This document shows positions 1 to 64,000 of a stretch of 64,000 bases of DNA, piece by piece (positions within the stretch are counted from its first letter, which is position 1; each line of letters starts with the position of its first letter). Source of the stretch: Myxococcota bacterium. GTDB lineage: Bacteria > Myxococcota > Kuafuiibacteriia > Kuafuiibacteriales > Kuafuiibacteriaceae. The position numbers and the translations under genes were made by a program. The stretch lies in contig JAYZDF010000104.1 in the NCBI GenBank assembly GCA_036337945.1, positions 15,401-79,400 of the forward strand. Reading direction: 5' to 3'. Below the pieces are notes generated by a model that was not told the DNA's origin, did not search any database, and saw only the letters and a program-made list of their open reading frames with translations.

Positions 1-588
1 AGCATTTACACGGCTACTTTCAGACAACCGAGCATCTTTACTTGCCAGCTCAGTTCGTAAAGTAGAGACGCGATGCTGCATTTCATTGAGTTCTTCCGTG
101 ACCTCAACGATTCGCATTTCGAGGTCGACTTCTCGGTCGTGCCATGCAGCAAGCTCACTATCTTTTCTTGCCAGCTCTGCTCTCGCTGAATGAAGTTCGC
201 GCTCAAGTTTATTACGTTCTTTTTTGAGCGCTAACGCGTCACGTGTAGAGATTGTCGATGTCGATGAATTCGATTGTCCGTTTCGGTTGAAACCTGAAGT
301 AGCAACATTCCGTGCGCCCCCTTTTACACGCAATTGACCATTGACTGGGCGATCACTCGCTAACTGCGGAATTGCAGGTCTACGAGAAGCACGAGTAGAG
401 TCTTCAATGCGCGCGGCCGCGGCATGTTCAATGATCGTTTCACGAGTCTGCGCAATTTGCGCAGTCTGTTCTTCACCGTTTTCAGGCGCAGACTCGACGG
501 TTGTGTCCGCACTCGGAAGGTCCTTTAGCTGTTTACGAGCTTCGGACAATTGAGACTTGAGTTCTTCAAGCGAGGGATTATTAGACAT
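1..588 (-). CDS. coiled-coil protein, N-terminal 196 codons (gene runs off the window start)
   Basis: My own translation from the ATG at 588 (minus strand) stays open to base 1: MSNNPSLEELKSQLSEARKQLKDL...ALALKKERNKLERELHSARAELARKDSELAAWHDREVDLEMRIVEV... The composition is E/L/R/K-rich and heptad-like. It is absent from the ORF track because no stop lies inside the window. Track ORFs 6..206(-) and 341..553(+) are other frames of the same DNA. Confidence 0.55.
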   Translation of the reverse strand, partial: MSNNPSLEELKSQLSEARKQLKDLPSADTTVESAPENGEEQTAQIAQTRETIIEHAAAARIEDSTRASRRPAIPQLASDRPVNGQLRVKGGARNVATSGFNRNGQSNSSTSTISTRDALALKKERNKLERELHSARAELARKDSELAAWHDREVDLEMRIVEVTEELNEMQHRVSTLRTELASKDARLSESSRVNA

Positions 589-602
589 CGCTGGGGCATC
601 GT

Positions 603-616
603 CCGAAATATTTCGG
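603..616. promoter_or_regulatory. perfect 14-nt palindrome CCGAAATATTTCGG between tRNA-Lys and the coiled-coil gene; function unknown
   Basis: Seen directly in the sequence. It lies 15 nt upstream of the ATG at 588 (minus strand) and about 60 nt downstream of the tRNA 3' end. A T-run (GTTTTGT) follows it only on the plus strand, where there is nothing to terminate. Confidence 0.25.
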
Positions 617-676
617 GTTTTGTCGAGGACCAGTGTGCGTGTTATGAACGATTTCTTGTCTGGGGGAAGTACTGAA

Positions 677-749
677 TGGGCCCTACAGGGATCGAACCTG
701 TGACCTTGGGATTAAAAATCCCCTGCTCTACCAACTGAGCTAAGAGCCC
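677..749 (-). tRNA. tRNA-Lys (anticodon UUU)
   Basis: The reverse complement reads GGGCTCT-TA-GCTC-AGTTGGTA-GAGC-A-GGGGA-TTTTTAA-TCCCA-AGGTC-ACAGG-TTCGATC-CCTGT-AGGGCCC-A. It forms a 73-nt cloverleaf with a 7-bp acceptor stem (one G-U pair), a T-loop TTCGATC, and anticodon loop TTTTTAA with TTT at positions 34-36. It closely resembles E. coli tRNA-Lys. CCA is not encoded. Confidence 0.9.
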
Positions 750-841
750 CACAGAAAATGTGCGCGGACTTTGCACCGAGTCGACAATCAGCGTCAAGCA
801 GGAAGACGAAGAAATGTGATACATGCTAGGGTCTTGACGGT

Positions 842-2029
842 TTGAATTATCGAATTCTCATAAAATCCCTATTTTTTTGGGGTTTGGTTGCGTGTCAATC
901 GCAAAAAGAGGCGCCAAAAGTGGTCACAAGACCAGATTCAAGCGTCGAAGTGACCAAAAAACCCACGAAGAAAGATACGGACCCCTTTAGCAAGTTTCGT
1001 ACAGAAGCGGAGACTCGACTCAAAAGACTCGAAGGCTATGTTATCCGAGGGGCGTCAAATCCTGAGAACCCATGGGCCTTAGCACACGGTATCCTTGCTT
1101 TCGGTCCGAACTTAAAGGCGTCCAATGGACGACTGGCCATCGATGTCATGGTGGAAGACTTTGCCCAACTTGAAGGCAAAGGAAAAAACCGATCCGTGAA
1201 CTTCCCAACCCGAACCCCAAAGGATCACCCAGTTGAACCACACAACAACCTAATGGCTAGCTCGCTTTTGCAGGCAGGTGTCGTTCAGACTAAAACTTTC
1301 AAACTCAAGACGGGCGAAAAAATTTCGATGAAGGATTTGGTCGAACGAGTCCGCATGGAAGCAGTATTACCTGAAACACCCAAACAGTGGCATGACTTCG
1401 CTTGGACCTATAGTGCTCTTCTTCACGCAGGCGCCAAGCCGAAAAGCGAAAGCTCTAAAAATCTGGCGCTAAACGCACTCAATTATGTCGAATCACAGCA
1501 AGCTTTTCTCACGGAGCTGATGAGAAAAGGTCAGCCCGACAAAGTCGTTAAGAAGAAACAACTTATTTATGCGCACACCTGCGGAGGTCTACATATGATT
1601 CAAGCGGCCTTGTTTGGTGCATCGCTTCTACGCGATCCTAAGGTAAATGCACGGGCACAGACTCAGCTTGAAACGATCCTTTTTCGCTGGAAAGCCGAAC
1701 GCTCAATTTATAGAAATATGAAGCGGCAATATCCCATGTACTCACTGCTCCTTCAGGCTCAGGAACTCAAATTCTATGGACATCTCTTAGAAACCCTTAG
1801 CCAAAGTCAACGCATGGGAATTTACCCTGTAAACGATAACAGTCGGGCGATTGTGAAAGGTATAATTCAGGATCTTGTTTCTACTATCGACGACTTAGCT
1901 GTGAACTATCTCGACCTGGAAAGCGTCAAAAACGTAAAGAAACAGGTCTACTACGATTTAATTGGCGATGGATGTCACGCTATTCGTGGTTTGCGTGAAT
2001 CACTTATGGCATTCTTCCCGCGAAAATGA
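842..2029 (+). CDS. hypothetical lipoprotein
   Basis: 395-aa ORF with a TTG start. The N-terminus MNYRILIKSLFFWGLVAC has a lipobox-like LVAC. Its stop overlaps the mutT-like start (ATGA at 2026..2029), which suggests coupling. I recognised no family. Confidence 0.55.
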   Translation: MNYRILIKSLFFWGLVACQSQKEAPKVVTRPDSSVEVTKKPTKKDTDPFSKFRTEAETRLKRLEGYVIRGASNPENPWALAHGILAFGPNLKASNGRLAIDVMVEDFAQLEGKGKNRSVNFPTRTPKDHPVEPHNNLMASSLLQAGVVQTKTFKLKTGEKISMKDLVERVRMEAVLPETPKQWHDFAWTYSALLHAGAKPKSESSKNLALNALNYVESQQAFLTELMRKGQPDKVVKKKQLIYAHTCGGLHMIQAALFGASLLRDPKVNARAQTQLETILFRWKAERSIYRNMKRQYPMYSLLLQAQELKFYGHLLETLSQSQRMGIYPVNDNSRAIVKGIIQDLVSTIDDLAVNYLDLESVKNVKKQVYYDLIGDGCHAIRGLRESLMAFFPRK

Positions 2030-2427
2030 CGAAACGACAGATTCGAGTAGTTGCCGCTCAAATTGAACGGGACGGCCATTACCTCATTACCCAAAGAAAA
2101 CCTTCGAGCTCGCTTCCCTTACTGTGGGAGTTTCCTGGTGGAAGAGTAGAGGAAAGCGAAACCGACCAAGAAGCCCTTGGGCGAGAGCTTCACGAAGAAA
2201 TGGAAATTGAGGTCGAGGTTGGTGAGGCTTCTGTCGCTGTGACGCACGAATACTCGGCGTACATCATCAACTTCTGCGTGTACCGCTGCAAACTTATTAC
2301 CGCCGATGAAAATATCAAGAAAATTGGTATTCACGATTTTCGCTGGGTCAAACCGTCTGAACTAGACGACTATGAATTTCCGGGCGCTGATCAAGCAACA
2401 ATCGATGCGCTCCTTCAAGGTCGTTAA
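2026..2427 (+). CDS. mutT: Nudix hydrolase, MutT-like (8-oxo-dGTP / (d)CTP pyrophosphatase type)
   Basis: Nudix box GGRVEESETDQEALGRELHEEMEI fits GX5EX7REUXEEXGU. The size (133 aa) and layout match E. coli MutT. Confidence 0.8.
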   Translation: MTKRQIRVVAAQIERDGHYLITQRKPSSSLPLLWEFPGGRVEESETDQEALGRELHEEMEIEVEVGEASVAVTHEYSAYIINFCVYRCKLITADENIKKIGIHDFRWVKPSELDDYEFPGADQATIDALLQGR

Positions 2428-2430
2428 TTG

Positions 2431-4269
2431 CTACGAAGTCTCTAAAGGAATCACAAAAGAAAACTTTGTGCCATCAGGTGACGACTTAAACGTTACCTTT
2501 CCATGATGCTCTTCTGCGATCTGTTTCACCATGGCTAGGCCTAATCCTGTACCGCCTTTTTTACCGGAAGTTGCAAACGGCTGAAATAATCTCGTCTTCA
2601 CCTCATCCGGAATACCTGGTCCATTATCTATAAAATCAAATCGTAAGCGGTTCATTCGTTTCGAAACGATCACCTCGAACAATCCACCGCCAGGCATAGC
2701 TTCACAGGCGTTCCTTGCGAGATTATGGAAAACACGACGCATCTTATTTTCATCAAATCGCGCTGGTCCCTTATAACGAATTCGAAAGTTTAGTTGCACG
2801 CCTGTCCCTTTCATTTCTTGAAGTAAATGCTTTTCCATATTTTCCATAAAACGTTCCAGGTACACTTTACGGACAAGGATAGTGTGATCTCCTCGAGCGA
2901 ATCCGAGAAGCTCTTTTGTCATAGAATTCATGACTTGAACTTGTTTCTTAATCTCGCGAGCGTATTCGTCTCGTGCTTCCTCATCGGAAGACCGCGCCAT
3001 CAGTTGGCTATATCCGGTGATAAGAGTCATTGGCGTTCGAATATCGTGAACTACTCCGGACAACATACCGCCAATACTCGCAAGTCGAGAGGCTCTTTCG
3101 CGCTCATCCCTTTGCTGAAGGGCGTAAATGGCCCTACCTGCCTGGCCGGCAACGACTGAAAGAGCTTGGACAGCATCAGCGCCAAATGGCCGCTTAACTT
3201 TCCGATTAATGAGCTCCAAAATTCCTAAAAGATCGCCATTGCGGTTCCGGATCGGCACAGCAAGCAATGAACGAAGACGAATACGGCCACGAACGATCTC
3301 TCCCTCTTCGATTTCATTGTAGATACAAGGTTCTTGGTCATGAAGGACGACAGATAAGACCGGGTCGTCAACGTCGGGATATAATCGCATGAGCTGTTTT
3401 TGGTTCGATCCGGCGGCGGCGGCGACTTCAATACAATCGTTTTGTTGATCGATCATATAAATAAGCGCACTACGAGCAAACAAATGGTCCAATGCCGTTT
3501 CAAGAATGACCTCGAACATTTCGTTCAGTTCGACTGCTTGAGAAATGATTGTTTCCGTTTCGTATAAAAGCTGAAGTTTTGAGCGAGACCTTTCGATAGT
3601 CTCGTTCTGCTCAACTACATTTTGATAAAGAAGCATGACCTCGAGGGCTACCCCGACCGAGGATGCTATTGAATCTAATAATCGCTTGTCATGGTTATCA
3701 AAATTTCCAATCAGCTTATTGAGAACTTGAATGACACCCATGACCTGGTCGGTGCGAGGATGTCTCACAGGCCAGACAAGCATACACCTTGTCCTGTATC
3801 CCGAACGTTTATCGATATCTCGATTGAAGCGTTTATCGTTGTAAGCATCTTCAATATGTACTGATTCGCCGGACTCCGCGACCCACCCCGCAAGACCTGT
3901 TCCTCTCGGAAGAACTAAGTTCTTCATTTCATCCGCCTGAATCACAGAAGAAACGAGGTCGCCGGTATCTGTATCGATAAGAAATAGTGTCGTTCTGTCT
4001 GCCCCAAGCAGTTGAGTCGTCCGATTGATGAGCTGCATCAAGAGTCTGTTTGGGTCTAAACCCGAAGCGAGCGTTTGCTGAACGACCTTCATCGCCTCTA
4101 TTCGTTTCTCAGACCGTTCTAGCTCGCGCTGAAGGTCGTCAATTTCGTCTTCCAGTTCTTGTTCACGTCGCAAGTAGTGCTCATGACTACCAACACTCGA
4201 TTGTCTTCTTGGAAGAGCTTTCGGGCGCTGTTTATTACCAACTAGGGTTCTAGTTTTTGACGACGCCAT
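2431..4269 (-). CDS. sensor histidine kinase with N-terminal coiled coil and two GAF domains
   Basis: H-box HDIRTPMTLITGY, N-box RVFHNLARNACEAM, and G-boxes DNGPGIP and GTGLGLAMV. The two GAF-like segments contain LFLIDTDTGDLVS... and LIYMIDQQNDCIE... Confidence 0.85.
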   Translation of the reverse strand: MASSKTRTLVGNKQRPKALPRRQSSVGSHEHYLRREQELEDEIDDLQRELERSEKRIEAMKVVQQTLASGLDPNRLLMQLINRTTQLLGADRTTLFLIDTDTGDLVSSVIQADEMKNLVLPRGTGLAGWVAESGESVHIEDAYNDKRFNRDIDKRSGYRTRCMLVWPVRHPRTDQVMGVIQVLNKLIGNFDNHDKRLLDSIASSVGVALEVMLLYQNVVEQNETIERSRSKLQLLYETETIISQAVELNEMFEVILETALDHLFARSALIYMIDQQNDCIEVAAAAGSNQKQLMRLYPDVDDPVLSVVLHDQEPCIYNEIEEGEIVRGRIRLRSLLAVPIRNRNGDLLGILELINRKVKRPFGADAVQALSVVAGQAGRAIYALQQRDERERASRLASIGGMLSGVVHDIRTPMTLITGYSQLMARSSDEEARDEYAREIKKQVQVMNSMTKELLGFARGDHTILVRKVYLERFMENMEKHLLQEMKGTGVQLNFRIRYKGPARFDENKMRRVFHNLARNACEAMPGGGLFEVIVSKRMNRLRFDFIDNGPGIPDEVKTRLFQPFATSGKKGGTGLGLAMVKQIAEEHHGKVTFKSSPDGTKFSFVIPLETS

Positions 4270-4288
4270 AAACGGACGCTAACACGAG

Positions 4289-4311
4289 GACAAACTGGCA
4301 TCGAGTTTGTC
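4289..4311. promoter_or_regulatory. inverted repeat GACAAACT-(7 nt)-AGTTTGTC in the divergent kinase/kynA intergenic region
   Basis: A perfect 8-bp stem seen directly in the sequence, 20 nt upstream of the kinase ATG (4269, minus strand). Its function is not established. Confidence 0.2.
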
Positions 4312-4426
4312 TGCGATACAGAACGAAATTTTAGGCGTAAACCACTATTCAATCATTCCTTTCAAATACGACTTGCGAACAGGTTCGCTTCTTTTCGGGT
4401 GGCGCGTGCGATGCTAGGTTGCCCGT

Positions 4427-5536
4427 ATGGCAAATTCACCGCCGAGTTATTGGGATTATTTGGGTCTCGATCAGTTGCTGAACTTACAACAGGGCCTCGA
4501 CGAGAATGAAGACGGACAACTCGCTGATGAGCTCAACTTCATCGTTGTTCATCAATGCTTCGAGCTATGGTTCAAACTCATACTTCGACACGTTCGGCTA
4601 GCTCGTGATCATCTCGCCGCACCAGAGGTTCCCGAAGAACATATACCTATGGTTGTTCACAATCTTGACCGAACAAATACCATTTTGGATCTTGCCGTCT
4701 CGCAGTTCAAAGTTATGGAAACGATGACTCCACAGGGCTTTCTCGACTTTCGCGATAAACTGGTTCCATCAAGCGGTTTCCAATCTTTTCAAATGCGAGA
4801 AATAGAAATTCTCCTCGGTCTTGAGCAGTCAGATCGAGATGCTTTGGGACTCCCGGACCCTTTGGAGCAATTTCGGAAACTTGATAGCTCTTCCTCTCCC
4901 TCGGCGAAATTGGCGCAAAAACGGATCGAAGCCGTTTCACAGGAGAAAACATTAAAGGGAGCGATCGATGACTGGCTTGCGCGAACACCGATCCAAGGTT
5001 CACTGCCTTCAGACAAGAATGACGAGCAAGCGGTCGACGAATTCATTCAAGATTACCTAAAGGCCGTCGAAAAACATGGAGAGAGTCAAATTCAACGATT
5101 TGTGGATGCTCAGCTTATGACGAAAGAGCAAGCGGCACCCAGATTTTCTGCTGCTCGTCAATCGGCCCAGGAATTCCTAAACGCAAACGATATCGAAAAT
5201 CCGAAGGAGCGAGCGGATGCAAAACGGATTCGAGCAGCACTTTTGTTCATAGAAAGTTATCGAGAACTACCACTTCTTGCATGGCCTCGAACCCTGATTG
5301 ATAAGATCGTAGAACTAGAGGAACTTTTGGTATTATGGCGCACTAGGCATGCTCGTATGGTGGAAAGAGTCATTGGTCGGCGAGTCGGTACTGGAGGTTC
5401 TGCAGGTGTTGATTATCTAGATCGAACCACTCAGTATCGTATATTCAAAGAACTTTGGTCGATTCGAACCTTGCTATTACCGAGGCAACACATCCCTACC
5501 CTCAAGAATCCAAACTTCTACGGATTTGCTCTTTGA
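4427..5536 (+). CDS. kynA: tryptophan 2,3-dioxygenase
   Basis: The N-terminal block YWDYLGLDQLLNLQ...DELNFIVVHQCFELWFKL and the C-terminal GRRVGTGGSAGVDYLDRT are characteristic of bacterial TDO. At 369 aa it is longer than typical bacterial TDOs, because of a central insertion. Confidence 0.8.
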   Translation: MANSPPSYWDYLGLDQLLNLQQGLDENEDGQLADELNFIVVHQCFELWFKLILRHVRLARDHLAAPEVPEEHIPMVVHNLDRTNTILDLAVSQFKVMETMTPQGFLDFRDKLVPSSGFQSFQMREIEILLGLEQSDRDALGLPDPLEQFRKLDSSSSPSAKLAQKRIEAVSQEKTLKGAIDDWLARTPIQGSLPSDKNDEQAVDEFIQDYLKAVEKHGESQIQRFVDAQLMTKEQAAPRFSAARQSAQEFLNANDIENPKERADAKRIRAALLFIESYRELPLLAWPRTLIDKIVELEELLVLWRTRHARMVERVIGRRVGTGGSAGVDYLDRTTQYRIFKELWSIRTLLLPRQHIPTLKNPNFYGFAL

Positions 5537-6828
5537 ACTACCCAATAAAGAAGTAAACCGACCAGCAAGGTCGCGGCCCCAGCCAGTGAAACAGATGGTC
5601 GTGAAAAAACCATTCCGATCAACATCCATAAGGAAAGAATGAAATAGGTGATAGAGGTCCAAGGATAGCCCCAAGTGCGATAGGCACCGTCTCGGTTCAT
5701 CTTTTTTCTTCGAGCAACGAAAATAGAAAAGATCGTGACGCTAAGGCCGGCTGTCACAGTGAAACCTGTATATTCAATCAGGGTATCGAAGCCTGCGGCC
5801 ATCAACAGCACGAGTGAAATTGCACTTTGTATCCAAACGGCAAACACAGGAGGCTTGTCTTGGCTTTGACGAACTAGGAAGCTCAAAGCTCGGAAATCCT
5901 CGCCTAAGGCCTCAAGCACGCGAGCACCGCTGATAATCATCGCACCGACTGTCGTCAATAAACCGAGGGCAATGATGCCAGACATTGCTTTCGCGGCTGT
6001 TTGTCCAAAAAGTGCTTCGGCAACAACATGACCAACCTCAATTTTTCCAGCAAGTTCGGACAGAGGAACCGCTGAGAGATACACCAGATTCATCAAGACA
6101 TATATGATGGTGACAATTAGTGTTCCCAAAAAGAACGCACGGGGTAAAGTTTTGTTCGGATCACGAACCTCACCAGCAATGTAAGCCGCTGCGTTCCAAC
6201 CGCTATAAGCAAAAGCAACGTAGATAAGGCCAATAGAAAACTTTGAGCTAAAAATGGCTGCAGAAAACGCTCTCTGGTCCGGCTGGTTGAGCAAAGACAA
6301 ATCGGCCTGCCACATTCCAGCGATAATCAGTACAATCACAAAGCCAAACTTGAGAAGAGTGAAAATGTCTTGAAAACGAATTCCTTTTTCACTGGCTCGC
6401 GTATGCACAACCCCAAGGGCAACAATTAGGATAATCGCTGTTTCTTGCGGTGCAAACCACGGATGAATTTGCGAAAGGTATTGGCCAAAAGCGTAGGCAA
6501 CGGCGGCAATCGGCGCCCCAAACCCCACCGTTAGAGAAACCCATCCCATAAGAAATCCAAGAGACGGATGATAAATTTTTGAAAGGAGTTGGTACTCCCC
6601 TCCATTTTTTGGAATGAGTGTCACAAGCTCAGCATAGGTTAAGGCACCGCATAGAGCAGTTACTCCGCCGAGAACCCATGCGAATAAGATCGCCAAGACA
6701 GATTCAAGATCTTTAGCCTGATATCCAGTACTGGTGAAGACACCTGTCCCAACCATTGAGGTAATGATTAAATTTGTTGCGGTCAGAAAAGAAATTTTTC
6801 GTTGGGGCGCATTCATCACTTCCATCAC
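5518..6828 (-). CDS. APC-family amino acid permease
   Basis: 436 aa and highly hydrophobic throughout (about 12 predicted TM segments). The N-terminal motif SMVGTGVFTSTG and the GGEYQ block are typical of APC transporters. Its 3' end overlaps the kynA 3' end by 19 nt (convergent). Confidence 0.75.
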   Translation of the reverse strand: MMEVMNAPQRKISFLTATNLIITSMVGTGVFTSTGYQAKDLESVLAILFAWVLGGVTALCGALTYAELVTLIPKNGGEYQLLSKIYHPSLGFLMGWVSLTVGFGAPIAAVAYAFGQYLSQIHPWFAPQETAIILIVALGVVHTRASEKGIRFQDIFTLLKFGFVIVLIIAGMWQADLSLLNQPDQRAFSAAIFSSKFSIGLIYVAFAYSGWNAAAYIAGEVRDPNKTLPRAFFLGTLIVTIIYVLMNLVYLSAVPLSELAGKIEVGHVVAEALFGQTAAKAMSGIIALGLLTTVGAMIISGARVLEALGEDFRALSFLVRQSQDKPPVFAVWIQSAISLVLLMAAGFDTLIEYTGFTVTAGLSVTIFSIFVARRKKMNRDGAYRTWGYPWTSITYFILSLWMLIGMVFSRPSVSLAGAATLLVGLLLYWVVQRANP

Positions 6829-6852
6829 AAATGCGGGACCGGCTGGCAGAAC

Positions 6853-9597
6853 CTAATGCGCTTCATCCCAGTTATCGCCTATATGTGCGACGGCCAAAAG
6901 CGGCACATTCAATGGAAATGCGCGCTCCATTTCGACTTTAACCAACTCAGCTACTGCTTCTGCTTCTGACGACGGCGCTTCCAAGAGTAATTCATCATGA
7001 ACCTGCAACAATACTTTGGCCTCAGGAAAATCCTCTTCGAGTCGATTTGATACTCGAATCATTGCAAGCTTTATGAGGTCAGCAGCACTGCCTTGAATCG
7101 GAGTATTCATAGCAATACGTTCGGACGCTGCGCGGGCACCGCGATTTTTTGACTCTATTTCTCGAACCCAACGTCTTCGACCCATAATCGTTGTCACAAA
7201 GCCCTTTTCTTTTGCATGCTCCAAAGTCTCGTCGAAAAACTTTCGAATTCCGGGTTGACGCTCAAAATAATCTTTAACAAATTGAGACGCTACTCTCCTT
7301 GGTATCTGCAACTCTCGAGCAAGCCTTACTGGACCCATCCCGTAAAGCACACCGAAGTTGACTGCTTTGGCTTGAGAGCGCTGCTCAAAAGAAACATCTT
7401 CTGGGGGTACCTCAAAAAGCACTGACGCAGTTCGAGTATGAACATCAGCATTATTTTGAAATGCTTCGACCAAAATCTTGTCTTCACAAAGATGCGCCAA
7501 TACGCGCAGTTCGATCTGTGAATAATCCACAGAAATCAATTTATGGTCAGGTTCAGGCACAAATGCTTTGCGAAGCTCACGACCAAGCGCCTTTCGAATC
7601 GGGATATTTTGTAAATTTGGGTCGCTCGACGAAAGACGACCCGTCGCTGCTACCGTTTGACTAAGGTTTGTATGAACGCGGTTCGTCGCCTTTGAGACCA
7701 TTTTCGGCAAAGATTGAACATAAGTTGATTGGAGTTTCGTAATTTGCCGAAAATCGAGAATAGTTCCGGGAAGAGGATGCATAGAAGCAAGCTCTTCAAG
7801 AACAGATTGGTCGGTAGACGGTCCAGTCTTAGTTCGTTTGATAATCTTTAGGCCTAACTCCTCAAAGAGTACCTCTCGTAATTGTTTTGGTGAGTTTACT
7901 TTAAACTCTCGACCTGCCAATTCGTGGCAATGTTTCTCAAGACGAATAATCTCTGACGAGAAATTGTCCTCAAGTCCTTTGAGAAACGCAACATCGACCT
8001 TCACACCATAGAGCTCCAATCGCGCTAAAACGCGAACAAGAGGCATCTCTATGTCGTTCATGACGGACAATAGGTCGCTTTTTGTGAGTTCTTCGTTGAG
8101 AATCGGCGCGACCTGTAAAGCAATATCTGCCCGTTGAGCGACAAACTGAAGCAGGTCTTCGGGAGCCAAATCCTCAACCTTCTTTTTGTCTCGTCCTGTA
8201 CCGATAATGCTTGAGCGGGAAGTACTGGTGGTTTGCAGGAACTTACGAGCAACATCTGCAACGCCATGAGGTCCGTCATCGGGGCCATGAACAATCGCAC
8301 TCGAAGACTCGTATCGATCTTCAGCATCAATGAGATAACTCGCGATGGAAGTATCAAGCTGCTCTCCGGCTAAGGTCATCTTATAAAGTTCCGCGAGGGC
8401 ATACCATTGCTTTGCAGAGGAAAACGTTTTGGCAATTTTGCTATCTTCGAGATAAGGCCGAAAGAATTCAAGAATATCCAATACGGTGAGTTCTCCGGTT
8501 GCAATGTATACAGCCTCACCGGGCGACCAAGCGAGTCCAAATCCAAAAATACGCGTATCGACCATTCGCGAACGTTCGTACTCCATTGACAAAGCTATAT
8601 GCGCACTAGAGGTGATTTCGGCAGAAAGTGAAGCGAGTTCATCTTTTGTTCGAACCAATCGATAATTGGTTTGAGTCTGTGCCGCTTTTGGTTTGGACGC
8701 TGCTGTAGAGCTGGTCTTCTCTTCTCTTTTATCGGAGCCACTTTCAGCTCGAGCCAGTAGGCGCCGAAATCCGAGCTCGCCGTACAGACGAACTTGTTCA
8801 TCTACGTTAGGACCACTGTATTTCAGACTCTCAATCGGTTCATCGATTTGCACGTTGTATTCGAGTTCGACCAGTTTTCGAGAAAGGCGTGCCTCATCCA
8901 CAGCGTCTGCGATTTTCTGACAGATTTTTCCTTTAATCCGCCCTTCTTGCGCCGCCTCAAGAACACCTTCTAGAGTTCCATGTTCTTTGAGTAACTTCGC
9001 CGCTGTTTTTTGGCCAACTCCGCGAACACCTGGGATGTTATCGGAGGCGTCACCCATGAGTGCCAACAGGTCCCCGATTTGCTCCGGCGGGACTCCAAAC
9101 TTTTCTTCTACTTCCTTGGCGCGATATAGTTTTTCTCGCATGGGTTCCCATAGCTCTACCCTATCGTTCACGAGCTGCATGAGATCTTTGTCACCGGTGA
9201 TGATCTTCACATCAAAATCATTTTCGAGAGCCAGCCTAGTCCAAGTTGCAATGTAATCGTCGGCCTCATATCCCTCTTTTTTATAGAGCGGGAGCTTGAA
9301 CGCTTCAGTCACTTCGTGAATACGAGCAAATTGAGGAACGAGGTCTTCAGGCGGAGGAGGACGGTTGGCTTTATAGGCTTCGTAAAGCTCAGTACGAAAG
9401 CTTTTCCGCGCTGTATCGAACATTATGGCGATATATTCAGGCTGCTCCTCGTCGAGAACTTTCTGAATCATACTCGCAAAGCCATAAACTGCATTGGTAG
9501 GCTCGCCAGAGGGACTGCTCAACGCACGAATGCCGTAATATGCTCGAAAGATATATCCCGAGCCATCAATGAGATAGAGTAATTTTCTTTTGGTCAA
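6853..9597 (-). CDS. polA: DNA polymerase I
   Basis: 914 aa. It has a 5'-nuclease N-terminus (LLYLIDGSGYIFRAYY, GDASDNIPGVRGVGQKTA) and polymerase motifs DYSQIELRVLAH, RSQAKAVNFGVLYGMG and QVHDELLLEAP. Confidence 0.97.
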   Translation of the reverse strand: MTKRKLLYLIDGSGYIFRAYYGIRALSSPSGEPTNAVYGFASMIQKVLDEEQPEYIAIMFDTARKSFRTELYEAYKANRPPPPEDLVPQFARIHEVTEAFKLPLYKKEGYEADDYIATWTRLALENDFDVKIITGDKDLMQLVNDRVELWEPMREKLYRAKEVEEKFGVPPEQIGDLLALMGDASDNIPGVRGVGQKTAAKLLKEHGTLEGVLEAAQEGRIKGKICQKIADAVDEARLSRKLVELEYNVQIDEPIESLKYSGPNVDEQVRLYGELGFRRLLARAESGSDKREEKTSSTAASKPKAAQTQTNYRLVRTKDELASLSAEITSSAHIALSMEYERSRMVDTRIFGFGLAWSPGEAVYIATGELTVLDILEFFRPYLEDSKIAKTFSSAKQWYALAELYKMTLAGEQLDTSIASYLIDAEDRYESSSAIVHGPDDGPHGVADVARKFLQTTSTSRSSIIGTGRDKKKVEDLAPEDLLQFVAQRADIALQVAPILNEELTKSDLLSVMNDIEMPLVRVLARLELYGVKVDVAFLKGLEDNFSSEIIRLEKHCHELAGREFKVNSPKQLREVLFEELGLKIIKRTKTGPSTDQSVLEELASMHPLPGTILDFRQITKLQSTYVQSLPKMVSKATNRVHTNLSQTVAATGRLSSSDPNLQNIPIRKALGRELRKAFVPEPDHKLISVDYSQIELRVLAHLCEDKILVEAFQNNADVHTRTASVLFEVPPEDVSFEQRSQAKAVNFGVLYGMGPVRLARELQIPRRVASQFVKDYFERQPGIRKFFDETLEHAKEKGFVTTIMGRRRWVREIESKNRGARAASERIAMNTPIQGSAADLIKLAMIRVSNRLEEDFPEAKVLLQVHDELLLEAPSSEAEAVAELVKVEMERAFPLNVPLLAVAHIGDNWDEAH

Positions 9598-9606
9598 AAT
9601 TTAATC

Positions 9607-10746
9607 CTATTGAGGAATACATGAAGATGTCGTCCACGTTGCGTCGAGGCGACCGCATATCGCTCCCGGTCGGTTGGTGCATTGACCTGAAGAATCACAA
9701 TTACGGAAACACATTCCAATACCTGCGAAAGTTTGACAGGTTTCATCCGGCGCACACGGCGTTGATTCGGCCAGACCGCTACAAATTCGAGTGCAATGCC
9801 CGCCGGTGAGGTTCCAGCCTCTTTCACCCATACAAACTTGTCCCTCTCCGCAAGAACGATTGTCTACACATGGGTCTCCAACTCGTGCGCCAAGTGTTTG
9901 CATCGGCGTGGGTTCACAGACTCCGGTTGCTCGACTGCAGTAGGTTGTCCCATTTCTTGGAGAGCAATCGAAAATATCATCACCGCAATTAGGGATACAA
10001 ATCCTGATCGGGCTATTAGGAATAGCGAAGCAGTGAGCATCACTACGGCAATCTAGATCGGTCGTGCAGCTGCCCATACATCCGATTCGGAAGCACTGAT
10101 TGTTCTGGCATCTTTCACCTGTCATGCAATCGTTATCGGTGGTGCACGTTTGGTTGCGCATATTGATATTGATGCAAGAGGAATTCGGCGGACATCCAGG
10201 CGTGCAATTTTCTACGGTGCAATAACCGCCCCACATGAAATTAATTTCCTGACGAGTCCAACAGGATAGTCCCATCGAGGTGTCACAATCTGTATCCATC
10301 TCACATCCGGCGCCGATTACACCCGCACCAATATCTCTTGGACCGGCATCTGGACCGGCATCTGGAGCCAAGGGGCAGGTTCCAGGTGTTTCGTTTCGGT
10401 CGAGACAGGGTTGCCCGGACGGACAACCTTGATTGTCGCAACACCAAACCGGTCCAACCCCGGCTGTCGAACAAATGCCATCCAGACAGGCAAGACCTTG
10501 TGAGCAATCGCAGGTTGAGTTGCAGGACCTCGGCGCACCGGCGTCGTGACGAATAAGAATTCCTCCGTCATAGTTGAGAATGGTTGAATCTGGAATGCCC
10601 GCCTCGGGCAAATCCGTTGAACTATCTACTTCTTCCACACCAGCATCAGCGCCGCTGGATGGATTTTCGCCGTTACTTTCAGAGCAGGAAAACCCCGCGA
10701 GGGATACGATCAGGCTCAAAGCGAGTATTTTAGGGCGAAAAAACAT
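9607..10746 (-). CDS. secreted cysteine-rich lipoprotein
   Basis: Signal and lipobox LAGFSC. The mature part is packed with repeated C-x-x-D-x-D-C...C modules (CEMDTDCDTS, CTTDNDCMTGERC, CTTDLDCRSDAHC). It ends 9 nt before the polA start on the same strand. Confidence 0.6.
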   Translation of the reverse strand: MFFRPKILALSLIVSLAGFSCSESNGENPSSGADAGVEEVDSSTDLPEAGIPDSTILNYDGGILIRHDAGAPRSCNSTCDCSQGLACLDGICSTAGVGPVWCCDNQGCPSGQPCLDRNETPGTCPLAPDAGPDAGPRDIGAGVIGAGCEMDTDCDTSMGLSCWTRQEINFMWGGYCTVENCTPGCPPNSSCININMRNQTCTTDNDCMTGERCQNNQCFRIGCMGSCTTDLDCRSDAHCFAIPNSPIRICIPNCGDDIFDCSPRNGTTYCSRATGVCEPTPMQTLGARVGDPCVDNRSCGEGQVCMGERGWNLTGGHCTRICSGLAESTPCAPDETCQTFAGIGMCFRNCDSSGQCTNRPGAICGRLDATWTTSSCIPQ

Positions 10747-10831
10747 AAGGTTCTTCTATACCTCGGGGCGATGCCTTTTCAAGCATTCCACAAAAACATC
10801 CGGTCCAAACTCTAGTTAACCCTAGGTTTGC

Positions 10832-13800
10832 GTGTTTTGCAGAAGATCGGGTTCGCGAATTGGAACCCCGCCTATCGAAGCGTTAGACTTTACGCGCGTG
10901 AACGAACCTCGAAAAAGTTCAAATCAGAAGTTTGGTTCTTACGTTCTTCTTGACCACATTGCAGACGGAGGAATGGCAGAGATCTTTCTGGCGAAACGTC
11001 AAGGATATTCTGGGTTTGAAAAATTTGTGGCGCTAAAACGCATTTTGCCCAGCTTCAACGAGCATGCAGCTTTTCGGGAAATGCTGATTCATGAGGCGAA
11101 GCTAGCAGCCAATCTTCAGCACCTCAACGTGGTTCAAGTTCTCGATTTGGGCGCGGTTGATGACCAGGTATATATCGCCATGGAATACATTCATGGACGA
11201 GATCTCGCATCATTACTCGCAAGAAATTTTAGGCGAAAAGAATGTATACCGTTGGCTTTGGCTCTCAGTATGGCCATCGAATTTCTCACCGGAATCGACT
11301 ACGCTCACCGACTGCAAGATGAAAGCGGTCAACCGAGAAATCTTATTCATCGAGATATCTCGCCGCAAAATATTCTGATCTCATATGAGGGAGAGGTCAA
11401 AGTCACAGATTTCGGTATTGCCCGCGCCTTCGCTTCAGATGGCGGCATCGAGAAACTATTCCCTGGAAGCGTGCAGGGGAAGTTTGGCTACATGTCGCCA
11501 GAGCAACTTAGAAAGCAAGCAATCGATCAACGCTCGGACATCTTTAGTGCTGGCGTAGTCCTTCACGAATTACTCACGGGTAGACGGCTTTTTTGGAGCA
11601 AGAACCCAAAAGACGCGGCATCAAAAATTCTCAATCAAGAAATTCCTGCGCCGTCTACCGTAAACGAGACAATCCCTGAAGAGATCGATGCGGTTGTCAT
11701 GAAAGCTCTAGAACGCGATAAAGAGAACCGATATCAAACGATTGGCTCTTTACTAGGAGAGCTCACAAAAGTAGCCGATAACCTAAAAGTTCATATCAGT
11801 CGCCGCGACATTGCAGTGTACATGCGCCGGCATTTCGGGACAAATAGTCCGAGGCCTAGAAGCACCGACGTTCAAAGAGCTCGGTCACTGACGCTTCCGA
11901 AAATATCATTAGCGAGCAGCTTTAGTGCTACTTCGGGACTTCGAACCCCTGTGGGTGACATTCTTATAAATAGAGGAAACCTAACCGTCTCGCAGCTGGA
12001 TATAGGACTCGCTCAGCAGCGCGCTCGTGGGGGGCGAATTGGTGAAATCCTAATCGAGCAAGGCGTAATTTCCGACCGAACATTAATCTCGGCGCTTGCG
12101 GAGCAAATTGATCTCAAAGTGTGTGAGCCGGGTGAACTATTGAGAAAGCCACCCTCATCACTTATCTTTGAGATCTTTCCATACGAAGCAGCGGAGTCTA
12201 TGGCGGTACTTGCTCTGGATCTCGAAACAGAAAAAGAAGGTTTGGCCAGGTTAGTTGTCACTGACCCATTTGACGAACGAAACCTTCTTGAAGCAAAAAT
12301 TATTCTTGGCGTAAATGAACTCGATATCAGCTTATCTACGAAAGACGAAATAAAGGAAGCCATCAACCACTGGTATCATCACGCAGGAAAGGCGGAAGAA
12401 GAAACACTTATGTTTAACATGAGGCTTCCAGCCCAAGAGTTTGAAAACTACTCGAAAGAGGTGACTCTTATTGTGTTTCAAAATGATGAGCTTCAAAAAC
12501 TTTTACAACAAGAGTTTTCGAATGAAATCATGTCTGTTGTCGGCGTTGATCACCACAAACAGCTCGTAGAAAAAATTACCGGCCGTCGACCTGAAATCGC
12601 AATTCTCGACTGCGCGAATGGCGATGTAGACACTCTAAAGCTTGTAGAAGAACTGAGGCGAGCTAACCAGAACCTCTGCTTATATGTTCTCGAAGATATC
12701 CCGGACATAAACAGGCAAGTTAATATCATTAATGCCGGCGCAAACGACATTTTCTCAGACGACAGTCAATTTCCATTTATCGTCGCTAAAACTCGACGAG
12801 AACTAAGTCGCCTTCCTAGCCGCTCATCCGCAGCCCTAATCACGAAGTCTCATAACATAGGCGTATCCGGCCCGCTCAGTGACATGACTTTTGTAGACGT
12901 AATTCAAAGCATTGAATTGGCCCAGAAAACCGCGGTGGTCAGTTTCTCTTATGAGGATGGACGCGCAGGCGAAGTCATCACGAGTCTGGGCAAAGTGAGG
13001 TCGGTGACTATGAAAGGGCCAAATTCGTCTGACGGAAATGCAAACTTTCATCAACTTGCCAAACCAGGTCGCGGGCGTTTTGAAATTCTTTATCAAGATA
13101 GCGACGCCCCATCGAATATCACTGAGAACAATACGCAATTACTTCTCGAAGCTATTCGTCAATATACCGAGCAATCCATCCGCGCAGACCCTGAGCAAGA
13201 AAGCGTGATCGCTGGCCTAGACGGCAGTGCCCAAGTGGCTATGTCGCAAGCACCTAATCCATACGACTTTCCTTTAGAGGAAGATTCAACGACTGAACTT
13301 CGTATCGCAGGGCTAAAGGCAATGGCTCAGTCACAACAGAGTTCCGTTGACGACAGTAATATTTTTACATGGTCTCCGGTAATTAGTGAGGAGTCGCAGG
13401 TACTAAAAAAGAACCAACTCGAGGAAGAGCCCCAGCGAAGTGACCCTTCATTTGAGGTAGATATTCTGGAGCCATCTGGCGATACAAACACGACTCCTCC
13501 CACTATCGATAACAATGACGCAGAAACAGAAATGGCTTTTGATGCTGCTCGTCTTGTCAATCAACTTGGTGAGGATGGAGGGCTAGACGATTTACCAATA
13601 TCTATCGATGCGAATAGCTTAATGGCGAACCCGAGCTCATCCGATATCCTTTTCGAAACAGATCCTCTCGAAACGATAGATTCTCAACCTTTTGACGCGC
13701 TAAATCCTTCACTTTCTCCCCCGTCAAACGCAACCGAAGAGAGTTCAGTCGACGCAGCAGGAGAGATTGAGTTTGGCTCACCAGACGAATTTCGAGCACG

Positions 13801-14272
13801 AGAAGAGCGAATGGGTCCTGACGAACCTGGTGCACCAAAGTACAATCTCGAATCAGAGCAAGACATATACGCATTACCCAAGATCTCCAACTTGGACAAA
13901 CATCCCGCCATTGAAAGTTCAGAGGCAAGCCCTGATGGACAACCTCTACCGCTACCCGTCGGAGCACTGACTGCTTTGCCAGATACAGGAGAAAAAGCGA
14001 AACGGTCTGATTCACAGCAAAAAAGAGGCGACGCTCAGAACCTTGCTCGCCTTAATTTGCAGAAAGTGGCGATCAAGAGAACGTCTTCATCCGCAGCTAA
14101 CGGCATCATAGAAGAAAAGGTTCGGGTGCAGCATATCAATATGTCAAAGCAGGAGCTCGCTCGTGAGACGTGGTCTGAAAACAGCGAGGACAGTGCAACG
14201 GAGGCGGACGACAGTGAAGATCTCCTTTTGTCTATTGACGACATCGTTGCTGACGATGAGGATCTGTTTTAA
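10832..14272 (+). CDS. multidomain Ser/Thr protein kinase: kinase, T2SSE_N/MshEN-like, receiver-like, DUF4388-like, long acidic tail
   Basis: Kinase motifs are GGMAEIFLAKR, HRDISPQNILI, DFGIAR and GYMSPEQ. The tandem MshEN-type motif is listed as a separate feature. A receiver-like segment reads PEIAILDCANGDVDTLKLVEELR. A DUF4388-like segment reads LSDMTFVDVIQSIELAQKTAVVSF...GRGRFEIL. The last roughly 350 aa are D/E/S-rich. The GTG start at 10832 is uncertain. Confidence 0.85.
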   Translation: MFCRRSGSRIGTPPIEALDFTRVNEPRKSSNQKFGSYVLLDHIADGGMAEIFLAKRQGYSGFEKFVALKRILPSFNEHAAFREMLIHEAKLAANLQHLNVVQVLDLGAVDDQVYIAMEYIHGRDLASLLARNFRRKECIPLALALSMAIEFLTGIDYAHRLQDESGQPRNLIHRDISPQNILISYEGEVKVTDFGIARAFASDGGIEKLFPGSVQGKFGYMSPEQLRKQAIDQRSDIFSAGVVLHELLTGRRLFWSKNPKDAASKILNQEIPAPSTVNETIPEEIDAVVMKALERDKENRYQTIGSLLGELTKVADNLKVHISRRDIAVYMRRHFGTNSPRPRSTDVQRARSLTLPKISLASSFSATSGLRTPVGDILINRGNLTVSQLDIGLAQQRARGGRIGEILIEQGVISDRTLISALAEQIDLKVCEPGELLRKPPSSLIFEIFPYEAAESMAVLALDLETEKEGLARLVVTDPFDERNLLEAKIILGVNELDISLSTKDEIKEAINHWYHHAGKAEEETLMFNMRLPAQEFENYSKEVTLIVFQNDELQKLLQQEFSNEIMSVVGVDHHKQLVEKITGRRPEIAILDCANGDVDTLKLVEELRRANQNLCLYVLEDIPDINRQVNIINAGANDIFSDDSQFPFIVAKTRRELSRLPSRSSAALITKSHNIGVSGPLSDMTFVDVIQSIELAQKTAVVSFSYEDGRAGEVITSLGKVRSVTMKGPNSSDGNANFHQLAKPGRGRFEILYQDSDAPSNITENNTQLLLEAIRQYTEQSIRADPEQESVIAGLDGSAQVAMSQAPNPYDFPLEEDSTTELRIAGLKAMAQSQQSSVDDSNIFTWSPVISEESQVLKKNQLEEEPQRSDPSFEVDILEPSGDTNTTPPTIDNNDAETEMAFDAARLVNQLGEDGGLDDLPISIDANSLMANPSSSDILFETDPLETIDSQPFDALNPSLSPPSNATEESSVDAAGEIEFGSPDEFRAREERMGPDEPGAPKYNLESEQDIYALPKISNLDKHPAIESSEASPDGQPLPLPVGALTALPDTGEKAKRSDSQQKRGDAQNLARLNLQKVAIKRTSSSAANGIIEEKVRVQHINMSKQELARETWSENSEDSATEADDSEDLLLSIDDIVADDEDLF
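11948..12106 (+). other. tandem 24-residue MshEN-type (c-di-GMP receptor) motif inside the kinase
   Basis: PVGDILINRGNLTVSQLDIGLAQQ, then RARGG, then RIGEILIEQGVISDRTLISALAEQ. The second copy fits RLGxx(L/V/I)(L/V/I)xxG(L/V/I)(L/V/I)xxxxLxxxLxxQ at every constrained position. The first copy fits except that Arg1 is Pro and one hydrophobic position is Asn. The spacer is 5 residues, as in the published motif. Confidence 0.6.
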
Positions 14273-14482
14273 TTGGATGGCGCTGTAAGGCAGAAGGTTA
14301 CGAGATATTGCGGCGATCTTTTAGAGCTGCTCGTAGACCTTCTACCAAATCATCTTAGTCTCGTTGAAATCGACGATCGATGGAATGAAACAAGCGGTTT
14401 TTATGATTAGCGGTGCCGTAGTCTTCTATTCATTGACCGCCAACGCAGTGCAGGCTCCGCAGAAGTAGCACAGGACATTGTT

Positions 14483-14986
14483 GTGAGTGCAACGGGGGAC
14501 GGCTGGACCATCGTCGACGAAGAGGACGAGCACGAAACCTTTCTGGAAAACGGAAATTCGACCTTATGTATTAAACTCGCCCGTTACCAGTCTGAAGAGG
14601 TTATCCAGTTAACTATTGAAGAGAAATGGCCTTCGGACGTCCATCCACCCGTCCAAATGTCAGACCTCTTCATTCAAGCCTGTCAAAACATTATTCAGCT
14701 CCACGATTTTCCGGTCAGTTTACATAGAGATTTATGTTTCGATATCCCCTCATCTGAACTTGTTAGGACGCGCTACGAACGCGTGCAGTATCGATTTGAT
14801 GAAAATATCGAAGGTCACCTCGCCCGTTCAGGATATAAAAAATCGGTCGAATCTATAGGGCTATGGACTCAATCGAGCATAGAAGGACACTATCGATTTG
14901 AGGCATCAGTCAACCTGAACTCTCGACTAAAGATACTCGATTACTCACTTCTCACCATTGACCAGTCCTTGAAGCTCGTCGACTAG
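14483..14986 (+). CDS. hypothetical protein
   Basis: 167-aa ORF with a GTG start, lying in an otherwise empty interval. I recognised no motif. Confidence 0.4.
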   Translation: MSATGDGWTIVDEEDEHETFLENGNSTLCIKLARYQSEEVIQLTIEEKWPSDVHPPVQMSDLFIQACQNIIQLHDFPVSLHRDLCFDIPSSELVRTRYERVQYRFDENIEGHLARSGYKKSVESIGLWTQSSIEGHYRFEASVNLNSRLKILDYSLLTIDQSLKLVD

Positions 14987-14994
14987 ATGCTGAC

Positions 14995-17505
14995 CTATTT
15001 CTTAAAGCGGGAGTCGTTTTTCGAAGTAAATGGACGCTGCTCGTCACGAGTAGGTGGACGTTCGCCGACTTTTGGCTTCTTAAAGTCATCAGAGAGCTTT
15101 CGACGCGTGGGCTCGCGTCCCGCAGGAATATCGTACGAGTGTGGACCAGGAGCCTGCGGCGCCTGCGCAGGGGGAAAATTTGGACGGAAACCTCCCGTAG
15201 AATGACGCTCCCTCTGTTGTTGAATTTGCGGATGGCGCACAGGTTGACGATTAGGCTGGGAACCGGGATCGCTAAACGGCCGGGGGTACGGCGGTTCGTT
15301 ACTTGGGGCGGACCAACCTGGAGGCGGCGCTTGCCACTGCGGCATCTCTGGATAAGTACGAGCGTTTTGTGGGTCCGTATTCCGCGGTTGTTGACCTGGG
15401 GGCGGAGGAATAGAGGTTGCGGGTCGACCAAAATGTGGATTTGGTGGATAGTGCTCTACTACTCCGCTTGCGGGGTTTGGTCGCCGCATCGCATTGTTCG
15501 AGACTTCGTTTTGAGAGTGGAACTGAGAGCGGTGACGACCTTGACTAGGTTGAGGATGTCCATCGGCTCCTACAGCATTTATAGAACGAGCACCTGGAAG
15601 GGGTCCACCCGGTGGTGGAGGTACCGAATGATGACTGGCTGTTCGTCGCGGCTGAGTTGGAATCCGCTCATCGAACTCGTTGCTCGGTACACCTGTTGTC
15701 GATGGCGAGTCCGGTTTTAGAAACACGGGGATGTCTTGTTCTGTTGCAACCCCGGGCACAGCGTTATCAATTGATGAGGCTGTTCGCTCGACATTACCGA
15801 CTGACCATTGAACTGTGTCCTCCTCTAACTCTGAAGACAGAGCCTCACTGGTGTTTTTGGCACTCGGACCTGAGATGCCCTCGGAAAAAGATTCTTGCGG
15901 CATCGACAAAGGTTCCGGATTCATTTGCGAGAGCATGCCGTGCTCGCCGAAGGAAACTGCAGGCATTTCAGGAACCGTTTCTCGATCTGATACCGGTGCT
16001 TGTGAAGAAGGTGAACTACCCACTGAGACTTTCTCTTCTGGGGCACTGACTAGGTTTGTCGGAAGCTCATCTGGCTGATTATGAGGCCTCAGTACGTTTG
16101 CAAAAAGCTCGTCTTCGGTTCGAGTGTCGCGAGGGTCTTCATCATAAACTCCCTGCGCATTTTCCACCAAAAGGTTTTTTTCTTTGCGCTGTCTATCGAT
16201 GATTCGTTGTAGCCAGTCTTTTTCGTTCGGCTCAAATTTTACAAATCCTCTTTCTACGAAATCGCTCCCAAGAGTCGCGGCTAAATTTGCCTCGCCCGCC
16301 CCGGGCGCCAACGCTCGCTTACAACCTTCCCTGACTTTCGCGTTCATGCTCTTGGCCGCTTTCTCAATGTGTGCTCGAGCTCTAGGGTCCTTCAATTGTG
16401 ATAAGGCAAATGCAGCGGAAAGCTGGACATCTACATTTTTCTTTTGGAACATTTTTGGTTTGAGCAGCTTCGAAAGAGCCGAAATGGAATCTGTCCCCGA
16501 AATCGCAGCAAATGCGCAAGTAAGAGCACGAACCTCTTTTGGCTCTAATTGCCAAATTTCATCGGAAAGTATTTGTAATCGTAAACTTGCTCGACACGCC
16601 TGGCTTCTTCTAATCGCTGCAACCTGGTAAGCGACGATTCGTACTTCCATAAGCTTATGCGCCAGGTGTTTCGCAAGAAGTTTATCTGCCGCGCCGGGGG
16701 GGAATTTCGGAAGCAATCGCAAGACCCGCATAATCAAAGCGGGGTGCTCTTGCTCAAGTGCTACAAGAATTAAAGAGGCGAGAACTTCGGTAGATACATA
16801 TGGTGCAAGATCAAAATAATCGAGCATCACGATCGGCTTCGCATTACGCATTACTTGCAGCAGTCGCTCCGGGTCAGGAATCTGATTTTTTGAAATAATA
16901 TTAATGAGAAGAGAACGCGTCTCTTTTTCCTTCACCGTATTTAGAGCAGCTAGCAGTGCATCTAATCCTATCTCGCTGATCGCTTGCAAGTAACTAAGGA
17001 TTGAAGGTCTTGAAGAAAAGTGTTGAGGATCTTCGAGGCGGTTGACCAATAGCTCGAGAATTGCCGGCATGGTCAATGCTTTTTGAAGATGTCGACCCGC
17101 ATGCATAGCGGTCAGGTCCTCACTTTGTGCGGCACGGCTGGCGATACTCCTGACGAGAACAACGGACGCATCATACTCGCCGAGGCGGTGAATAATATTT
17201 ACTAATTTCTGAACTCGAGCGATGGTGCTCGGCAGCGCTTTGGAGCTTGGATGACTAAAAAAACGCTCAATAGTACATTCGGTCAATAATGCGAGAATCA
17301 AGGGAAGAGGTGTCGTACTCATTCGCTGTTCAATAACGGCTAAATGATTTTCGTCGAGCGTCTCAGTGGCCTCTTGAGCGAAGTCTTCAAACGTATCTCC
17401 AGTTAAGAACAGAGAAGAGACAAGATCATTAGGCAGTCTCGCGACTTCATCAGCGATGCGACGTGCTACGTTCGCCGCTGAGATATTTGGTTGATTCCCG
17501 CTCAC
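14995..17505 (-). CDS. HEAT-repeat protein with a long Pro/Gln-rich C-terminal tail
   Basis: 836-aa uninterrupted ORF. The N-terminal half is helical with HEAT/PBS-lyase-like repeats (LSAAFALSQLKDPRARAHIEKAAKSMNAKVREGCKRAL). The last roughly 350 aa are P/Q/G/S-rich and low in complexity. Confidence 0.6.
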   Translation of the reverse strand: MSGNQPNISAANVARRIADEVARLPNDLVSSLFLTGDTFEDFAQEATETLDENHLAVIEQRMSTTPLPLILALLTECTIERFFSHPSSKALPSTIARVQKLVNIIHRLGEYDASVVLVRSIASRAAQSEDLTAMHAGRHLQKALTMPAILELLVNRLEDPQHFSSRPSILSYLQAISEIGLDALLAALNTVKEKETRSLLINIISKNQIPDPERLLQVMRNAKPIVMLDYFDLAPYVSTEVLASLILVALEQEHPALIMRVLRLLPKFPPGAADKLLAKHLAHKLMEVRIVAYQVAAIRRSQACRASLRLQILSDEIWQLEPKEVRALTCAFAAISGTDSISALSKLLKPKMFQKKNVDVQLSAAFALSQLKDPRARAHIEKAAKSMNAKVREGCKRALAPGAGEANLAATLGSDFVERGFVKFEPNEKDWLQRIIDRQRKEKNLLVENAQGVYDEDPRDTRTEDELFANVLRPHNQPDELPTNLVSAPEEKVSVGSSPSSQAPVSDRETVPEMPAVSFGEHGMLSQMNPEPLSMPQESFSEGISGPSAKNTSEALSSELEEDTVQWSVGNVERTASSIDNAVPGVATEQDIPVFLKPDSPSTTGVPSNEFDERIPTQPRRTASHHSVPPPPGGPLPGARSINAVGADGHPQPSQGRHRSQFHSQNEVSNNAMRRPNPASGVVEHYPPNPHFGRPATSIPPPPGQQPRNTDPQNARTYPEMPQWQAPPPGWSAPSNEPPYPRPFSDPGSQPNRQPVRHPQIQQQRERHSTGGFRPNFPPAQAPQAPGPHSYDIPAGREPTRRKLSDDFKKPKVGERPPTRDEQRPFTSKNDSRFKK

Positions 17506-17639
17506 CTTAAATAAACTGTAACTTCACCCTAAAAACGAAATGGATACTCTACGAGTGTAGTGTACCTTTCATTGACATCATAGAGCCAAAATTTAGCGTG
17601 CTGGGGCTGGAGTGGCGATGTAATAAGAGAATCCTCTTA

Positions 17640-19568
17640 CTAAACCGTGAGAATTTGTGTGGGTTGGTATGAAATATGCGGTAATTCCCCCGAAGATGCG
17701 CTCAAGAATCTTTGAGCCCATTCCTCAAACATCAAAATAGACCAAAGCGAGGTGGCGTGGTTTCGAAGACCTCGCTGATGCTCTTTCCACATTTTTTGCA
17801 ACCCGCCATGATCCAGTAAACCGCTCCTTCCGCCTGGAGAATCAAAAAAAACACTCTCCGCCCTTTGTCTAAGGCCTCCTCGAAACCATATAGGTAACGG
17901 TACTGTAAACCCACGCTTCTCACGCTCAAACGTTTGGCGAGGAAGAGTGGCTTCTGCAGCTTTCTTAAGAGCGACCTTTGATGACTGTCCTGATAATTTA
18001 TAAGAAGACGGGAGGGTAGCCGCATACTGCACAACATGGTGGTCTAAAAGTGGAACACGAACTTCTAATGCGTGCGCCATTGATGCTCGATCAACCTTTA
18101 CCAAAATATCATCGCAAAGATATAGCTTTAGGTCGATGTACTGCAGACGGCTCAATGGATCTTGAATTTTCGTAGACCGAAGTGTGTCTTCAAAATGAAC
18201 GTAAGGGTCGTAATCGCGAAGCCCGAACAAGAAGTCATTATTCAAAAACAGCGGATAGGACTTTTGAGTAAGTGAAAGAAAATAAGCGCGTTCGTGATCT
18301 TTCGACAAATTGGTGAGAGTGGATTTGGCTCGAAGATAGCGGGGAAGGTAATCAGCTTTGGGGTACAACTTACCAAGACCACCAAACAGATACTTCCGAA
18401 CGGGGCGAGGAATCTTATTTCGGACAAGTGCTTCAGCCATCGCAAACCGATATCTTCTATAGCCAGCAAAATTCTCATCTCCACCGTCTCCGGAAAGTGC
18501 GACAGTAACTCTTTGCCGGGTCGCTTGGCACAGGTAATATGTAGGTATCGCAGAAGAGTCACCAAAGGGCTCGTCATAAAACCAGCTTAAATCGGTAAGC
18601 ACTTTTGTTGAGTCGACCTTCATTACTTTTTCGAAATGTGAGGTTTCAAAATGTTGTGAAGTATCTCGAGCATAATCTCGTTCATCGTACTCTTGCTCTT
18701 CGAATCCTATCGTATGTGTAAGAACCTTTTTGTTATGGCTTTTTGCCATCATGGCGACAATGAAACTGGAATCGATTCCTCCAGAAAGGAATGCTCCCAA
18801 TGGGACATCTGCTCTCAGCCGGAGATCGACTGCCCGCTCGATGTGTTCCAACAAGCCTTCAACCGCTCGATTCATAGACATATCTTGCGGCGAAAATTCA
18901 ACATCCCAGTATTTATGAATGGAGACGCCACTATGATTGACTCGCATCATATGACCAGCCGGAAGGCGGTGAATATCTTGAAGTATAGTTTGCCGGCCTG
19001 GAACATAATTATAAGCAAAATAATCCATAACTGCTTCAGGATTAATCTTTCGGTAAATTTTTGGATCTTCAACTATCGCTTTGAGCTCGGATGCAAAAGT
19101 GAACTGGCCGTTGATTGAGCAATAATAAAGAGGCTTCTTTCCGAGTCGATCGCGAGCAAGAAAAAGCGTTTTTTCTTGGCGATCATAAATAGCAAACGCA
19201 AACATGCCATCAAAATGATGGACGCAATCTGATCCCCATTCACGGTATGCATAAATGATTGTCTCAGTGTCAGAATCAGACTGAAATCTATGCCCTTTCT
19301 TCGTAAGTATCTCACGAAGTTCTCGGTAGTTATAAATTTCTCCATTGAAGACGATACCGATTCGGTTTTCCGAATCCCACATTGGTTGTAAGCCGCCTTC
19401 GAGATCAATGATGGAAAGTCTTCGGTGGCCAAGCCCCACTGACTCATCAAGCCATAGGCCTCCGGCATCCGGACCTCGATGAGCAAGGCTATCGGTCTGA
19501 CGCAATAGTAAGCTCTTCGAGACGGGCTCACTCGAATTAAAGTGAAAGGTACCGACAATGCCGCACAT
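17640..19568 (-). CDS. asparagine synthase (glutamine-hydrolysing) family amidotransferase, exosortase/EPS-associated type
   Basis: The Ntn glutaminase requires Cys as residue 2. MCGIVGTFHF begins at the ATG at 19568, 9 nt after the upstream stop, so the longer track ORF (to 19643) is rejected. Motifs seen: HRGPD, SGGIDSS (PP-loop). The size (642 aa) and the FemAB-like neighbour match the PEP-CTERM-associated amidotransferase class as I remember it (TIGR03108-like). Confidence 0.85.
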   Translation of the reverse strand: MCGIVGTFHFNSSEPVSKSLLLRQTDSLAHRGPDAGGLWLDESVGLGHRRLSIIDLEGGLQPMWDSENRIGIVFNGEIYNYRELREILTKKGHRFQSDSDTETIIYAYREWGSDCVHHFDGMFAFAIYDRQEKTLFLARDRLGKKPLYYCSINGQFTFASELKAIVEDPKIYRKINPEAVMDYFAYNYVPGRQTILQDIHRLPAGHMMRVNHSGVSIHKYWDVEFSPQDMSMNRAVEGLLEHIERAVDLRLRADVPLGAFLSGGIDSSFIVAMMAKSHNKKVLTHTIGFEEQEYDERDYARDTSQHFETSHFEKVMKVDSTKVLTDLSWFYDEPFGDSSAIPTYYLCQATRQRVTVALSGDGGDENFAGYRRYRFAMAEALVRNKIPRPVRKYLFGGLGKLYPKADYLPRYLRAKSTLTNLSKDHERAYFLSLTQKSYPLFLNNDFLFGLRDYDPYVHFEDTLRSTKIQDPLSRLQYIDLKLYLCDDILVKVDRASMAHALEVRVPLLDHHVVQYAATLPSSYKLSGQSSKVALKKAAEATLPRQTFEREKRGFTVPLPIWFRGGLRQRAESVFFDSPGGRSGLLDHGGLQKMWKEHQRGLRNHATSLWSILMFEEWAQRFLSASSGELPHISYQPTQILTV

Positions 19569-19576
19569 GATCTGAT

Positions 19577-20647
19577 CTAAGGAATTCTCCGCTGGATAAT
19601 TGGCCCAAACTTTTGAGTCGCAACCAACGGAAGTTTTCGCCAAAGCCGAATCGCTCGTTCATACTTTGGGTTATTTGGGTTCACCTGAGGAAGCTCCTCT
19701 AGATGGAGTAGATCATATTGATATCGAAGTTCAATGGGTGCCATTCCCATATTTTTTTTGAACCTAAAGGCGCCCGTATTCGCCTTGCTGCGACCAAAAT
19801 CAAAAGTCCGATACCCAAGGTCATAACCGGTCTCAAGCATATGCCAATACATATAATTGTTCACGCCAGCATTACGGGCCTCAGGAAGGGTCCCTGCAAA
19901 AAAAGGCATCATGATATCTTTGTAGTAAAAGTTCAGTACAATCCCAACAATGCGACCTGCTTCACGTATACAAACAAAGTCTGAACGACACTCATCAAGA
20001 GCGTTTCTAAAGAGAGCCTTCGGAAATGTTGGTGTCCCAAGCGCTCGTAATGAAAGTGTATATAGGTCGTAGAAAGGATCGAGAACGTCCCTTGTGTAGA
20101 CTCCTTTAAGGTTTGCTTTTTGCCCTGTTCGTACCACGGCTCGCGTTTTTCGTGGAATCGCTTTCAGTTGCTTATCTCTGTCTCCAAACAATTCTTGTTG
20201 AAAGCGATAATACAGTCCGTCCTTGGTCGGCAGGTCATCAAAAACGGGGGTTTCCGTTTTATACTCAACGTATTCAAGTTTTTCTTTTTCTGCGTATTCG
20301 CGGGCAGCGCTTCGCAAAAGACCCGCGGATTCGCTGTCTTTCGCAAGAATACCACCACCGACCGCTACGGGAACAGAGACCAACGCCCTGGGAAATGGCA
20401 CTGCGCCGACCACAAAGCAGGGTAAGACACCGGTCCATTGCTCCCCTCGCTTCGTAAAAAAATATTTCGCGGTATAGCCATAGGTTTTCTCAATGGTTCG
20501 ACGCCAACACAAAAGGTGAAAGATACTTCCTTGAGAATGCTCATGTACAAAGACATCCCACGGGACGGAGTAGTCGTCTTGAAGCTCAAATAAAGCTACA
20601 GGTGAAGATTCTTCAGACATAGAGGAATTTGGAATACTCAGCACCAA
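19577..20647 (-). CDS. FemAB-like (GNAT-fold) protein, PEP-CTERM-system-associated type
   Basis: PWDVFVHEHSQGSIFHLLCWRRTIEKTYGY...GVLPCFVV...LVSVPVAVGGGIL resembles the FemAB-related family found beside AsnB-like amidotransferases in EPS/exosortase loci (TIGR03019-like, from memory). The start is either the TTG at 20647 or the ATG at 20620. Confidence 0.65.
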   Translation of the reverse strand: MVLSIPNSSMSEESSPVALFELQDDYSVPWDVFVHEHSQGSIFHLLCWRRTIEKTYGYTAKYFFTKRGEQWTGVLPCFVVGAVPFPRALVSVPVAVGGGILAKDSESAGLLRSAAREYAEKEKLEYVEYKTETPVFDDLPTKDGLYYRFQQELFGDRDKQLKAIPRKTRAVVRTGQKANLKGVYTRDVLDPFYDLYTLSLRALGTPTFPKALFRNALDECRSDFVCIREAGRIVGIVLNFYYKDIMMPFFAGTLPEARNAGVNNYMYWHMLETGYDLGYRTFDFGRSKANTGAFRFKKNMGMAPIELRYQYDLLHLEELPQVNPNNPKYERAIRLWRKLPLVATQKFGPIIQRRIP

Positions 20648-20700
20648 GAAGAGTTTATTCTGGATTTAGGCTGCCAACAAGCAACGTCGGAATAATACTC

Positions 20701-23700
20701 TTATGGATTGATTTGTCGCCACCAAAGCTTCAACACTGGAATCTCTTCCTTCTCTCTTGTTTTCTTTTGAGTCGTGGCCGCAACCAGGCCGCCACTGGCA
20801 TTATCAACAGGATTATTAAATCCGGCATGTATAACGCCACTCTCCGCGTCATGAGCGATTCCCGTCAGTTGGCCATTGGGGGTATTAACGTTTGCACCTG
20901 GACGGATGACGAAAGCATTAAGGTTATCTGAGTTGTCAGTGTTCAGACCTTGAGTACAGTCATCAAAGTAAATGCCATAGATACGACCTTCACCAACACC
21001 GCAAGTGTTGCTGTCAGGAGCATAGCTCGTGAAGAGGAAAGAGCCTCCTCCCAAGACCGGGTCAAAAATTACCTTTTCGCCCTGAGGGAGTTTCATGACT
21101 CCATAACCACCTCGGGCTCCTTCGTTAACAAAAGGCGAACCGGGAATGTTTGAGCCACAAGCGTCCTCAATCCGTGCTAAATTTCGTGGGTCATCAACAT
21201 CGGAGCCATCCATAACCATGGGAGCTGTATCGATAACTTTGAACACATAATTTTGTTCGTTTACGTCTTGCACATCTTCATAGTTGCCCGTGGCAAAGAA
21301 TAATGTGAGTCGGCCCGCGGGATCATAAGTCGCAACTAACTTGGTGTAGGAGAGAATATTTGCAGTGTCTTGATGAACTTGAGTGACTGCGCGTCGTCCA
21401 TCGAAGAATTTTCGAACAGTCATGCCTTGGCTTGGGTCTGAGTTTGTAAAACGTACCTTATAAATATCAGCTTCGGTTGTGAGAATGTAGCAGGTGTCTA
21501 CATAACTGTCTCCACTGGCATCGATACAGGTTGGTGTTCCAGCAAAATCCGCATCCGCCAACTCGCTCGCGGGACTATGCCAATAGGCTCCGTCTTCAAG
21601 GCCCACGACAAGCAAGCTGCCGGCTCGATTACCCGCTGCGCCTCCGATGAGGGCTTCTTGCATCCCGCCACCCATGACACCGACGTAGTACGGCATAGCA
21701 ACGCCGTTTACGACTCGCTTTACGCGATGAATTTGTGGTCTAGAAGTCGTGGTCACTCGAGCGGTTGGGGCACTCGCGCTATTTCCGGTCGTATTTGTTT
21801 GACGAGTAAATTCACGCTCCCAAAGAAGTTGAGGATTGTAGGGATTAGTTACATCCATGGCGAAACAACCTGGTCCCCCAATTCCAAGACACTGCAACAG
21901 AACAGTTCGGTATTCCCAATCGTTACAGTTGTTCGTGTCGTGCCGATTACATATCGACGCAGCATTAGTTGCAGGACTGATGTTGCCTTTGGTGAAAAGG
22001 ACGTCGGACACCACTGGCGACCCATCGATCATGTAAAAGTGGCCTGCTTTTAAATATCCCCAAGACTCTTGGAGCATTCCCGGTGAATAAGCCCAAAGCT
22101 CCTGGCCATGACAGCGCTCTCGATCAGCACCTGTACAATCACTAGCGATTTTATCATACTCAATCGCAACCTTGTTTTCGGTGTCATATTGGCCGGTCGT
22201 CTCACCAACTAAGAATGCATGCAAAAATCCATCATTACCACCGACGTAAACGACACGATCTCTCGTACCCACCGTTTGGTCATTAGCGGCGTTGCTAATT
22301 GACGCACTCACATTGCCGCTGCTGCGTGGGATATTCATTTCCAAGAAATGTCGCCACCGCTTCAAATCTTCAGCAAGCCCGGTTGGAGCACCAACAATGA
22401 CGGGCCGACTATTCGCGATATCGGCAATCTTGAAATGCCGATCGAGACACGCTTGATTCCGTGGATTCTGCGAATCATTAACATCTGTGTTCCCGGCGCT
22501 GTTTGTAGTGTCCGGTGCTCCATCGTTGTTTGCATCAGTGCAGCATCCACTCGGAGAATTGGGTGCCGCATCGCTATCGCAATCCCAATCACCTCGGAAA
22601 GGGCCGCTTTCAAGTTTCGCGACAGGATTACCGGTGAGATAAGCGATGTCATTGTATTTGAGATTTAGTTGACGGAATAGGCGTAAGTTTCCTGGTGAAC
22701 TTCCTGTAATATCTTGCGTCAGCCGATTTGCACCAATTCCGTGTTGAAAAGGTGTGTCAATAGGAATCATCGAGGCGTCATTACCTGTGCAACGATCGCC
22801 TGAGTGTCCCGCAAAGTCACCACAATTGAATTCACCCGGGGGTGCATTAGAACTGCTAGCCCCTACACCCTGTGGATAACTCGTAAGCATCCGGCGGTTG
22901 AAGTTATGCAATTGCTCTAGCACCTGACCCATGCTCACTGTTTCCCTATGAGCACCTTGTTCACCCGGAAGCGGGGTAGATTCTCCGTTGTCATCGAGCT
23001 TTATCCATGAAACATCTCCAGGACGTCCAAAGTTACACAGACCAAAAGGAACACCCGTGCAGTTCGGAATGGTGAAAGAGGAATACACAATATGTTCACC
23101 GAAACGGCTGATACTCGGAGTGGCACCAATATAATCACCTGGCGACAAGAGCTCCATGACCTGAGTAAACGCCGCTTTCAAAACCGAAAGGTCGCTGATT
23201 GCGCCACCCGGTGCACCTTCAAATGCTTCCGTAATTCCATCGTTGCCGAAACCGCCCTCGCCTTGCTGACCATCGAAGCCCCAGTCAGCGACGCGATCCG
23301 CATCATCTTTTTCCGATACGCCAAAGTGAATCGCAAAGACTTGGTTGGCAAATTGTTGTCCTTGCGTACACGTCGGGTCATTGCCCTGAGGTGGACCAGG
23401 ATTCCCGTTCGAATCAAAAACGACGCAAGAAAGATCGAGATTCCCTTCTTGGCTACGCATATTGAAAATTTGGCCCGCTGACGCGCCATTGGATAAACCG
23501 TTCCAACCGTTGTCACCACCATGGCCGTCCTGAAGCATAATGGTAAAGTTTCTACGGCATCCGCCACCGGTCGTTCCGTTCGGTGCGTTAATCAGAACGT
23601 TCGTTTGATCTTGATCAATGACCTGATTGTCGTTTGGCGGAAAACCTCCAGGGATGTAGCGATTCGGTGCGCCATACTGGCGCTGACTAGAGATAAGCTG

Positions 23701-24360
23701 AGGACTCGTTTGAGGAGGTGAAATTCCCGGTTTCCAGTAGTCGTGAACATATTGTAGCGCACGAGCCTGCCGACTCTCGGCATTAGAAGCACTGGTTGAT
23801 CCCCGTTGAGGCATCCAACTGTTGAGTCCGTAATAACAGGTGTTGGAATTACCAGGTAAAATTTCAAAACACCCCATCCCAAAATCAATCATGGTTTTTT
23901 GGGCTCTTTCATTGTCCGAAGTTGGGTCGATAGCAAGTCGGGGACCGGTGCCGTCATACCACGTCAGGCCCCACCGATAACCACGATATACATCCATGAT
24001 GCCATCGGTCGAAACACGTGCGTCAGAATTCGCGACACGACCGTTGGAGTTCCAACCCCACCCTCCGGTCAGAACTTGGCGAGCTAACTGGAGTCGCGTT
24101 TCACCTCGGCGATAAATATGTGCATCGTCGTGACCGTCGGAATGACCATTTCTGGTGTGACAAAGACCGCGACAAGTCTCACCATTAATCAACGTTGTTC
24201 GAGTTGCATCCATCACCACCATGATGTTGGGTGCAGGTCGAACAGCAACGGTCGGGTCGTAAGGAACTTGAGCCTGCGCAATACTCGAACCAAATCCAGC
24301 AAAGCAGGTTACGATGATAAGTTCTCTGAAGGTACGGATATTTTTATTCTGAGTTTTCAT
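20701..24360 (-). CDS. pilY1: type IV pilus tip-associated adhesin PilY1-like
   Basis: 1219 aa with a signal peptide. The N-terminal vWA-like start is PNIMVVMDATRTT. The beta-propeller signature VYVGGNDGFLHAF is present. A Ca-site-like DANNDGAPD lies at 22510..22536. It sits immediately downstream of four prepilin-type genes. Confidence 0.8.
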   Translation of the reverse strand: MKTQNKNIRTFRELIIVTCFAGFGSSIAQAQVPYDPTVAVRPAPNIMVVMDATRTTLINGETCRGLCHTRNGHSDGHDDAHIYRRGETRLQLARQVLTGGWGWNSNGRVANSDARVSTDGIMDVYRGYRWGLTWYDGTGPRLAIDPTSDNERAQKTMIDFGMGCFEILPGNSNTCYYGLNSWMPQRGSTSASNAESRQARALQYVHDYWKPGISPPQTSPQLISSQRQYGAPNRYIPGGFPPNDNQVIDQDQTNVLINAPNGTTGGGCRRNFTIMLQDGHGGDNGWNGLSNGASAGQIFNMRSQEGNLDLSCVVFDSNGNPGPPQGNDPTCTQGQQFANQVFAIHFGVSEKDDADRVADWGFDGQQGEGGFGNDGITEAFEGAPGGAISDLSVLKAAFTQVMELLSPGDYIGATPSISRFGEHIVYSSFTIPNCTGVPFGLCNFGRPGDVSWIKLDDNGESTPLPGEQGAHRETVSMGQVLEQLHNFNRRMLTSYPQGVGASSSNAPPGEFNCGDFAGHSGDRCTGNDASMIPIDTPFQHGIGANRLTQDITGSSPGNLRLFRQLNLKYNDIAYLTGNPVAKLESGPFRGDWDCDSDAAPNSPSGCCTDANNDGAPDTTNSAGNTDVNDSQNPRNQACLDRHFKIADIANSRPVIVGAPTGLAEDLKRWRHFLEMNIPRSSGNVSASISNAANDQTVGTRDRVVYVGGNDGFLHAFLVGETTGQYDTENKVAIEYDKIASDCTGADRERCHGQELWAYSPGMLQESWGYLKAGHFYMIDGSPVVSDVLFTKGNISPATNAASICNRHDTNNCNDWEYRTVLLQCLGIGGPGCFAMDVTNPYNPQLLWEREFTRQTNTTGNSASAPTARVTTTSRPQIHRVKRVVNGVAMPYYVGVMGGGMQEALIGGAAGNRAGSLLVVGLEDGAYWHSPASELADADFAGTPTCIDASGDSYVDTCYILTTEADIYKVRFTNSDPSQGMTVRKFFDGRRAVTQVHQDTANILSYTKLVATYDPAGRLTLFFATGNYEDVQDVNEQNYVFKVIDTAPMVMDGSDVDDPRNLARIEDACGSNIPGSPFVNEGARGGYGVMKLPQGEKVIFDPVLGGGSFLFTSYAPDSNTCGVGEGRIYGIYFDDCTQGLNTDNSDNLNAFVIRPGANVNTPNGQLTGIAHDAESGVIHAGFNNPVDNASGGLVAATTQKKTREKEEIPVLKLWWRQINP

Positions 24361-24367
24361 CTATCTT

Positions 24368-24907
24368 TTAATCCATGTTGTAACTTTGGCTACCGGACGT
24401 CACGAGCTTCAAACCCGAGGTCACACCGTATTCGCCACCATACTGAACGACAGTATTGCCCACGTTAGCTGGAACGGCATAGGAACGAATCTCCCAAATA
24501 ACTGTCTGCACAGAGGCGCTACCGACTTGCTGACCCGCGGGCGGAGGGCCGCTTGCCAAATAAGGCTCTGATGTCGCGGCGTACTGCATCACGCCAGCCA
24601 GATCGAATTCGTCCACGTTAGCAGCATTCGGCGAGGGCCAAGGTGTCCAATCGATATTTACATTCACCGCGCTCATAGGGTCGTTCTTCGCCGTCTCAAT
24701 CTGTGCCATGCGATGAACTGCACCCGCAGCGGCCGCGCGGCTCACCATTATATTTTTATTGAAGCGTCGAAATGAACGGGTATCAGATTCAACCATCTTC
24801 AGTCCGAAGAGCCCACCCGACATCAAAATGGTCAGAAGCATCAAGACTAGAATCATTACGAATCCTTGCTTACTGTGGTTCTTTGTTTTCATACTTGAGT
24901 TCCTCAC
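24368..24907 (-). CDS. pilX: PilX-like minor pilin
   Basis: The N-terminus KQGFVMILVLMLLTILMSGG is a hydrophobic prepilin-like helix lacking Glu5, as in PilX. Its position between the pilW-like gene and pilY1 fits. Its start overlaps the pilW-like stop by 4 nt. Confidence 0.55.
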   Translation of the reverse strand: MRNSSMKTKNHSKQGFVMILVLMLLTILMSGGLFGLKMVESDTRSFRRFNKNIMVSRAAAAGAVHRMAQIETAKNDPMSAVNVNIDWTPWPSPNAANVDEFDLAGVMQYAATSEPYLASGPPPAGQQVGSASVQTVIWEIRSYAVPANVGNTVVQYGGEYGVTSGLKLVTSGSQSYNMD

Positions 24908-26214
24908 GGGATGTAGCTCCGAATATTGGCAGAGGCTAGATTGGGGTCTGCCATCAGATCAAAAAATCGAAGATTCTTTAGGTCAGAGGTGAAACGTACC
25001 GTTCGACGAAAATATCGGTTGTCGTAACAACTTAGCGGGTCCTGACAACCCGCTTCAGCGTTTTGAGGTAGTGCTCTATCTTCTAGATTCGCTGGCCGAT
25101 TATTCGGCCGAAACTCCTGATCTGCTCGAGGCGTCCGCAATATCGCACTCACGCGAACTTGACGCATTTCCGCGAGCTGTTGAGGACCCCCGAATTGAGT
25201 TCCGGCTTGTCCTAAAGCTGGATCACCGTAAATCCACTGGGCGGGGTTGGTCGCTTCAGTATTGGTAAAATAGGCGAACTGGAGATCTTCGACACCTTCG
25301 GCAACAACAATATCTCGCTGAGGATCTATTCTCGCTACGAAATCTGTATCACCGGCGCTGGGGCTGATGGCATCATTTCCTGCGGGAAAGGCAGAGCCCG
25401 CACGCCACAGACGAAGTCGCGCTCCGCGATCGACCCAATAGGCGACCGGACGAACGCAAATAACTTGAGAACCGGGGCCTGCGCCGCTCGGGGGAACAAC
25501 GTTCGAATTTCTGGCGGCTGGGTTTTGAGGGTCAAGTCCGAATGTATTCGCAATGAAGATATTGCCAGGCACGCCAACGGTTGTATCAACCAAACTAATT
25601 GGATTCACGCCCAGCAAAAAAGAGCCGACGGTTCCTGAGCTCATATTCGAAAACAAAAGCAAGCCATCGGAAATATTGTCGCCATCAATATCCCGATTTG
25701 CGCAAGATAGCTTGCGTGGATTAGCCATGGTGAAACCAAGCGCCAAATTCGGAATCGCAGCCGGAACATGCGTTTCGCCCGCAGCGTTGAGCGGAATAGA
25801 AGTAGAATCGCTTTCGTAGCGAATGAGGGTAATAATATCAGTACCCGGCATAGGGTCGATCAACTCAGTCCCATTCACGCCGATATTGTTCGTGGGGCGG
25901 ATTGAAGGAACACCATAGTTCGCAAACGTGACCTCGTTTGCCTGACCAGAAAAAGCGGTATTTGGCGCACCAACCCAAAAACTTGTTCCAAAACCTGCAC
26001 TGTCTAAATCACGCCGTAATTGCTGAAAAATAAGGGCAGAGGACGCATTCATCTTGCCGACTTCAGTTTGCGTTCTAATCGACGACATTTGATAGCGCGC
26101 AAACGCAAAAGCAGCGGTGACCGCAAAAGCGGCGATTCCAGCCGCCACAATGACTTCAACAAGGGTGTAACCGGCTTGCGAACGACGCGGGAAATTTCGA
26201 AGCGAATTTGTCAT
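24904..26214 (-). CDS. pilW: PilW-like minor pilin
   Basis: Prepilin cleavage/methylation motif QAG-YTLVEVIVAAGIAAF with Glu5. The size (436 aa) and operon position fit PilW. Confidence 0.6.
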   Translation of the reverse strand: MTNSLRNFPRRSQAGYTLVEVIVAAGIAAFAVTAAFAFARYQMSSIRTQTEVGKMNASSALIFQQLRRDLDSAGFGTSFWVGAPNTAFSGQANEVTFANYGVPSIRPTNNIGVNGTELIDPMPGTDIITLIRYESDSTSIPLNAAGETHVPAAIPNLALGFTMANPRKLSCANRDIDGDNISDGLLLFSNMSSGTVGSFLLGVNPISLVDTTVGVPGNIFIANTFGLDPQNPAARNSNVVPPSGAGPGSQVICVRPVAYWVDRGARLRLWRAGSAFPAGNDAISPSAGDTDFVARIDPQRDIVVAEGVEDLQFAYFTNTEATNPAQWIYGDPALGQAGTQFGGPQQLAEMRQVRVSAILRTPRADQEFRPNNRPANLEDRALPQNAEAGCQDPLSCYDNRYFRRTVRFTSDLKNLRFFDLMADPNLASANIRSYIP

Positions 26215-26215
26215 A

Positions 26216-26821
26216 TCAATTGTACCCTCGAACGTTACAACTTGTTGAGCCAGGCGGGCAGGACACCCCGTGCGAGTAACTCCGGCGAACCGCCATCCGA
26301 ATCGGAGCGATTAACGGACCTCCTTGTTCTGCGTTATCGACTTCTATCAAGATTTCGATGCCACCAGGTCCCACGAGATTTGTGTTGCCGGGAACGGGTG
26401 ATTGACACTCTGTGCATTGATTAACCACATATCTCGCTTGAAACGCGGCTACGAGGCCAGCCGGTGGCGAACTACCGTTGAGAGATTCATAGCTTCCGGA
26501 AACGAATTCCCCTACGGACACAATAGAGCTTCCCACCACGGGATTCATGACGGGCTGTCCGGTCACTTGCAAACCCGGGTCATAGTCTGTGGGCGACCGC
26601 AATTCAGCGTCACTAATTTCGGCCATAAGTCGAGTAGCAATAGCTACGGCTTCCTGATTCGATGCGAGTCCCTTGTTGTTTTGAATAAATACGCCAATCA
26701 ATTTCAAGGACAGCATGGAGCCGATTCCTAGAATCGCGAGAGCGACAAGAACCTCAATTAACGAAAAACCGCGGCGAGTGGATTTTTTGAATGATGTCCT
26801 CACGACCTTTTCCTCCATCAT
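26216..26821 (-). CDS. pilV: PilV-like minor pilin
   Basis: Prepilin motif RRG-FSLIEVLVALAILGIG. I chose the ATG at 26821 because it forms an ATGA overlap with the stop of the upstream fimT-like gene. The track's longer ORF (to 26869) would overlap that gene by 52 nt. Confidence 0.6.
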   Translation of the reverse strand: MMEEKVVRTSFKKSTRRGFSLIEVLVALAILGIGSMLSLKLIGVFIQNNKGLASNQEAVAIATRLMAEISDAELRSPTDYDPGLQVTGQPVMNPVVGSSIVSVGEFVSGSYESLNGSSPPAGLVAAFQARYVVNQCTECQSPVPGNTNLVGPGGIEILIEVDNAEQGGPLIAPIRMAVRRSYSHGVSCPPGSTSCNVRGYN

Positions 26822-27582
26822 GTGTTGCACCGCCCAACAAATTCGGGTTCGCGTCCAGCTTCGATACAAGCGACACCCGAGGGGAAGATAAGAATGTTTT
26901 CGTCGCGGTTTGTAATCGCCAGCGTCTGGCCTTCCTCATGCTCACGCATAGGAACAGAAATGACACCATCATTTAGAGCACCTGGGCCCGTGGCACTAAT
27001 GAAGCCGCGACTGTCGAAGGTTATATTCAGCCGGTTTCCAACCAATCCTTCGGCCAAACTACGATTGAAAATGACCGCATTGCGATAAGCCTCAGGATAA
27101 CTGAAAGTCTTGCATCGAATTTCGTAGGTTGGTGGCTGAGGAACGCCATTGAGTGCGGGCGCGAACTGCCGAACAACGTCCGTTACGAAGGTCACGCTAT
27201 GACCTGGCGTATCACTGGGCATATTGAGATTCCAACCTCCGGCAATATCATTCATGTCGACTTGAATTCCGGCTCGAAAGCCGCCGGTAAAAGGATCCTC
27301 AAAAGCCACAGGGCATGCGCCAGGTTGCCCGGGAGGAGGAGAAGAAACTCTTGGCGTCCCAGACGCTGAACCAAGCAACAAAGCATTCGCTTGAGCCAAG
27401 CGAACTTGACCAATGAAGTTGTTCTTCGCGGTCACGGCCCGCCTTTGTCTTTGAACACCAAAAAGGGATGCCTGGGCTACGCCAATGAGGACCAGAATGA
27501 CCCCCATAGCGACCATAACCTCTACTAGTGTAAACCCTTTACTGGAGGGACCTGGACTTTTTCCCTGCATTACATGTTTCAT
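26818..27582 (-). CDS. FimT/FimU (GspH)-like minor pilin
   Basis: Prepilin motif SKG-FTLVEVMVAMGVIL. It is the first gene of the minor-pilin array. Confidence 0.55.
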   Translation of the reverse strand: MKHVMQGKSPGPSSKGFTLVEVMVAMGVILVLIGVAQASLFGVQRQRRAVTAKNNFIGQVRLAQANALLLGSASGTPRVSSPPPGQPGACPVAFEDPFTGGFRAGIQVDMNDIAGGWNLNMPSDTPGHSVTFVTDVVRQFAPALNGVPQPPTYEIRCKTFSYPEAYRNAVIFNRSLAEGLVGNRLNITFDSRGFISATGPGALNDGVISVPMREHEEGQTLAITNRDENILIFPSGVACIEAGREPEFVGRCNT

Positions 27583-27689
27583 GTCTTGCAGATCTTACGC
27601 CATACAGGATGATTACGCGAAAACTTTGCCAAACTGCAATGGAGTGCACCAGCTGCGCAAAAGTTCTCCGGTTCGAGCCTCGATTCAAA

Positions 27690-28871
27690 CTAGGAATCGT
27701 CGTCGAAGTGCATTTTGATATCGGGTCCCATCCTTGCAAGCATATGTTTTTTCAAGCGTTTTTTGAGTGCACTGACAATCTGCCCCATTCGCTGTTTGGA
27801 TACGCCGAACCGCTCGCCCAGGACGGACAAAGAGAGAGGTTCTTCGGCTGTCATATGTTCCAGAAAAATCGCACGTTCCCGATCGTCTTTAAGGGTTTCT
27901 TCGAAAAGCTTGAAGGACTCGGCGACATTTTCAGCGAAAGCTTTTTCGTGCACCGCCGACTCGGGGCTCGCTTCCGCGCCCGACAACAAATCCATCATTG
28001 TCTGCTTGCTGTCACCATCACGGGACAGCGGAACATCGAGGCGAACTTCAGGCTGATCTAAATGAGGCGCTACTTCGTGAATGTCTGATTCGGAAACACC
28101 AATTTTTTCCGCAAGAAGTTTGGGCCCGGGTTCAATGCCCAGTGCTCGAAGCTTCTCTCGTTCTTTTGACAGCCGAAAAAACAATTTACGGCCCGCACGA
28201 GTCCTCGCGACCTTAACATTTCGGGAGTGCTCAAGAATAAAACGCAGCAGATACGCACGAATCCAAAAAGCCGCGTACGTCGAAAACCTAGCGCCCTTAT
28301 ATGGATTATATCGACTAATCGCCTCGAGCAGTCCAATATTCCCTTCTTGAATCAAGTCCAGAGTATTAGACCAAGCGCGGCGATACTTATAAGCCATCTT
28401 CACGACCAAGCGGAGGTTATGAACCGCGAGCGCTTGGGCTGCTTGCTTGTCTTCTTCTTCGAAAACGCGAATCGCCAGCGCGCGCTCGTCTTCCAACGAT
28501 AAGACGGGATATTGCCCTATCGTCTGCATATAGGCCTGAAGAGGACCTACTCGACTGACCGCACTGCTCGACCTGGAAACGGGGAGACTCAATCCCCGCT
28601 TTGTCACCGCGTCCGCACGGCCCACATCGTAGACCGGACCATCTTGTTCAAGCGTCGTCGCGCGAGATAAGGTCCCCGACACCGCCCCATCTTCACCGGC
28701 AATCGCGATCGGTGAAACAGGTCCGCTCACGCTGGTCATTGCATCGGGCGAGTAGTACTCACTTGGTAACAGGATCTCGGGATCTGTCTCTTTTGCCGCA
28801 TCTTGTGAGATTACTTCGGTCAGCTTAGATTTGGCCTTAGATTGAGCCTTGGGCTTACTTTCATTAGACAT
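27690..28871 (-). CDS. RpoH-like (sigma-32 family) RNA polymerase sigma factor with an N-terminal extension of about 110 aa
   Basis: Region 2 reads DLIQEGNIGLLEAISRYNPYKGARFSTYAAFWIRAY. An RpoH-box-like AGRKLFFRLSKE is present. The region 4.2 HTH is LSVLGERFGVSKQRMGQIVSALKK. Confidence 0.8.
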   Translation of the reverse strand: MSNESKPKAQSKAKSKLTEVISQDAAKETDPEILLPSEYYSPDAMTSVSGPVSPIAIAGEDGAVSGTLSRATTLEQDGPVYDVGRADAVTKRGLSLPVSRSSSAVSRVGPLQAYMQTIGQYPVLSLEDERALAIRVFEEEDKQAAQALAVHNLRLVVKMAYKYRRAWSNTLDLIQEGNIGLLEAISRYNPYKGARFSTYAAFWIRAYLLRFILEHSRNVKVARTRAGRKLFFRLSKEREKLRALGIEPGPKLLAEKIGVSESDIHEVAPHLDQPEVRLDVPLSRDGDSKQTMMDLLSGAEASPESAVHEKAFAENVAESFKLFEETLKDDRERAIFLEHMTAEEPLSLSVLGERFGVSKQRMGQIVSALKKRLKKHMLARMGPDIKMHFDDDS

Positions 28872-28910
28872 CGCGTCTTCGCCGATCGCAGTGTGCGTGC
28901 ATTTACAAAT

Positions 28911-29255
28911 CTAGGCTAGTTCTTCGAGATAAACGTCTTCGTTAAATCCGACTAAGACCAATTTTTTCGACCGTATACAGGGTGCACGAAGGTTTCCTGT
29001 GGGTCCTAACATGGCGTCCACAGCGTCTTCAGTCACACCCTCTTTACCAATTTCGAACGTTCGTACCTTCTTGCCTTTGGCAACAATCATCTTCTTCGCT
29101 TGTTCAGCAATCTGAGTCGCATCTTCACGACCCAGCTTCGCGGAAGCCTTTACAATTTCCGCGGGCTCAATGTTTTGGGCTTCCATAAACTTGGAAGCTT
29201 TGGTGCAGCTCGTTCAACCGTTACGGTGGTAATACCATTCTACTTTTGCGCTCAT
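28911..29255 (-). CDS. ArsC/Spx-family thioredoxin-fold protein with in-frame TGA (candidate selenocysteine, U-T-S-C motif)
   Basis: My own translation from the ATG at 29255 gives MSAKVEWYYHRNG-[TGA at 29214..29216]-TSCTKASKFMEAQNIEP...NLRAPCIRSKKLVLVGFNEDVYLEELA. The TGA sits at the first Cys position of the family CxxC. The C-terminus resembles the Spx/ArsC block (LLRRPII...VGYNEDE). A hairpin follows the TGA. The track lists only the 3' part (28911..29186). Confidence 0.6.
29179..29198 (-). promoter_or_regulatory. putative bacterial SECIS hairpin
   Basis: On the mRNA the sequence is GCUUCCA-AGUUUA-UGGAAGC: a perfect 7-bp stem and a 6-nt loop with GU. The stem starts 15 nt 3' of the in-frame UGA. 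The ATG used by the track ORF lies inside this hairpin. Confidence 0.5.
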
Positions 29256-29307
29256 AGCCCTGTGATCCAACCATAAAGTACGAAAAGAACCCAGTGCTAA
29301 ATCAAAA

Positions 29308-30072
29308 TTACAGTTGCATCGCGGCTCGCTCAGCCACTTCCGCTAGGAATCCAGACGAATTGAAGAATTGAAATTGAAACCGCCCCAGAATAAGAACATC
29401 GAGGTTCTGAATTTCCATAACAGCACCTTTTTCAAGCTGAGTTCCGTTGACGTAAGTGCCATTCAGAGACTGAATATCAGATACCATGACTTTTCGATCG
29501 ACCGTCTCAAATTGACAATGATGCTGAGAAATCGCGAATTCTGGGACAACAACATCGTTAGACTGCGCTCGACCAATCCGAACAACACCAGGCGTTCCAT
29601 GGATAGGGCTGGCTTTTAGTTCCCAAACACGCCCCGCACTGCCAGGGGTTCCATCTGCGGCGACATCAACGGTATCAAGCTCGACGGAGCGGGTCATTCT
29701 AGCACCCGCCCGATTGTCGCCAGTTAGGTCAGCTAACAGCCCAATACCTACAAGAAAAGAGTTTGGGAAATATGCCTGAAAGTGAGCATTCCCCATTTTA
29801 TTCAGGAGCTTAACGTAATGCCGAACATAGAGAAGCTCCATATTCGGGGTGAACTCAGATTTCGGACGACCAGGACGCCTAATTTCTTTGCGCGGCACAA
29901 TCACATTGCCACCCAAAGCAACATTTTCAGCATCAACATCGGGAGGTGGTACTGCGACGGTCGGTCGGGGCTGAACCTTTATCCCGTCCTTTGACGTCGT
30001 CGACAAATTCTGGGAGCCGGACTTCGAAGAAGTGGCCGGTTTCTTCGATTTCTTTTTTGAAAACCAAGCCAT
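29308..30072 (-). CDS. FHA domain-containing protein
   Basis: C-terminal FHA domain: VVRIGRAQSNDVVVPEFAISQHHCQFETVDRKVMVSDIQSLNGTYVNG. The basic N-terminus is MAWFSKKKSKK. I prefer the ATG at 30072 to the track's upstream non-ATG start at 30201. Confidence 0.75.
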   Translation of the reverse strand: MAWFSKKKSKKPATSSKSGSQNLSTTSKDGIKVQPRPTVAVPPPDVDAENVALGGNVIVPRKEIRRPGRPKSEFTPNMELLYVRHYVKLLNKMGNAHFQAYFPNSFLVGIGLLADLTGDNRAGARMTRSVELDTVDVAADGTPGSAGRVWELKASPIHGTPGVVRIGRAQSNDVVVPEFAISQHHCQFETVDRKVMVSDIQSLNGTYVNGTQLEKGAVMEIQNLDVLILGRFQFQFFNSSGFLAEVAERAAMQL

Positions 30073-30340
30073 GTCCCGAAGGTATCGTAAAAACACGACC
30101 ATCGGCAAATTTTGAGCACCAGGAAGGTTCAAGTTTACCCCGAATACCTCACTGAGGGAGCAAAGCTGTCGATAAGAGTAAGAATTAGCCCCAAAAAACA
30201 CCCGTTGCAGGGGCTTCTATGGTTGCTCTTGGCGAAGGGTTTTTATAAATCATTTCGAGGATTACTTCAGCTGCCGAGCCTCCACTAAATTGAAGCCGCT
30301 ATGCCAGCTATGATCCTCGAAGGGACCACCCGCAGAAGCT

Positions 30341-32011
30341 ATGAATCGCCAACTGATCGCCAAACTTGGACTCACAATCGCAGTCATTACTCCTCTTACA
30401 TGCGGAGAAGACACTCAGGAAGCTGCCGACAATTTCCCATCCACATTTTGTCCGGGTCAATCGCTATGTCTCGATGAGGGAAACGGCACCTTTTTCGCGG
30501 GCTCAGCAAAAACAGTCATTACCGCGCCGCTCAAAGAGTCACTAACCACCGATATTGATGGCGATGCTCAATACGACCCCATCGATGGTGACGAATTTGA
30601 TGACGCCAATGCTAATGGGACATTCGATGGAACTTGGATGGCTGGCTTTGGGAACGCACGAGCAGCCAAAAGCGTCTTAGACGCACAGTGGGCACGAGTC
30701 GTCGCGCTTCGGCAAAATGAAACCTTAATCGTTCTCGTTGCCATTGACGTCGTTGGTTATTTCTTCGACGAAGTTGCCGCCATTCGAGAAGCCGTCTCGG
30801 ATTTGGGCATTGACCACCTTTCGATCAGCGCAACCCATACTCATGAAGCCGCCGATACCGTCGGAATCTGGGGACTCACTGAGGACGAGTCAGGCGTGGA
30901 CCCAGAGTATATGGCCTACGTACGCAGACAAATTGAAACAGGAATACGGCAAGCAGTCGCGAACCAAAAAGAATCGCACGTTCGGCGCGTCAATCTGAGA
31001 ACACGTGACCTTCCCGGTGGAATGATTCAGTATCAAAGTGACACCCGAGACCCACAAATTATCGATGACGAAATTCGCGTATTACAATTTATCGACCAGC
31101 AAGACCAAACCATTGCGACCCTGCTCAATTGGGGCTCACACCCTGAATACCTAGGTGACGAAAACGATGCGCTCTCCAGTGACTTTCCGCATTGGTTTCG
31201 TGAAGGTATCGAAAACGGTGGTAAAGGACCGGGTGATGAGCAGTTCCAAGGTGTCGGTGGAATCGCGGTATTTGTAACCGGGGCCCTTGGTAGCCAAATT
31301 GGTCCAGGAACCGCAAAACTTAGGACCTGGGACAACGAGCCGATTGCGAAGTACTCACCGATCGCCGCAGAAATCCTGGGCACTCAGCTTGCCTATTATT
31401 CGCTGAAACAACTTCAGGATGACTCCGTCGCAACCTTGGAGAACAATCCCCAACTTGGATTTGCGCGTGAAATCTTTTTTATCGATATTCAAAACCGGGC
31501 CTATCATACCGCGATTCTCAAAAAGCTTTTCGACCGTCAAACCTACAACTGGGATGACGAATACACACTTCGCCCGGGAGAAAATGAACCTGACATTCAA
31601 ACAGAAGTCGCGATCATTGACATTGGAGCAACTCAAATCATCACGGTCCCAGGAGAACTAGACCCGGCTCTTTTTGTTGGTGGTTACGACGGAAGTTACA
31701 CGCCAAAAGGAGAAATGCTCGTTGATACAAGCACCCGCGTAAAAAATCCTCCTGAACTGGACAAAGCACCCGCAGGCCCGTACTTGCGTGACCTGGCACG
31801 CGAAGAGGCCACGCAAGTCATGTTGTTCGGGCTCACGAACGATATGCTTGGCTACTTTGTTCCAGAGTTCGACTACAAGCTTCACCCTTTCAACCCGTAT
31901 TTTGACGAAGCAGAAGGCGATCACTACGAAGAAACGAACTCTGTCGGTATAGACGGATGGCCTCTCATCAAAAGTAAACTCACTTCACTACTCACGTGGA
32001 GAAGACAATAA
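30341..32011 (+). CDS. secreted hydrolase, neutral/alkaline ceramidase N-terminal-domain-like
   Basis: N-terminal signal-like segment. The block DAQWARVVALRQNETLIVLVAIDVVGYFFDEV...IDHLSISATHTHEAADTVG follows the ceramidase pattern (WARAFV...LVYVNTDLGM...MLAATHTHSGPGG in the Pseudomonas enzyme, from memory). Confidence 0.4.
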   Translation: MNRQLIAKLGLTIAVITPLTCGEDTQEAADNFPSTFCPGQSLCLDEGNGTFFAGSAKTVITAPLKESLTTDIDGDAQYDPIDGDEFDDANANGTFDGTWMAGFGNARAAKSVLDAQWARVVALRQNETLIVLVAIDVVGYFFDEVAAIREAVSDLGIDHLSISATHTHEAADTVGIWGLTEDESGVDPEYMAYVRRQIETGIRQAVANQKESHVRRVNLRTRDLPGGMIQYQSDTRDPQIIDDEIRVLQFIDQQDQTIATLLNWGSHPEYLGDENDALSSDFPHWFREGIENGGKGPGDEQFQGVGGIAVFVTGALGSQIGPGTAKLRTWDNEPIAKYSPIAAEILGTQLAYYSLKQLQDDSVATLENNPQLGFAREIFFIDIQNRAYHTAILKKLFDRQTYNWDDEYTLRPGENEPDIQTEVAIIDIGATQIITVPGELDPALFVGGYDGSYTPKGEMLVDTSTRVKNPPELDKAPAGPYLRDLAREEATQVMLFGLTNDMLGYFVPEFDYKLHPFNPYFDEAEGDHYEETNSVGIDGWPLIKSKLTSLLTWRRQ

Positions 32012-32025
32012 ACAAGGACAAGATA

Positions 32026-32970
32026 ATGAAAAAAATACTGATCTCAATTCTGGTAGGCGCTTTGGCCTACGCGTGTGGCGGCGAAGAAAAAGCGGATACG
32101 GATGGCGGTGACATGAACATGACCATGAATACGCCAACAACAAAGCGACTGCCGATTGCAACTCGGGGTACCATTCAAAGCCCCGATTCTGAAGATGCCA
32201 ATTTCAACTGTCTCGGAATGAAACCCGTTCCAACGTCCACAGCGATGGCGGCTGATTTTTCACTTGAGATCAAGGATTTTGAAGACGATTTCTATACAGA
32301 AGGCCTCCGTGTTCAAGTCTTCGCAAACAACAAAATTGATCTCGACAAATGTGAAGCGCCTAATTGTGTCGAAGGGATGACGAACGCTAATGGCATTGTA
32401 GAAATGAGTAGTGCACGCGCGGTCCCTGGTAGCTGGTATGCTTACCGAGTCTTCGCCAAAATGGGAACGACTCGAGACAATACCGCTGTCGACTCCGTGC
32501 AATTCAACGAGATTGCGCCCAAAGCCGGCGGTTCGATTGATGGCATTAGCGTTTCTATTCGTACGCTTGATCTCATTCCAACTGTTCTTGGATTCAATCG
32601 TGCACCAGGCACGTCCATTGTTGCGGGCAGCATTGTGGACTGTGATGGTAAAGATGTCTATGGAACTCGAGTACGCATGTACGACGTAGACGGCACTGAA
32701 ATCGTAGAGGGACTCAAACAGAGCGAACCCCACTTTCGGTATTTCGATGGCGATTCATTTCCAAGTGCAACTCAAGAGTTTAGTCACGTCGATGGACTCT
32801 TTGCGGGTGCGAACCTGCCAATTCCTAACGGGACGTCGAGAGAAATTCGAATCGACATTGAAGGGCGTCTCGTTGGAGACAGCGAACCACAACTTCTTGC
32901 CCGCGCGAACGCGGCTATTTTTCCAGATACTGTCACCATTATTAATCTCCAGCCTCTGTACGCAGAATAA
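32026..32970 (+). CDS. hypothetical lipoprotein
   Basis: MKKILISILVGALAYACGG is a signal plus Cys. An AAGGA sequence lies upstream of the ATG at 32026. The track's start at 31996 would overlap the preceding gene. Confidence 0.55.
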   Translation: MKKILISILVGALAYACGGEEKADTDGGDMNMTMNTPTTKRLPIATRGTIQSPDSEDANFNCLGMKPVPTSTAMAADFSLEIKDFEDDFYTEGLRVQVFANNKIDLDKCEAPNCVEGMTNANGIVEMSSARAVPGSWYAYRVFAKMGTTRDNTAVDSVQFNEIAPKAGGSIDGISVSIRTLDLIPTVLGFNRAPGTSIVAGSIVDCDGKDVYGTRVRMYDVDGTEIVEGLKQSEPHFRYFDGDSFPSATQEFSHVDGLFAGANLPIPNGTSREIRIDIEGRLVGDSEPQLLARANAAIFPDTVTIINLQPLYAE

Positions 32971-33035
32971 CGCTCACGAGACTTATCATGCGGACGTCAA
33001 CCGAACGGTCCGTGAGTGCTTTCGAGGAGAAAGCT

Positions 33036-34637
33036 ATGACACCTAAAAACTTACCCATTGGGCTGGTACTGCTTGCCTGCTCATTATCTCCCCAGATAAG
33101 TCGCGCAGAAACGACCTCATCAACCGTGACCAAAGGCTCGTTTATTCACTACGATTTTGGCGGATATTACCGACTTCGCACACAATGGATTCAAGGACTT
33201 CCCACGCTCAACCCCGATGTGTTCGCCGTCGACCGAACAGATTTAGCGTCAAAAGCTGATTTTGCTTTCATGCGTTTACGATTGAACCCGAGCATAAGCT
33301 TCGGACGAGATAAAAACAGGCCCATTGCGAAGCTCAACTTTCAAATCGACGGCTTCGATAATGTCGTTCTCGGAGATAACGATTTGCTGGCCGACACACC
33401 TGTTTTTGGTGATCAACCGAGTAATACGGATATTCTTGGTGTGGACATCGATTCAGTCAATTTGAGACGCGCATGGATTGAATTTATGATTCCGGTCGGA
33501 CAACTCCGCATTGGACGAATGGGAACCCAATGGGGACTTGGCTTACTGGTGAATGACGGAAATGGGCTCGAGGGCGATTTTGGTGATGCCCGGTTTGGAA
33601 CCACTAACGATCGTATCCTGTTTGCGACTCGTCCACTCACGATCTTCAATGCGATTGTCAACGATGACCGAAGTGAGACCCCTCTGATTTTTGTGGTCGC
33701 CTACGACAAAATTGTCGAAGACCCTTTTTTGGATCGCTCCGATTTCCGATTCACCGACAGTATGGACGCTCGTAAAGAACTCCCATTTAGTCGATTCGTG
33801 CGGCACTATGATGATGTTCAACAGGTGGTTTTCGCGCTGGTTTGGAACGATAAAAAGCCAAGCTTTGGGCAACTTGGCGACCAACTTACGGCCGGCGTGC
33901 AAGGGACAAAAAGATGGCAAGAAAGCAGTGAATCGAGCGTGCTGATCTACGATATGTATTGGCGCTTCAAGTATTCTGCTTTTGGAGCTTCAGGCCCTCG
34001 TCTCATCACGGAAGCGGAGCTACTGACCATCCAAGGTCAAAGTCGAGCGATTTCAGCAGGGACCTTGACTGAACCCGATGTCTACAATGGAGTGATTCGC
34101 GTTGGGGCAGAAGCGACTTCCTGGGACGCTATTTTTGAAGTAGGTTCCGCCAGCGGCGACGCAGTGATTGCAGATGGTGATTTTACCAGTCGAGCTTTTA
34201 ATCCTGATTACCGACTGGGTCTCGTCATGTTTCCTATTGTTATGCAGGCGCGAACAGCGCATCAGTTTCAAGATAATCCAGCGCTGTGGTCAAAAGGTGG
34301 CGTGTATAACGCCAACTATTTGTTTCCACACGCTCGCTATCGACCGACAGAGAATCTTGAGTTCGTAGGCGCATTACTTCTAGCCTGGGCTGATCAGTTA
34401 ACCCCGGTGATCGGAGGAAGTCAGCGAGACGACGGGAGTGTCGAGTGTGGGCTTTTCGATTCCGATTGTGCGCTCGGCTGGGAATTGGATGCCGCTATGA
34501 AGGTCAAGTGGGGAGAAGAGGATCTCATGCGATGGAGTACAGAATTTGGTCTCATGTCACCAGGAAAGGCGCTTGAGACGGTCATTCAAAAGGACCTCAT
34601 TTGGACGCTTCAAAGTCGAATTGGATTGGTGTGGTGA
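33036..34637 (+). CDS. putative outer-membrane beta-barrel (porin-like) protein
   Basis: Signal peptide MTPKNLPIGLVLLACSLSPQISRAET, preceded by GAGGAGA. The sequence shows an alternating amphipathic pattern, with LRRAWIEFMIPVGQLRIGRMGTQWGLGLLVNDG. The C-terminal aromatic ending ...SRIGLVW looks like an OMP beta-signal. Confidence 0.45.
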   Translation: MTPKNLPIGLVLLACSLSPQISRAETTSSTVTKGSFIHYDFGGYYRLRTQWIQGLPTLNPDVFAVDRTDLASKADFAFMRLRLNPSISFGRDKNRPIAKLNFQIDGFDNVVLGDNDLLADTPVFGDQPSNTDILGVDIDSVNLRRAWIEFMIPVGQLRIGRMGTQWGLGLLVNDGNGLEGDFGDARFGTTNDRILFATRPLTIFNAIVNDDRSETPLIFVVAYDKIVEDPFLDRSDFRFTDSMDARKELPFSRFVRHYDDVQQVVFALVWNDKKPSFGQLGDQLTAGVQGTKRWQESSESSVLIYDMYWRFKYSAFGASGPRLITEAELLTIQGQSRAISAGTLTEPDVYNGVIRVGAEATSWDAIFEVGSASGDAVIADGDFTSRAFNPDYRLGLVMFPIVMQARTAHQFQDNPALWSKGGVYNANYLFPHARYRPTENLEFVGALLLAWADQLTPVIGGSQRDDGSVECGLFDSDCALGWELDAAMKVKWGEEDLMRWSTEFGLMSPGKALETVIQKDLIWTLQSRIGLVW

Positions 34638-34642
34638 TCATT

Positions 34643-36571
34643 ATGAGCAAATTGAAAAACTTTTTAGTCTTGAGCGCACTGCCTCTTTTGGCGTGTAGCG
34701 AAACGATCGAGCTTTCCGCGCAGGACACGAACTGCGAGAACGTGAACCCGCTACATTGCCTAATGCCCTGGCCTTCAAGTCGATTCTTAATTGATGATGA
34801 AACGACCAAAACCGGAAAACGAATAAACATTCCTCAAGAAGCTATGCCCGCTAATCAATGGGGAGAGGAAGTTGCGGCAGCAGATTTCAATCGTTTCGAT
34901 GGATTCAGTCCCATGACATCAATGATGACCGTGTTTGATGGTGAACTTGATACCTCCTCGCTTCCGCCTGAAAACAACCTCCCGAAAAGTATTACCGATG
35001 AAAGCCCAACAATCCTTGTTGATGCAGTCACAAAAAAACGCGTTGGACATTTTTCGGAGATCAATGAGTGGGAAGGCACTGATTTTTCGAAAGCGGCCTT
35101 CTATATCCGTCCCGCTGCTCGCCTCAAAGAGGGACACCGTTACATCGTCGCGGTGCGTGAGCTAAAGAAAAAAGATGGCACCCCCGTACCCCCTTCAGAA
35201 TACTTTCGGGCGCTACGAGACGATATCAAATCGAACTCGGACGAACTTGAAGCACGTAGAGAAAACTTTGAAGACATCTTCTCTATCCTTGCTGAGGCGG
35301 GTGTACCACGTGAAAACCTCATTCAAGCCTGGGACTTTGAAACCGCGTCTGGAGAGACCGCCCATCGGGACATCCTTCATATGAGGGACCAAGCGATGAT
35401 GGCAGTTGGGGCCGAGGGTCTTGGATGTACGATTGAGGAAATCGAAGAAGATCCGGCTCACGAGACCATTCTTCGCCGAGTTCGCGGAACCTTTACCGTT
35501 CCCTTATATCTAGAAAACGACCAACCAGGTGCTCGACTCATGAGAGGAGACGATGGCCTCCCAAAGCAAAACGGCACCGCTCAGGCCCGTTTTCAAATGA
35601 TCATTCCGAAAAGCATCAAAACACGACTCAACGAAAACCGAGGAGGCGGGCGACTGCTGACCTACGGTCATGGCCTTATGGGTAGCTACAATGAAGTTGG
35701 CAGTAGTTTTCAACGTGCCTTCCTAAATCGGTTCGAAATTGTCGGAATCGCAACAGACTGGTGGGGCATGTATGAAGAAGACGTCAATAATGTCGCCAAA
35801 GCACTAGGACAGTTGGGACGATTTCCTACGGTATCCGAAAGACTCACCCAAGGGGTCATTAATAACCTCGTCATGACTCGAACGATTGCCGGTGCCTGCG
35901 CCGACATGGACGAATTTAAGGTAGACGGCAAACGAGTATTTGAACCTGAAGAAAAATACTTTTTGGGCATCAGCCAAGGTTCAATTATGGGGACAACCGT
36001 TGCGGGCCTCTCTCAGGATATCAAAAAGTTTATTCTAAACGTGGGTGGTATTTCATACCCAATCATGATCATCCGTTCTGTTGATTTTCCCGATTACAAC
36101 AAAGTCATTCAGGCCTGGTACCCCGATAAGCTCGATACAGATCTTTTGATGGTAATGATCGCTTCACACTGGGACCAAGCGGAACCAGCTACATTTGCTC
36201 CGCATCTCATAAAGAATCCACTTCCCAACACGCCCGCGAAAAATATTTTGTATACGACCGGCCGTTACGACGCTCAGGTTCCCAATATCGCTTCAGACAT
36301 TGCGGCCAGGACCATCGGACTTCCATACATGAGTCCGTCGGTTTATGACGTTTGGAATCTTGAAAGTACGACGGGGCCCGCTGATTCGGCCTACGTCATT
36401 TACGATGTGGGTGCAGATCCTGTGCCGCTAGGTAGCCGCGCCGCCGAAGAAGACAACGTCGCGCACGAAGCCGTTCGACGAGCAGAAAAAGCACAACTTC
36501 AAATGGATGCATTTATGCGGCCGGACGGAAAAGTGGAAAACTTTTGCGACGGCGCTTGCGACCCCGACTAG
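34643..36571 (+). CDS. lipoprotein with alpha/beta-hydrolase-like nucleophile elbow
   Basis: MSKLKNFLVLSALPLLAC has a canonical lipobox. The start lies 5 nt after the previous stop. Motifs YGHGLMGS and GISQGS (GxSxG) are present. Confidence 0.5.
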   Translation: MSKLKNFLVLSALPLLACSETIELSAQDTNCENVNPLHCLMPWPSSRFLIDDETTKTGKRINIPQEAMPANQWGEEVAAADFNRFDGFSPMTSMMTVFDGELDTSSLPPENNLPKSITDESPTILVDAVTKKRVGHFSEINEWEGTDFSKAAFYIRPAARLKEGHRYIVAVRELKKKDGTPVPPSEYFRALRDDIKSNSDELEARRENFEDIFSILAEAGVPRENLIQAWDFETASGETAHRDILHMRDQAMMAVGAEGLGCTIEEIEEDPAHETILRRVRGTFTVPLYLENDQPGARLMRGDDGLPKQNGTAQARFQMIIPKSIKTRLNENRGGGRLLTYGHGLMGSYNEVGSSFQRAFLNRFEIVGIATDWWGMYEEDVNNVAKALGQLGRFPTVSERLTQGVINNLVMTRTIAGACADMDEFKVDGKRVFEPEEKYFLGISQGSIMGTTVAGLSQDIKKFILNVGGISYPIMIIRSVDFPDYNKVIQAWYPDKLDTDLLMVMIASHWDQAEPATFAPHLIKNPLPNTPAKNILYTTGRYDAQVPNIASDIAARTIGLPYMSPSVYDVWNLESTTGPADSAYVIYDVGADPVPLGSRAAEEDNVAHEAVRRAEKAQLQMDAFMRPDGKVENFCDGACDPD

Positions 36572-37470
36572 ACCCCCTTCGGGAGACTAAATGTTTCCTT
36601 CCAGTCCTCTGCTATCTGCACCAACCACCGAGGAATCACATACATGTGCTGATACTGAAGCAGCTGTTTTGCCACGAGCGCCAGCCTTTGATTGAAGGTC
36701 GGCAATTCGGATGGATTGAGTAACGGTGAATTATGCGGTGGCACATCGACACGCTGAAACTCGAATGCAAAGCTGACTCGTGGGTGTGGCGCTGTCGGAA
36801 GAGACTGGCCGCCCCAGTGCAACACGACTTGATTCCAAAGTAGCAAAGTCCCCGCCGCGCATTCCAGAGGAACAACATCCTCAGGACAAGCCACACTCAA
36901 GTCACGAAAGTCTGTTCGGTACCTTGGATCTTTATCTGCAGGTAAAAGCCAAATGCAGCCGTTATCAATTCTCGCGTCCGTCAACGCTATCCACGCAGTG
37001 AGACTTTCCGGAAGACCGTTTTCATCAATACAGTCGGCGTCACGATCGCGATGTTTGCTCCAACCTGATTCGTAATTGAGCGGGTCTAAGTACCAGGCCC
37101 AAAAATCAGGAAGCATGTAAACGGGCGCTTGAATGAGCTTTTCATAAACATTCGCAATACGAGCTGCGCACTGCCACACTTCATCAAACAAAAAGAGAAA
37201 TGGTTCGGGCCACCCTTCTTTTCGAATAAGCTCAACAGCTCGAACCAAAGTTTCGCACTGCGCAGAGGGAATAAAATGGGTCTTCTGAAGATAACCTTTG
37301 TCGCAAAGTAGTTTACGTTCGTTGGCTTCACCGAGACCTGAAGAAAAACTGGTTTCCGTGAGAACTGAAGACGCTTGGTCTTGAATATGAAGCGAAGGGA
37401 CAAGCTCTCGCCAGTAGGAAATATTTTCGGCTTCATCCGCCGCTTTGGGACGAAGCCGAAACGATTCCAT
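36568..37470 (-). CDS. PhyH-family Fe(II)/2-oxoglutarate dioxygenase
   Basis: WSKHRDRD (HxD), LTAWIALTDARIDNGCIWLLP, and AGTLLLWNQVVLHWGG (distal His) fit the phytanoyl-CoA dioxygenase family pattern. Its ATG (37468..37470) directly abuts the TAA of the upstream giant gene. Confidence 0.6.
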   Translation of the reverse strand: MESFRLRPKAADEAENISYWRELVPSLHIQDQASSVLTETSFSSGLGEANERKLLCDKGYLQKTHFIPSAQCETLVRAVELIRKEGWPEPFLFLFDEVWQCAARIANVYEKLIQAPVYMLPDFWAWYLDPLNYESGWSKHRDRDADCIDENGLPESLTAWIALTDARIDNGCIWLLPADKDPRYRTDFRDLSVACPEDVVPLECAAGTLLLWNQVVLHWGGQSLPTAPHPRVSFAFEFQRVDVPPHNSPLLNPSELPTFNQRLALVAKQLLQYQHMYVIPRWLVQIAEDWKETFSLPKGV

Positions 37471-40400
37471 TTAGCGAGGCGTCAAAGTGAATGACTGACC
37501 GGTTGGGAAATCACCCGGGTTGTTACTGCTCGGACGACCATCGCAATTCGGTGAACAACCGTTTTGCTCTCCGAACTCGCCCGTCTGGTTTTCGTACCCA
37601 ATCGTCGCATCATATGGGCTGAAATTTTGCGCGGCAAAGATGAACTCGGTTGGACCGTAGATCAGCGTTATCTCATTCGTACCCTCAGAGAGTACAACTT
37701 GGAAGTTCCAGTAACGGAAGCCTTGATTCAACTGACGCTGTTCGTAATGACCTAGATTTTGCCATTGAACGATCAATTCTCGATTCGGAGCCATTCCTCG
37801 TACATCGTAAGATAGGCTCGAGTTCAACGGCTGACCCTGTTGCGTGGTTCGATTGGACAAGAAAATGAGATCATCCCAGAAAGGCGCAACAAATCCATTT
37901 GGAGCATCGGTCTGCGGAATAGTTTGATTGCTGGCATAGGTCGCATAAGGCACGACATCCATAAATAAGATGCCATTAACACTTGCGGTCACCGAAGAGG
38001 TTGGAACTCCGTAGTACTCAAACGGGAACGGAATATCGATCACGGCTAGTCCATCGTCCGTATTGTCGACAACAGCTCCGCTTTGATTTTCATTCTGCGG
38101 ATTCAAAGTCGTCGCGGCCATTGAGTCTAGAGGTGAGTACATCGATGCAACGGGCATCGCTGTGTCGTACCCCGGGAACACACAGTTCGACTGGCAGCCG
38201 TCACCGTTGGTCGTGTTTCCATCGTCACACTCTTCGACACCGACCTGGAGATATCCGTCACCACAAATCGCTGAAATACACCCGTCCACGCAGGCATCGC
38301 TGTTGTCAAAGTTGGCATCATCGCATTCTTCTTGACCCATCCAAGTGAAACCGTCACCGCAGAACGCAGAGCGACATCCGTCAGTACATGCATCTTCATT
38401 CGACATGTTGCCATCGTCGCAGGCTTCGTTCGCGTCGGTCGTTGAATCACCGCAGGTTTGAGACAAGCAATATGGGGTATAGGTAATGCGAATCTGAGAA
38501 CCATTCGCAGGCACATTCCCATCCGTGAAAAGAACTGTCTGGTCGACCGCATTATAATTCCATACAGCTTGCATCATGCCATTTTGCGCCGGCACGTTTG
38601 TTCCATCAACCGTGACAGCAATCGTAGAAGGCAGCGGCTCGGCAGACAGGGCGAATTCTGACCCACCGAAGAGGTACTCAGCGAGTGTGGCGAGGTTGGG
38701 TCCCATAGGCTCGCAGAATGAAAGGTTCAGACCATTCCCAACGCGAGTCACAAGCTCGGCATAACGAGGAGAGTCATTGGCGTCGCCATAACCTCCTTGA
38801 TTCACTGGCCAATCACAATCCTGGGTCGGTGGGCCAACGATGGTTGATGCAGAAAAGTTTCCGGCACCTGCGGCCGCTTCAAAGGCATTGATCGCGTCTT
38901 CAATGCTCCCGCCAAGTTCAGCGTTCGATGATTGGTCATCCTCACTGCTCAAGATAATCACGACCAAGTCAGCATCATTGCGTAAGAAGCCGTTATTGGA
39001 CCCAGTCGAAAGAGGTGGTGTGACCGCGCGAAGCGCAGCGGCGATGCCGCTCTCCCGAGTTGGGTCGCCGTTGTCGCCGACTTCGATACGTGTCTCAACT
39101 TCGTCGATGTAGTTCGCCGTATTGCTCGATACGAAAGCGGGGCTGCCTATCATTTGCCCCTGACGATTCGGGCTGACCATATCGGTTGTGACGACGGCAA
39201 AGTGTAGATCGACACCACGGTTCACCAAAGTGTTTGAAAAAGCCGAGAAAGTATCGGAAAGCGCATCTTGCGCCTCAGTCATATCCGGGGAGTCATCGAT
39301 GACGAATAAAACGTCAGCCTTCGGCGACGTAAAGTCAGTGACATCCGTTCGAGCGGGTTGGGAGGCGCCCTCACCAGTCAAATTGACAATGGTTGGTGAC
39401 GCCTGTCCATCCACGACGACACTCAATTGAGCAGTCTTCACGCCGAGAGCTTGTGGGTCAAACTCAATATTCACCGTATAGGTTTCAAGTCGGTCTAATG
39501 CAGTGTTCGCTGGGACCGCTGGACTGATCGCAAAATCGGTCGCGTCGGGCCCGACCAGATTTACCGAACGAATCTCAAGCTCTTGAGTTCCGACGTTCGT
39601 CAACTCAACCGACCGAACTTGGGCGGCCGCTGCGCAGCCGACCGGGGTTTGACCAAAATCTACGCTGCTGGGCGACGCCACCAAATTGATGTCTCCGCCT
39701 GCGCCACTCAGGCTCGCAGTGAGCGTGGAAGTCATCGGGTTGTTGAAGCTCACAGCTATCAAGCCGGCGCTGGTTTGTGGGGCCGTCGGTGTAAAGACGA
39801 CATCAAAAGTAACGCTATTGCCGCCCGCGATCGAGTCGCCACTTGCAGGCAGACCTTCGAGTCGAAAATCCATCGAGGTCCCGCCCGCGAAAGAGACGTT
39901 GTCGATGATACAATCGCTCGCGCCTTGGTTTTGTACTAAGAAGCTTGCCCGTTGAGCACGACCTAAAGAGACAAGCCCAAAATCATAGGTCGAAGGAGAA
40001 AGCTCCGCGGTACAAATTTGGATGTCCAAAAATTCAGCGGCGAGAGTCACGTCGATACTCGGGGTGTCCGCATCGTTACTCGTAATTTCCAGTGTACCCG
40101 TTTGTGCACCAGCAGTCGCGGCCGAAGCTTGGACTGTTAGCCTTGTAGAATCGCCTGCATCAACGTTTGCGGGGAGTGTTGACACGACCGAAAAGGCAGA
40201 GCCGGTTACGTTCGCGTTGATCACAAGTTCTTCGGTACCGTTATTCGTACAAACGACTTCTTCAGTGAGTTGAGCGTTTAGGCCTCCGATGCCGAAGTCT
40301 AAGCTGAGTGGGGTACATTCAATGTCGGGTCCCCCACCTTTTCCGTTGAGCGTCACCCGCTCTTCAAAAACTGTAGGTGAAGTTCCATTGATGACTAAAG

Positions 40401-41175
40401 TCGCGGTGTCGTCTTGAAAATCGGTTGGGCAATATTCAACAGAAATATTAGCAGAAGAACCTGCCCCAACAGTGATAGGAAGCATTTGTTGAGCTAACGT
40501 GAAAACGCTAGAGGTATCACCCTCGATATTGAGATTCGAAATCGCTTCATCCAGGTTTCCACTGTTTTGGCAGATGACATCACTTGTGCTGCATTGACCA
40601 GGGTTGACCGAACCGAAGTCAACAGGGCTGGCACAAGAAACTCCAGTTGCAATACCGGTTGCTTCAAGCGTGATCGCGACGGGGCAATTTCCCATACATG
40701 AATCAAGAGCAAGACTCGCGAATATCTCGCCCACGCTCGACGTCGAGACAGTGAGTGATACCTGAACTGTTTCTCCAACACCCAGAACGAAGACGCCGTT
40801 CTCATTCGTCGTACTAATGGTTCGCGTGAAGCGTTCTGCATCGCGACCAGATGGTTCCGACAAAGAGACACGAACCGGACTCATTTGAGGATTCTTGACC
40901 GTCAAAATGAATGTCGCAGTGGAGCTGACAACCACTTCGCCAAAATCTACTCGGGTCGTATTGAGTTCAACCTCTCCGGCCATAACCGAAGCATCAACCC
41001 CTGGAGAACCTGCGTCGGGCGCATCTGATGAACCCGCATCAGCTGGTGGGGTCACTGCCGCATCTTTGGCTTGGTTAGGATTGGTCAGATCTGCTGTCTC
41101 CGATTCGGAACATGCGATCATTCCAAAACTCAAAACACTCGATAAGAACAAAATGTGTCCTGTCGTCACTCTCAT
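37471..41175 (-). CDS. giant cell-surface lipoprotein: Ig-like (choice-of-anchor-D/ASH-like) repeats, vWA-like domain, Myxococcus-type cysteine-rich repeats, NIDO-like C-terminal domain
   Basis: The lipobox is SFGMIAC. There are about six repeats of the DFG.V..G......F.V.N.G...L.I type. A vWA-like start VLFVIDDSPDM follows. There are three CGDG...EECDDGN-type repeats at about 38180..38468. The C-terminal block is FPFEYYG...VNGILF...APFWDDL. Confidence 0.75.
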   Translation of the reverse strand: MRVTTGHILFLSSVLSFGMIACSESETADLTNPNQAKDAAVTPPADAGSSDAPDAGSPGVDASVMAGEVELNTTRVDFGEVVVSSTATFILTVKNPQMSPVRVSLSEPSGRDAERFTRTISTTNENGVFVLGVGETVQVSLTVSTSSVGEIFASLALDSCMGNCPVAITLEATGIATGVSCASPVDFGSVNPGQCSTSDVICQNSGNLDEAISNLNIEGDTSSVFTLAQQMLPITVGAGSSANISVEYCPTDFQDDTATLVINGTSPTVFEERVTLNGKGGGPDIECTPLSLDFGIGGLNAQLTEEVVCTNNGTEELVINANVTGSAFSVVSTLPANVDAGDSTRLTVQASAATAGAQTGTLEITSNDADTPSIDVTLAAEFLDIQICTAELSPSTYDFGLVSLGRAQRASFLVQNQGASDCIIDNVSFAGGTSMDFRLEGLPASGDSIAGGNSVTFDVVFTPTAPQTSAGLIAVSFNNPMTSTLTASLSGAGGDINLVASPSSVDFGQTPVGCAAAAQVRSVELTNVGTQELEIRSVNLVGPDATDFAISPAVPANTALDRLETYTVNIEFDPQALGVKTAQLSVVVDGQASPTIVNLTGEGASQPARTDVTDFTSPKADVLFVIDDSPDMTEAQDALSDTFSAFSNTLVNRGVDLHFAVVTTDMVSPNRQGQMIGSPAFVSSNTANYIDEVETRIEVGDNGDPTRESGIAAALRAVTPPLSTGSNNGFLRNDADLVVIILSSEDDQSSNAELGGSIEDAINAFEAAAGAGNFSASTIVGPPTQDCDWPVNQGGYGDANDSPRYAELVTRVGNGLNLSFCEPMGPNLATLAEYLFGGSEFALSAEPLPSTIAVTVDGTNVPAQNGMMQAVWNYNAVDQTVLFTDGNVPANGSQIRITYTPYCLSQTCGDSTTDANEACDDGNMSNEDACTDGCRSAFCGDGFTWMGQEECDDANFDNSDACVDGCISAICGDGYLQVGVEECDDGNTTNGDGCQSNCVFPGYDTAMPVASMYSPLDSMAATTLNPQNENQSGAVVDNTDDGLAVIDIPFPFEYYGVPTSSVTASVNGILFMDVVPYATYASNQTIPQTDAPNGFVAPFWDDLIFLSNRTTQQGQPLNSSLSYDVRGMAPNRELIVQWQNLGHYEQRQLNQGFRYWNFQVVLSEGTNEITLIYGPTEFIFAAQNFSPYDATIGYENQTGEFGEQNGCSPNCDGRPSSNNPGDFPTGQSFTLTPR

Positions 41176-41305
41176 ATGAACTGGAGTTTACATCGAATAA
41201 GGCCTATAAAAGCAATCCCCCAGCTATCCGTTAGGATAAGAGCTATCGACGGACTCGAAGGCTAAAATGTGAAGGTATTCCTGTAATATTCAGAGGGATA
41301 GGCAG

Positions 41306-41908
41306 CTAAAGGAGGCTTGCGGTGATGTCTAAAGTAAAGATGACGTCGACATCGAAGTCGGTAGGCTCAGACTGCTTGTCGGTCCATCCGACGACTTTTA
41401 CGGAAAGTTCCGGTTGATTGAAGATCAAATCAATGAGGGCTGATTTCTGTTCCGTGGTCATATCCAGGGTCAAACCCCCACGGTCGTTTGAATCTTGATC
41501 GGTTGTGTCCGTAGGAATAAGTGGAATCGCTTCAAAGCAGGCGCTGGCCTTTGATTCCTTACAGGGTCTGGCTCGATCAATTTCATAGTCGACCGCAGCA
41601 CTGTCGGCTTTGGCGGCAACGTAGACTTTGCCCCAGGCGAACTTGGCGGCGTTGGTTTGGCCGATACGAGTCAGGACGACGGACATGTTCCGAATCTGAA
41701 TCTCACCTTGTTCGATTCGATCTCGGTTGTTTCGGATGTCTTCATTGTCATCAGGACGATAGATTTCTTCCGATTCGAAAGCACCTTTGTCAGAAATGAC
41801 AGAAAAATTGAGACGAAGTTTGACGGTCTCTTGCAGAGTATCGAATCCACATCCAGAAAGCATGAGCACGGAAGTGATAAGGGCGAAGGGCAAACGAAGT
41901 CGATTCAT
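41306..41908 (-). CDS. hypothetical lipoprotein
   Basis: MNRLRLPFALITSVLMLSGC has a lipobox. I chose the ATG at 41908; the track's longer ORF would overlap the upstream transporter. Confidence 0.5.
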   Translation of the reverse strand: MNRLRLPFALITSVLMLSGCGFDTLQETVKLRLNFSVISDKGAFESEEIYRPDDNEDIRNNRDRIEQGEIQIRNMSVVLTRIGQTNAAKFAWGKVYVAAKADSAAVDYEIDRARPCKESKASACFEAIPLIPTDTTDQDSNDRGGLTLDMTTEQKSALIDLIFNQPELSVKVVGWTDKQSEPTDFDVDVIFTLDITASLL

Positions 41909-41966
41909 CGGGGGGAACCTAACACAAAGCCATCTTGTCGGTCGAACCAGATCGTGACAGCACGAA

Positions 41967-43436
41967 CTATCCATAAACAAAGAGACTTACACTAGTGATT
42001 ACCCCCCAAGCGATCAGATTAATCCAAAATCCAACCCGGACCATGTCCCAAATACGAATTCGACCTGTTCCAAAGATAATCGCATTCGGTCCAGTGGCTG
42101 CGGGCATCATGAAAGCACAAGAACAAGCCAGAGCACAGGGAACGAGCAGCACCCGTGGATCAATCTGAATCTTTTGAGCCGTCAATGCCAAAATCGGCAT
42201 GGCTATATTAGAAAGTGCCGTATTGCTGATGACCTCAGTTCCAAAGGTTGCGGCAAGGGCTGCGCTCCCAACAAAGACAGCCTGGGAGCTATCGCCGAGT
42301 AGCGCGAGCTGCGAGCCGAGCCATTCTGACAAACCGGTGAGCGTGAAACCTTTCGCAAGCGCTATACCGCCACCAAAAAGAAGAACCAAATCCCAAGGCA
42401 CTTTGACGGCCGTTGCCCAAGGAAGAAGCTTACTTCGATCGGGCTCACCAGAAGGTAACGAAAATGCGATGACCGCCGCAAACATGGCGACCGTTCCATC
42501 GTCAGGTGCTTTACCAAGACCGAAGAGTGACGCCCAACCTGGAATACTAACTCCGTCGCCCAACGAAAACCCCTTGCGAGTCATCCAAAAAAAAGCAGCA
42601 AGACCGAAAACCGATAAAGCTCGCTTTTCAATCGAACGCCATGGACCAAGACGTTTAAGTTCTTCGCGAATCATCGGAGCAGCTCCAAGGTTAAGCTGGT
42701 CGGGGATTTTGAGCGCGATGCGAGTCAAAACGAACCACATCACGGGCACCAAAAGACAGACAATTGGAATGGCAATACTTGCCCAAGACAAAAAGGAGAG
42801 CTCAGGTCCTTGAGGATAAAGTTCCTCAAGCGCAGCCATCGCAATGACATTAGGAGGTGTGCCAATAGGCGTACCCATTCCTCCGATCGACGCACCGTAC
42901 CCCATGCCTAAGAGCACAGCGAGTACAAATGGTCGCGCTTCTTCACCTTCTGCCTCTAACGCTCGGTCGACGATCGCCAAAACGATCGGCATCATAATCA
43001 GTGTCGACGCCGTATTAGAAATCCACATGGACATGGCAGCGGTTGCCACTGCGAAACCTAAAACAAGGCGAGAGGGAGATGTTCCAACCAAAAGAAGAAC
43101 GTGCAAGGCAATGCGACGATGAACACCAGACCGCTCAACCGCTAATGCAAGCAAGAATCCGCCCAACAACAAAAGAATAAACGAGGATGCGTAGGAAGGT
43201 GCTATCTGTTTCGCGGTTGCAATTCCAAGCAGTGGAAAACTTGCGGCAGGTATAAGCGCTGTCGCGCCAAGTGGTAGTGCTTCGGTCACCCACCAGACGC
43301 CGACAATGATTGTCACGCCAAGCGCTCGAAACGCCTCTACACTCAAACCGTCCGGACGGGGAAGTACAGACGCAAATACTATGAAAAAAAGTCCAAAGAC
43401 TAAGCCGGTCCAAAAACCGATCCGCGAGGCGGTCAT
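41967..43436 (-). CDS. DASS/SLC13-type (ArsB/NhaD superfamily) anion:sodium symporter
   Basis: 489 aa and polytopic. It has duplicated hairpin-type motifs (SNTASTLIMMPI and SNTALSNIAMPI), typical of divalent anion:Na+ symporters. Its start is 3 nt after the S1-like gene stop. Confidence 0.65.
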   Translation of the reverse strand: MTASRIGFWTGLVFGLFFIVFASVLPRPDGLSVEAFRALGVTIIVGVWWVTEALPLGATALIPAASFPLLGIATAKQIAPSYASSFILLLLGGFLLALAVERSGVHRRIALHVLLLVGTSPSRLVLGFAVATAAMSMWISNTASTLIMMPIVLAIVDRALEAEGEEARPFVLAVLLGMGYGASIGGMGTPIGTPPNVIAMAALEELYPQGPELSFLSWASIAIPIVCLLVPVMWFVLTRIALKIPDQLNLGAAPMIREELKRLGPWRSIEKRALSVFGLAAFFWMTRKGFSLGDGVSIPGWASLFGLGKAPDDGTVAMFAAVIAFSLPSGEPDRSKLLPWATAVKVPWDLVLLFGGGIALAKGFTLTGLSEWLGSQLALLGDSSQAVFVGSAALAATFGTEVISNTALSNIAMPILALTAQKIQIDPRVLLVPCALACSCAFMMPAATGPNAIIFGTGRIRIWDMVRVGFWINLIAWGVITSVSLFVYG

Positions 43437-43439
43437 GCC

Positions 43440-45062
43440 CTACTTTAGCTTACCTTTGAACAAATCTGCAAAAGTACCGAGACCAGAGTTGCCGCCCTCT
43501 TTATCCATGTAGTTCGCGTAAAGTGCTCTTTCTTCGGCTTCGGCCACTCGGCGAATCGACAAACGAATCCGGCCTGACTTCTTCTCAGCTTCAATGACGG
43601 AGACTTTCAGCTGCTGCCCTACTTTGAACTCTTTCGTGAGGTCAGAGCCACGAGAGGTTCCGGTTTCTGCGGATGGGACCAGACCACGGGCGCCGCTATC
43701 AAGTTGGACAAACAAACCGAAGCTCTCAATCTTTTCAATCGTTCCAGTACAAATCTGGCCTGAGCCCAGTTCGCCCGCCAGCTGCTGACGAGTTTTGACC
43801 AAGGAAAGACCAATTCGACGTTTCTTCCAGTCGAGTGCAATGACAGTAGCCTCGACCTCATCACCCTCTTTGACCAAGTCGCGGGGATTTTTAACACGCT
43901 CATTACTAAGGTTCGAGACGTGAATCAGACCATCAATTCCGGGCATGATTTCAACAAAAACACCGAAATCCTGGATGCGTTGAATACGCCCACGAACTTT
44001 CTGGCCATTCTTCAGGCTTGCTTCGGCGGCCTTCCAAGGATCATCATGCAGCGCCTTGATAGAAAGGCTGATTTTTTTCGCGCCATTTTTACCGTCTTCG
44101 ATCTTTAGAATTTTGACACTGGTCTCTTCGCCAACGCTCAATTTCTCACGTGGTTTCTTGATGTGCTCGTGAGTGATTTCGGAAACATGGACAAGACCTT
44201 CGATACCGCCAATGTCCATGAATGCGCCGTAGTCTTTTAGAGTTGTGACCTTGCCGATGCAAACCTGACCGACTTCAAGTCGCCCCATCAGTTCGTCTAG
44301 TTTCTTCTGCTTTTCTTCCTCAAGAATCGAGCGTCGAGAAACAACAACGTTTCGGCCGTTATTTTTGAATTCCGAAATTTTGAATTGAAGCCGTTGACCG
44401 AGGTATTGAGAAGGATCATTACAGAATCGAAGTTCGATCTGCGAAATCGGACAGAAGGCGCGCAACCCTCCAACTTCTACTTCAAGACCGCCCTTGTTGC
44501 TGCCTGTGACTTTTCCTTCAATTGGCAACCCTGCTTCAAACGCAAGCCGTACGGTCTCGCGGTTCTTCGCACTGTCTGCACCGATTGCTTTACCAAGTTT
44601 GACCTGACCACCTTCAACACTGACGACGCGAGCTTCAATCTCGTCGCCTTCACCGACCGAGACTTCACCGTTTTCATCGAGAAAATCGGCTTTACTGATA
44701 ACACCTTCGGCTTTGCCGCCCATATCAACAAAAATTGAGTCATGTGAAAACCCAACAACTTTCGCTTGAACAATCTTACCGGGTCGCATGCCCCCTGTGG
44801 AACGCTTCGTTGTAGACTTCGATTGCTTTTCAGCAAGTGCAAATAGCTCCGCGAAAGACATCTCATCTTCGGGTAACGACGGTGCTGCGCTATCTGCGGA
44901 AGCATTTTCAGAGCCCGTAGATTCGGCGTCTGCAGCTTCTCCTTCAGAAACATCTGTCGCAACCGGCGTTGCAACTTCTTGTGGAGCCGCAGCCGCCTGA
45001 TTCTCAGCGAGATCGTCTGATGGGTTAGGGGTGTTTGTTGTTTCTTCTACTTGGTTTTCCAT
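43440..45062 (-). CDS. rpsA: S1 RNA-binding-domain protein (ribosomal protein S1-like, five S1 repeats, acidic N-terminal extension)
   Basis: There are five repeats of the G..V.G.V......G.FV......G..H.S type (for example GQVCIGKVTTLKDYGAFMDIGGIEGLVHVSEI). The first roughly 90 aa are D/E/A/S-rich. Confidence 0.7.
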   Translation of the reverse strand: MENQVEETTNTPNPSDDLAENQAAAAPQEVATPVATDVSEGEAADAESTGSENASADSAAPSLPEDEMSFAELFALAEKQSKSTTKRSTGGMRPGKIVQAKVVGFSHDSIFVDMGGKAEGVISKADFLDENGEVSVGEGDEIEARVVSVEGGQVKLGKAIGADSAKNRETVRLAFEAGLPIEGKVTGSNKGGLEVEVGGLRAFCPISQIELRFCNDPSQYLGQRLQFKISEFKNNGRNVVVSRRSILEEEKQKKLDELMGRLEVGQVCIGKVTTLKDYGAFMDIGGIEGLVHVSEITHEHIKKPREKLSVGEETSVKILKIEDGKNGAKKISLSIKALHDDPWKAAEASLKNGQKVRGRIQRIQDFGVFVEIMPGIDGLIHVSNLSNERVKNPRDLVKEGDEVEATVIALDWKKRRIGLSLVKTRQQLAGELGSGQICTGTIEKIESFGLFVQLDSGARGLVPSAETGTSRGSDLTKEFKVGQQLKVSVIEAEKKSGRIRLSIRRVAEAEERALYANYMDKEGGNSGLGTFADLFKGKLK

Positions 45063-45111
45063 TTCTTCGACATTCCGTCATTCAATTTGCGACAGGACTA
45101 TTCTCAGTGCC

Positions 45112-45795
45112 CTACATCAATCGTCTCATCTGGTCACCAGGAATCATGACTAATCCAAGTCCTGGTCCACCAACCTCATATTCCGTGCAAGAAACCCCGA
45201 TCGGGCTTCCTTCAGAACCAAGTTCACTGTAGCCGTACACGATAAATAAACTCGTTTGGCTTGAGGCGAAGCGGGTGAAGGTCACGGTAAATTGGTCGTC
45301 GGGCTGAGCGATGTCCTGACCCCGCGTATCTAGGATGTTGTGACACATAGAGGTCAAGTCGAGTTTTTGATTATACACATCATCGCAAGTCCAAGCCTGA
45401 CCTCCGGATGATTCGGCCGTCACCACAATGCCCGCAAAACTCTGCAGGCTTGCGCTCAAGTTACCGACTTTGAAGAGGTAATTGATTGGATCTCCCGAGC
45501 CCAGCGCTTCTGGCTCCTCACATTGGCCCAAACGACATATTTTCCTGCTATAGGGTAAACAACCACTGCAATTCGAGGGAGCGGTTTTTAAATCTCCGCA
45601 GTCCGTCGGTGAATTGCACGTGGCTTGCATCCCTTGCGGGCACAAAGCACGAACACCAGCGTCGATCGCCATAGCTGCACCCGAATCGAGACCGTTGGGA
45701 TCCTGACCACCCGTCGAATCTCCCGAACAACTCATGCCGAACGACATAAGGGATATACAAACAATGAGTGGGAGATTTTTGGCTGGCTGACGCAT
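45112..45795 (-). CDS. Cys-rich secreted lipoprotein
   Basis: MRQPAKNLPLIVCISLMSFGMSC has a lipobox. It contains CNSPTDCGD...CSGC...CRLGQC. I chose the ATG at 45795 so that it does not overlap tsaE. Confidence 0.5.
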   Translation of the reverse strand: MRQPAKNLPLIVCISLMSFGMSCSGDSTGGQDPNGLDSGAAMAIDAGVRALCPQGMQATCNSPTDCGDLKTAPSNCSGCLPYSRKICRLGQCEEPEALGSGDPINYLFKVGNLSASLQSFAGIVVTAESSGGQAWTCDDVYNQKLDLTSMCHNILDTRGQDIAQPDDQFTVTFTRFASSQTSLFIVYGYSELGSEGSPIGVSCTEYEVGGPGLGLVMIPGDQMRRLM

Positions 45796-45803
45796 GGGTG
45801 AGG

Positions 45804-46292
45804 CTATGTCCACACTGCATGCGCCCATGCCGTCAAGACCTCAGAGTGCGGAGTCACGGAAATTTTTCTTTCTGACTCTGAGATCACCTGAATAAAGACC
45901 TCGATCCGCTCTTCCGGGGCAGCTTCTTCAATATTTGACATCCACTCGACCAAGGTCACACCAGGCGCATAGAAAATGTCTCGGTAACCGATTCCTTCTA
46001 GATCGTCCCATCCCACGAGACGGTAAAGATCAAGGTGTCGTACGTTTGGCTCGCCTTCGTAGACTTGAACAATAGAATACGTGGGTGAAGAGACGTCGGC
46101 TTCCCGACCTGGTCCGAGCCCGGACATAAAGCCTCGGACCCACTCCGTTTTACCGGCGCCCAAATCACCATCCAAGGTGATAACAATCCGTTCAAATTGC
46201 CGAGAAGACAAGGATTGACGCACAGCATTAGCGCACTCGATAGCGTGCGCATGAGTCTCCTCAATCGAGTTACATTTCCATTCGTACGACAT
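45804..46292 (-). CDS. tsaE: tRNA t6A37 biosynthesis ATPase TsaE
   Basis: P-loop LDGDLGAGKT, then SPTYSIVQVY and HLDLYRL. It shows the classic synteny directly downstream of nnr (yjeF-yjeE). Confidence 0.85.
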   Translation of the reverse strand: MSYEWKCNSIEETHAHAIECANAVRQSLSSRQFERIVITLDGDLGAGKTEWVRGFMSGLGPGREADVSSPTYSIVQVYEGEPNVRHLDLYRLVGWDDLEGIGYRDIFYAPGVTLVEWMSNIEEAAPEERIEVFIQVISESERKISVTPHSEVLTAWAHAVWT

Positions 46293-46295
46293 CGA

Positions 46296-47807
46296 CTACC
46301 AAAGCTCAGTAAGAAGGTCGGAGGCAATTAAAGCGGAACTTCCAAGTTCCGCCGCTACCCTGTCACCCGCTCGGGCATGGACAAATGAACCGGCCCGAGC
46401 AGCAATCGAAGCAGGCAACCCCTGAGCAAGTAGCCCAGCAATAATGCCCAACAATACATCACCGGTTCCCGCCGTTGCTAAACCAGGATTGCCGGCAACG
46501 ATGATACCTACCTCACCATCCGGATCCGCAATCACTGTCGAAGCGCCCTTCAATACAATCGTACAGCCCCAATCGTGGGCTGCTCGACGAGCAACCTCGA
46601 TACGATTAGACTGAATAGAAAAAGTATCAAGTCTCGTCAAATGACGCATCTCACCAGGATGAGGTGTAAGAACGGTTGGGTACTTTCTTGAACTAAGCCA
46701 TTCGGGCTCAGGCGAAAGAGCCATCAATGCACCCGCGTCCAGTACAACAGGTAAATTGGCATTCGGCAAAACTTCTTCGAGCAATTTTGACAATGCATTA
46801 TCCGGAATCAAGGAGGGCCCCATCGCCAATGCGGTCGCGTTCTGAAGAGAAGCCTGCACTTCGCGCGCTTCAATCTTATGTGTGCCAAGCGAAGCGCCCA
46901 TGAGTGTTTCAAGCGATGGAGCTAGCCTTCGGATGGTTTCTTCACAGCTTCCTAAGGTGACCAGGCCCGTTCCCGCACGAAGCCCCGCCCTGCCCGCCAA
47001 TAAAGCGGCACCAGGAGATGAAGGGGTCCCAGCGACCATCAAAAGATGACCGTATGTCCCCTTGTGACTGTTAGCGACACGTTCTGGGATCGCCCACTGT
47101 AAATAATCTTCGTCAACGATCGTTGCAGCTGGCTCTACATCTTGGAAGAGCTCGTACGGAATACCAATGTCGACAACTTCAACTTCTCCTGAACACTGCC
47201 GACCAGGGAAGAGAACGTGTCCACACTTTGCGGCACCTAAGGCAACCGTTGTCGTTGCTTCAAAAGCCTCACCGTGAATTTGGCCGGTGTCTGCATCAAT
47301 ACCGCTGGGTAAATCGATCGCGACAACGGGAAGTTCACGCGCATTGATGGACTGAATGAGCAAGGCGATGTCACCTTCGATCGGACGCTTTAGGCCAGTC
47401 CCAAAAATTCCATCAACGACGACATCACAACATTCAAGCACATCCTCGATTTCCGCGGCGGATGGGCTATCAAACAAAGAAATAATCTCAACATTGAGCT
47501 TTTGCAAAATGCTGAGCTGTCTTAAGAAATCGTTAGAACCGCGAGTTGGGTCTCGAACCAAAACGGCCGCGGCTTCAAAGCCGGCGTTTACGAGATGACG
47601 GGTCGCAACTAAAGCGTCACCCCCATTATTTCCATTTGCGGCAAAGAGAAGGATTCTTGGGGCCTCAAGGCCAAAATCATCGATCAATGCTTCTACCTGA
47701 TTAGAGACCGCAACTCCGGCGGTCTCCATCAGGACCAAACTTGGGATACCAATTTCGTCAATGGTGCGCTGATCCAGCGCCCTCATCTGCGAAGCAGTAA
47801 GTAGCAC
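46296..47807 (-). CDS. nnr: bifunctional NAD(P)H-hydrate epimerase / ADP-dependent dehydratase
   Basis: 503 aa. The N-terminal YjeF_N domain has MRALDQRTIDEIGIPSLVLMETAG and GNNGGD. The C-terminal carbohydrate-kinase-like domain has GTGDVLLGIIAG. Confidence 0.9.
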   Translation of the reverse strand: MLLTASQMRALDQRTIDEIGIPSLVLMETAGVAVSNQVEALIDDFGLEAPRILLFAANGNNGGDALVATRHLVNAGFEAAAVLVRDPTRGSNDFLRQLSILQKLNVEIISLFDSPSAAEIEDVLECCDVVVDGIFGTGLKRPIEGDIALLIQSINARELPVVAIDLPSGIDADTGQIHGEAFEATTTVALGAAKCGHVLFPGRQCSGEVEVVDIGIPYELFQDVEPAATIVDEDYLQWAIPERVANSHKGTYGHLLMVAGTPSSPGAALLAGRAGLRAGTGLVTLGSCEETIRRLAPSLETLMGASLGTHKIEAREVQASLQNATALAMGPSLIPDNALSKLLEEVLPNANLPVVLDAGALMALSPEPEWLSSRKYPTVLTPHPGEMRHLTRLDTFSIQSNRIEVARRAAHDWGCTIVLKGASTVIADPDGEVGIIVAGNPGLATAGTGDVLLGIIAGLLAQGLPASIAARAGSFVHARAGDRVAAELGSSALIASDLLTELW

Positions 47808-47825
47808 GTGTCTCGGTGAGCCGGA

Positions 47826-48743
47826 CTACTTCCCGGCGTATATATCCATGATGTCGGTGAGAAGCTTCAGTCCTTCATCACGAGGACGTTGAAAGCAGTT
47901 ACGACCAATGATTGACCCAAAACCGCCGCCGGCGTGTATCCCGCGAACGTCGTCCAATACCGCGTCAATACCCTTCGAAGCACCACCAGAAAAGATAATA
48001 ATCCGTCGCCCGTTGAAGCAGGCCTGACATACGTGTCGAATTCGTTCCTCGAGGGTCTCAACTGGAATTTCTTCTGACTCGTAGACCTTACGAGCTTCAG
48101 CCTGTTCAAGGAACGCGGTAGGTGGCTTCACTTTGATGACATGAGCACCAAGTTCGGCAGCAATATGAGCGGCGTAGGCTACGACGTCGATACCTGTCTC
48201 ACCCTCTTTTGAAAGGCCTTCACCACGAGGGTACGCCCACAAAACAGTGGGAAGTCCGACATTTTTCGCCTCACTGATCAATTCACGCAGATATTCATAC
48301 ATCGTGTTGCGCTGAGCAGAACCAGGGTAGATTGTGTAACCGATCGCGGAGCATCCAAGACGAAGCGCATCATCAATTGAACCGGTAAGCGCAGAGCAAG
48401 GGTCAGCACTTTTGTATAAAGAGTCCGAGTTATTGAGCTTCAAAATCAGCGGAATGCGACCTGCGTAATCAGCCGCGATTGCTTCCAAAAAGCCAAGCGG
48501 TGCAGCATAGGCGTTGCAACCTGAATCTACGGCGAGTTGAACGTGATAGAACGGATCATAACCATCAGGGTTCTTTCCAAAAGACCGCGCGGGGCCATGT
48601 TCGAAGCCTTGATCGACGGGCAAGATAACCATCTTACCTGTGCCGGCCAATCGGCCAGTGTTTAGCATTCGATAAAGATTTCCTCGGACACCCGGGTTAT
48701 CTGATGCGTACCAACTTAGTATTTCGTTAATTCTGTCTGACAT
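47826..48743 (-). CDS. fbaB: class I fructose-bisphosphate aldolase (FbaB/DhnA type)
   Basis: LYRMLNTGRLAGTGKMVILPVDQGFEHGP...RIPLILKLN...TVLWAYPRG aligns closely with E. coli FbaB as remembered. I prefer the ATG at 48743 (purine-rich stretch upstream) to the track's start at 48776. Confidence 0.85.
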   Translation of the reverse strand: MSDRINEILSWYASDNPGVRGNLYRMLNTGRLAGTGKMVILPVDQGFEHGPARSFGKNPDGYDPFYHVQLAVDSGCNAYAAPLGFLEAIAADYAGRIPLILKLNNSDSLYKSADPCSALTGSIDDALRLGCSAIGYTIYPGSAQRNTMYEYLRELISEAKNVGLPTVLWAYPRGEGLSKEGETGIDVVAYAAHIAAELGAHVIKVKPPTAFLEQAEARKVYESEEIPVETLEERIRHVCQACFNGRRIIIFSGGASKGIDAVLDDVRGIHAGGGFGSIIGRNCFQRPRDEGLKLLTDIMDIYAGK

Positions 48744-48808
48744 TTGTTTCTCTCTTTTTCTGTGAAGATTTTTCAACGCGAAAATCGTTTTTCAAGTGAG
48801 CTTCGCGT

Positions 48809-49216
48809 TTAGTTCTTTTTCGATTTTGCTCCATCTCCGCTCATCTGACAGGTGCCGTCGAAACGAACACCCCGCTCAATCGTGAGGTTCGGAGAGTTGA
48901 TATTTCCGCGAACTCGTGCCGGCGCTTTGATTTCAACCGATTCTTTCGCAGTAATATTTCCTTCTACGAATCCATGAATAACTATCGAGCCTACTTTCAG
49001 TTCTGCTCTGACCTGCGCCGTGGGTCCGACCAATAGAATATCGTTGGTCAGAATTTCTCCCTCAAAGTTACCGTCAATGCGAACCGCACCTTCGAAAGTT
49101 AGCTTTCCTTCAAATTTTGCTTCCTGACCAAGGATGGTGTGCGTATCCACCGCTTCTGTTCGAGTTGGTCGCTGTGATGCGTTTTGTCCGTCTTCCCGAC
49201 GCCCCATAATAGCCAT
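48809..49216 (-). CDS. bactofilin
   Basis: It has the typical beta-helical repeat LTFEGAVRIDGNFEGEILTNDILLVGPTAQVRAELKVGSIVIHGFVEGNITAKESVEI. It lies 6 nt downstream of parB. Confidence 0.85.
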   Translation of the reverse strand: MAIMGRREDGQNASQRPTRTEAVDTHTILGQEAKFEGKLTFEGAVRIDGNFEGEILTNDILLVGPTAQVRAELKVGSIVIHGFVEGNITAKESVEIKAPARVRGNINSPNLTIERGVRFDGTCQMSGDGAKSKKN

Positions 49217-49222
49217 AATTAC

Positions 49223-50125
49223 TTACCCCTTCAGTTGTTCGATGAGCCTGTTTAATTCGTCGTAACTCGAAAAATCAATTTCGATGGTTCCTTTTCTTCC
49301 CTGTTTTACTGCCAAACGAACCTTTGTCCCAAGAGCGCTGACCAACGCTTGTGTCTCGCGTTTGACAGCCTCGGCACCACCCGGAAAGGCAGCGTACGGG
49401 TCGACCTGAGGCTTCGGGCTCGTGTTTTTCTTGAGTTGCCTCACATAAGCCTCAGCTTGTCGCGCAGAAAAACCTCTTCTCACAACTTCCTGAGCCGCTT
49501 TAGTCATGTCTTCTTCAGTAGAAAGAGAAAGTAAACATCGAGCGTGACCCATGCCAAGTGCGCCCTCTGCAACCATGGTTCGCACGCGTTCGGGCAGCTT
49601 CAGTAAACGCAGGACATTGGCAATGGAAGACCGTTCTTTACCAACGGCCTCGGCGAGTTGTTCCTGAGTAAGGTTTTTCTCATCGACAATTTGCTTGTAT
49701 GCTTCGGCTTCTTCAATTGGATTTAGGTCTTCGCGTTGAATATTTTCAATGAGAGCGAGGACGAAAACATCTTCGGTCGCGACATTTTTTACGACCACTT
49801 CGACATTCTTTAGACCTGCAAGCTGACTTGCTCGCCAACGCCGCTCGCCTGCAATGATCTCATATTGATTGCCGTCTATCTTCCGAGTGACAATCGGCTG
49901 CATAAGACCATGCTCAGAAATACTAGCTGCGAGTTCTTTCAGCTGTTTTTCGGCAAACTTCTTTCGAGGTTGTTGACGATTCGGAACTATATCTTCGATC
50001 GCAATTTTCAAAACACCGCCATTTGGATCGCGTGCTGGCCGTGAAGAAGAGGGAGCCGGAGCGCTGTTTCCAAAAAGAACGTTCATGCCCTTTCCGAGTC
50101 TTTTTTTTGGTGGTGGCGGTGTCAT
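49223..50125 (-). CDS. parB: chromosome partitioning protein ParB
   Basis: KKRLGKGMNVLFG N-terminus, CTP-binding box IIAGERRWRASQLAGL, and LIENIQREDLNPIEEA. I chose the ATG at 50125. Confidence 0.9.
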   Translation of the reverse strand: MTPPPPKKRLGKGMNVLFGNSAPAPSSSRPARDPNGGVLKIAIEDIVPNRQQPRKKFAEKQLKELAASISEHGLMQPIVTRKIDGNQYEIIAGERRWRASQLAGLKNVEVVVKNVATEDVFVLALIENIQREDLNPIEEAEAYKQIVDEKNLTQEQLAEAVGKERSSIANVLRLLKLPERVRTMVAEGALGMGHARCLLSLSTEEDMTKAAQEVVRRGFSARQAEAYVRQLKKNTSPKPQVDPYAAFPGGAEAVKRETQALVSALGTKVRLAVKQGRKGTIEIDFSSYDELNRLIEQLKG

Positions 50126-50248
50126 AAGAACGCAAGCACTTAGCACCGAATCGGCGGCTAAAGGTCAAGGATTTCGCGTGATAAACACGAAGATTCCGTC
50201 ATAAACCCGGTGATTTCGGTCAGCAACTATGGGTTTCGTGACTAGGAG

Positions 50249-51025
50249 CTAGTTATCTAGCACGAGGCGCTTGCGGCAATTGGCGCAAAACTGAATTCCC
50301 CGCTTATCGGTATCTTGGACGGACGTCGATTGAAACATCACGCAACGGTTGTTGGGGCAATGCGCCAAGCCCTTTATGAGGCCCATTTGATGAATTAATT
50401 CTGATACAAACCGGCGACGCAGAACTTCTTGTCGAGTCGTCACGCTACCAAGCGTTGACCGCATTCGGTTCAAACTTATGATCGCAGAACGGGTACTGCG
50501 GTCAGCTTCTCCGAAGACAAAGGGTACTTCTGGTACAAATAGATCTAAGTCTGTAATACCAACGGCTGCAGACCAACTATCAAGTCGAGCGCTTTCCACG
50601 CGTTTCAAAATAGCGGCGGAATGGTATTGCTCTCGTGTAGGATTGAAAGCGTACTTAGGAACAGGAAGAGGCGTTCCTACCTCGATCGTTCGAGCAAAAA
50701 CTTGTTCAACGGGACCCTTCACAAGTTGAAGCACTTCTTCGTCTAGTTCACCAACTGGAACCAAAACAATGGGTGCACTCATTCCTAGAGCTTCGCTGCT
50801 GCCAGGTGCTGGGTCTGCGAGGTCTGGGTGAATAGGTAACTCAGCGCTGTCACCGGCGGGCATAAAGCTTGAGCTATCGAAACGTCTTTTGGGTGATTGT
50901 TCCTTATGATTCATCGATTGCGATTCAGACCCTGGCAAACCGCTCCAAGGAAGGCAACAGGAAAACACTGAAGGGCCGAAATCTTTGTACTTTTGTGCGT
51001 TGATGTATGCCTCATAAATTCGCAA
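50249..51025 (-). CDS. archaemetzincin-like (peptidase M54-like) protein with altered zinc motif
   Basis: SELIHQMGLIKGLAHCPNNRCVMFQSTSVQDTDKRGIQFCANCRKRL follows HExxHxxG...HC....CxM...(17)...CxxC, but the first His is Ser and a few residues are inserted. The start is uncertain: candidate Met codons are at 50914, 50863 and 50782, and the homologous core begins near 50782. Confidence 0.45.
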   Translation of the reverse strand: MRIYEAYINAQKYKDFGPSVFSCCLPWSGLPGSESQSMNHKEQSPKRRFDSSSFMPAGDSAELPIHPDLADPAPGSSEALGMSAPIVLVPVGELDEEVLQLVKGPVEQVFARTIEVGTPLPVPKYAFNPTREQYHSAAILKRVESARLDSWSAAVGITDLDLFVPEVPFVFGEADRSTRSAIISLNRMRSTLGSVTTRQEVLRRRFVSELIHQMGLIKGLAHCPNNRCVMFQSTSVQDTDKRGIQFCANCRKRLVLDN

Positions 51026-51069
51026 ATTTGTCCGTTTGCGCCTAGGGTTAAGAGCAGAAGACGGTTTTT

Positions 51070-51915
51070 ATGTTAGGCGGGTACAATCACAACATCCGAT
51101 ACCGTGACCGGGTATATCACGTTCAGACGGAGGATCTTGGTCTCCAAGCAGCTCGAATTCGCACCCATATTTTCTTCAACGGAGCCGTCGTTGCAGAAAC
51201 GCAACAAACCTACGCAGAGCTCCTACATCAACCAATGCCGCCCCAACAGCGTGAAACATACATTCGAGGTCGAATGCAGGCATTGCATAAGGATGCGATG
51301 AAGAAGCTGACCGAAGGAAAGCTTGATGCGTTAATATTTCGCCTGCCGCAACCCTCTCATATGTCGCCCACGCAGCAACACGATCGACCTCCACCGAATC
51401 CTGCAAAGAACCCAATACCTCCTCGGGGTATGCAACGACCAACGGCTGCGCCAAGCAATGTGCCTGGTCACTCTCATATTCAGAATGCCGCAAGGTCTGT
51501 AGGACCGCAGAACCACCCTGCTCAATCTCATCCACAAAATTCTGCGAGACCTCAACAGTATCAGGCGGGAAGCAACATCCCAACCGAGGGGCCTCTTGAA
51601 ACCACACCTAGTCAGCAGTCCCCTTCATCTGTTTCGTCGATTCCACCTGTTTCAGTCAAAGCGGAGAAGAAGTTAGAGCCCCCTGAGGACATTCCAGGAC
51701 GAGCAAAACGACTCTTTCCGAAGAAGGACAAGAAAACAGAATCTATGTCGGCGGAAGAGCGAATGATTCAAGCGAGGATTTCGCGCAGTGAGTCCAGCAT
51801 TGTAAAAAACCGCAAATCTCAAATTTCAGACGAGGTGAAAGAGGCGGATGACCGTGAGAGGTCAGCACGAGCGTCCCGTTCACGAAACACAGTACGGCCT
51901 TATAAGGTAGATTGA
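51070..51915 (+). CDS. hypothetical protein with a structured N-terminal domain and a Pro/Gln/Ser-rich tail
   Basis: 281-aa ORF. The N-terminus is GGYNHNIRYRDRVYHVQTEDLG...IFFNGAVVAE. The remainder is low in complexity (P, Q, S, basic residues). Confidence 0.5.
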   Translation: MLGGYNHNIRYRDRVYHVQTEDLGLQAARIRTHIFFNGAVVAETQQTYAELLHQPMPPQQRETYIRGRMQALHKDAMKKLTEGKLDALIFRLPQPSHMSPTQQHDRPPPNPAKNPIPPRGMQRPTAAPSNVPGHSHIQNAARSVGPQNHPAQSHPQNSARPQQYQAGSNIPTEGPLETTPSQQSPSSVSSIPPVSVKAEKKLEPPEDIPGRAKRLFPKKDKKTESMSAEERMIQARISRSESSIVKNRKSQISDEVKEADDRERSARASRSRNTVRPYKVD

Positions 51916-51930
51916 GATGCGTAGATAACG

Positions 51931-51952
51931 AGGTCCTACATGGCACGGACCT
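51931..51952. terminator. hairpin AGGTCC-(10 nt)-GGACCT between two convergent genes
   Basis: Seen directly in the sequence between the stops at 51915 (+) and 51968 (-). It has no clean U-tract on either side, so a terminator function is only suggested. Confidence 0.25.
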
Positions 51953-51967
51953 TTAGAAGCGAAAAAA

Positions 51968-52411
51968 TTAGGAGGCGATTCCGTCTTGGTTGAAGTAACG
52001 GACCATTTCGCGATCAACTCCGAAGATTTTTTGAATCGCAGCCTTGCCGACGATGACATGTCGGTGCGGGTCACCACTTTCAACAATGGCGATTCGACCC
52101 GAACGTAGACCGTGAGCAATTTCTTTGGTCAGGTACATTCTTCGAACTTTTCGAGAACGGTCTTCAAAGTGGAACTCTTCGGTACCGCGAATATCCCCAC
52201 GAATTCGGTGTTCTTCAATGGCCTTCAGCGCTGGGGCTAGCTTTGGATCGGAAGCATGACTCTGCCCCGCTGAGGCTCCTCTTGAAGAAGTCTTACTTCT
52301 TCGCGCTTTTTGTCCATTCTGTACTTTCTTTTTTTCTAAATTTTCGATTTGAGTTGTCTGAGCCTCTGTAACAAGACCAGCGCTGAGAAGTTTTTCTCGG
52401 AGATTGTGCAT
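51968..52411 (-). CDS. DUF2058 (YaiL-like) protein
   Basis: MHNLREKLLSAGLVTEAQ..., a basic K/R-rich linker and the C-terminal fold resemble E. coli YaiL (MAKLTLQEQLLKAGLV...). The start was set by codon arithmetic to Met28 of the track ORF. Confidence 0.55.
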   Translation of the reverse strand: MHNLREKLLSAGLVTEAQTTQIENLEKKKVQNGQKARRSKTSSRGASAGQSHASDPKLAPALKAIEEHRIRGDIRGTEEFHFEDRSRKVRRMYLTKEIAHGLRSGRIAIVESGDPHRHVIVGKAAIQKIFGVDREMVRYFNQDGIAS

Positions 52412-52442
52412 CGGCTCGCCTGATAGAGGGAAAGGTAAGATA

Positions 52443-53132
52443 ATGCAAGAGACAAGTGATCGAACTTCAATAAATTGGCTGAGAAATATCATTATTGGGG
52501 ATGAAGGACTTCGCGAGCTTGATGAATATGCACGGCAAAATCTTAGTTCAGACCCTGGTCATGATTATGCACATGCGCTTCGCGTTGCACTCTGCGCCCT
52601 AGAAATCGCAGATGGCGTTAGCGACGCACGGTCCATCATCGCAGCCGCACTCCTTCATGATATAGTGAATCCCCCAAAAAATTCACCGCTGAGAAAAAGG
52701 GCAAGTGAACTCAGCGCCGAGAGAGCCATGGAACTTCTTCCCAATTTTGGATTCGACAAGGTGAGGGTAGAAAATATCGCGGCAGCGATCAGGGACCACA
52801 GCTACAGCCGAGGTGCGATTCCTGATTCATTGCTAGGTCAAATACTACAAGATGCAGATCGATTGGAAGCATTAGGCGCGGTCGGTATCATGAGATGCGT
52901 TGCCACGGGCGTCCAAATGGGAGGTGAGTTGTTTCACTCGACGGACCCCTGGGCACGAGATCGAGAACTCGACGAGCAAAAGTTTGCGGTCGACCACTTC
53001 TTTACAAAACTTTTCAAACTCCCAAACACGATGCAAACGAAGAAGGGACGAGATGAGGCACTTCGGCGCGTTGGAGTGATGCAGAGATTTTTAGACGATC
53101 TTGGGCAAGAACTCGGACATCGCCGCGTATAA
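52443..53132 (+). CDS. HD-domain phosphohydrolase
   Basis: The H...HD...D pattern is present: GHDYAHALRV, ALLHDIVN and LQDADRLEALG. I prefer the ATG at 52443 (MQETSD) to the TTG at 52404. Confidence 0.7.
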   Translation: MQETSDRTSINWLRNIIIGDEGLRELDEYARQNLSSDPGHDYAHALRVALCALEIADGVSDARSIIAAALLHDIVNPPKNSPLRKRASELSAERAMELLPNFGFDKVRVENIAAAIRDHSYSRGAIPDSLLGQILQDADRLEALGAVGIMRCVATGVQMGGELFHSTDPWARDRELDEQKFAVDHFFTKLFKLPNTMQTKKGRDEALRRVGVMQRFLDDLGQELGHRRV

Positions 53133-53204
53133 ACCCCTAACACTTGGAAAGATAGCGGCTTCCTACTGGACAGCTCAAGTCACTTCCACTAGCCCAGGGC
53201 AGCG

Positions 53205-54686
53205 ATGAAAGCCCGGTTCTACCCATCTAAACCTTCTCTGGCCGGTACAAAAAGCCGACTCTTTTCTCCTCTGCTCACCCTCCTAGCTCTCGCTTGTGGA
53301 ATGGACCCTTCTGCCGGACCACCCATCATTGCGCCGAGCGCCCAAAAAGACGCGGCAATCGAAGCTGATGCTGCTTTCATCGATCTTGATAGCGGGACCA
53401 TAGAAATAGATAGCGGCCTCATAAGCTTCGACGCGGGCCTCGTTCCTGATGCGGGTCTCCCAGCCAGACCAGACACAGGTGCTCCATTGCCGAGGGACGC
53501 TGGCTCTTCGGAGTTTGCCGATGCAGAACCAATCGATACTGGAATTGCAACAAATCCAGATGCTACAGTCCCAGATGCGCTCGTAGCAATGGACGCGATG
53601 CCAAATCTTGACCCTGATGCCGGATTCGAGACAGACGCAGGAACTCCAGATTCGGGCGCCGCTTCAGATGCAAGCGTAACGATTGACGCGGGGCTGAACA
53701 TGCCACCGGTTGGTGACCCGTTTGATCCTGCAGCTCGGGCTGTGGAAATCGCAAACGCAGAGTGTGCCTTTCAAAATCGTTGTGAGCCTTTTCGTTTCCT
53801 ATATCAGCAAATCACATTGAATGATTGCGTCAACGAAATCACACAAGATTATAGAACATCATTCGACTTATATGCACAAATGATCGCTGCAGGTAATACA
53901 GCCTTCCTACAAGTCGAATTCGATGCTTGCATCACAGCTCTTGGCAATGCAGATTGCGAGCTTGGCCTCGACGCAAATACGTGTAACTTTGTGGTGGGGC
54001 AACGAACACAAAATCAACCATGTGTTTACTCTGTAGAATGCGAACCCGACCAGTATTGTTCAGCCAACGGTCTCGCCGTGTGCGGCCAATGCGAAGCCCG
54101 AGCTCAACTTCAACAGAACTGTTCAAATGCTCCATGTGTAGAGGGCGCTATTTGCGCACAAACCACCGGAGGAAACGCGATTTGTGTTCCAGAGTTTGCA
54201 AACGAGAACACACCATGTGGGGACACACTCTCGGGCTTTTGCCGAGGCCAGCTTCAGTGCCGTGATCCGCAAAGCTTGAACCAGCCCGTATGCGTCCGGC
54301 CAGCACAAGCCGGGCAACTTTGCAGTACCAATTCAAACAACATTCCCGACTGCAATTTCAACGCAAACCAGTTCTGCTTTAACTCAAGTTGTACAACAAT
54401 CAATTGGGTAAACGCTGGAGGAAGCTGTACCGGGCCAAACGGATGCACGAGCAGCAATATTTGCGACCAAAACACCACTACCTGCGTTGCACTTCCTACG
54501 AACAATCAACTCTGTGCACGAAGCACCTGCGCCGCCGGAAACTATTGTGATGGTACGCTTTGCCGAGCAAAACTCAGCGCTGGGGCAACTTGCACGTCAA
54601 ACTTTCAATGTAGTGGGAGCCTTTATTGCACCGGCCCAATTGGTTCACGGACCTGCGGTGACCTGACCTGGCAGATGTGTCCCTAA
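53205..54686 (+). CDS. secreted lipoprotein with an acidic D-A-G-rich spacer and a large Cys-rich C-terminal region
   Basis: The lipobox is LLALAC. About 150 aa are made of DAG/DSG/DAE repeats. The region after that carries many cysteines in C...C.....C modules. Confidence 0.6.
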   Translation: MKARFYPSKPSLAGTKSRLFSPLLTLLALACGMDPSAGPPIIAPSAQKDAAIEADAAFIDLDSGTIEIDSGLISFDAGLVPDAGLPARPDTGAPLPRDAGSSEFADAEPIDTGIATNPDATVPDALVAMDAMPNLDPDAGFETDAGTPDSGAASDASVTIDAGLNMPPVGDPFDPAARAVEIANAECAFQNRCEPFRFLYQQITLNDCVNEITQDYRTSFDLYAQMIAAGNTAFLQVEFDACITALGNADCELGLDANTCNFVVGQRTQNQPCVYSVECEPDQYCSANGLAVCGQCEARAQLQQNCSNAPCVEGAICAQTTGGNAICVPEFANENTPCGDTLSGFCRGQLQCRDPQSLNQPVCVRPAQAGQLCSTNSNNIPDCNFNANQFCFNSSCTTINWVNAGGSCTGPNGCTSSNICDQNTTTCVALPTNNQLCARSTCAAGNYCDGTLCRAKLSAGATCTSNFQCSGSLYCTGPIGSRTCGDLTWQMCP

Positions 54687-54719
54687 CAAAACAGTTTAGA
54701 AATTTAGTGCAAACCTAAG

Positions 54720-55820
54720 TTAGGCCTGAAGAACTGTTTCGAGACGATCGACCATTTCGTTAACGCGCGGGAATCGTCGGCGGGGGTCTTGCTCTAAGGC
54801 TTTGAGAATAATTGGGTCCAGCCTTCGATCAATTGCTTTATTCCGCTCTGAGGGCGCTGCAAATTTTCCAACTGGTAATTCACCCGTAAAAAGTTCGTAA
54901 AGAACAACTCCGTATGAAAAGACGTCTGCTCTTTGATCAACTCTGCCTGCATCCTGGCGTTGTTCAGGCGCCATATAATTGACCGTTCCCATAGAAATAC
55001 GACTGCCCGTTAAATTCACGTATGAGCGGTCGCAGTACAAAATATCTGCGAGACCAAAATCACATATTTTTGCGACTCGTCCGTTTCGCCCTTCGTCAGC
55101 CAAGAGCACATTCTCTGGCTTCAAATCACGATGAACTACACCTTTGGTATGTGCGTAGGCCAATCCCCGACCAATTTGGAGACCGTAGTCAATCGCAAGA
55201 GGCACGGTTATCGATTTACGAGACAGCTCCCGACGTAAGGTTGGTCCATCCACGTATTCCATGACAAAGAACCAGTTAGAACCGATGTTGCCTTGGTCGA
55301 TAATTCCAACCACATTGGTATGTGCAAGTGCAGCCAAGGCCGCCGCTTCTCTTCGAAATCTCAGAATGAATTCGTTCTGAGATACAAGATCACCCGCCAT
55401 AACCTTTACTGCTACGGGTCTATCGAGAGAAACTTGGCGAGCTCTGTAGACTGTCCCCATGGCACCGCGACCAAGAACCTTATCGATTTCACATCCGCCA
55501 AGTTTTGTACCGGGTGATAAATCCTTATCTTGATTGATACGTGCCCTTTGACGACCAGCCGCGCGTTCACGACCACGCGCAGGCGCTGCCCGACCTCGTG
55601 CGGCGACTGCTCCGCCTGCTGCTGGACCTCGTCCCGCAGCTGCTTGTCGTTCGGCACCTTCAGCGCCGGCTCCCGCAAGTGCTGGTTTGTTCGAATCGTC
55701 GCGTTGGACAATAAACTTATTGCCACAGCGTCTACATTTTACCCTCTGTCCACTGACATAGATGCCAACGTCGTATTTTGCGTCACAAACTGGACAATGT
55801 TGAACGACTTGTCCCTTCAA
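54720..55820 (-). CDS. Ser/Thr protein kinase with N-terminal MJ0042-type zinc ribbon
   Basis: The zinc ribbon is CPVCDAKYDV...KCRRCGNKF. Kinase motifs are LGRGAMGTVYRA, VAVKVM, HRDLKPENVLL, DFGLA and YMAPEQ. Its start lies 1 nt after the cyclase stop. Confidence 0.9.
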   Translation of the reverse strand: MKGQVVQHCPVCDAKYDVGIYVSGQRVKCRRCGNKFIVQRDDSNKPALAGAGAEGAERQAAAGRGPAAGGAVAARGRAAPARGRERAAGRQRARINQDKDLSPGTKLGGCEIDKVLGRGAMGTVYRARQVSLDRPVAVKVMAGDLVSQNEFILRFRREAAALAALAHTNVVGIIDQGNIGSNWFFVMEYVDGPTLRRELSRKSITVPLAIDYGLQIGRGLAYAHTKGVVHRDLKPENVLLADEGRNGRVAKICDFGLADILYCDRSYVNLTGSRISMGTVNYMAPEQRQDAGRVDQRADVFSYGVVLYELFTGELPVGKFAAPSERNKAIDRRLDPIILKALEQDPRRRFPRVNEMVDRLETVLQA

Positions 55821-55821
55821 T

Positions 55822-57879
55822 TTATTTCCCCCCCGCCGCGGGAACTGCGCCCGGACGAATCGAAAGAACTTGGTAAGCTTCTACCCCTTGCTCTTTGCCT
55901 TTCACTTTCTTTGTCCCAAGATATTCTACTTCAACGAAATCTCTAATCTCGTTCAAGGTCGCCGCTGAAATGACGACCTGATCAGGTTCAGCCAACCCGC
56001 AGAGTCTGGATGCAGTGTTTACTGTGTCGCCAATGACCGTATACTCTAGACGCTTTTTTGCACCCATATATCCTGCAACCAATGGTCCAGAGTTCACACC
56101 AACTCCCATGCCAATAGGCAGAAGTCCTTCCTCTACACGCTCTGCGTTAAACTGTCTTATCGCATCTCGAAAGCCGACCGCTGCAGCGACAGCATTTAGC
56201 GTTGGGTTCTCGTCCTGCGAAAGTGTTCCCCAGTGCGCCATAAGCGCATCACCAATATATTTGTCTACAACACCGTGGTACTCAAATACGACTTCTACCA
56301 GTCGCTCGAAGTAGTCATTGAGCAAATCAACGATATCCTGTGGACCCCCGGCCGCTTCGCTCATTGCCGTGAACCCGCGAATGTCACAGAACAAAACAGA
56401 GGCGGTGACCTCGCGACCACCTTTGACGATGGCTTGACCTTTGTCGTTGACCATCTGCTCCACAATATGAGGAGCGAGAAACCTGGAAAGCTGGTTGCGA
56501 GTCTTTGCATCTTCTTCGACCTTCCGAAGAAGTCGAGTGTTTGCAATAGCTACTGCTGCTTGACCAGCAAGTGACTTGAGAAGCTGCAGGTCCTTTTCAA
56601 CAAATGCCCCGATGCGTTGTCGTGAATCGAGATGCATTACGCCGTATACAACGTCATTTGCAAGGAGAGGCACACACATAGCCGAGCGGATGCCCTGGCT
56701 AATGATTGACTGAGCAGCTGAAAAGCGAGGATCCAATACAGCATCTGACAAGAGAATTGATGCACGATCATTAATCACCTGATTGATGATACTCGTGGAA
56801 AGTACGATTTCTTCAGTGGGGTCTGAACCTTCTTTTCGCTTTACAGTATGGGGAACCAAAACACCTGTTTCAGGTTCAACAAGGAGAATCACGCCATTAT
56901 CTGCTGGAAGCATCGCAAAAGCCATATCGAGACTTCTCTGTAAAAATACGGAGAAGTCTTGGGAAATACCTGTCCGCGAAAGCTCGTAGGCAACACGCAA
57001 CTTTTCGTAGTCTCGACGTAACGTTTCAACGTCAGAAATTTCGGCCGCAGGGACAAAATCTGCTTCTTCATCACCTGGCTTGATGGCCGTATGAATATGC
57101 GTTGAGCTCGCTGATTCCTGCGGCAAAATAGTGACGAGGTCTTTGGCAGAGGTGGTTGCCGATTTTACAGATTGCGGTGCGGCTTTGAAGGTAAGCTTCA
57201 TTGAGCCAAACAGCAATTCATCGCCATCCTTTAGAATCGTCTCAGAAACGCGACGACTATTGAGAAAAGTCCCATTAGAGGAATTGAGATCTTTGAGGTG
57301 ATACTCCGTACCAGTTCGAGTAATCGTTGCGTGATTCTTGGAGACTTCTCGGTCGTGCAGTCTTATTGAATTCTTAGGATGACGTCCAATTGTATTCTGC
57401 GCATCCAGAATGAACTCAGCATCCACACCTTCGATGCTTTGATAGACAAGTCGGGCGGTTGCTTGCTCTTCAGGAGATTTCGAAGGCATCACCTTCGGTA
57501 CCACCGAGCTCCTCCCTGCCTGTTGTCGCAAGGCAGCTTGCGGAGGGCGAGTAGATTCAACAGCAGAGCCTTTAGCTGTTGGCATAATTGGTGTCACAGC
57601 CCGGGCTGCACCCGTCGGATTTATAGGTGCCTGCTGCCCAGATAGAGGGCGTAATCCGACATTGGAGGGAGTTCTTCTTTGTACCTGCCCCGGTGTGTTA
57701 GCGCCCGACGCTGGATGGCCAAAAGCCGCTGCACCAAACGGTTTCCGACAATATTGACAGTAGACAATGGCTGTCGCAGGCGGACGGGTGAATTCATTCA
57801 CCTCGTTACAATGTGGGCAACGGGCTTGCATAAAACTAAAGAACCCTAGGGCTTCGTGCGCGAAGCTATCACGGGCCAT
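55822..57879 (-). CDS. class III adenylate/guanylate cyclase with N-terminal zinc ribbon, FHA and GAF domains
   Basis: The zinc ribbon is CPHCNEVNEF...YCQYCRKPF. The FHA domain is NTIGRHPKNSIRLHDREVSKNHATI...LNSSNGTFLN. A GAF segment follows. Cyclase motifs are VLFCDIRGFTAMSE, GDALMAHWG, GVNSGPLVAGYMG and YTVIGDTVNTASRL. Confidence 0.9.
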   Translation of the reverse strand: MARDSFAHEALGFFSFMQARCPHCNEVNEFTRPPATAIVYCQYCRKPFGAAAFGHPASGANTPGQVQRRTPSNVGLRPLSGQQAPINPTGAARAVTPIMPTAKGSAVESTRPPQAALRQQAGRSSVVPKVMPSKSPEEQATARLVYQSIEGVDAEFILDAQNTIGRHPKNSIRLHDREVSKNHATITRTGTEYHLKDLNSSNGTFLNSRRVSETILKDGDELLFGSMKLTFKAAPQSVKSATTSAKDLVTILPQESASSTHIHTAIKPGDEEADFVPAAEISDVETLRRDYEKLRVAYELSRTGISQDFSVFLQRSLDMAFAMLPADNGVILLVEPETGVLVPHTVKRKEGSDPTEEIVLSTSIINQVINDRASILLSDAVLDPRFSAAQSIISQGIRSAMCVPLLANDVVYGVMHLDSRQRIGAFVEKDLQLLKSLAGQAAVAIANTRLLRKVEEDAKTRNQLSRFLAPHIVEQMVNDKGQAIVKGGREVTASVLFCDIRGFTAMSEAAGGPQDIVDLLNDYFERLVEVVFEYHGVVDKYIGDALMAHWGTLSQDENPTLNAVAAAVGFRDAIRQFNAERVEEGLLPIGMGVGVNSGPLVAGYMGAKKRLEYTVIGDTVNTASRLCGLAEPDQVVISAATLNEIRDFVEVEYLGTKKVKGKEQGVEAYQVLSIRPGAVPAAGGK

Positions 57880-57987
57880 GTCTCACGGCTAGTCACTCGA
57901 TCATGCGAACAAAAATTCTCTGGAGAGGACGCAAATCGCGGCAGAAAGGTTTTCGAGACCCGCCGTCGATGCTAGAGGTGAGGCGGG

Positions 57988-60561
57988 ATGTCAGTTCCAA
58001 ATCGGCCACCAGAAAATGCCTTGGTTCGTCCGGGGAAACACTTAGGGGGGTGGTTCGGCCGCTTAGCAAATTTTACCTTCGGAAATGTGACAGTACCCCA
58101 GGAGACGGTGGAGCGATTACGTACTGCATATGCGCAAGGAACGGTGGTGCACGTCATTCGTACGCGCCGAGTTCTCGATCCGCTTTTCGTGCTTTCGGTT
58201 TTGGACCGAATGAATCTGCGCAAGCCAAATTGGATGCACGACCACTATGCAAGTAGTTGCGAAGGCACATTAGATTCTTTGCTCAACGAGACCGTTGCAG
58301 GATCACCGAGCCTGCTATTTTTGCGTAAGCCTCGTACGCTCACTACAATCAAGTCGAGCTATTCAGAAAATTACATCGAAGGTTTAGTGGAACTTCAGCT
58401 CAAACAGGAGCGGCCAATAATGCTGCTTCCCCAATCTCTCAGCTGGAAACGTACGCCCGGTGGAATTCGAAGAAGTTTGATTGATGGAATTTTTGGGGAC
58501 CGTGAATCACCAGGGCGACTCCGTGAAATGCTGGGCTTCCTTCTCAACCGTTCGGCCGCTCGCTATCACGTTGGTGCTCCTATAGACCTCAAAGCATTCT
58601 GTGAAAGAGAGGTGGGTAAACCAGTAAAAACGATTGCTCGTAAAATCAGGTGGGCCATTTTGAACCATTTGACTCGAGAAGAGGCCATTCGAATCGGTCC
58701 CGCATACCGCAGCACCGCAAGAATCAGGCAAACCCTTATTAAAGATCCCGCGATTCAACAATACCTTAGAGACCGATCGTTAGACGGAGACGACATCGAA
58801 ATTCTTCAGCAAGAAGCGGATGACATTCTCAAGAATATGGTCGCCGATATGCGACCAAACTATGTCCGCGTATTCGATGCCCTGCTGACGCGAGTTTGGC
58901 GTGATATCTATGATGGGATTTCCGTTGACCGCGATGGGCTAAAGCAAGTCTGGCATGCCGCTCGGCAAGGTCCCATCGTCTTGGTTCCCAGCCATAAAAG
59001 TCACGTCGATTACCTCGTACTTTCTCAAGTATTCTTCCAAGACGGAATGTTACCTGCGCACATCGCTGCGGGCGAGAACCTCAACATGCCTTTGGTTGGT
59101 AAATTTCTGCAAAGGTGTGGCGCTTTTTTTATTCGACGGCGATTTCGAGGCGACAAGCTCTACGCGCTCATTCTTTCAACTTATGTTCGCCGCCTTTTGA
59201 AAGCCGGTCACGCGGTCGAATTTTTCATCGAAGGTGGGCGGAGTCGAACCGGAAAGCAGCTTGCACCAAAAATGGGTATGCTTTCTATGTGTGTCGAACC
59301 GGTGTTAGACGACTCAATTCGAGACGTATGGTTTGTTCCTGTTTCGATTAGCTACGAAAAAGTGATCGAAGCAAAATCGTACGCCAAGGAGCTCGGGGGC
59401 GGTAAAAAGCGAAAAGAGAATCTAAAGTCTCTCGTTTCAGCCCGAAAGTTCCTTAGATCGAAGTACGGGCGAGTTTATGTCGATTTCGATGAACCGGTTT
59501 CACTTCGCACTTTCGCTTCCTCGAGAGGGTTCTCTTTGCCGCGTGATGCCGAGGTTCCCACTTCAGAGGAAAAAAATGCTCGAAGGAAGTTCATCGCAGA
59601 TCTCGCAGAGAAAATCGGGCACGGTATAGATAAGGTCACAAGAATCACCTCCACAAGCATGGCGGCCGCTGCTGTTCTTTCCCACACGCGAAGGGGGATG
59701 TCTCAAAAAGAGCTCGTAACAATCGTGACCCTCATGATTCAGCTGCTCAAAGATCTTGATGCGCGACTTTCTGACACGCTTCAGCCTGAGTCTGTAGGTG
59801 AAGCCGTGGCTGAAACACTGTCGCGATTGGCTGATGATAAATTGCTCAGTATAAGCCATGCAGCAGACGACGATGTTATTTACCAAATTGATGATACTGG
59901 TCGACGTGCACTAGATTACTACAAGAACAATGCGCTTCATTTCTTTGCTCCTCTGTCTATTGTTGCTCTAGCAATTTCATCCGTTGAAAGCGAAACACCA
60001 ACTTTCACCGAGGTTGAAGAGGTTGTTTCGGAACTGTTTACAATTCTACAATTTGAGTTTCATCTCAGGAATGAGCATGAAACCTATCTCGAGAGAGCTC
60101 TAGAAGTGCTTTCCTCTCACCGTCTCATCGAGTACGACAAAGAAGAATCAAAGAGTATAAAAGTCACTCGAATCGGAGAACAGCCCATTCTTCAGCTTGC
60201 TGGTCTACTGTCCGTCTTCTTTGAGGCATACCGACATACCCTTGAGATGACTCTTATTCTTGACAACGGACCAGAACTTGAATCGTCCATCCAGAAAATG
60301 GCTCTGCAACAAGGCGAGAAGCTGGTACTCGAGGGCAAAATCAGGCGAGCGGAAGCGATTTCTAAACTCACGGTTCAAAACGCTACTCGTATGCTGATTC
60401 GAACCAAGATTCTTGAACGAGTCGAAGGCGGCCAACTCTCTTTAGGAGAACAAGGAAAAGAGAGGCGAGACAAGATGATCGAGCGAATGACAAGCCTTCT
60501 TAATACCGTCGACCGACCTTACGCTATATCGGTTCGACCACATCCTGCACAAAATCAATAA
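57988..60561 (+). CDS. plsB: glycerol-3-phosphate acyltransferase PlsB
   Basis: VPSHKSHVDYLVLSQVF (HX4D) and GAFFIRRRFRGDKLY closely match E. coli PlsB (VPCHRSHMDYLLLS, FFIRRTFKGNKLY). The size (857 aa) fits. Confidence 0.9.
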   Translation: MSVPNRPPENALVRPGKHLGGWFGRLANFTFGNVTVPQETVERLRTAYAQGTVVHVIRTRRVLDPLFVLSVLDRMNLRKPNWMHDHYASSCEGTLDSLLNETVAGSPSLLFLRKPRTLTTIKSSYSENYIEGLVELQLKQERPIMLLPQSLSWKRTPGGIRRSLIDGIFGDRESPGRLREMLGFLLNRSAARYHVGAPIDLKAFCEREVGKPVKTIARKIRWAILNHLTREEAIRIGPAYRSTARIRQTLIKDPAIQQYLRDRSLDGDDIEILQQEADDILKNMVADMRPNYVRVFDALLTRVWRDIYDGISVDRDGLKQVWHAARQGPIVLVPSHKSHVDYLVLSQVFFQDGMLPAHIAAGENLNMPLVGKFLQRCGAFFIRRRFRGDKLYALILSTYVRRLLKAGHAVEFFIEGGRSRTGKQLAPKMGMLSMCVEPVLDDSIRDVWFVPVSISYEKVIEAKSYAKELGGGKKRKENLKSLVSARKFLRSKYGRVYVDFDEPVSLRTFASSRGFSLPRDAEVPTSEEKNARRKFIADLAEKIGHGIDKVTRITSTSMAAAAVLSHTRRGMSQKELVTIVTLMIQLLKDLDARLSDTLQPESVGEAVAETLSRLADDKLLSISHAADDDVIYQIDDTGRRALDYYKNNALHFFAPLSIVALAISSVESETPTFTEVEEVVSELFTILQFEFHLRNEHETYLERALEVLSSHRLIEYDKEESKSIKVTRIGEQPILQLAGLLSVFFEAYRHTLEMTLILDNGPELESSIQKMALQQGEKLVLEGKIRRAEAISKLTVQNATRMLIRTKILERVEGGQLSLGEQGKERRDKMIERMTSLLNTVDRPYAISVRPHPAQNQ

Positions 60562-61378
60562 TCTGCCGAGCCACCCTTCTTGGGTATTCTAAGTGTGGGC
60601 TATGCCCAAAATCTTGAGGCGTGCTAAATCTCGTAAGCTCCTGCGGTAAGCAGTGACGGAAAAATGACTCGCCTGTTTTAGGTAATATTCCGTCCTCTTT
60701 GCCCCATACGCATAAGGTTGGGACAGAGAGTTGGGCAATTTCGTCAGTGGAAAACATGACGGACTCATCTAGAGATTCTAGAAGATTACGTACGGTTTCA
60801 TCTCGAAGTGCGTACTTCACTCCGAGACCAAACATGTGTCGCGTCTTATACTGCTTCGATAAAAGTCTATCTACAAATTCCAAACAGGCCTCATGATTAG
60901 ATGGATCAAAAAGTCGGCGAAGAGAGTCCTTCTCTACTTCAGTCATCGGTGCGCCTCCTGGAGAACAGGCAATCAGCGCCTTAATGAATCTTGGCCGCAT
61001 AATCGAATATCTAATCGCCGCTAACCCTCCCAGAGAGTTTCCGTAGAGAATCACGGGTTCAGTAATAATCTGATCAAGCGCCTGCTCAACACTCTCGCGA
61101 AAAAGGTTCGCGTCTATCGAAATGTTCTTGTGACGACTAAAACCGTGACCAGGAAAATCGACAATCGTCATCTTTTGAACATGTCTTCGAAGATGCCTAA
61201 GTAGAGGTCCGTAGTGAGCGCCCGCTGAGCCTAATCCATGCAGAAGCACAACAGGCAGTTGGTCACCGTCACCCTGACGAACCATATAATGAACAGGACC
61301 AGCTGACGTATCAACTTTTTTTGAACGATACCCTTTTGCCCAGAGTAAAGTTCGGCTCACATGTGCTGCCGCTTTCAT
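60524..61378 (-). CDS. alpha/beta-fold hydrolase
   Basis: VVLLHGLGSAG (oxyanion region), nucleophile elbow GNSLGG, and a C-terminal GHSPHLE. Its 3' end overlaps the plsB 3' end (convergent). Confidence 0.75.
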   Translation of the reverse strand: MKAAAHVSRTLLWAKGYRSKKVDTSAGPVHYMVRQGDGDQLPVVLLHGLGSAGAHYGPLLRHLRRHVQKMTIVDFPGHGFSRHKNISIDANLFRESVEQALDQIITEPVILYGNSLGGLAAIRYSIMRPRFIKALIACSPGGAPMTEVEKDSLRRLFDPSNHEACLEFVDRLLSKQYKTRHMFGLGVKYALRDETVRNLLESLDESVMFSTDEIAQLSVPTLCVWGKEDGILPKTGESFFRHCLPQELTRFSTPQDFGHSPHLEYPRRVARQIIDFVQDVVEPI

Positions 61379-61443
61379 ACCCTGAAGAGAATAGAGCTAA
61401 ATAGTCATTTAGTCATCCGACGAAGCGTGAATACGTGAAATAC

Positions 61444-61872
61444 CTAGTCTTCCGAGACAGAGTGAAGAATTTCGCCGGTGGAACCGTTGATTGATAAGCG
61501 TGACCCTTTTTGTACAAACGTGACTGTTGGTCCAGAAATGAACTCAACGCCATCTGGTTTTATCCTCAAATCGGTACACCCGACGATGCAAGGCTTTTTC
61601 AGGTCACGTGACACGATCGCTGCATGGCTCGTCAAACCTCCCGTACCTGTAATGACTCCCGTAGAGGATTGCATCGCAGGGACATCATCGAGAACAGTCT
61701 GAGCTCGAACATATAAAACGTCTTCACCGTTTTCGGAAAATTGAAGAACCTCATCACGATCCAGTACTAATAAACCTGTCGCTACGCCGGCCGAGGCAGG
61801 TAAGCCCTTAGCAATGGTTTGCTGTAGTTCACTCGAGTGTATCTCACCCATTACAGCTTTCGTATGACACAA
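61444..61872 (-). CDS. stand-alone PEP-utilising-enzyme mobile (phosphohistidine swivel) domain protein
   Basis: GLPASAGVATG...LYVRAQTVLDDVPAMQSSTGVITGTGGLTSHAAIVSRDLKKPCIVGC...LSINGSTGEI aligns along its whole length with the central domain of pyruvate phosphate dikinase / PEP synthase, including the catalytic His (TSH). No nucleotide-binding or PEP-binding domain is attached or adjacent. The start may be Met8 of the track ORF. Confidence 0.7.
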   Translation of the reverse strand: MCHTKAVMGEIHSSELQQTIAKGLPASAGVATGLLVLDRDEVLQFSENGEDVLYVRAQTVLDDVPAMQSSTGVITGTGGLTSHAAIVSRDLKKPCIVGCTDLRIKPDGVEFISGPTVTFVQKGSRLSINGSTGEILHSVSED

Positions 61873-61917
61873 ATTAACGGGCTTCGAAAGCTCATTTATG
61901 CCGAAGCTTAATACGCG

Positions 61918-63003
61918 TTAATGAGCTTCTTGATTCTTACGTTTGAGCGCAGCCCGGTCGATCAATTCGCGCAACTCGGCATCTGAAGGCACCCCGCGAC
62001 TAGAAACAATCCCATTTAGAAAAATGCTTGGAGTACCGCGGACCCCAGCATTCATTCCTTGGGCCATATCCTTTCGAACGTTTTCTTCTGCTTGATCAGA
62101 TTGAAGACATAATTCAAACTTTTCGGAGTTCAGGCCAAGCTCGATAGCTAACTTCGCATAGTCCACTTCCACTAGCTTTTCTTGCTTCTCAAATAGTTTG
62201 TCATGGAAAGGCCAAAACGCGTTTTGCTGATTTGCACATTCGGAAGCTATCGCCGCCGGCATCGCATTTTTATGAAAACTCAGCGGATAGTGCATAAAAA
62301 CAAGCGAGATTTGTTCACCAAACTTTTTGATCCGTCGTTCGAGGTCATTTGCAGCAAGTCGACAATAAGGACACTCAAAATCGCTGAATTCCACAATCGT
62401 AACGAGAGAGTTTTTTGCCCCCTTCGAGGGTCGACTTGAGAGGTCAAAATTGAAGGGTAATAAATTGGGCTCATCTAATAGAAGTTCCACTTTCGCATCA
62501 GCATATAAGCGCTCCAACTTCTCTGTGATTATTTCCTTCTGTTTTTCTTGCAGGAGGTACTTCGCAATCTCACCCCGAACAACCTCATAGTCTTGGTTAA
62601 TTCGCGAACGATTGGCTTCGTAGAACCTCTTTACGACATCGGTATCAACTTGTCCCGCCGACTGCCGGAGCTCATTCATATAATCTTTGTAGGAAAGTGA
62701 TTTTTCAGCAGCCGCTTTTCGCAAAAGCTCTTCGGAGACAATCGCGTTTAGAGCTTCCATTTCTTTCTCATAGAAACTGCTCAGAAACTTGTTCTTTGCC
62801 CTTCTCATTTCACCACCCGCTTTCGAAATAATCTGACCATAGGAAACCGTCTCGTTTCCCCAGCGAGCAACGATCTTTTGATGATCAAATCTTCCTATCG
62901 TTTGATTTTTTGTCTCAACAGTTTCGCAGGATTTGTTAGAAACAGGTGTCTGATGCGCACACGCAAAAAACGATACAAGCGTAAGTAAGCCAAGGTTTTT
63001 CAC
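61918..63003 (-). CDS. DsbA-family thiol:disulfide oxidoreductase lipoprotein with an N-terminal chaperone-like (SurA_N-like) domain
   Basis: The lipobox is SFFAC. Motifs seen: FSDFECPYCRLA (CxxC) and GVRGTPSIFLNG (cis-Pro loop). Confidence 0.8.
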   Translation of the reverse strand: MKNLGLLTLVSFFACAHQTPVSNKSCETVETKNQTIGRFDHQKIVARWGNETVSYGQIISKAGGEMRRAKNKFLSSFYEKEMEALNAIVSEELLRKAAAEKSLSYKDYMNELRQSAGQVDTDVVKRFYEANRSRINQDYEVVRGEIAKYLLQEKQKEIITEKLERLYADAKVELLLDEPNLLPFNFDLSSRPSKGAKNSLVTIVEFSDFECPYCRLAANDLERRIKKFGEQISLVFMHYPLSFHKNAMPAAIASECANQQNAFWPFHDKLFEKQEKLVEVDYAKLAIELGLNSEKFELCLQSDQAEENVRKDMAQGMNAGVRGTPSIFLNGIVSSRGVPSDAELRELIDRAALKRKNQEAH

Positions 63004-63024
63004 GTTGACTTCGTCGCATAGGCG

Positions 63025-63849
63025 TCACGGCCTTACAAGCGTAACTAGTAGAAACTTAATTCGGTGGGCGTCTCCTGGTTGATGACCAAAAAGCGGACGC
63101 ACCTCACGAACAGGAAACGGCAGTGTTTTCGTTTTGAAGGGAGGAGGGAGTTTAAGCCAGTACTCAGACACTTGAAGAGGCATATTGAGGACCGTTGAAA
63201 GCAAAGGAAGATCCTCGTACTCCACGGAGATACGATCATAATTTTCTCCCCAAGGCGGATCGATGAATGCAATATCGGCGGCCGGAATATCTGGGACAAA
63301 CTCAAGGTCTGCATGGCGAAAATCAATATTTGCTTGTACACGATATATCCTTGCATTGTGTCTTGCCATTGCGAGTCTCTGTTTGGAGCGTTCAATCGAG
63401 ACAACCTTACATTCACTGCGAGCAAATCCGATCGAGTTACCTCCAACCCCACAACCCAAGTCGAGAATCGTTTGGCCCCTCGCCATCGAACCGATTTCAA
63501 GCGCGATGGATTCGGGAGTGAGTGAAAATCGACCCTCTTCGTCCGTCAAAGTCCCTGAACGAAGAAAACTCTTGGTCTTGTGCCTTCTGGCCACAGCCTC
63601 AAGTCTTCGCGCCTCTCTAACCCATGGTCTCGGTATTTTTGGGGAGACTGTGACTTCTAGCGGCGAACCCTCAAGTCCTAGACCGCGAAGACGGGCTTGA
63701 AGGAGGGCCGCATCCTTTCGAACTAAAGTTGTCGTGGCCGCAAGCCCTCCCTCCAATTTCTGGATTTCCCATGGATAGTCTCCGAGAAGTTTTTGAAGGG
63801 GTAGCCAGCTCGGCAGAGGCCGAATTTCAATCGAGTGAAGGGCGGCCAC
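63025..63849 (-). CDS. class I SAM-dependent methyltransferase, TGS1-like (Methyltransf_15-like)
   Basis: FSLTPESIALEIG...ILDLGCGVGGNSIGFA...VVSIERSKQRLAMARHNARIYRV...IDFRHAD...AFIDPPWGENYD follows the trimethylguanosine-synthase-like pattern (TPE..A, GvGGN.IqFA, hNA.iYGV, PPWGG.Y). It has a GTG start. Confidence 0.65.
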   Translation of the reverse strand: MAALHSIEIRPLPSWLPLQKLLGDYPWEIQKLEGGLAATTTLVRKDAALLQARLRGLGLEGSPLEVTVSPKIPRPWVREARRLEAVARRHKTKSFLRSGTLTDEEGRFSLTPESIALEIGSMARGQTILDLGCGVGGNSIGFARSECKVVSIERSKQRLAMARHNARIYRVQANIDFRHADLEFVPDIPAADIAFIDPPWGENYDRISVEYEDLPLLSTVLNMPLQVSEYWLKLPPPFKTKTLPFPVREVRPLFGHQPGDAHRIKFLLVTLVRP

Positions 63850-63860
63850 AGGTTTCCGTC

Positions 63861-64000
63861 TCAGCGAGTTTCTAAAAAGGTCTGTAAATAGGCTTCAGAG
63901 AACCACGAATCCCAATCACGAGGGCCTTCAATAAAGCCGCGAACTCGACCATCGATAATCACATACGTTTCGGGAAATCGAGTCGTTCCGTATTGACGGG
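63861..64000 (-). CDS. thioredoxin-fold (TlpA/ResA/DsbE-like) protein, C-terminal fragment; gene starts beyond the window end
   Basis: My own translation of the minus strand gives ...RQYGTTRFPETYVIIDGRVRGFIEGPRDWDSWFSEAYLQTFLETR*. The YG..G.PET..ID..G.....G pattern is typical of TlpA/CcmG-type redoxins. It is not in the track because it is truncated. Confidence 0.5.
   Translation of the reverse strand, partial: RQYGTTRFPETYVIIDGRVRGFIEGPRDWDSWFSEAYLQTFLETR

Follow-up and report, generated by a model that had tools for sequence, protein, structure and literature searches.

We found that a Hanks-type Ser/Thr kinase encoded in the window (the whole 64-kb stretch of DNA analyzed here) bears a complete MshEN domain with a tandem c-di-GMP motif. 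Profile HMMs and the predicted fold, together with conservation across about 79 homologues, support the identification of kinase and MshEN domain in one protein. Binding of c-di-GMP by the MshEN domain is predicted from the sequence and the structural model. The kinase belongs to a class of kinase-MshEN fusions that was already published in 2016, when Wang et al. named Ser/Thr protein kinase among the fusion partners of MshEN (PMC5013675). The coupling had been presented in an earlier note on this DNA as lying outside the standard picture, which was an overstatement since Wang et al. had listed such fusions. What the window kinase adds is a documented member of that class with a conserved motif variant (R-x-P-h-G and a nearly invariant RARGG spacer), and not a new class.

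Domain order of the kinase

The kinase gene is located on the + strand at 10832..14272 in the ORF list, with a GTG start as listed and a TAA stop at 14270-14272. It encodes a cytoplasmic, multidomain protein of 1146 aa that is identical to entry P0001 of a public protein collection. Residue numbering presumes that translation begins with the GTG at 10832; disorder is predicted for residues 1-30, so the true start may lie a few codons later. No transmembrane segment was found in the 1146-aa protein, where the top Kyte-Doolittle 19-mer average was 1.62 and fell within the kinase fold. An antisense ORF of 117 aa that runs across the motif region (12013..12366) was set aside as a mere consequence of the kinase frame.

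The protein kinase domain (residues 39-302; 10946..11737, +) was matched by Pfam PF00069 with 139.9 bits and an E-value of 1.3e-40. The catalytic Lys K69, the alphaC Glu E88, H173-R-D175, N180, D193-F-G195, and the APE-type motif S222-P-E224 are present and were found to be invariant in 78/78 aligned homologues. The protein is a Hanks-type Ser/Thr kinase, as had been claimed earlier, with all catalytic residues intact. A variable, disordered linker (residues 339-370; 11846..11941, +) separates the kinase domain from the MshEN domain. Its pLDDT was below 50 over residues 342-368 in a model of 800 residues, and its column entropy of 2.95 bits was the maximum in the family.

The MshEN domain consists of the tandem motif and a C-terminal alpha/beta subdomain that is T2SSE_N1-like (residues 438-519; 12143..12388, +). 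A search with PF05157, which the earlier note had proposed, matched this subdomain at 26.0 bits (cutoff 23.1). A degenerate receiver follows at residues 546-642 (12467..12757, +), where PF00072 scored 25.4 bits, below its cutoff of 30.2. The receiver fold was predicted with confidence in the 800-residue model, and the signature reads F549, N551, D593, L620, and D643 (F-N-D-L-D) instead of D-D-D-T-K. The DDDTK signature is present in most homologues, and P0020 is an example of a homologue whose receiver is intact. By its residues and predicted fold, the receiver of the window kinase is a pseudo-receiver, with the fold kept and the phosphorylation signature lost.

A PATAN domain (PatA_N / DUF4388; residues 679-781; 12866..13174, +) was matched by PF14332 with 39.1 bits (cutoff 25) over model positions 1-121 of 122, with pLDDT around 90. 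The protein ends in an acidic, Ser/Pro-rich tail that is probably disordered (residues 795-1146; 13214..14269, +), in which Asp and Glu make up 21% and Lys and Arg 7% of residues. The tail has no Pfam match, is weakly conserved, and varies in length; the homologues span 647 to 1740 aa. In the 800-residue model, the domains were individually confident and were connected by flexible linkers with pLDDT below 50. The pTM of this model was 0.45, so it gave no reliable interdomain arrangement, that of MshEN and kinase included.

The tandem motif, its fold and its conservation

Positions 11948-12106 (+) of the window translate to PVGDILINRGNLTVSQLDIGLAQQRARGGRIGEILIEQGVISDRTLISALAEQ, residues 373-425 of the kinase. 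These residues comprise two 24-residue MshEN half-sites with the five-residue spacer RARGG (residues 397-401; 12020..12034, +) between them, as the earlier note had described. Half-site I, located by translation and the HMM match described below, is PVGDILINRGNLTVSQLDIGLAQQ (residues 373-396; 11948..12019, +). It departs from the published motif in having Pro at position 1, Val at position 2, and Asn at position 11; the first and last of these had been recognized before, while Val for Leu at position 2 had been missed. Half-site II is RIGEILIEQGVISDRTLISALAEQ (residues 402-425; 12035..12106, +). It had been called a perfect match but is near-perfect, starting with RIG instead of RLG; with L/I/V/M accepted at position 2, it fits the strict motif. 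Both terminal Gln (Q396, Q425), both position-3 Gly (G375, G404), and all Leu at positions 17 and 21 (L389, L393, L418, L422) are present. Searching the long ORFs of the six-frame translation of the 64 kb with a tolerant half-site regular expression returned these two copies only. The Asn at position 11 of half-site I, where the consensus is hydrophobic, speaks against binding, but this position varies in the family (Ala, Ser, Val).

The NCBIfam model NF053729 (c-di-GMP_motif) matched residues 374-425 over model positions 2-53 of 53, with 54.9 bits (cutoff 38) and an E-value of 5e-15; the isolated segment scored 59.3 bits. Scored alike, the proven binders NfrB, PilF GSPII-C, PilF GSPII-B, and MshE gave 55.5, 61.1, 62.5, and 86.1 bits, respectively, and the score of the kinase motif falls within the range of proven binders. 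The known non-binders PA4526, VC2424, and XpsE all failed this model, but PilF GSPII-A, also a non-binder, passed it with 51.4 bits. We therefore rejected NF053729 as a decisive classifier of binders and non-binders and treated the match as evidence of the necessary type only.

The predicted fold was consistent with an MshEN domain. An AF2 model of residues 361-535 (pLDDT 86.4) comprised four helices and an alpha/beta subdomain, and its best Foldseek match was 5HTL, the structure of V. cholerae MshE with c-di-GMP (TM 0.82-0.85, rmsd 2.5 A, 145 columns). A comparison with Vibrio MshE had been suggested beforehand, and MshE proved to be the best structural match, at a TM of up to 0.85. A sequence search of the PDB identified PilF (4.8e-17) and MshE 5HTL (8.6e-7), and the NfrB HMM NF008411 matched kinase residues 371-534.

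We found the Pkinase-MshEN-REC-PATAN architecture to be common to about 79 Myxococcota proteins, the 79 homologues having identities of 40-85%. Homologues bearing a source label came from Myxococcota, Myxococcales, or Deltaproteobacteria, and the family is restricted to Myxococcota. Conservation of the motif in relatives, a point raised in the earlier note, was evident: the tandem motif, the five-residue spacer, and both Gln are kept in 76/79 homologues. In half-site I, G375 and Q396 were each found in 79/79, L393 in 78/79, and L378 in 75/79; in half-site II, Q425 was found in 79/79, G404 in 78/79, L407 in 76/79, and R402 in 74/79. Column entropy in the family alignment was 1.02 bits at key motif positions vs 1.88 bits at x positions. 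The spacer is generally non-conserved among MshEN domains (Wang et al., PMC5013675) and nearly invariant within the kinase-MshEN family, with R397, A398, and G400 in 79/79, G401 in 74/79, and a mean entropy of 0.29 bits. A genome scan for orthologues with a back-translated pattern was discarded, having caught mostly the generic kinase motif YIAMEYIH; the two loci inspected (L007 and L029) were rejected as orthologues, as they encode unrelated transmembrane kinases.

The proline at position 1 of half-site I had raised the worry that this half-site is disabled. The worry was not supported, because P373 is kept in 57/79 homologues and is the family consensus, and proven binders have the same residue. 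E. coli NfrB has Pro at position 1 of motif I (LRPLG) and binds c-di-GMP with a Kd of 1 uM (PMC8669469), and T. thermophilus PilF GSPII-C also has Pro at this position (KPLG) and binds c-di-GMP (PMC12002112). Pro at position 1 is also found in PA2677, which shares 99% identity with the tested binder PA14_29490, and is permitted by the relaxed motif of Wang et al., [RKPN]hG... (PMC5013675). In PilF GSPII-B, position 1 can be Lys or Leu, and affinity is in the nanomolar range (PMC11731258, PMC12002112). The K167L variant binds at 2 nM, suggesting that position 1 needs a stacking side chain and not specifically arginine. Two positions ahead of the Pro lies a conserved basic residue, Arg371 (11942..11944, +), which is Arg in 69/79 and Lys in 6/79 homologues and gives the family pattern R-x-P-h-G. 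Helix 1 begins at residue 374, just past Pro373, in both models, which are predicted apo models in which helix stability is not visible. PilF GSPII-A is disabled by a stable, N-terminally capped extension of helix 1 (PMC11731258, PMC12002112). From comparison of the sequences, Pro373 is a family trait and not a lesion, since the proven binders NfrB and PilF GSPII-C carry Pro too.

Proposed mechanism and alternative explanations

We propose that the protein is a soluble Hanks-type Ser/Thr kinase whose catalytic domain precedes a regulatory cassette made up of MshEN, receiver, and PATAN. Residues 373-425 would form the four-helix bundle of the MshEN domain and, by analogy with MshE, PilF, and NfrB, would clamp one monomeric c-di-GMP. 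Each guanine would be sandwiched by a leucine cluster and the residue at position 1, Pro373 or Arg402. Helices 1 and 3 would read the guanine through backbone amides at their N-termini (Gly375-Asp376 and Gly404-Glu405), and Gln396 and Gln425 would grip the ribose-phosphate. We infer that ligand binding alters the packing of MshEN on the neighboring domains and so tunes kinase output. A parallel would be NfrB, in which c-di-GMP binding to the C-terminal MshEN domain has been proposed to activate the N-terminal enzyme, a glycosyltransferase, allosterically (PMC8669469). Catalysis, partner docking via PATAN, or both could be affected. As the receiver lacks the phosphorylation signature in the window lineage, c-di-GMP would be the main remaining input. 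Taken as a whole, this explanation of a Myxococcota kinase that is regulated through MshEN-REC-PATAN, clamps c-di-GMP, and has its output tuned by the ligand is probably correct. We put forward only tentatively the narrower idea that c-di-GMP on MshEN directly switches kinase catalysis, having replaced the phosphorelay input in the window lineage, with PATAN perhaps tying the output to the type IV pilus machinery. The replacement is suggested by the decay of the receiver while the MshEN site and RARGG spacer are intact. If true, a direct catalytic switch would be the first demonstrated second-messenger-gated bacterial eSTK.

We examined the genomic neighborhood, with locus context drawn from exact-protein look-ups. 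It includes a syntenic GAF-GAF histidine kinase and an adjacent HEAT-repeat protein. A cluster of PilY1 and minor-pilin genes was found 6 kb downstream of the kinase, both in the window and in one homologous locus (L081). At two more distant loci (L082 and L083), the pilus cluster does not adjoin the kinase. In two distant homologous loci, the next gene downstream of the kinase is an HD_5 (HD-GYP-like) gene, a context in favor of the proposed mechanism; against it, a tblastn search of the window found no such gene. By eye, the HD_5 copy of L082 appears to be without the canonical HD and GYP residues. There was no GGDEF match as a diguanylate cyclase signature in the 64 kb, a result that covers the window only, and the EAL signatures in the 64 kb were limited to three E[AV]LxR matches, which are trivial.

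The domain might instead be an MshEN/GSPII fold that serves as a protein-protein interaction or scaffolding module without nucleotide binding, on the model of the XpsE/GspE N-domains, P. aeruginosa PilB, Xanthomonas PilB-N (which binds PilZ), or PilF GSPII-A. Many MshEN homologues do not bind (notes to Supplementary Table 3 of Wang et al., PMC5013675), GSPII-A lies over the NF053729 cutoff, and the PilB(N)-PilZ complexes 7LKO and 7LKM were among our Foldseek matches. However, the terminal Gln, Gly, or Leu residues are missing from known non-binders (GSPII-A has H33, R62, S39, and A41), while both Gln, both position-3 Gly, and the four Leu at 17 and 21 are present in the window kinase and nearly invariant in the 79 homologues. 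This invariance is hard to explain without a ligand, and Pro373 would make it unlikely that helix 1 has a stable N-terminal extension; we consider a non-binding module unlikely. Still less probable is binding of another cyclic dinucleotide, such as 3',3'-cGAMP, a product of some myxobacteria, with specificity retuned by R-x-P-h-G and RARGG. V. cholerae MshEN does bind cGAMP, more weakly (Wang et al. Figure 1h legend, PMC5013675), 3',3'-cGAMP signaling exists in M. xanthus (PMC8844925), and the spacer, generally non-conserved in MshEN domains, is constrained in the kinase family. On the other hand, Gly and the next backbone amide, which read guanine O6/N7 and exclude adenine (Wang et al., PMC5013675), are kept in both half-sites, and the symmetry of the half-sites in their key residues favors a symmetric di-guanine ligand.

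It is possible, if doubtful, that c-di-GMP binds without catalytic change and steers localization or partners via PATAN and the acidic tail, for example toward the type IV pilus motor. [quoted passage not shown] Against it, the pilus cluster is not beside the kinase in L082 and L083, and we found no interaction data on myxobacterial PATAN domains in the literature we read. We note that steering of this kind is a variant of the main explanation and not a true alternative to it. A chance resemblance in a helical, Leu/Gln-rich linker, for which only the short length of the half-sites speaks, was refuted by the HMM match, the adjoining N1 subdomain, the 5HTL fold, and conservation across the 79 homologues, together with the lack of any further match in the six-frame translation of the 64 kb; its probability is negligible.

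c-di-GMP signaling and Hanks-type phosphorylation are two major bacterial systems, and myxobacteria are unusually rich in both. A direct link mediated by MshEN was already predicted in 2016 on the basis of domain architecture. The kinase-MshEN family offers a clean test case, with an intact kinase, a strongly constrained MshEN site, and natural variants whose receiver is either functional or not. Proof of binding and regulation would tie c-di-GMP levels to the protein phosphorylation networks of social and predatory bacteria.

Comparison with known systems

Direct allosteric control by c-di-GMP occurs in the Caulobacter histidine kinases CckA and ShkA, in the latter via a pseudo-receiver domain. 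The binding sites of CckA and ShkA are unrelated to MshEN, and both are histidine kinases, unlike the Hanks kinase of the window. Our literature search found no experimental work on any kinase-MshEN protein; the nearest studied case is M. xanthus Pkn1, a Ser/Thr kinase-PilZ protein (PMC8316039). Pkn1 likewise fuses a Hanks kinase with a domain from a family of c-di-GMP receptors, but its PilZ domain is without the binding motifs and is a predicted c-di-GMP non-binder (PMC8316039).

V. cholerae MshE (5HTL, PMC5013675) shares with the window kinase the tandem 24-residue half-sites, the five-residue spacer, the Gln, Gly, and Leu 17/21 residues, and the four-helix bundle with an alpha/beta subdomain. 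In MshE, the MshEN domain is N-terminal to a T2SS/T4P ATPase, whereas in the window kinase it is internal and C-terminal to the Hanks kinase; motif I starts with R-L-G in MshE vs R-x-P-V-G here, and identity is only about 23%. T. thermophilus PilF was the best PDB sequence match, and its GSPII-C shares Pro at position 1. It differs in having three tandem GSPII domains ahead of a pilus ATPase, of which GSPII-B and GSPII-C bind and GSPII-A does not (PMC11731258, PMC12002112). NfrB, a GT2 glycosyltransferase-MshEN protein (Junkermeier and Hengge 2021, PMC8669469), resembles the window kinase in having MshEN C-terminal to an enzymatic domain and a Pro-start motif I, but its output is a membrane glycosyltransferase and it has neither REC nor PATAN.

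Two myxobacterial proteins in Supplementary Table 4 of Wang et al. (PMC5013675) are similar in domain content. M. xanthus MXAN_2809 (MshEN-HD-GYP-REC-DUF4388) combines MshEN, REC, and PATAN in one protein. Relatives of the window kinase have an adjoining HD_5 gene. The enzyme of MXAN_2809 is an HD-GYP phosphodiesterase inserted after MshEN, in contrast to the kinase placed before MshEN in the window protein. Stigmatella aurantiaca PKN11 (STAUR_4477; Pkinase-MshEN-UNK-REC), from the Myxococcales, has a Hanks kinase, with MshEN following near residue 390 and a receiver after that, as does the window kinase. PKN11 has a canonical RIG start of motif I and an uncharacterized domain before REC, whereas the window kinase has R-x-P-V-G and carries REC directly after MshEN, followed by PATAN.

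A tandem c-di-GMP motif and an MshEN fold in a Hanks-type kinase

The 1146-aa kinase is encoded by the ORF at 10832..14272, and translation places its residues 373-425 at 11948-12106 (+). This numbering presumes a GTG start at 10832; residues 1-30 are predicted to be disordered. The 53 residues quoted in the earlier note are the exact translation of 11948-12106 (+) and form two 24-residue segments (half-site I, residues 373-396; half-site II, residues 402-425) separated by the 5-residue spacer RARGG. The second copy had been described as a perfect match to the published consensus, and it matches except at position 2, where R-I-G replaces R-L-G. The first copy has Pro at position 1 and Asn at position 11 as described, together with a Val at position 2 (P-V-G) that had been overlooked. 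Both changes at position 2 (Ile and Val) are conservative. The dedicated NCBIfam model of this 53-residue element, NF053729 ('c-di-GMP_motif, MshE-related'; cutoff 38 bits), matches residues 374-425 with model positions 2-53 (54.9 bits, E 5e-15). A search with a tolerant pattern of the long ORFs in the six-frame translation of the 64 kb found only these two half-site copies. Because of this score and the restriction to two copies, a chance resemblance is excluded.

Pfam supports the proposed MshEN domain, with PF05157 matching residues 438-519 above its cutoff (26.0 bits, cutoff 23.1). The match is restricted to the region downstream of the motif. Wang et al. reported likewise that the T2SSE_N model of 2016 took in only what follows the binding helices (PMC5013675). 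The motif and this domain are preceded by Pkinase (residues 39-302, E 1e-40) and followed by Response_reg (546-642, 25.4 bits, under the cutoff of 30.2), PatA_N/DUF4388 (PATAN; 679-781, 39.1 bits) and an acidic Ser/Pro-rich C-terminal tail of ~350 residues with no domain match. No transmembrane segment was found in the 1146-aa protein. The kinase should be catalytically active, because the catalytic residues (K69, E88, HRD173-175, N180, DFG193-195 and SPE222-224) are present and are invariant in 78/78 aligned homologues.

A PDB sequence search with residues 361-535 found PilF of T. thermophilus (4.8e-17), V. cholerae MshE 5HTL (8.6e-7), several PilB N-domains and XpsE. The AlphaFold2 model of this segment, built on 26 family sequences (mean pLDDT 86.4, pTM 0.76), has four helices (374-380, 386-399, 403-409 and 415-426) followed by an alpha/beta subdomain. 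Its top Foldseek match in the PDB was the MshE-c-di-GMP complex 5HTL (target-normalised TM 0.82-0.85, with an rmsd of 2.5-2.8 A across 145 columns), and the next matches were c-di-GMP-bound structures of GSPII-B, one of three tandem MshEN-type domains of PilF. The assignment of an MshEN fold to residues 361-535 is secure. In an 800-residue model, each domain was confident, with low-confidence linkers at 342-368, 522-541 and 664-673, and no reliable domain arrangement was obtained (pTM 0.45).

Conservation of the half-sites and the proline at position 1

A search of the protein collection with the window kinase found ~79 homologues at 40-85% identity. Pkinase, MshEN, REC and PatA_N are common to most of them, while a few are truncated or without at least one domain. 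Those bearing a source name carry the label Myxococcota, Myxococcales or 'Deltaproteobacteria', all of them MAGs. Motif conservation in orthologues had been named as a refutation test, and we found the tandem motif, the 5-residue spacer and both glutamines kept in 76/79 members. The predicted ligand-contacting positions are nearly invariant in the family alignment, both in half-site I (G375 79/79, L378 75/79, L393 78/79, Q396 79/79) and in half-site II (R402 74/79, G404 78/79, L407 76/79, Q425 79/79). Mean entropy was 1.02 bits over the 22 key motif positions and 1.88 bits over the 26 'x' positions. The column of Asn383 (position 11 of copy 1) is variable (Ala 31, Ser 17, Val 14).

The MshEN spacer is in general non-conserved (Wang et al., PMC5013675). 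In this kinase family the RARGG spacer (12020-12034, residues 397-401) is nearly invariant, with R397, A398 and G400 each in 79/79 and a mean entropy of 0.29 bits. It could make additional contacts to phosphate or form a surface between domains.

The proline at position 1 had been raised as possible damage to the first half-site, and the family and the known binders argue against this. Pro373 is the family consensus (57/79; Leu 12, Ala 7), and two positions upstream R371 is Arg in 69 and Lys in 6 members, which makes R-x-P-h-G the family pattern. Pro also occupies position 1 in NfrB of E. coli, a proven binder (LRPLGQILL), in PilF GSPII-C (KPLGEILV), which binds c-di-GMP (PMC12002112), and in P. 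aeruginosa PA2677 (WIPLGQRLL), listed among experimentally characterised binders by Wang et al., whose relaxed motif starts with [RKPN] (PMC5013675). PilF GSPII-B has Lys or Leu at position 1, and its K167L mutant binds at 2 nM, K167R more weakly; the authors widened the consensus to (R/K/L) and held that hydrophobic stacking is what counts here (PMC11731258). In both of our models, helix 1 begins at residue 374, right after the proline. Because the backbone amides at the start of helix 1 must be free for binding, and in PilF GSPII-A a stable extra helical turn prevents binding, Pro373 could favour a binding-competent state.

The receiver domain varies within the family. Its signature positions read D-D-D-T-K in most members, and in ten the acceptor is Glu. 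The window receiver (12467-12757, residues 546-642) reads F-N-D-L-D, as in the closest relative, and the other of the two closest relatives reads V-N-T-I-S; the receiver of this lineage is thus a pseudo-receiver. The MshEN motif is intact both in this lineage and in homologues with DDDTK or a Glu acceptor.

Genomic neighborhood of the kinase

The local gene order starts with a soluble GAF-GAF-HisKA-HATPase_c histidine kinase (2431-4269, -), followed by a tryptophan dioxygenase, an amino-acid permease, polA (6853-9597, -) and a 379-aa Cys-rich protein (9607-10746, -) whose N-terminus resembles that of a secreted protein or lipoprotein and which matches nothing in Pfam. After the kinase come a small gene (14273-14986, +), a weakly HEAT-like 836-aa protein (14995-17505, -), asparagine synthase, an Acetyltransf_6 protein, a cluster of PilY1 and minor pilins (20701-27582, -) and a sigma-70 factor. 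This order is repeated in L081, the locus of a 67%-identical orthologue. In L082 and L083, loci of homologues of ~45% identity, polA, kinase, HEAT protein, AsnB and acetyltransferase are kept. The Cys-rich gene is conserved in position between polA and the kinase in L081 and in L084, another homologue locus.

Directly downstream of the kinase, L082 (10656-12110, -) and L083 (10766-12220, -) carry a convergent 484-aa HD_5 (HD-GYP-like) gene. On visual inspection, the canonical HD and GYP residues seem to be missing from the L082 protein. tblastn found no HD_5 homologue in the 64-kb window, and in the window and its close relatives L081 and L084 the small + strand gene takes its place. An MshEN-HD-GYP-REC-DUF4388 architecture has been published for M. 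xanthus (Wang et al., PMC5013675), and together with the HD_5 neighbor it lends modest contextual support to a c-di-GMP link.

The small gene is conserved and has a TTG start immediately after the kinase stop, as in L081 (237 aa), and its protein has no Pfam match. In the window copy an in-frame TAG (14408-14410) stands in the position of a CAA (Gln) codon of L081, and only the distal part stays open (ORF 14483-14986, 56% identical to L081). The TAG could be a nonsense mutation, mark a pseudogene or be a sequencing error. The 836-aa protein adjoins the kinase in L082 and L083 too, and shares 30% identity with its L082 counterpart across 293 residues; it has only a weak HEAT_2 match, a Pro/Gln-rich C-terminal half and no MshEN motif that we could see. 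M. xanthus FrgA is MshEN-UNK-HEAT (Wang et al., PMC5013675).

The histidine kinase gene is found close to the Ser/Thr kinase gene in L082 and L084 as well, and no response regulator gene was seen beside it in the window. It could be a phosphodonor for the intact receivers of the family. The pilus tip cluster encodes a 1219-aa PilY1-like protein, an unassigned 179-aa ORF, a PilW-like protein and two pilins with N-methyl motifs, and is also present in L081. It looks like an insertion in the window lineage, because L083 has the sigma factor directly after the acetyltransferase.

Predicted ligand binding and comparison with known systems

We compared NF053729 scores with published binding behavior. 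Binders score 86.1 (MshE), 62.5 (GSPII-B), 61.1 (GSPII-C) and 55.5 (NfrB), and the isolated window segment scores 59.3. The non-binder XpsE scores 17.1, and the non-binding PilB proteins of P. aeruginosa and V. cholerae gave no match. The motif match groups the window protein with binders but falls short of proof, because PilF GSPII-A, a non-binder, scores 51.4; it does not bind even with consensus residues restored (PMC12002112). The window protein differs from GSPII-A in keeping the two Gln and the two Gly residues. Overall, the MshEN domain probably binds c-di-GMP. One monomeric ligand would be held as in MshE and PilF, with each guanine between the position-1 residue and the Leu cluster, the base read by Gly and the following backbone amides, and the ligand backbone held by Gln396 and Gln425.

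These data strongly support an active-looking cytoplasmic Hanks kinase with a complete MshEN domain, strongly constrained exactly at the ligand-contacting positions. We propose that the ligand may shift MshEN relative to its neighboring domains and so modulate kinase output. NfrB offers a model by analogy: its N-terminal enzyme has been proposed to be activated by c-di-GMP on the C-terminal MshEN (PMC8669469). As a variant, the ligand may govern docking instead of catalysis; the PATAN domains of cyanobacteria serve as outputs and bind PilB1 and PilC, proteins of the pilus motor (bioRxiv 10.1101/2021.06.11.447907).

The earlier note correctly identified an MshEN-kinase but overstated its novelty in placing kinase/c-di-GMP coupling outside the standard picture. 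Wang et al. named Ser/Thr protein kinase as an MshEN fusion partner in their main text in 2016, listed 'Pkinase - MshEN - UNK - REC' in Supplementary Table 4 for Stigmatella aurantiaca PKN11 (STAUR_4477; Myxococcales), and aligned its motif in Supplementary Figure 3c (PMC5013675). Junkermeier and Hengge placed MshEN in proteins of 'protein phosphorylation', most of them uncharacterised (PMC8669469). Since the fusion is already in the literature and NCBI annotation models recognise the motif, the window protein is an added member of a computationally defined class. The undocumented details are the REC-PATAN order, the R-x-P-h-G variant, the invariant spacer and the decayed receiver. Literature searches turned up no experiments on a fusion of kinase and MshEN. 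Among studied proteins Pkn1 of M. xanthus comes closest. It is predicted to be non-binding (PMC8316039), and there PilZ is fused to the kinase, whereas in the window protein the fused domain is MshEN.

Follow-up and report, generated by a model that had tools for sequence, protein, structure and literature searches.

ArsC-like selenoproteins were listed for bacterial genomes in 2006 (PMC1794560). The 2008 Global Ocean Sampling (GOS) study, in agreement with the statement of the original prediction that such proteins have been predicted from metagenomes, listed an "Arsenate reductase 2" (cd03032) with a UxxC motif, represented by 42 selenocysteine (Sec) sequences in 21 samples and by 238 Cys homologues, as well as a separate "ArsC 1" form with a UxxS motif (PMC2398784). 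An "Arsenate reductase-like protein, UxxC" is also found in PMC13188914, where it is credited to the 2008 GOS paper. The NCBIfam family NF041106 ("ArsC_rel_Se_1, ArsC family (seleno)protein") is identical to this entry, and the GOS "Arsenate reductase 2" is most likely its counterpart. The family, its UxxC motif and the recoding of its TGA codon have been known since 2008 and a curated NCBI model exists; the window analyzed here (the entire 64 kb stretch of DNA) adds one more member. To our knowledge, no member of this family has been shown experimentally to contain selenium, and any functional work on NF041106 would be new.

For the locus in question the list of open reading frames (ORFs) contained a 91-amino-acid ORF alone (28911..29186), which starts at an internal ATG. 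An exact search for this product in the assembly index returned no record. When the minus strand was re-read and translated, the frame was found to be open from an ATG at 29255 to a TAG at 28913..28911 with the TGA at 29216..29214 as its single interruption, exactly as originally claimed, and the positions and sequence statements given earlier for start, TGA, stop and hairpin were all correct. Translation of 28908..29255 on the minus strand resulted in MSAKVEWYYHRNG, a stop, TSCTKASKFMEAQNIEPAEIVK...NLRAPCIRSKKLVLVGFNEDVYLEELA and a final stop. We consider it very likely that the UGA at codon 14 is decoded as Sec and that the product is a 114-amino-acid thioredoxin-fold protein of the ArsC/Spx/YffB superfamily and a member of NF041106, which on the minus strand reads MSAKVEWYYHRNG-U-TSCTKASKFMEAQN...NLRAPCIRSKKLVLVGFNEDVYLEELA. 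This reading is directly supported by a frame that continues past the UGA, by the assignment to the family, by the pairing of Sec and Cys in homologues and by a hairpin conservation that is specific for TGA. The features of the gene are as follows:

28911..29255, minus strand: full coding sequence of the predicted ArsC-family selenoprotein, 114 amino acids including Sec14 (translation, NF041106, PF03960)
29255..29253, minus strand: start codon ATG
29216..29214, minus strand: in-frame UGA, residue 14, first position of U-T-S-C
29205..29207, minus strand: codon TGC of Cys17, the partner residue in U-x-x-C (read from the sequence)
29179..29198, minus strand: hairpin with 5' arm GCUUCCA (29198..29192), loop AGUUUA (29191..29186) and 3' arm UGGAAGC (29185..29179)
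29184..29186, minus strand: internal ATG (Met24), the start according to ORF finders and not the true start
28980..29009, minus strand: invariant LGPTGNLRAP segment, residues 83-92 (alignments A1 and A3)
28913..28911, minus strand: stop codon TAG

The hairpin contains the internal ATG (29186..29184), whose A is the last base of the loop and whose TG opens the 3' arm. Only a weak AGGG is visible by eye four nucleotides upstream of the true start at 29255. Positions one and two (TG) of the Cys17 codon were invariant in alignment A2. In thioredoxin-fold proteins a cis-Pro loop is located opposite the active site, and by analogy the LGPTGNLRAP segment would represent this loop. Directly after the invariant RAP, the window protein carries an additional Cys (Cys93, 28978-28980, minus strand, within RAPCIRS) at a position that is occupied by Thr in most family members and by Cys in about ten of the 80 related loci described below. 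Located beside the presumed cis-Pro loop, Cys93 may be a third redox-active residue. For annotation, the 91-amino-acid call would be replaced by a 114-amino-acid coding sequence in which codon 14 is marked as a Sec exception.

Profile searches were performed with the 114-amino-acid product in which U had been replaced by C. The product matched NF041106 with 110.4 bits (cutoff 85) over the full length of the model (residues 5-109 onto profile positions 1-107 of 107) and Pfam ArsC (PF03960) with 28.3 bits (gathering threshold 24; residues 9-111 onto profile positions 1-78 of 79), confirming the proposed membership in the ArsC/Spx family. TIGR01617 (Spx/MgsR) scored 35.1 bits and did not pass its cutoff of 75.05, the Spx equivalog models in NCBIfam remained below their cutoffs as well (18-30 bits versus 123-159), and TIGR00014 (arsenate reductase equivalog) was absent among the NCBIfam families with E <= 1. 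When the family profile was searched against PDB sequences, Spx structures were the best matches with an E-value of about 2e-7. In this alignment C10-T-S-C13 of Spx corresponded to G-(U/C)-T-S-C, placing the TGA at Cys10 of Spx, and the C-terminal NLRAP...VGFNED was aligned with LLRRP...VGYNED. The TGA is therefore located at the first Cys of CxxC and the C-terminus resembles the conserved end of the family, both as proposed at the outset.

Among the described systems, the locus is most similar to the other members of NF041106 and the GOS UxxC family, with which it shares the above-cutoff full-length match, the position of U-x-x-C and the size (about 113 amino acids), and its source, which appears to be marine as judged by a closest relative on a TARA Oceans contig, is also in line with the GOS family. 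It is somewhat divergent from the other NF041106 members (the best GTDB loci are 57-62% identical to it), and apart from the third Cys after RAP and a lineage-specific neighborhood of FHA-domain and RpoH-like sigma factor genes, nothing of substance distinguishes it from them. With Spx/MgsR (TIGR01617; PDB 1z3e, 3gfk and 6gho) it has the thioredoxin-like ArsC-superfamily fold, the equivalence of C-T-S-C and U-T-S-C, and LRxP...VG(F/Y)NED in common, but it differs in its score (35 bits versus a cutoff of 75), its length (114 versus about 131 amino acids) and the presence of Sec in place of Cys, as well as in the predicted structural features detailed below. The glutaredoxin-coupled ArsC of the R773 type (TIGR00014) shares the Pfam family PF03960 and the fold class and also has a Sec form in the GOS data. 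However, the ArsC-type selenoprotein carries UxxS rather than the UxxC observed here, and TIGR00014 was not among the matches with E <= 1. No ars genes were present near the selenoprotein gene.

Structural comparisons were based on an AlphaFold2 model (ma6adde9e3401) of the full-length Cys homologue P0003, which is 59% identical to the window protein. This model had a pLDDT of 93.6 and placed CxxC between strand 1 and helix 1. The nearest folds in the PDB were Spx, YffB and ArsC-related proteins with a TM-score of only about 0.55; the best matches, Spx structures, aligned with TM-scores of 0.51-0.56 and an rmsd of 6-7 A. The central insert of the model contains a beta-hairpin (strands 55-60 and 63-68) that includes a conserved VAKGKK segment, while the corresponding subdomain of the Spx and ArsC folds consists of helices only. 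The predicted beta-hairpin in the insert would explain the modest TM-score of about 0.55 to all solved structures of the ArsC superfamily and, together with this score, suggests that the family forms its own branch within the ArsC/Spx superfamily.

The genes on either side of the selenoprotein gene are encoded on the same strand:

29308..30201, minus strand: FHA-domain gene, 52 nucleotides upstream of the selenoprotein gene
27690..28871, minus strand: RpoH-like sigma-70-family gene, 39 nucleotides downstream (TIGR02392 with 203 bits, below the cutoff of 323)

In 26216-30201 (minus strand) the order is FHA-domain gene, selenoprotein gene, RpoH-like sigma factor gene, followed by type IV pilin-like (N_methyl) genes, of which there are three or four, and the gaps between them are short. 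Since these same-strand gaps are short and no terminator-like site was detected on the minus strand in 28600..30500, the selenoprotein gene is probably co-transcribed with the FHA and sigma factor genes. The close relative L081, which comes from a TARA Oceans metagenome, has the same gene order. For the FHA, sigma factor, pilin and 556-amino-acid neighbors of the window, however, no tblastn matches were obtained in the 80 other loci, and clustering of all neighbors revealed no family that was present in more than nine of these 80 loci and thus no conserved neighborhood. The family thus has the character of a small redox protein that stands on its own, and the adjacency to the sigma factor gene is lineage-specific.

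This arrangement raises the question of whether the protein, while being a genuine selenoprotein, senses the redox state and regulates transcription in the manner of Spx, as a partner of the adjacent RpoH-like sigma factor, instead of acting as a general oxidoreductase. The best PDB matches by sequence as well as by fold are Spx, and the sigma factor gene follows after only 39 nucleotides on the same strand, an order that is retained in L081. We nevertheless regard such a role as very improbable, considering that the TIGR01617 score is less than half of its cutoff, that the TM-score of the P0003 model to Spx is only about 0.55 and its insert contains a beta-hairpin instead of the helical subdomain of the known Spx fold, and that the sigma factor and FHA neighbors are missing at the 80 other loci. 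The more specific scenario that the selenoprotein was recruited into an operon of FHA, Sec-containing ArsC-like and RpoH-like sigma factor genes in a marine, probably Myxococcota lineage, where it would serve as a selenium-based Spx-like redox switch of the sigma factor, is highly improbable; if true, it would represent the first selenocysteine-dependent transcription regulator.

The reading we prefer is that of a Sec-containing protein, which would act as an oxidoreductase. If the TGA were a true stop, the locus would either be a pseudogene, through decay of a Cys codon or an error in sequencing, or the 91-amino-acid product alone would be made. A product of about 90 amino acids is what ORF finders report, and most public gene calls agree with them. 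A protein search yielded 1273 homologues, and among the best 120, which were inspected, about 106 were truncated calls of approximately 90 amino acids and 14 were full length, illustrating the anticipated shortening of the gene by gene callers. Where the window has the TGA, eight of the 14 full-length entries carried a Cys and six a "W". As the original prediction had pointed out, the shorter product lacks the N-terminal part of the protein; judged by the P0003 model, it would miss strand 1 and the redox motif. We also scanned GTDB representative genomes and retained 80 loci from a total of at least 599 confirmed matches. These belonged to Myxococcota, Acidobacteriota, Gammaproteobacteria, Binatia and other MAGs and were at most 62% identical to the window protein (57-62% for the best ones). 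The homologous codon was TGA in 81 of 81 cases (the 80 kept loci and the window), a consistency across several phyla that argues against a stop, as does the conservation of the peptide encoded 5' of it, (M)..K(V/I)(D/E)WYYxRxG, in the same set of loci. The Gly codon preceding the TGA varied at its third base only, with GGT, GGC, GGG and GGA all represented, which indicates that translation continues through the TGA. At eight Cys-encoding loci (L085-L092, seven distinct proteins) TGC or TGT was present at this codon, and Cys therefore aligns with the TGA in the homologues as well as in Spx.

A start of translation at the internal Met was not apparent for the relatives either. In most homologues this residue is a Leu, so that they have no equivalent internal start, and given the conserved WYYxRxG upstream, none genuinely begins there. 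A relative with 97% identity is represented by four independent assemblies, namely one scaffold from TARA Oceans, two Logan runs and one metagenome assembly from NCBI. All four have the same TGA, not TGC or TGT, and an identical hairpin, which rules out a sequencing error. Two further observations are compatible with a true stop. One is the locus L069 (JBCCHL010000083.1, codon at about 3040), which has kept the TGA but lacks a hairpin in the register of the family (peptide ANAYLEA, 4 of 7 pairs, -2.8 kcal/mol); this gene may be in decay, or another SECIS may serve it. The other is that no Sec machinery was seen in the 64 kb window: selA, selB and selD were not found among 39 of the 40 ORFs of at least 200 amino acids (NCBIfam), and neither ARAGORN nor Rfam detected a tRNA-Sec in the window, in which the sole tRNA is tRNA-Lys. 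Because the window is a small part of the genome, this result says little in either direction. Weighing these points, we judge a true stop to be very unlikely and favor decoding as Sec, in which case the presence of the gene predicts a Sec-decoding trait for the organism.

A SECIS-like hairpin with GU in its apical loop had been proposed to start 15 nucleotides after the UGA. The hairpin is a perfect helix of 7 bp, separated from the UGA by 15 nucleotides as measured to the stem and by 22 nucleotides as measured to the loop, and it forms the core of both the MFE fold and the centroid fold, while the stability of the 81-nucleotide fold of this region was not unusual (z = -0.89). Published constraints for bacterial SECIS elements comprise an apical loop of 3-9 nucleotides on an upper stem of 4-16 bp, a G among the first two nucleotides of the loop, a distance from UGA to loop of 16-37 nucleotides and an MFE of at most -7.5 kcal/mol (PMC13188914). 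The hairpin agrees with all four (7 bp, loop AGUUUA, 22 nucleotides, -9.1 kcal/mol) and, since it is also conserved where the TGA is kept, the proposal was borne out. It resembles the elements recognized by bSECISearch, such as the one of E. coli fdhF, in its location inside the coding region just 3' of the UGA, its 7-bp upper stem, its 6-nucleotide loop, in which the G at position 2 directly precedes a U, and the above distance and energy. In contrast to the fdhF element, to which it has no sequence similarity, it displays no evident lower stem or bulged U. Rfam returned no SECIS or other relevant family, either for the whole window at the gathering threshold or for 29100-29300 at E <= 10. 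A scan of the entire window revealed that 46 of 2517 UGA triplets (1.8%) precede a hairpin that satisfies the same constraints, with 0.8% preceding one of equal or better stability. Taken alone, the hairpin is only moderately unusual, and it is the conservation in related loci that carries real weight.

This conservation was analyzed in an ungapped alignment of 54 columns containing the 81 TGA loci. Within the 7-pair helix, standard pairing was observed in 94.5% of the cells, compared to 25-38% when the 3' partner was slid by 1-3 columns. Double-sided changes occurred at three of the seven pairs: pair 24/39 (GC 39, GU 8, CG 6, UG 3, AU 1, UA 1), pair 22/41 (GC to UA in two sequences) and pair 25/38 (UA to GC in one sequence). 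The covariation score was not matched by any of 500 shuffles, although the covariation itself is modest and concentrated at one pair. In the locus L094, a C-G to U-A exchange at the sixth pair was noted by reading of the sequence. Much of the hairpin conservation is confounded with that of the encoded peptide ASKF(L/M)(D/E)A, making the Cys homologues the better control.

Among 85 TGA loci, all seven pairs were retained in 59 and six of seven in 23, so that at least six stem pairs were kept in 82 of 85; the mean hairpin energy was -9.3 kcal/mol and GU was present at loop positions 2-3 in 84 of 85. The orthologues that keep the TGA have thus, as a check, kept the hairpin as well. In contrast, the Cys-encoding loci L085-L092 retained between three and seven of the seven pairs, and five of the seven distinct hairpins were at -5.9 kcal/mol or weaker. 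The peptide encoded at the hairpin was also more variable in these loci (ASRFLDA, ASAFLKA, VNGFLEA and AQGFLEG), and the GU at loop positions 2-3 was kept by one Cys protein only (L085/L086). An RNA element that is kept in TGA loci and decays in Cys homologues is tied to the TGA, as predicted for a SECIS.

Three of the database entries with a "W" in place of the Cys were inspected and were of two kinds. Entry P0008 (L093:145-501; ENA SOGI22-1 scaffold_27014) has a genuine TGG (Trp) codon at the Sec/Cys position, resulting in KGWTSC; its hairpin has kept 7 of 7 stem pairs but lost the GU in the loop (ACUUCA). The single-base change from TGA to TGG would rescue Sec-free translation at the expense of the redox residue. 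P0016, which has 28 member sequences, and P0009 also show a "W", while the DNA at L094:72-413 and L095:1501-1848 has a TGA. Both loci do not translate to the stored protein and have TGA at this codon under table 11, which indicates that the "W" stems from TGA codons called under a TGA=Trp code. Such a false Trp allows selenoprotein genes to pass as full-length proteins in databases.

That the UGA is read as Trp or Cys by a route other than Sec insertion (an alternative code, a suppressor tRNA or near-cognate decoding), with the hairpin only slowing the ribosome, is extremely unlikely despite the "W" translations of P0009 and P0016 and the one relative with a genuine TGG, considering that a TGA=Trp genetic code is excluded by the inspection of these two entries and by stop-codon usage (of 39 long ORFs in the window, 8 end with TGA, and table 11 leaves ORFs with as many as 1234 amino acids intact), that the position is that of the redox Cys in CxxC, where exchange of Sec and Cys is a known pattern, and that the loop GU conserved in the TGA loci is a feature of the bSECIS model (PMC13188914).

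Decoding of the UGA as Sec, the reading we prefer, suggests the following mechanism. The hairpin 15 nucleotides downstream of the UGA would act as a bacterial SECIS, with the GU in its apical loop presumably binding the complex of SelB, GTP and Sec-tRNA(Sec) and thereby delivering the Sec-tRNA as the UGA reaches the A site. In the resulting protein, Sec14 and Cys17 of the U-T-S-C motif, positioned between strand 1 and the first helix, could form a reversible selenenylsulfide, and the protein would function as a small thiol/selenol oxidoreductase.

The window was also searched for further selenoproteins. A hairpin-based scan returned only the present gene and two out-of-frame or antisense artefacts. 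A scan for CxxU/UxxC motifs around in-frame TGAs pointed to a second candidate, the TGA at 63027..63025 (RPURLC), which was judged to be an ordinary stop between two ORFs that share a frame. In this region (61918-63849, minus strand), the upstream ORF is methyltransferase-like and the downstream ORF encodes a lipoprotein with a DsbA-like domain containing an ordinary CPYC motif. This lipoprotein partially matched NF041057 ("Rcas_1661 family thioredoxin-like (seleno)lipoprotein") with 91 bits (cutoff 190).

Elsewhere in the window, 17640-20647 (minus strand) contains an XrtA/PEP-CTERM-associated pair consisting of an amidotransferase (TIGR03108, 773.8 bits, just under the cutoff of 816.9) and a FemAB-family protein (TIGR03019, 311.7 bits, above cutoff), which suggests an exosortase system nearby. 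The window probably derives from Myxococcota, as suggested by three protein matches and by the taxonomic affiliation of the best-matching loci. One of the three proteins, of the archaemetzincin family, also matched the Myxococcus "non-zincin" model below its cutoff. Genes of Myxococcota flavor, among them the archaemetzincin-like one, were noted in 37471-41175 (minus strand) and 50249-51915, including a 1234-amino-acid protein with choice-of-anchor D domains and a myxo cysteine-rich repeat (myxo_disulf_rpt) as well as a protein with a RomY N-terminal domain (88.5 bits, cutoff 50).
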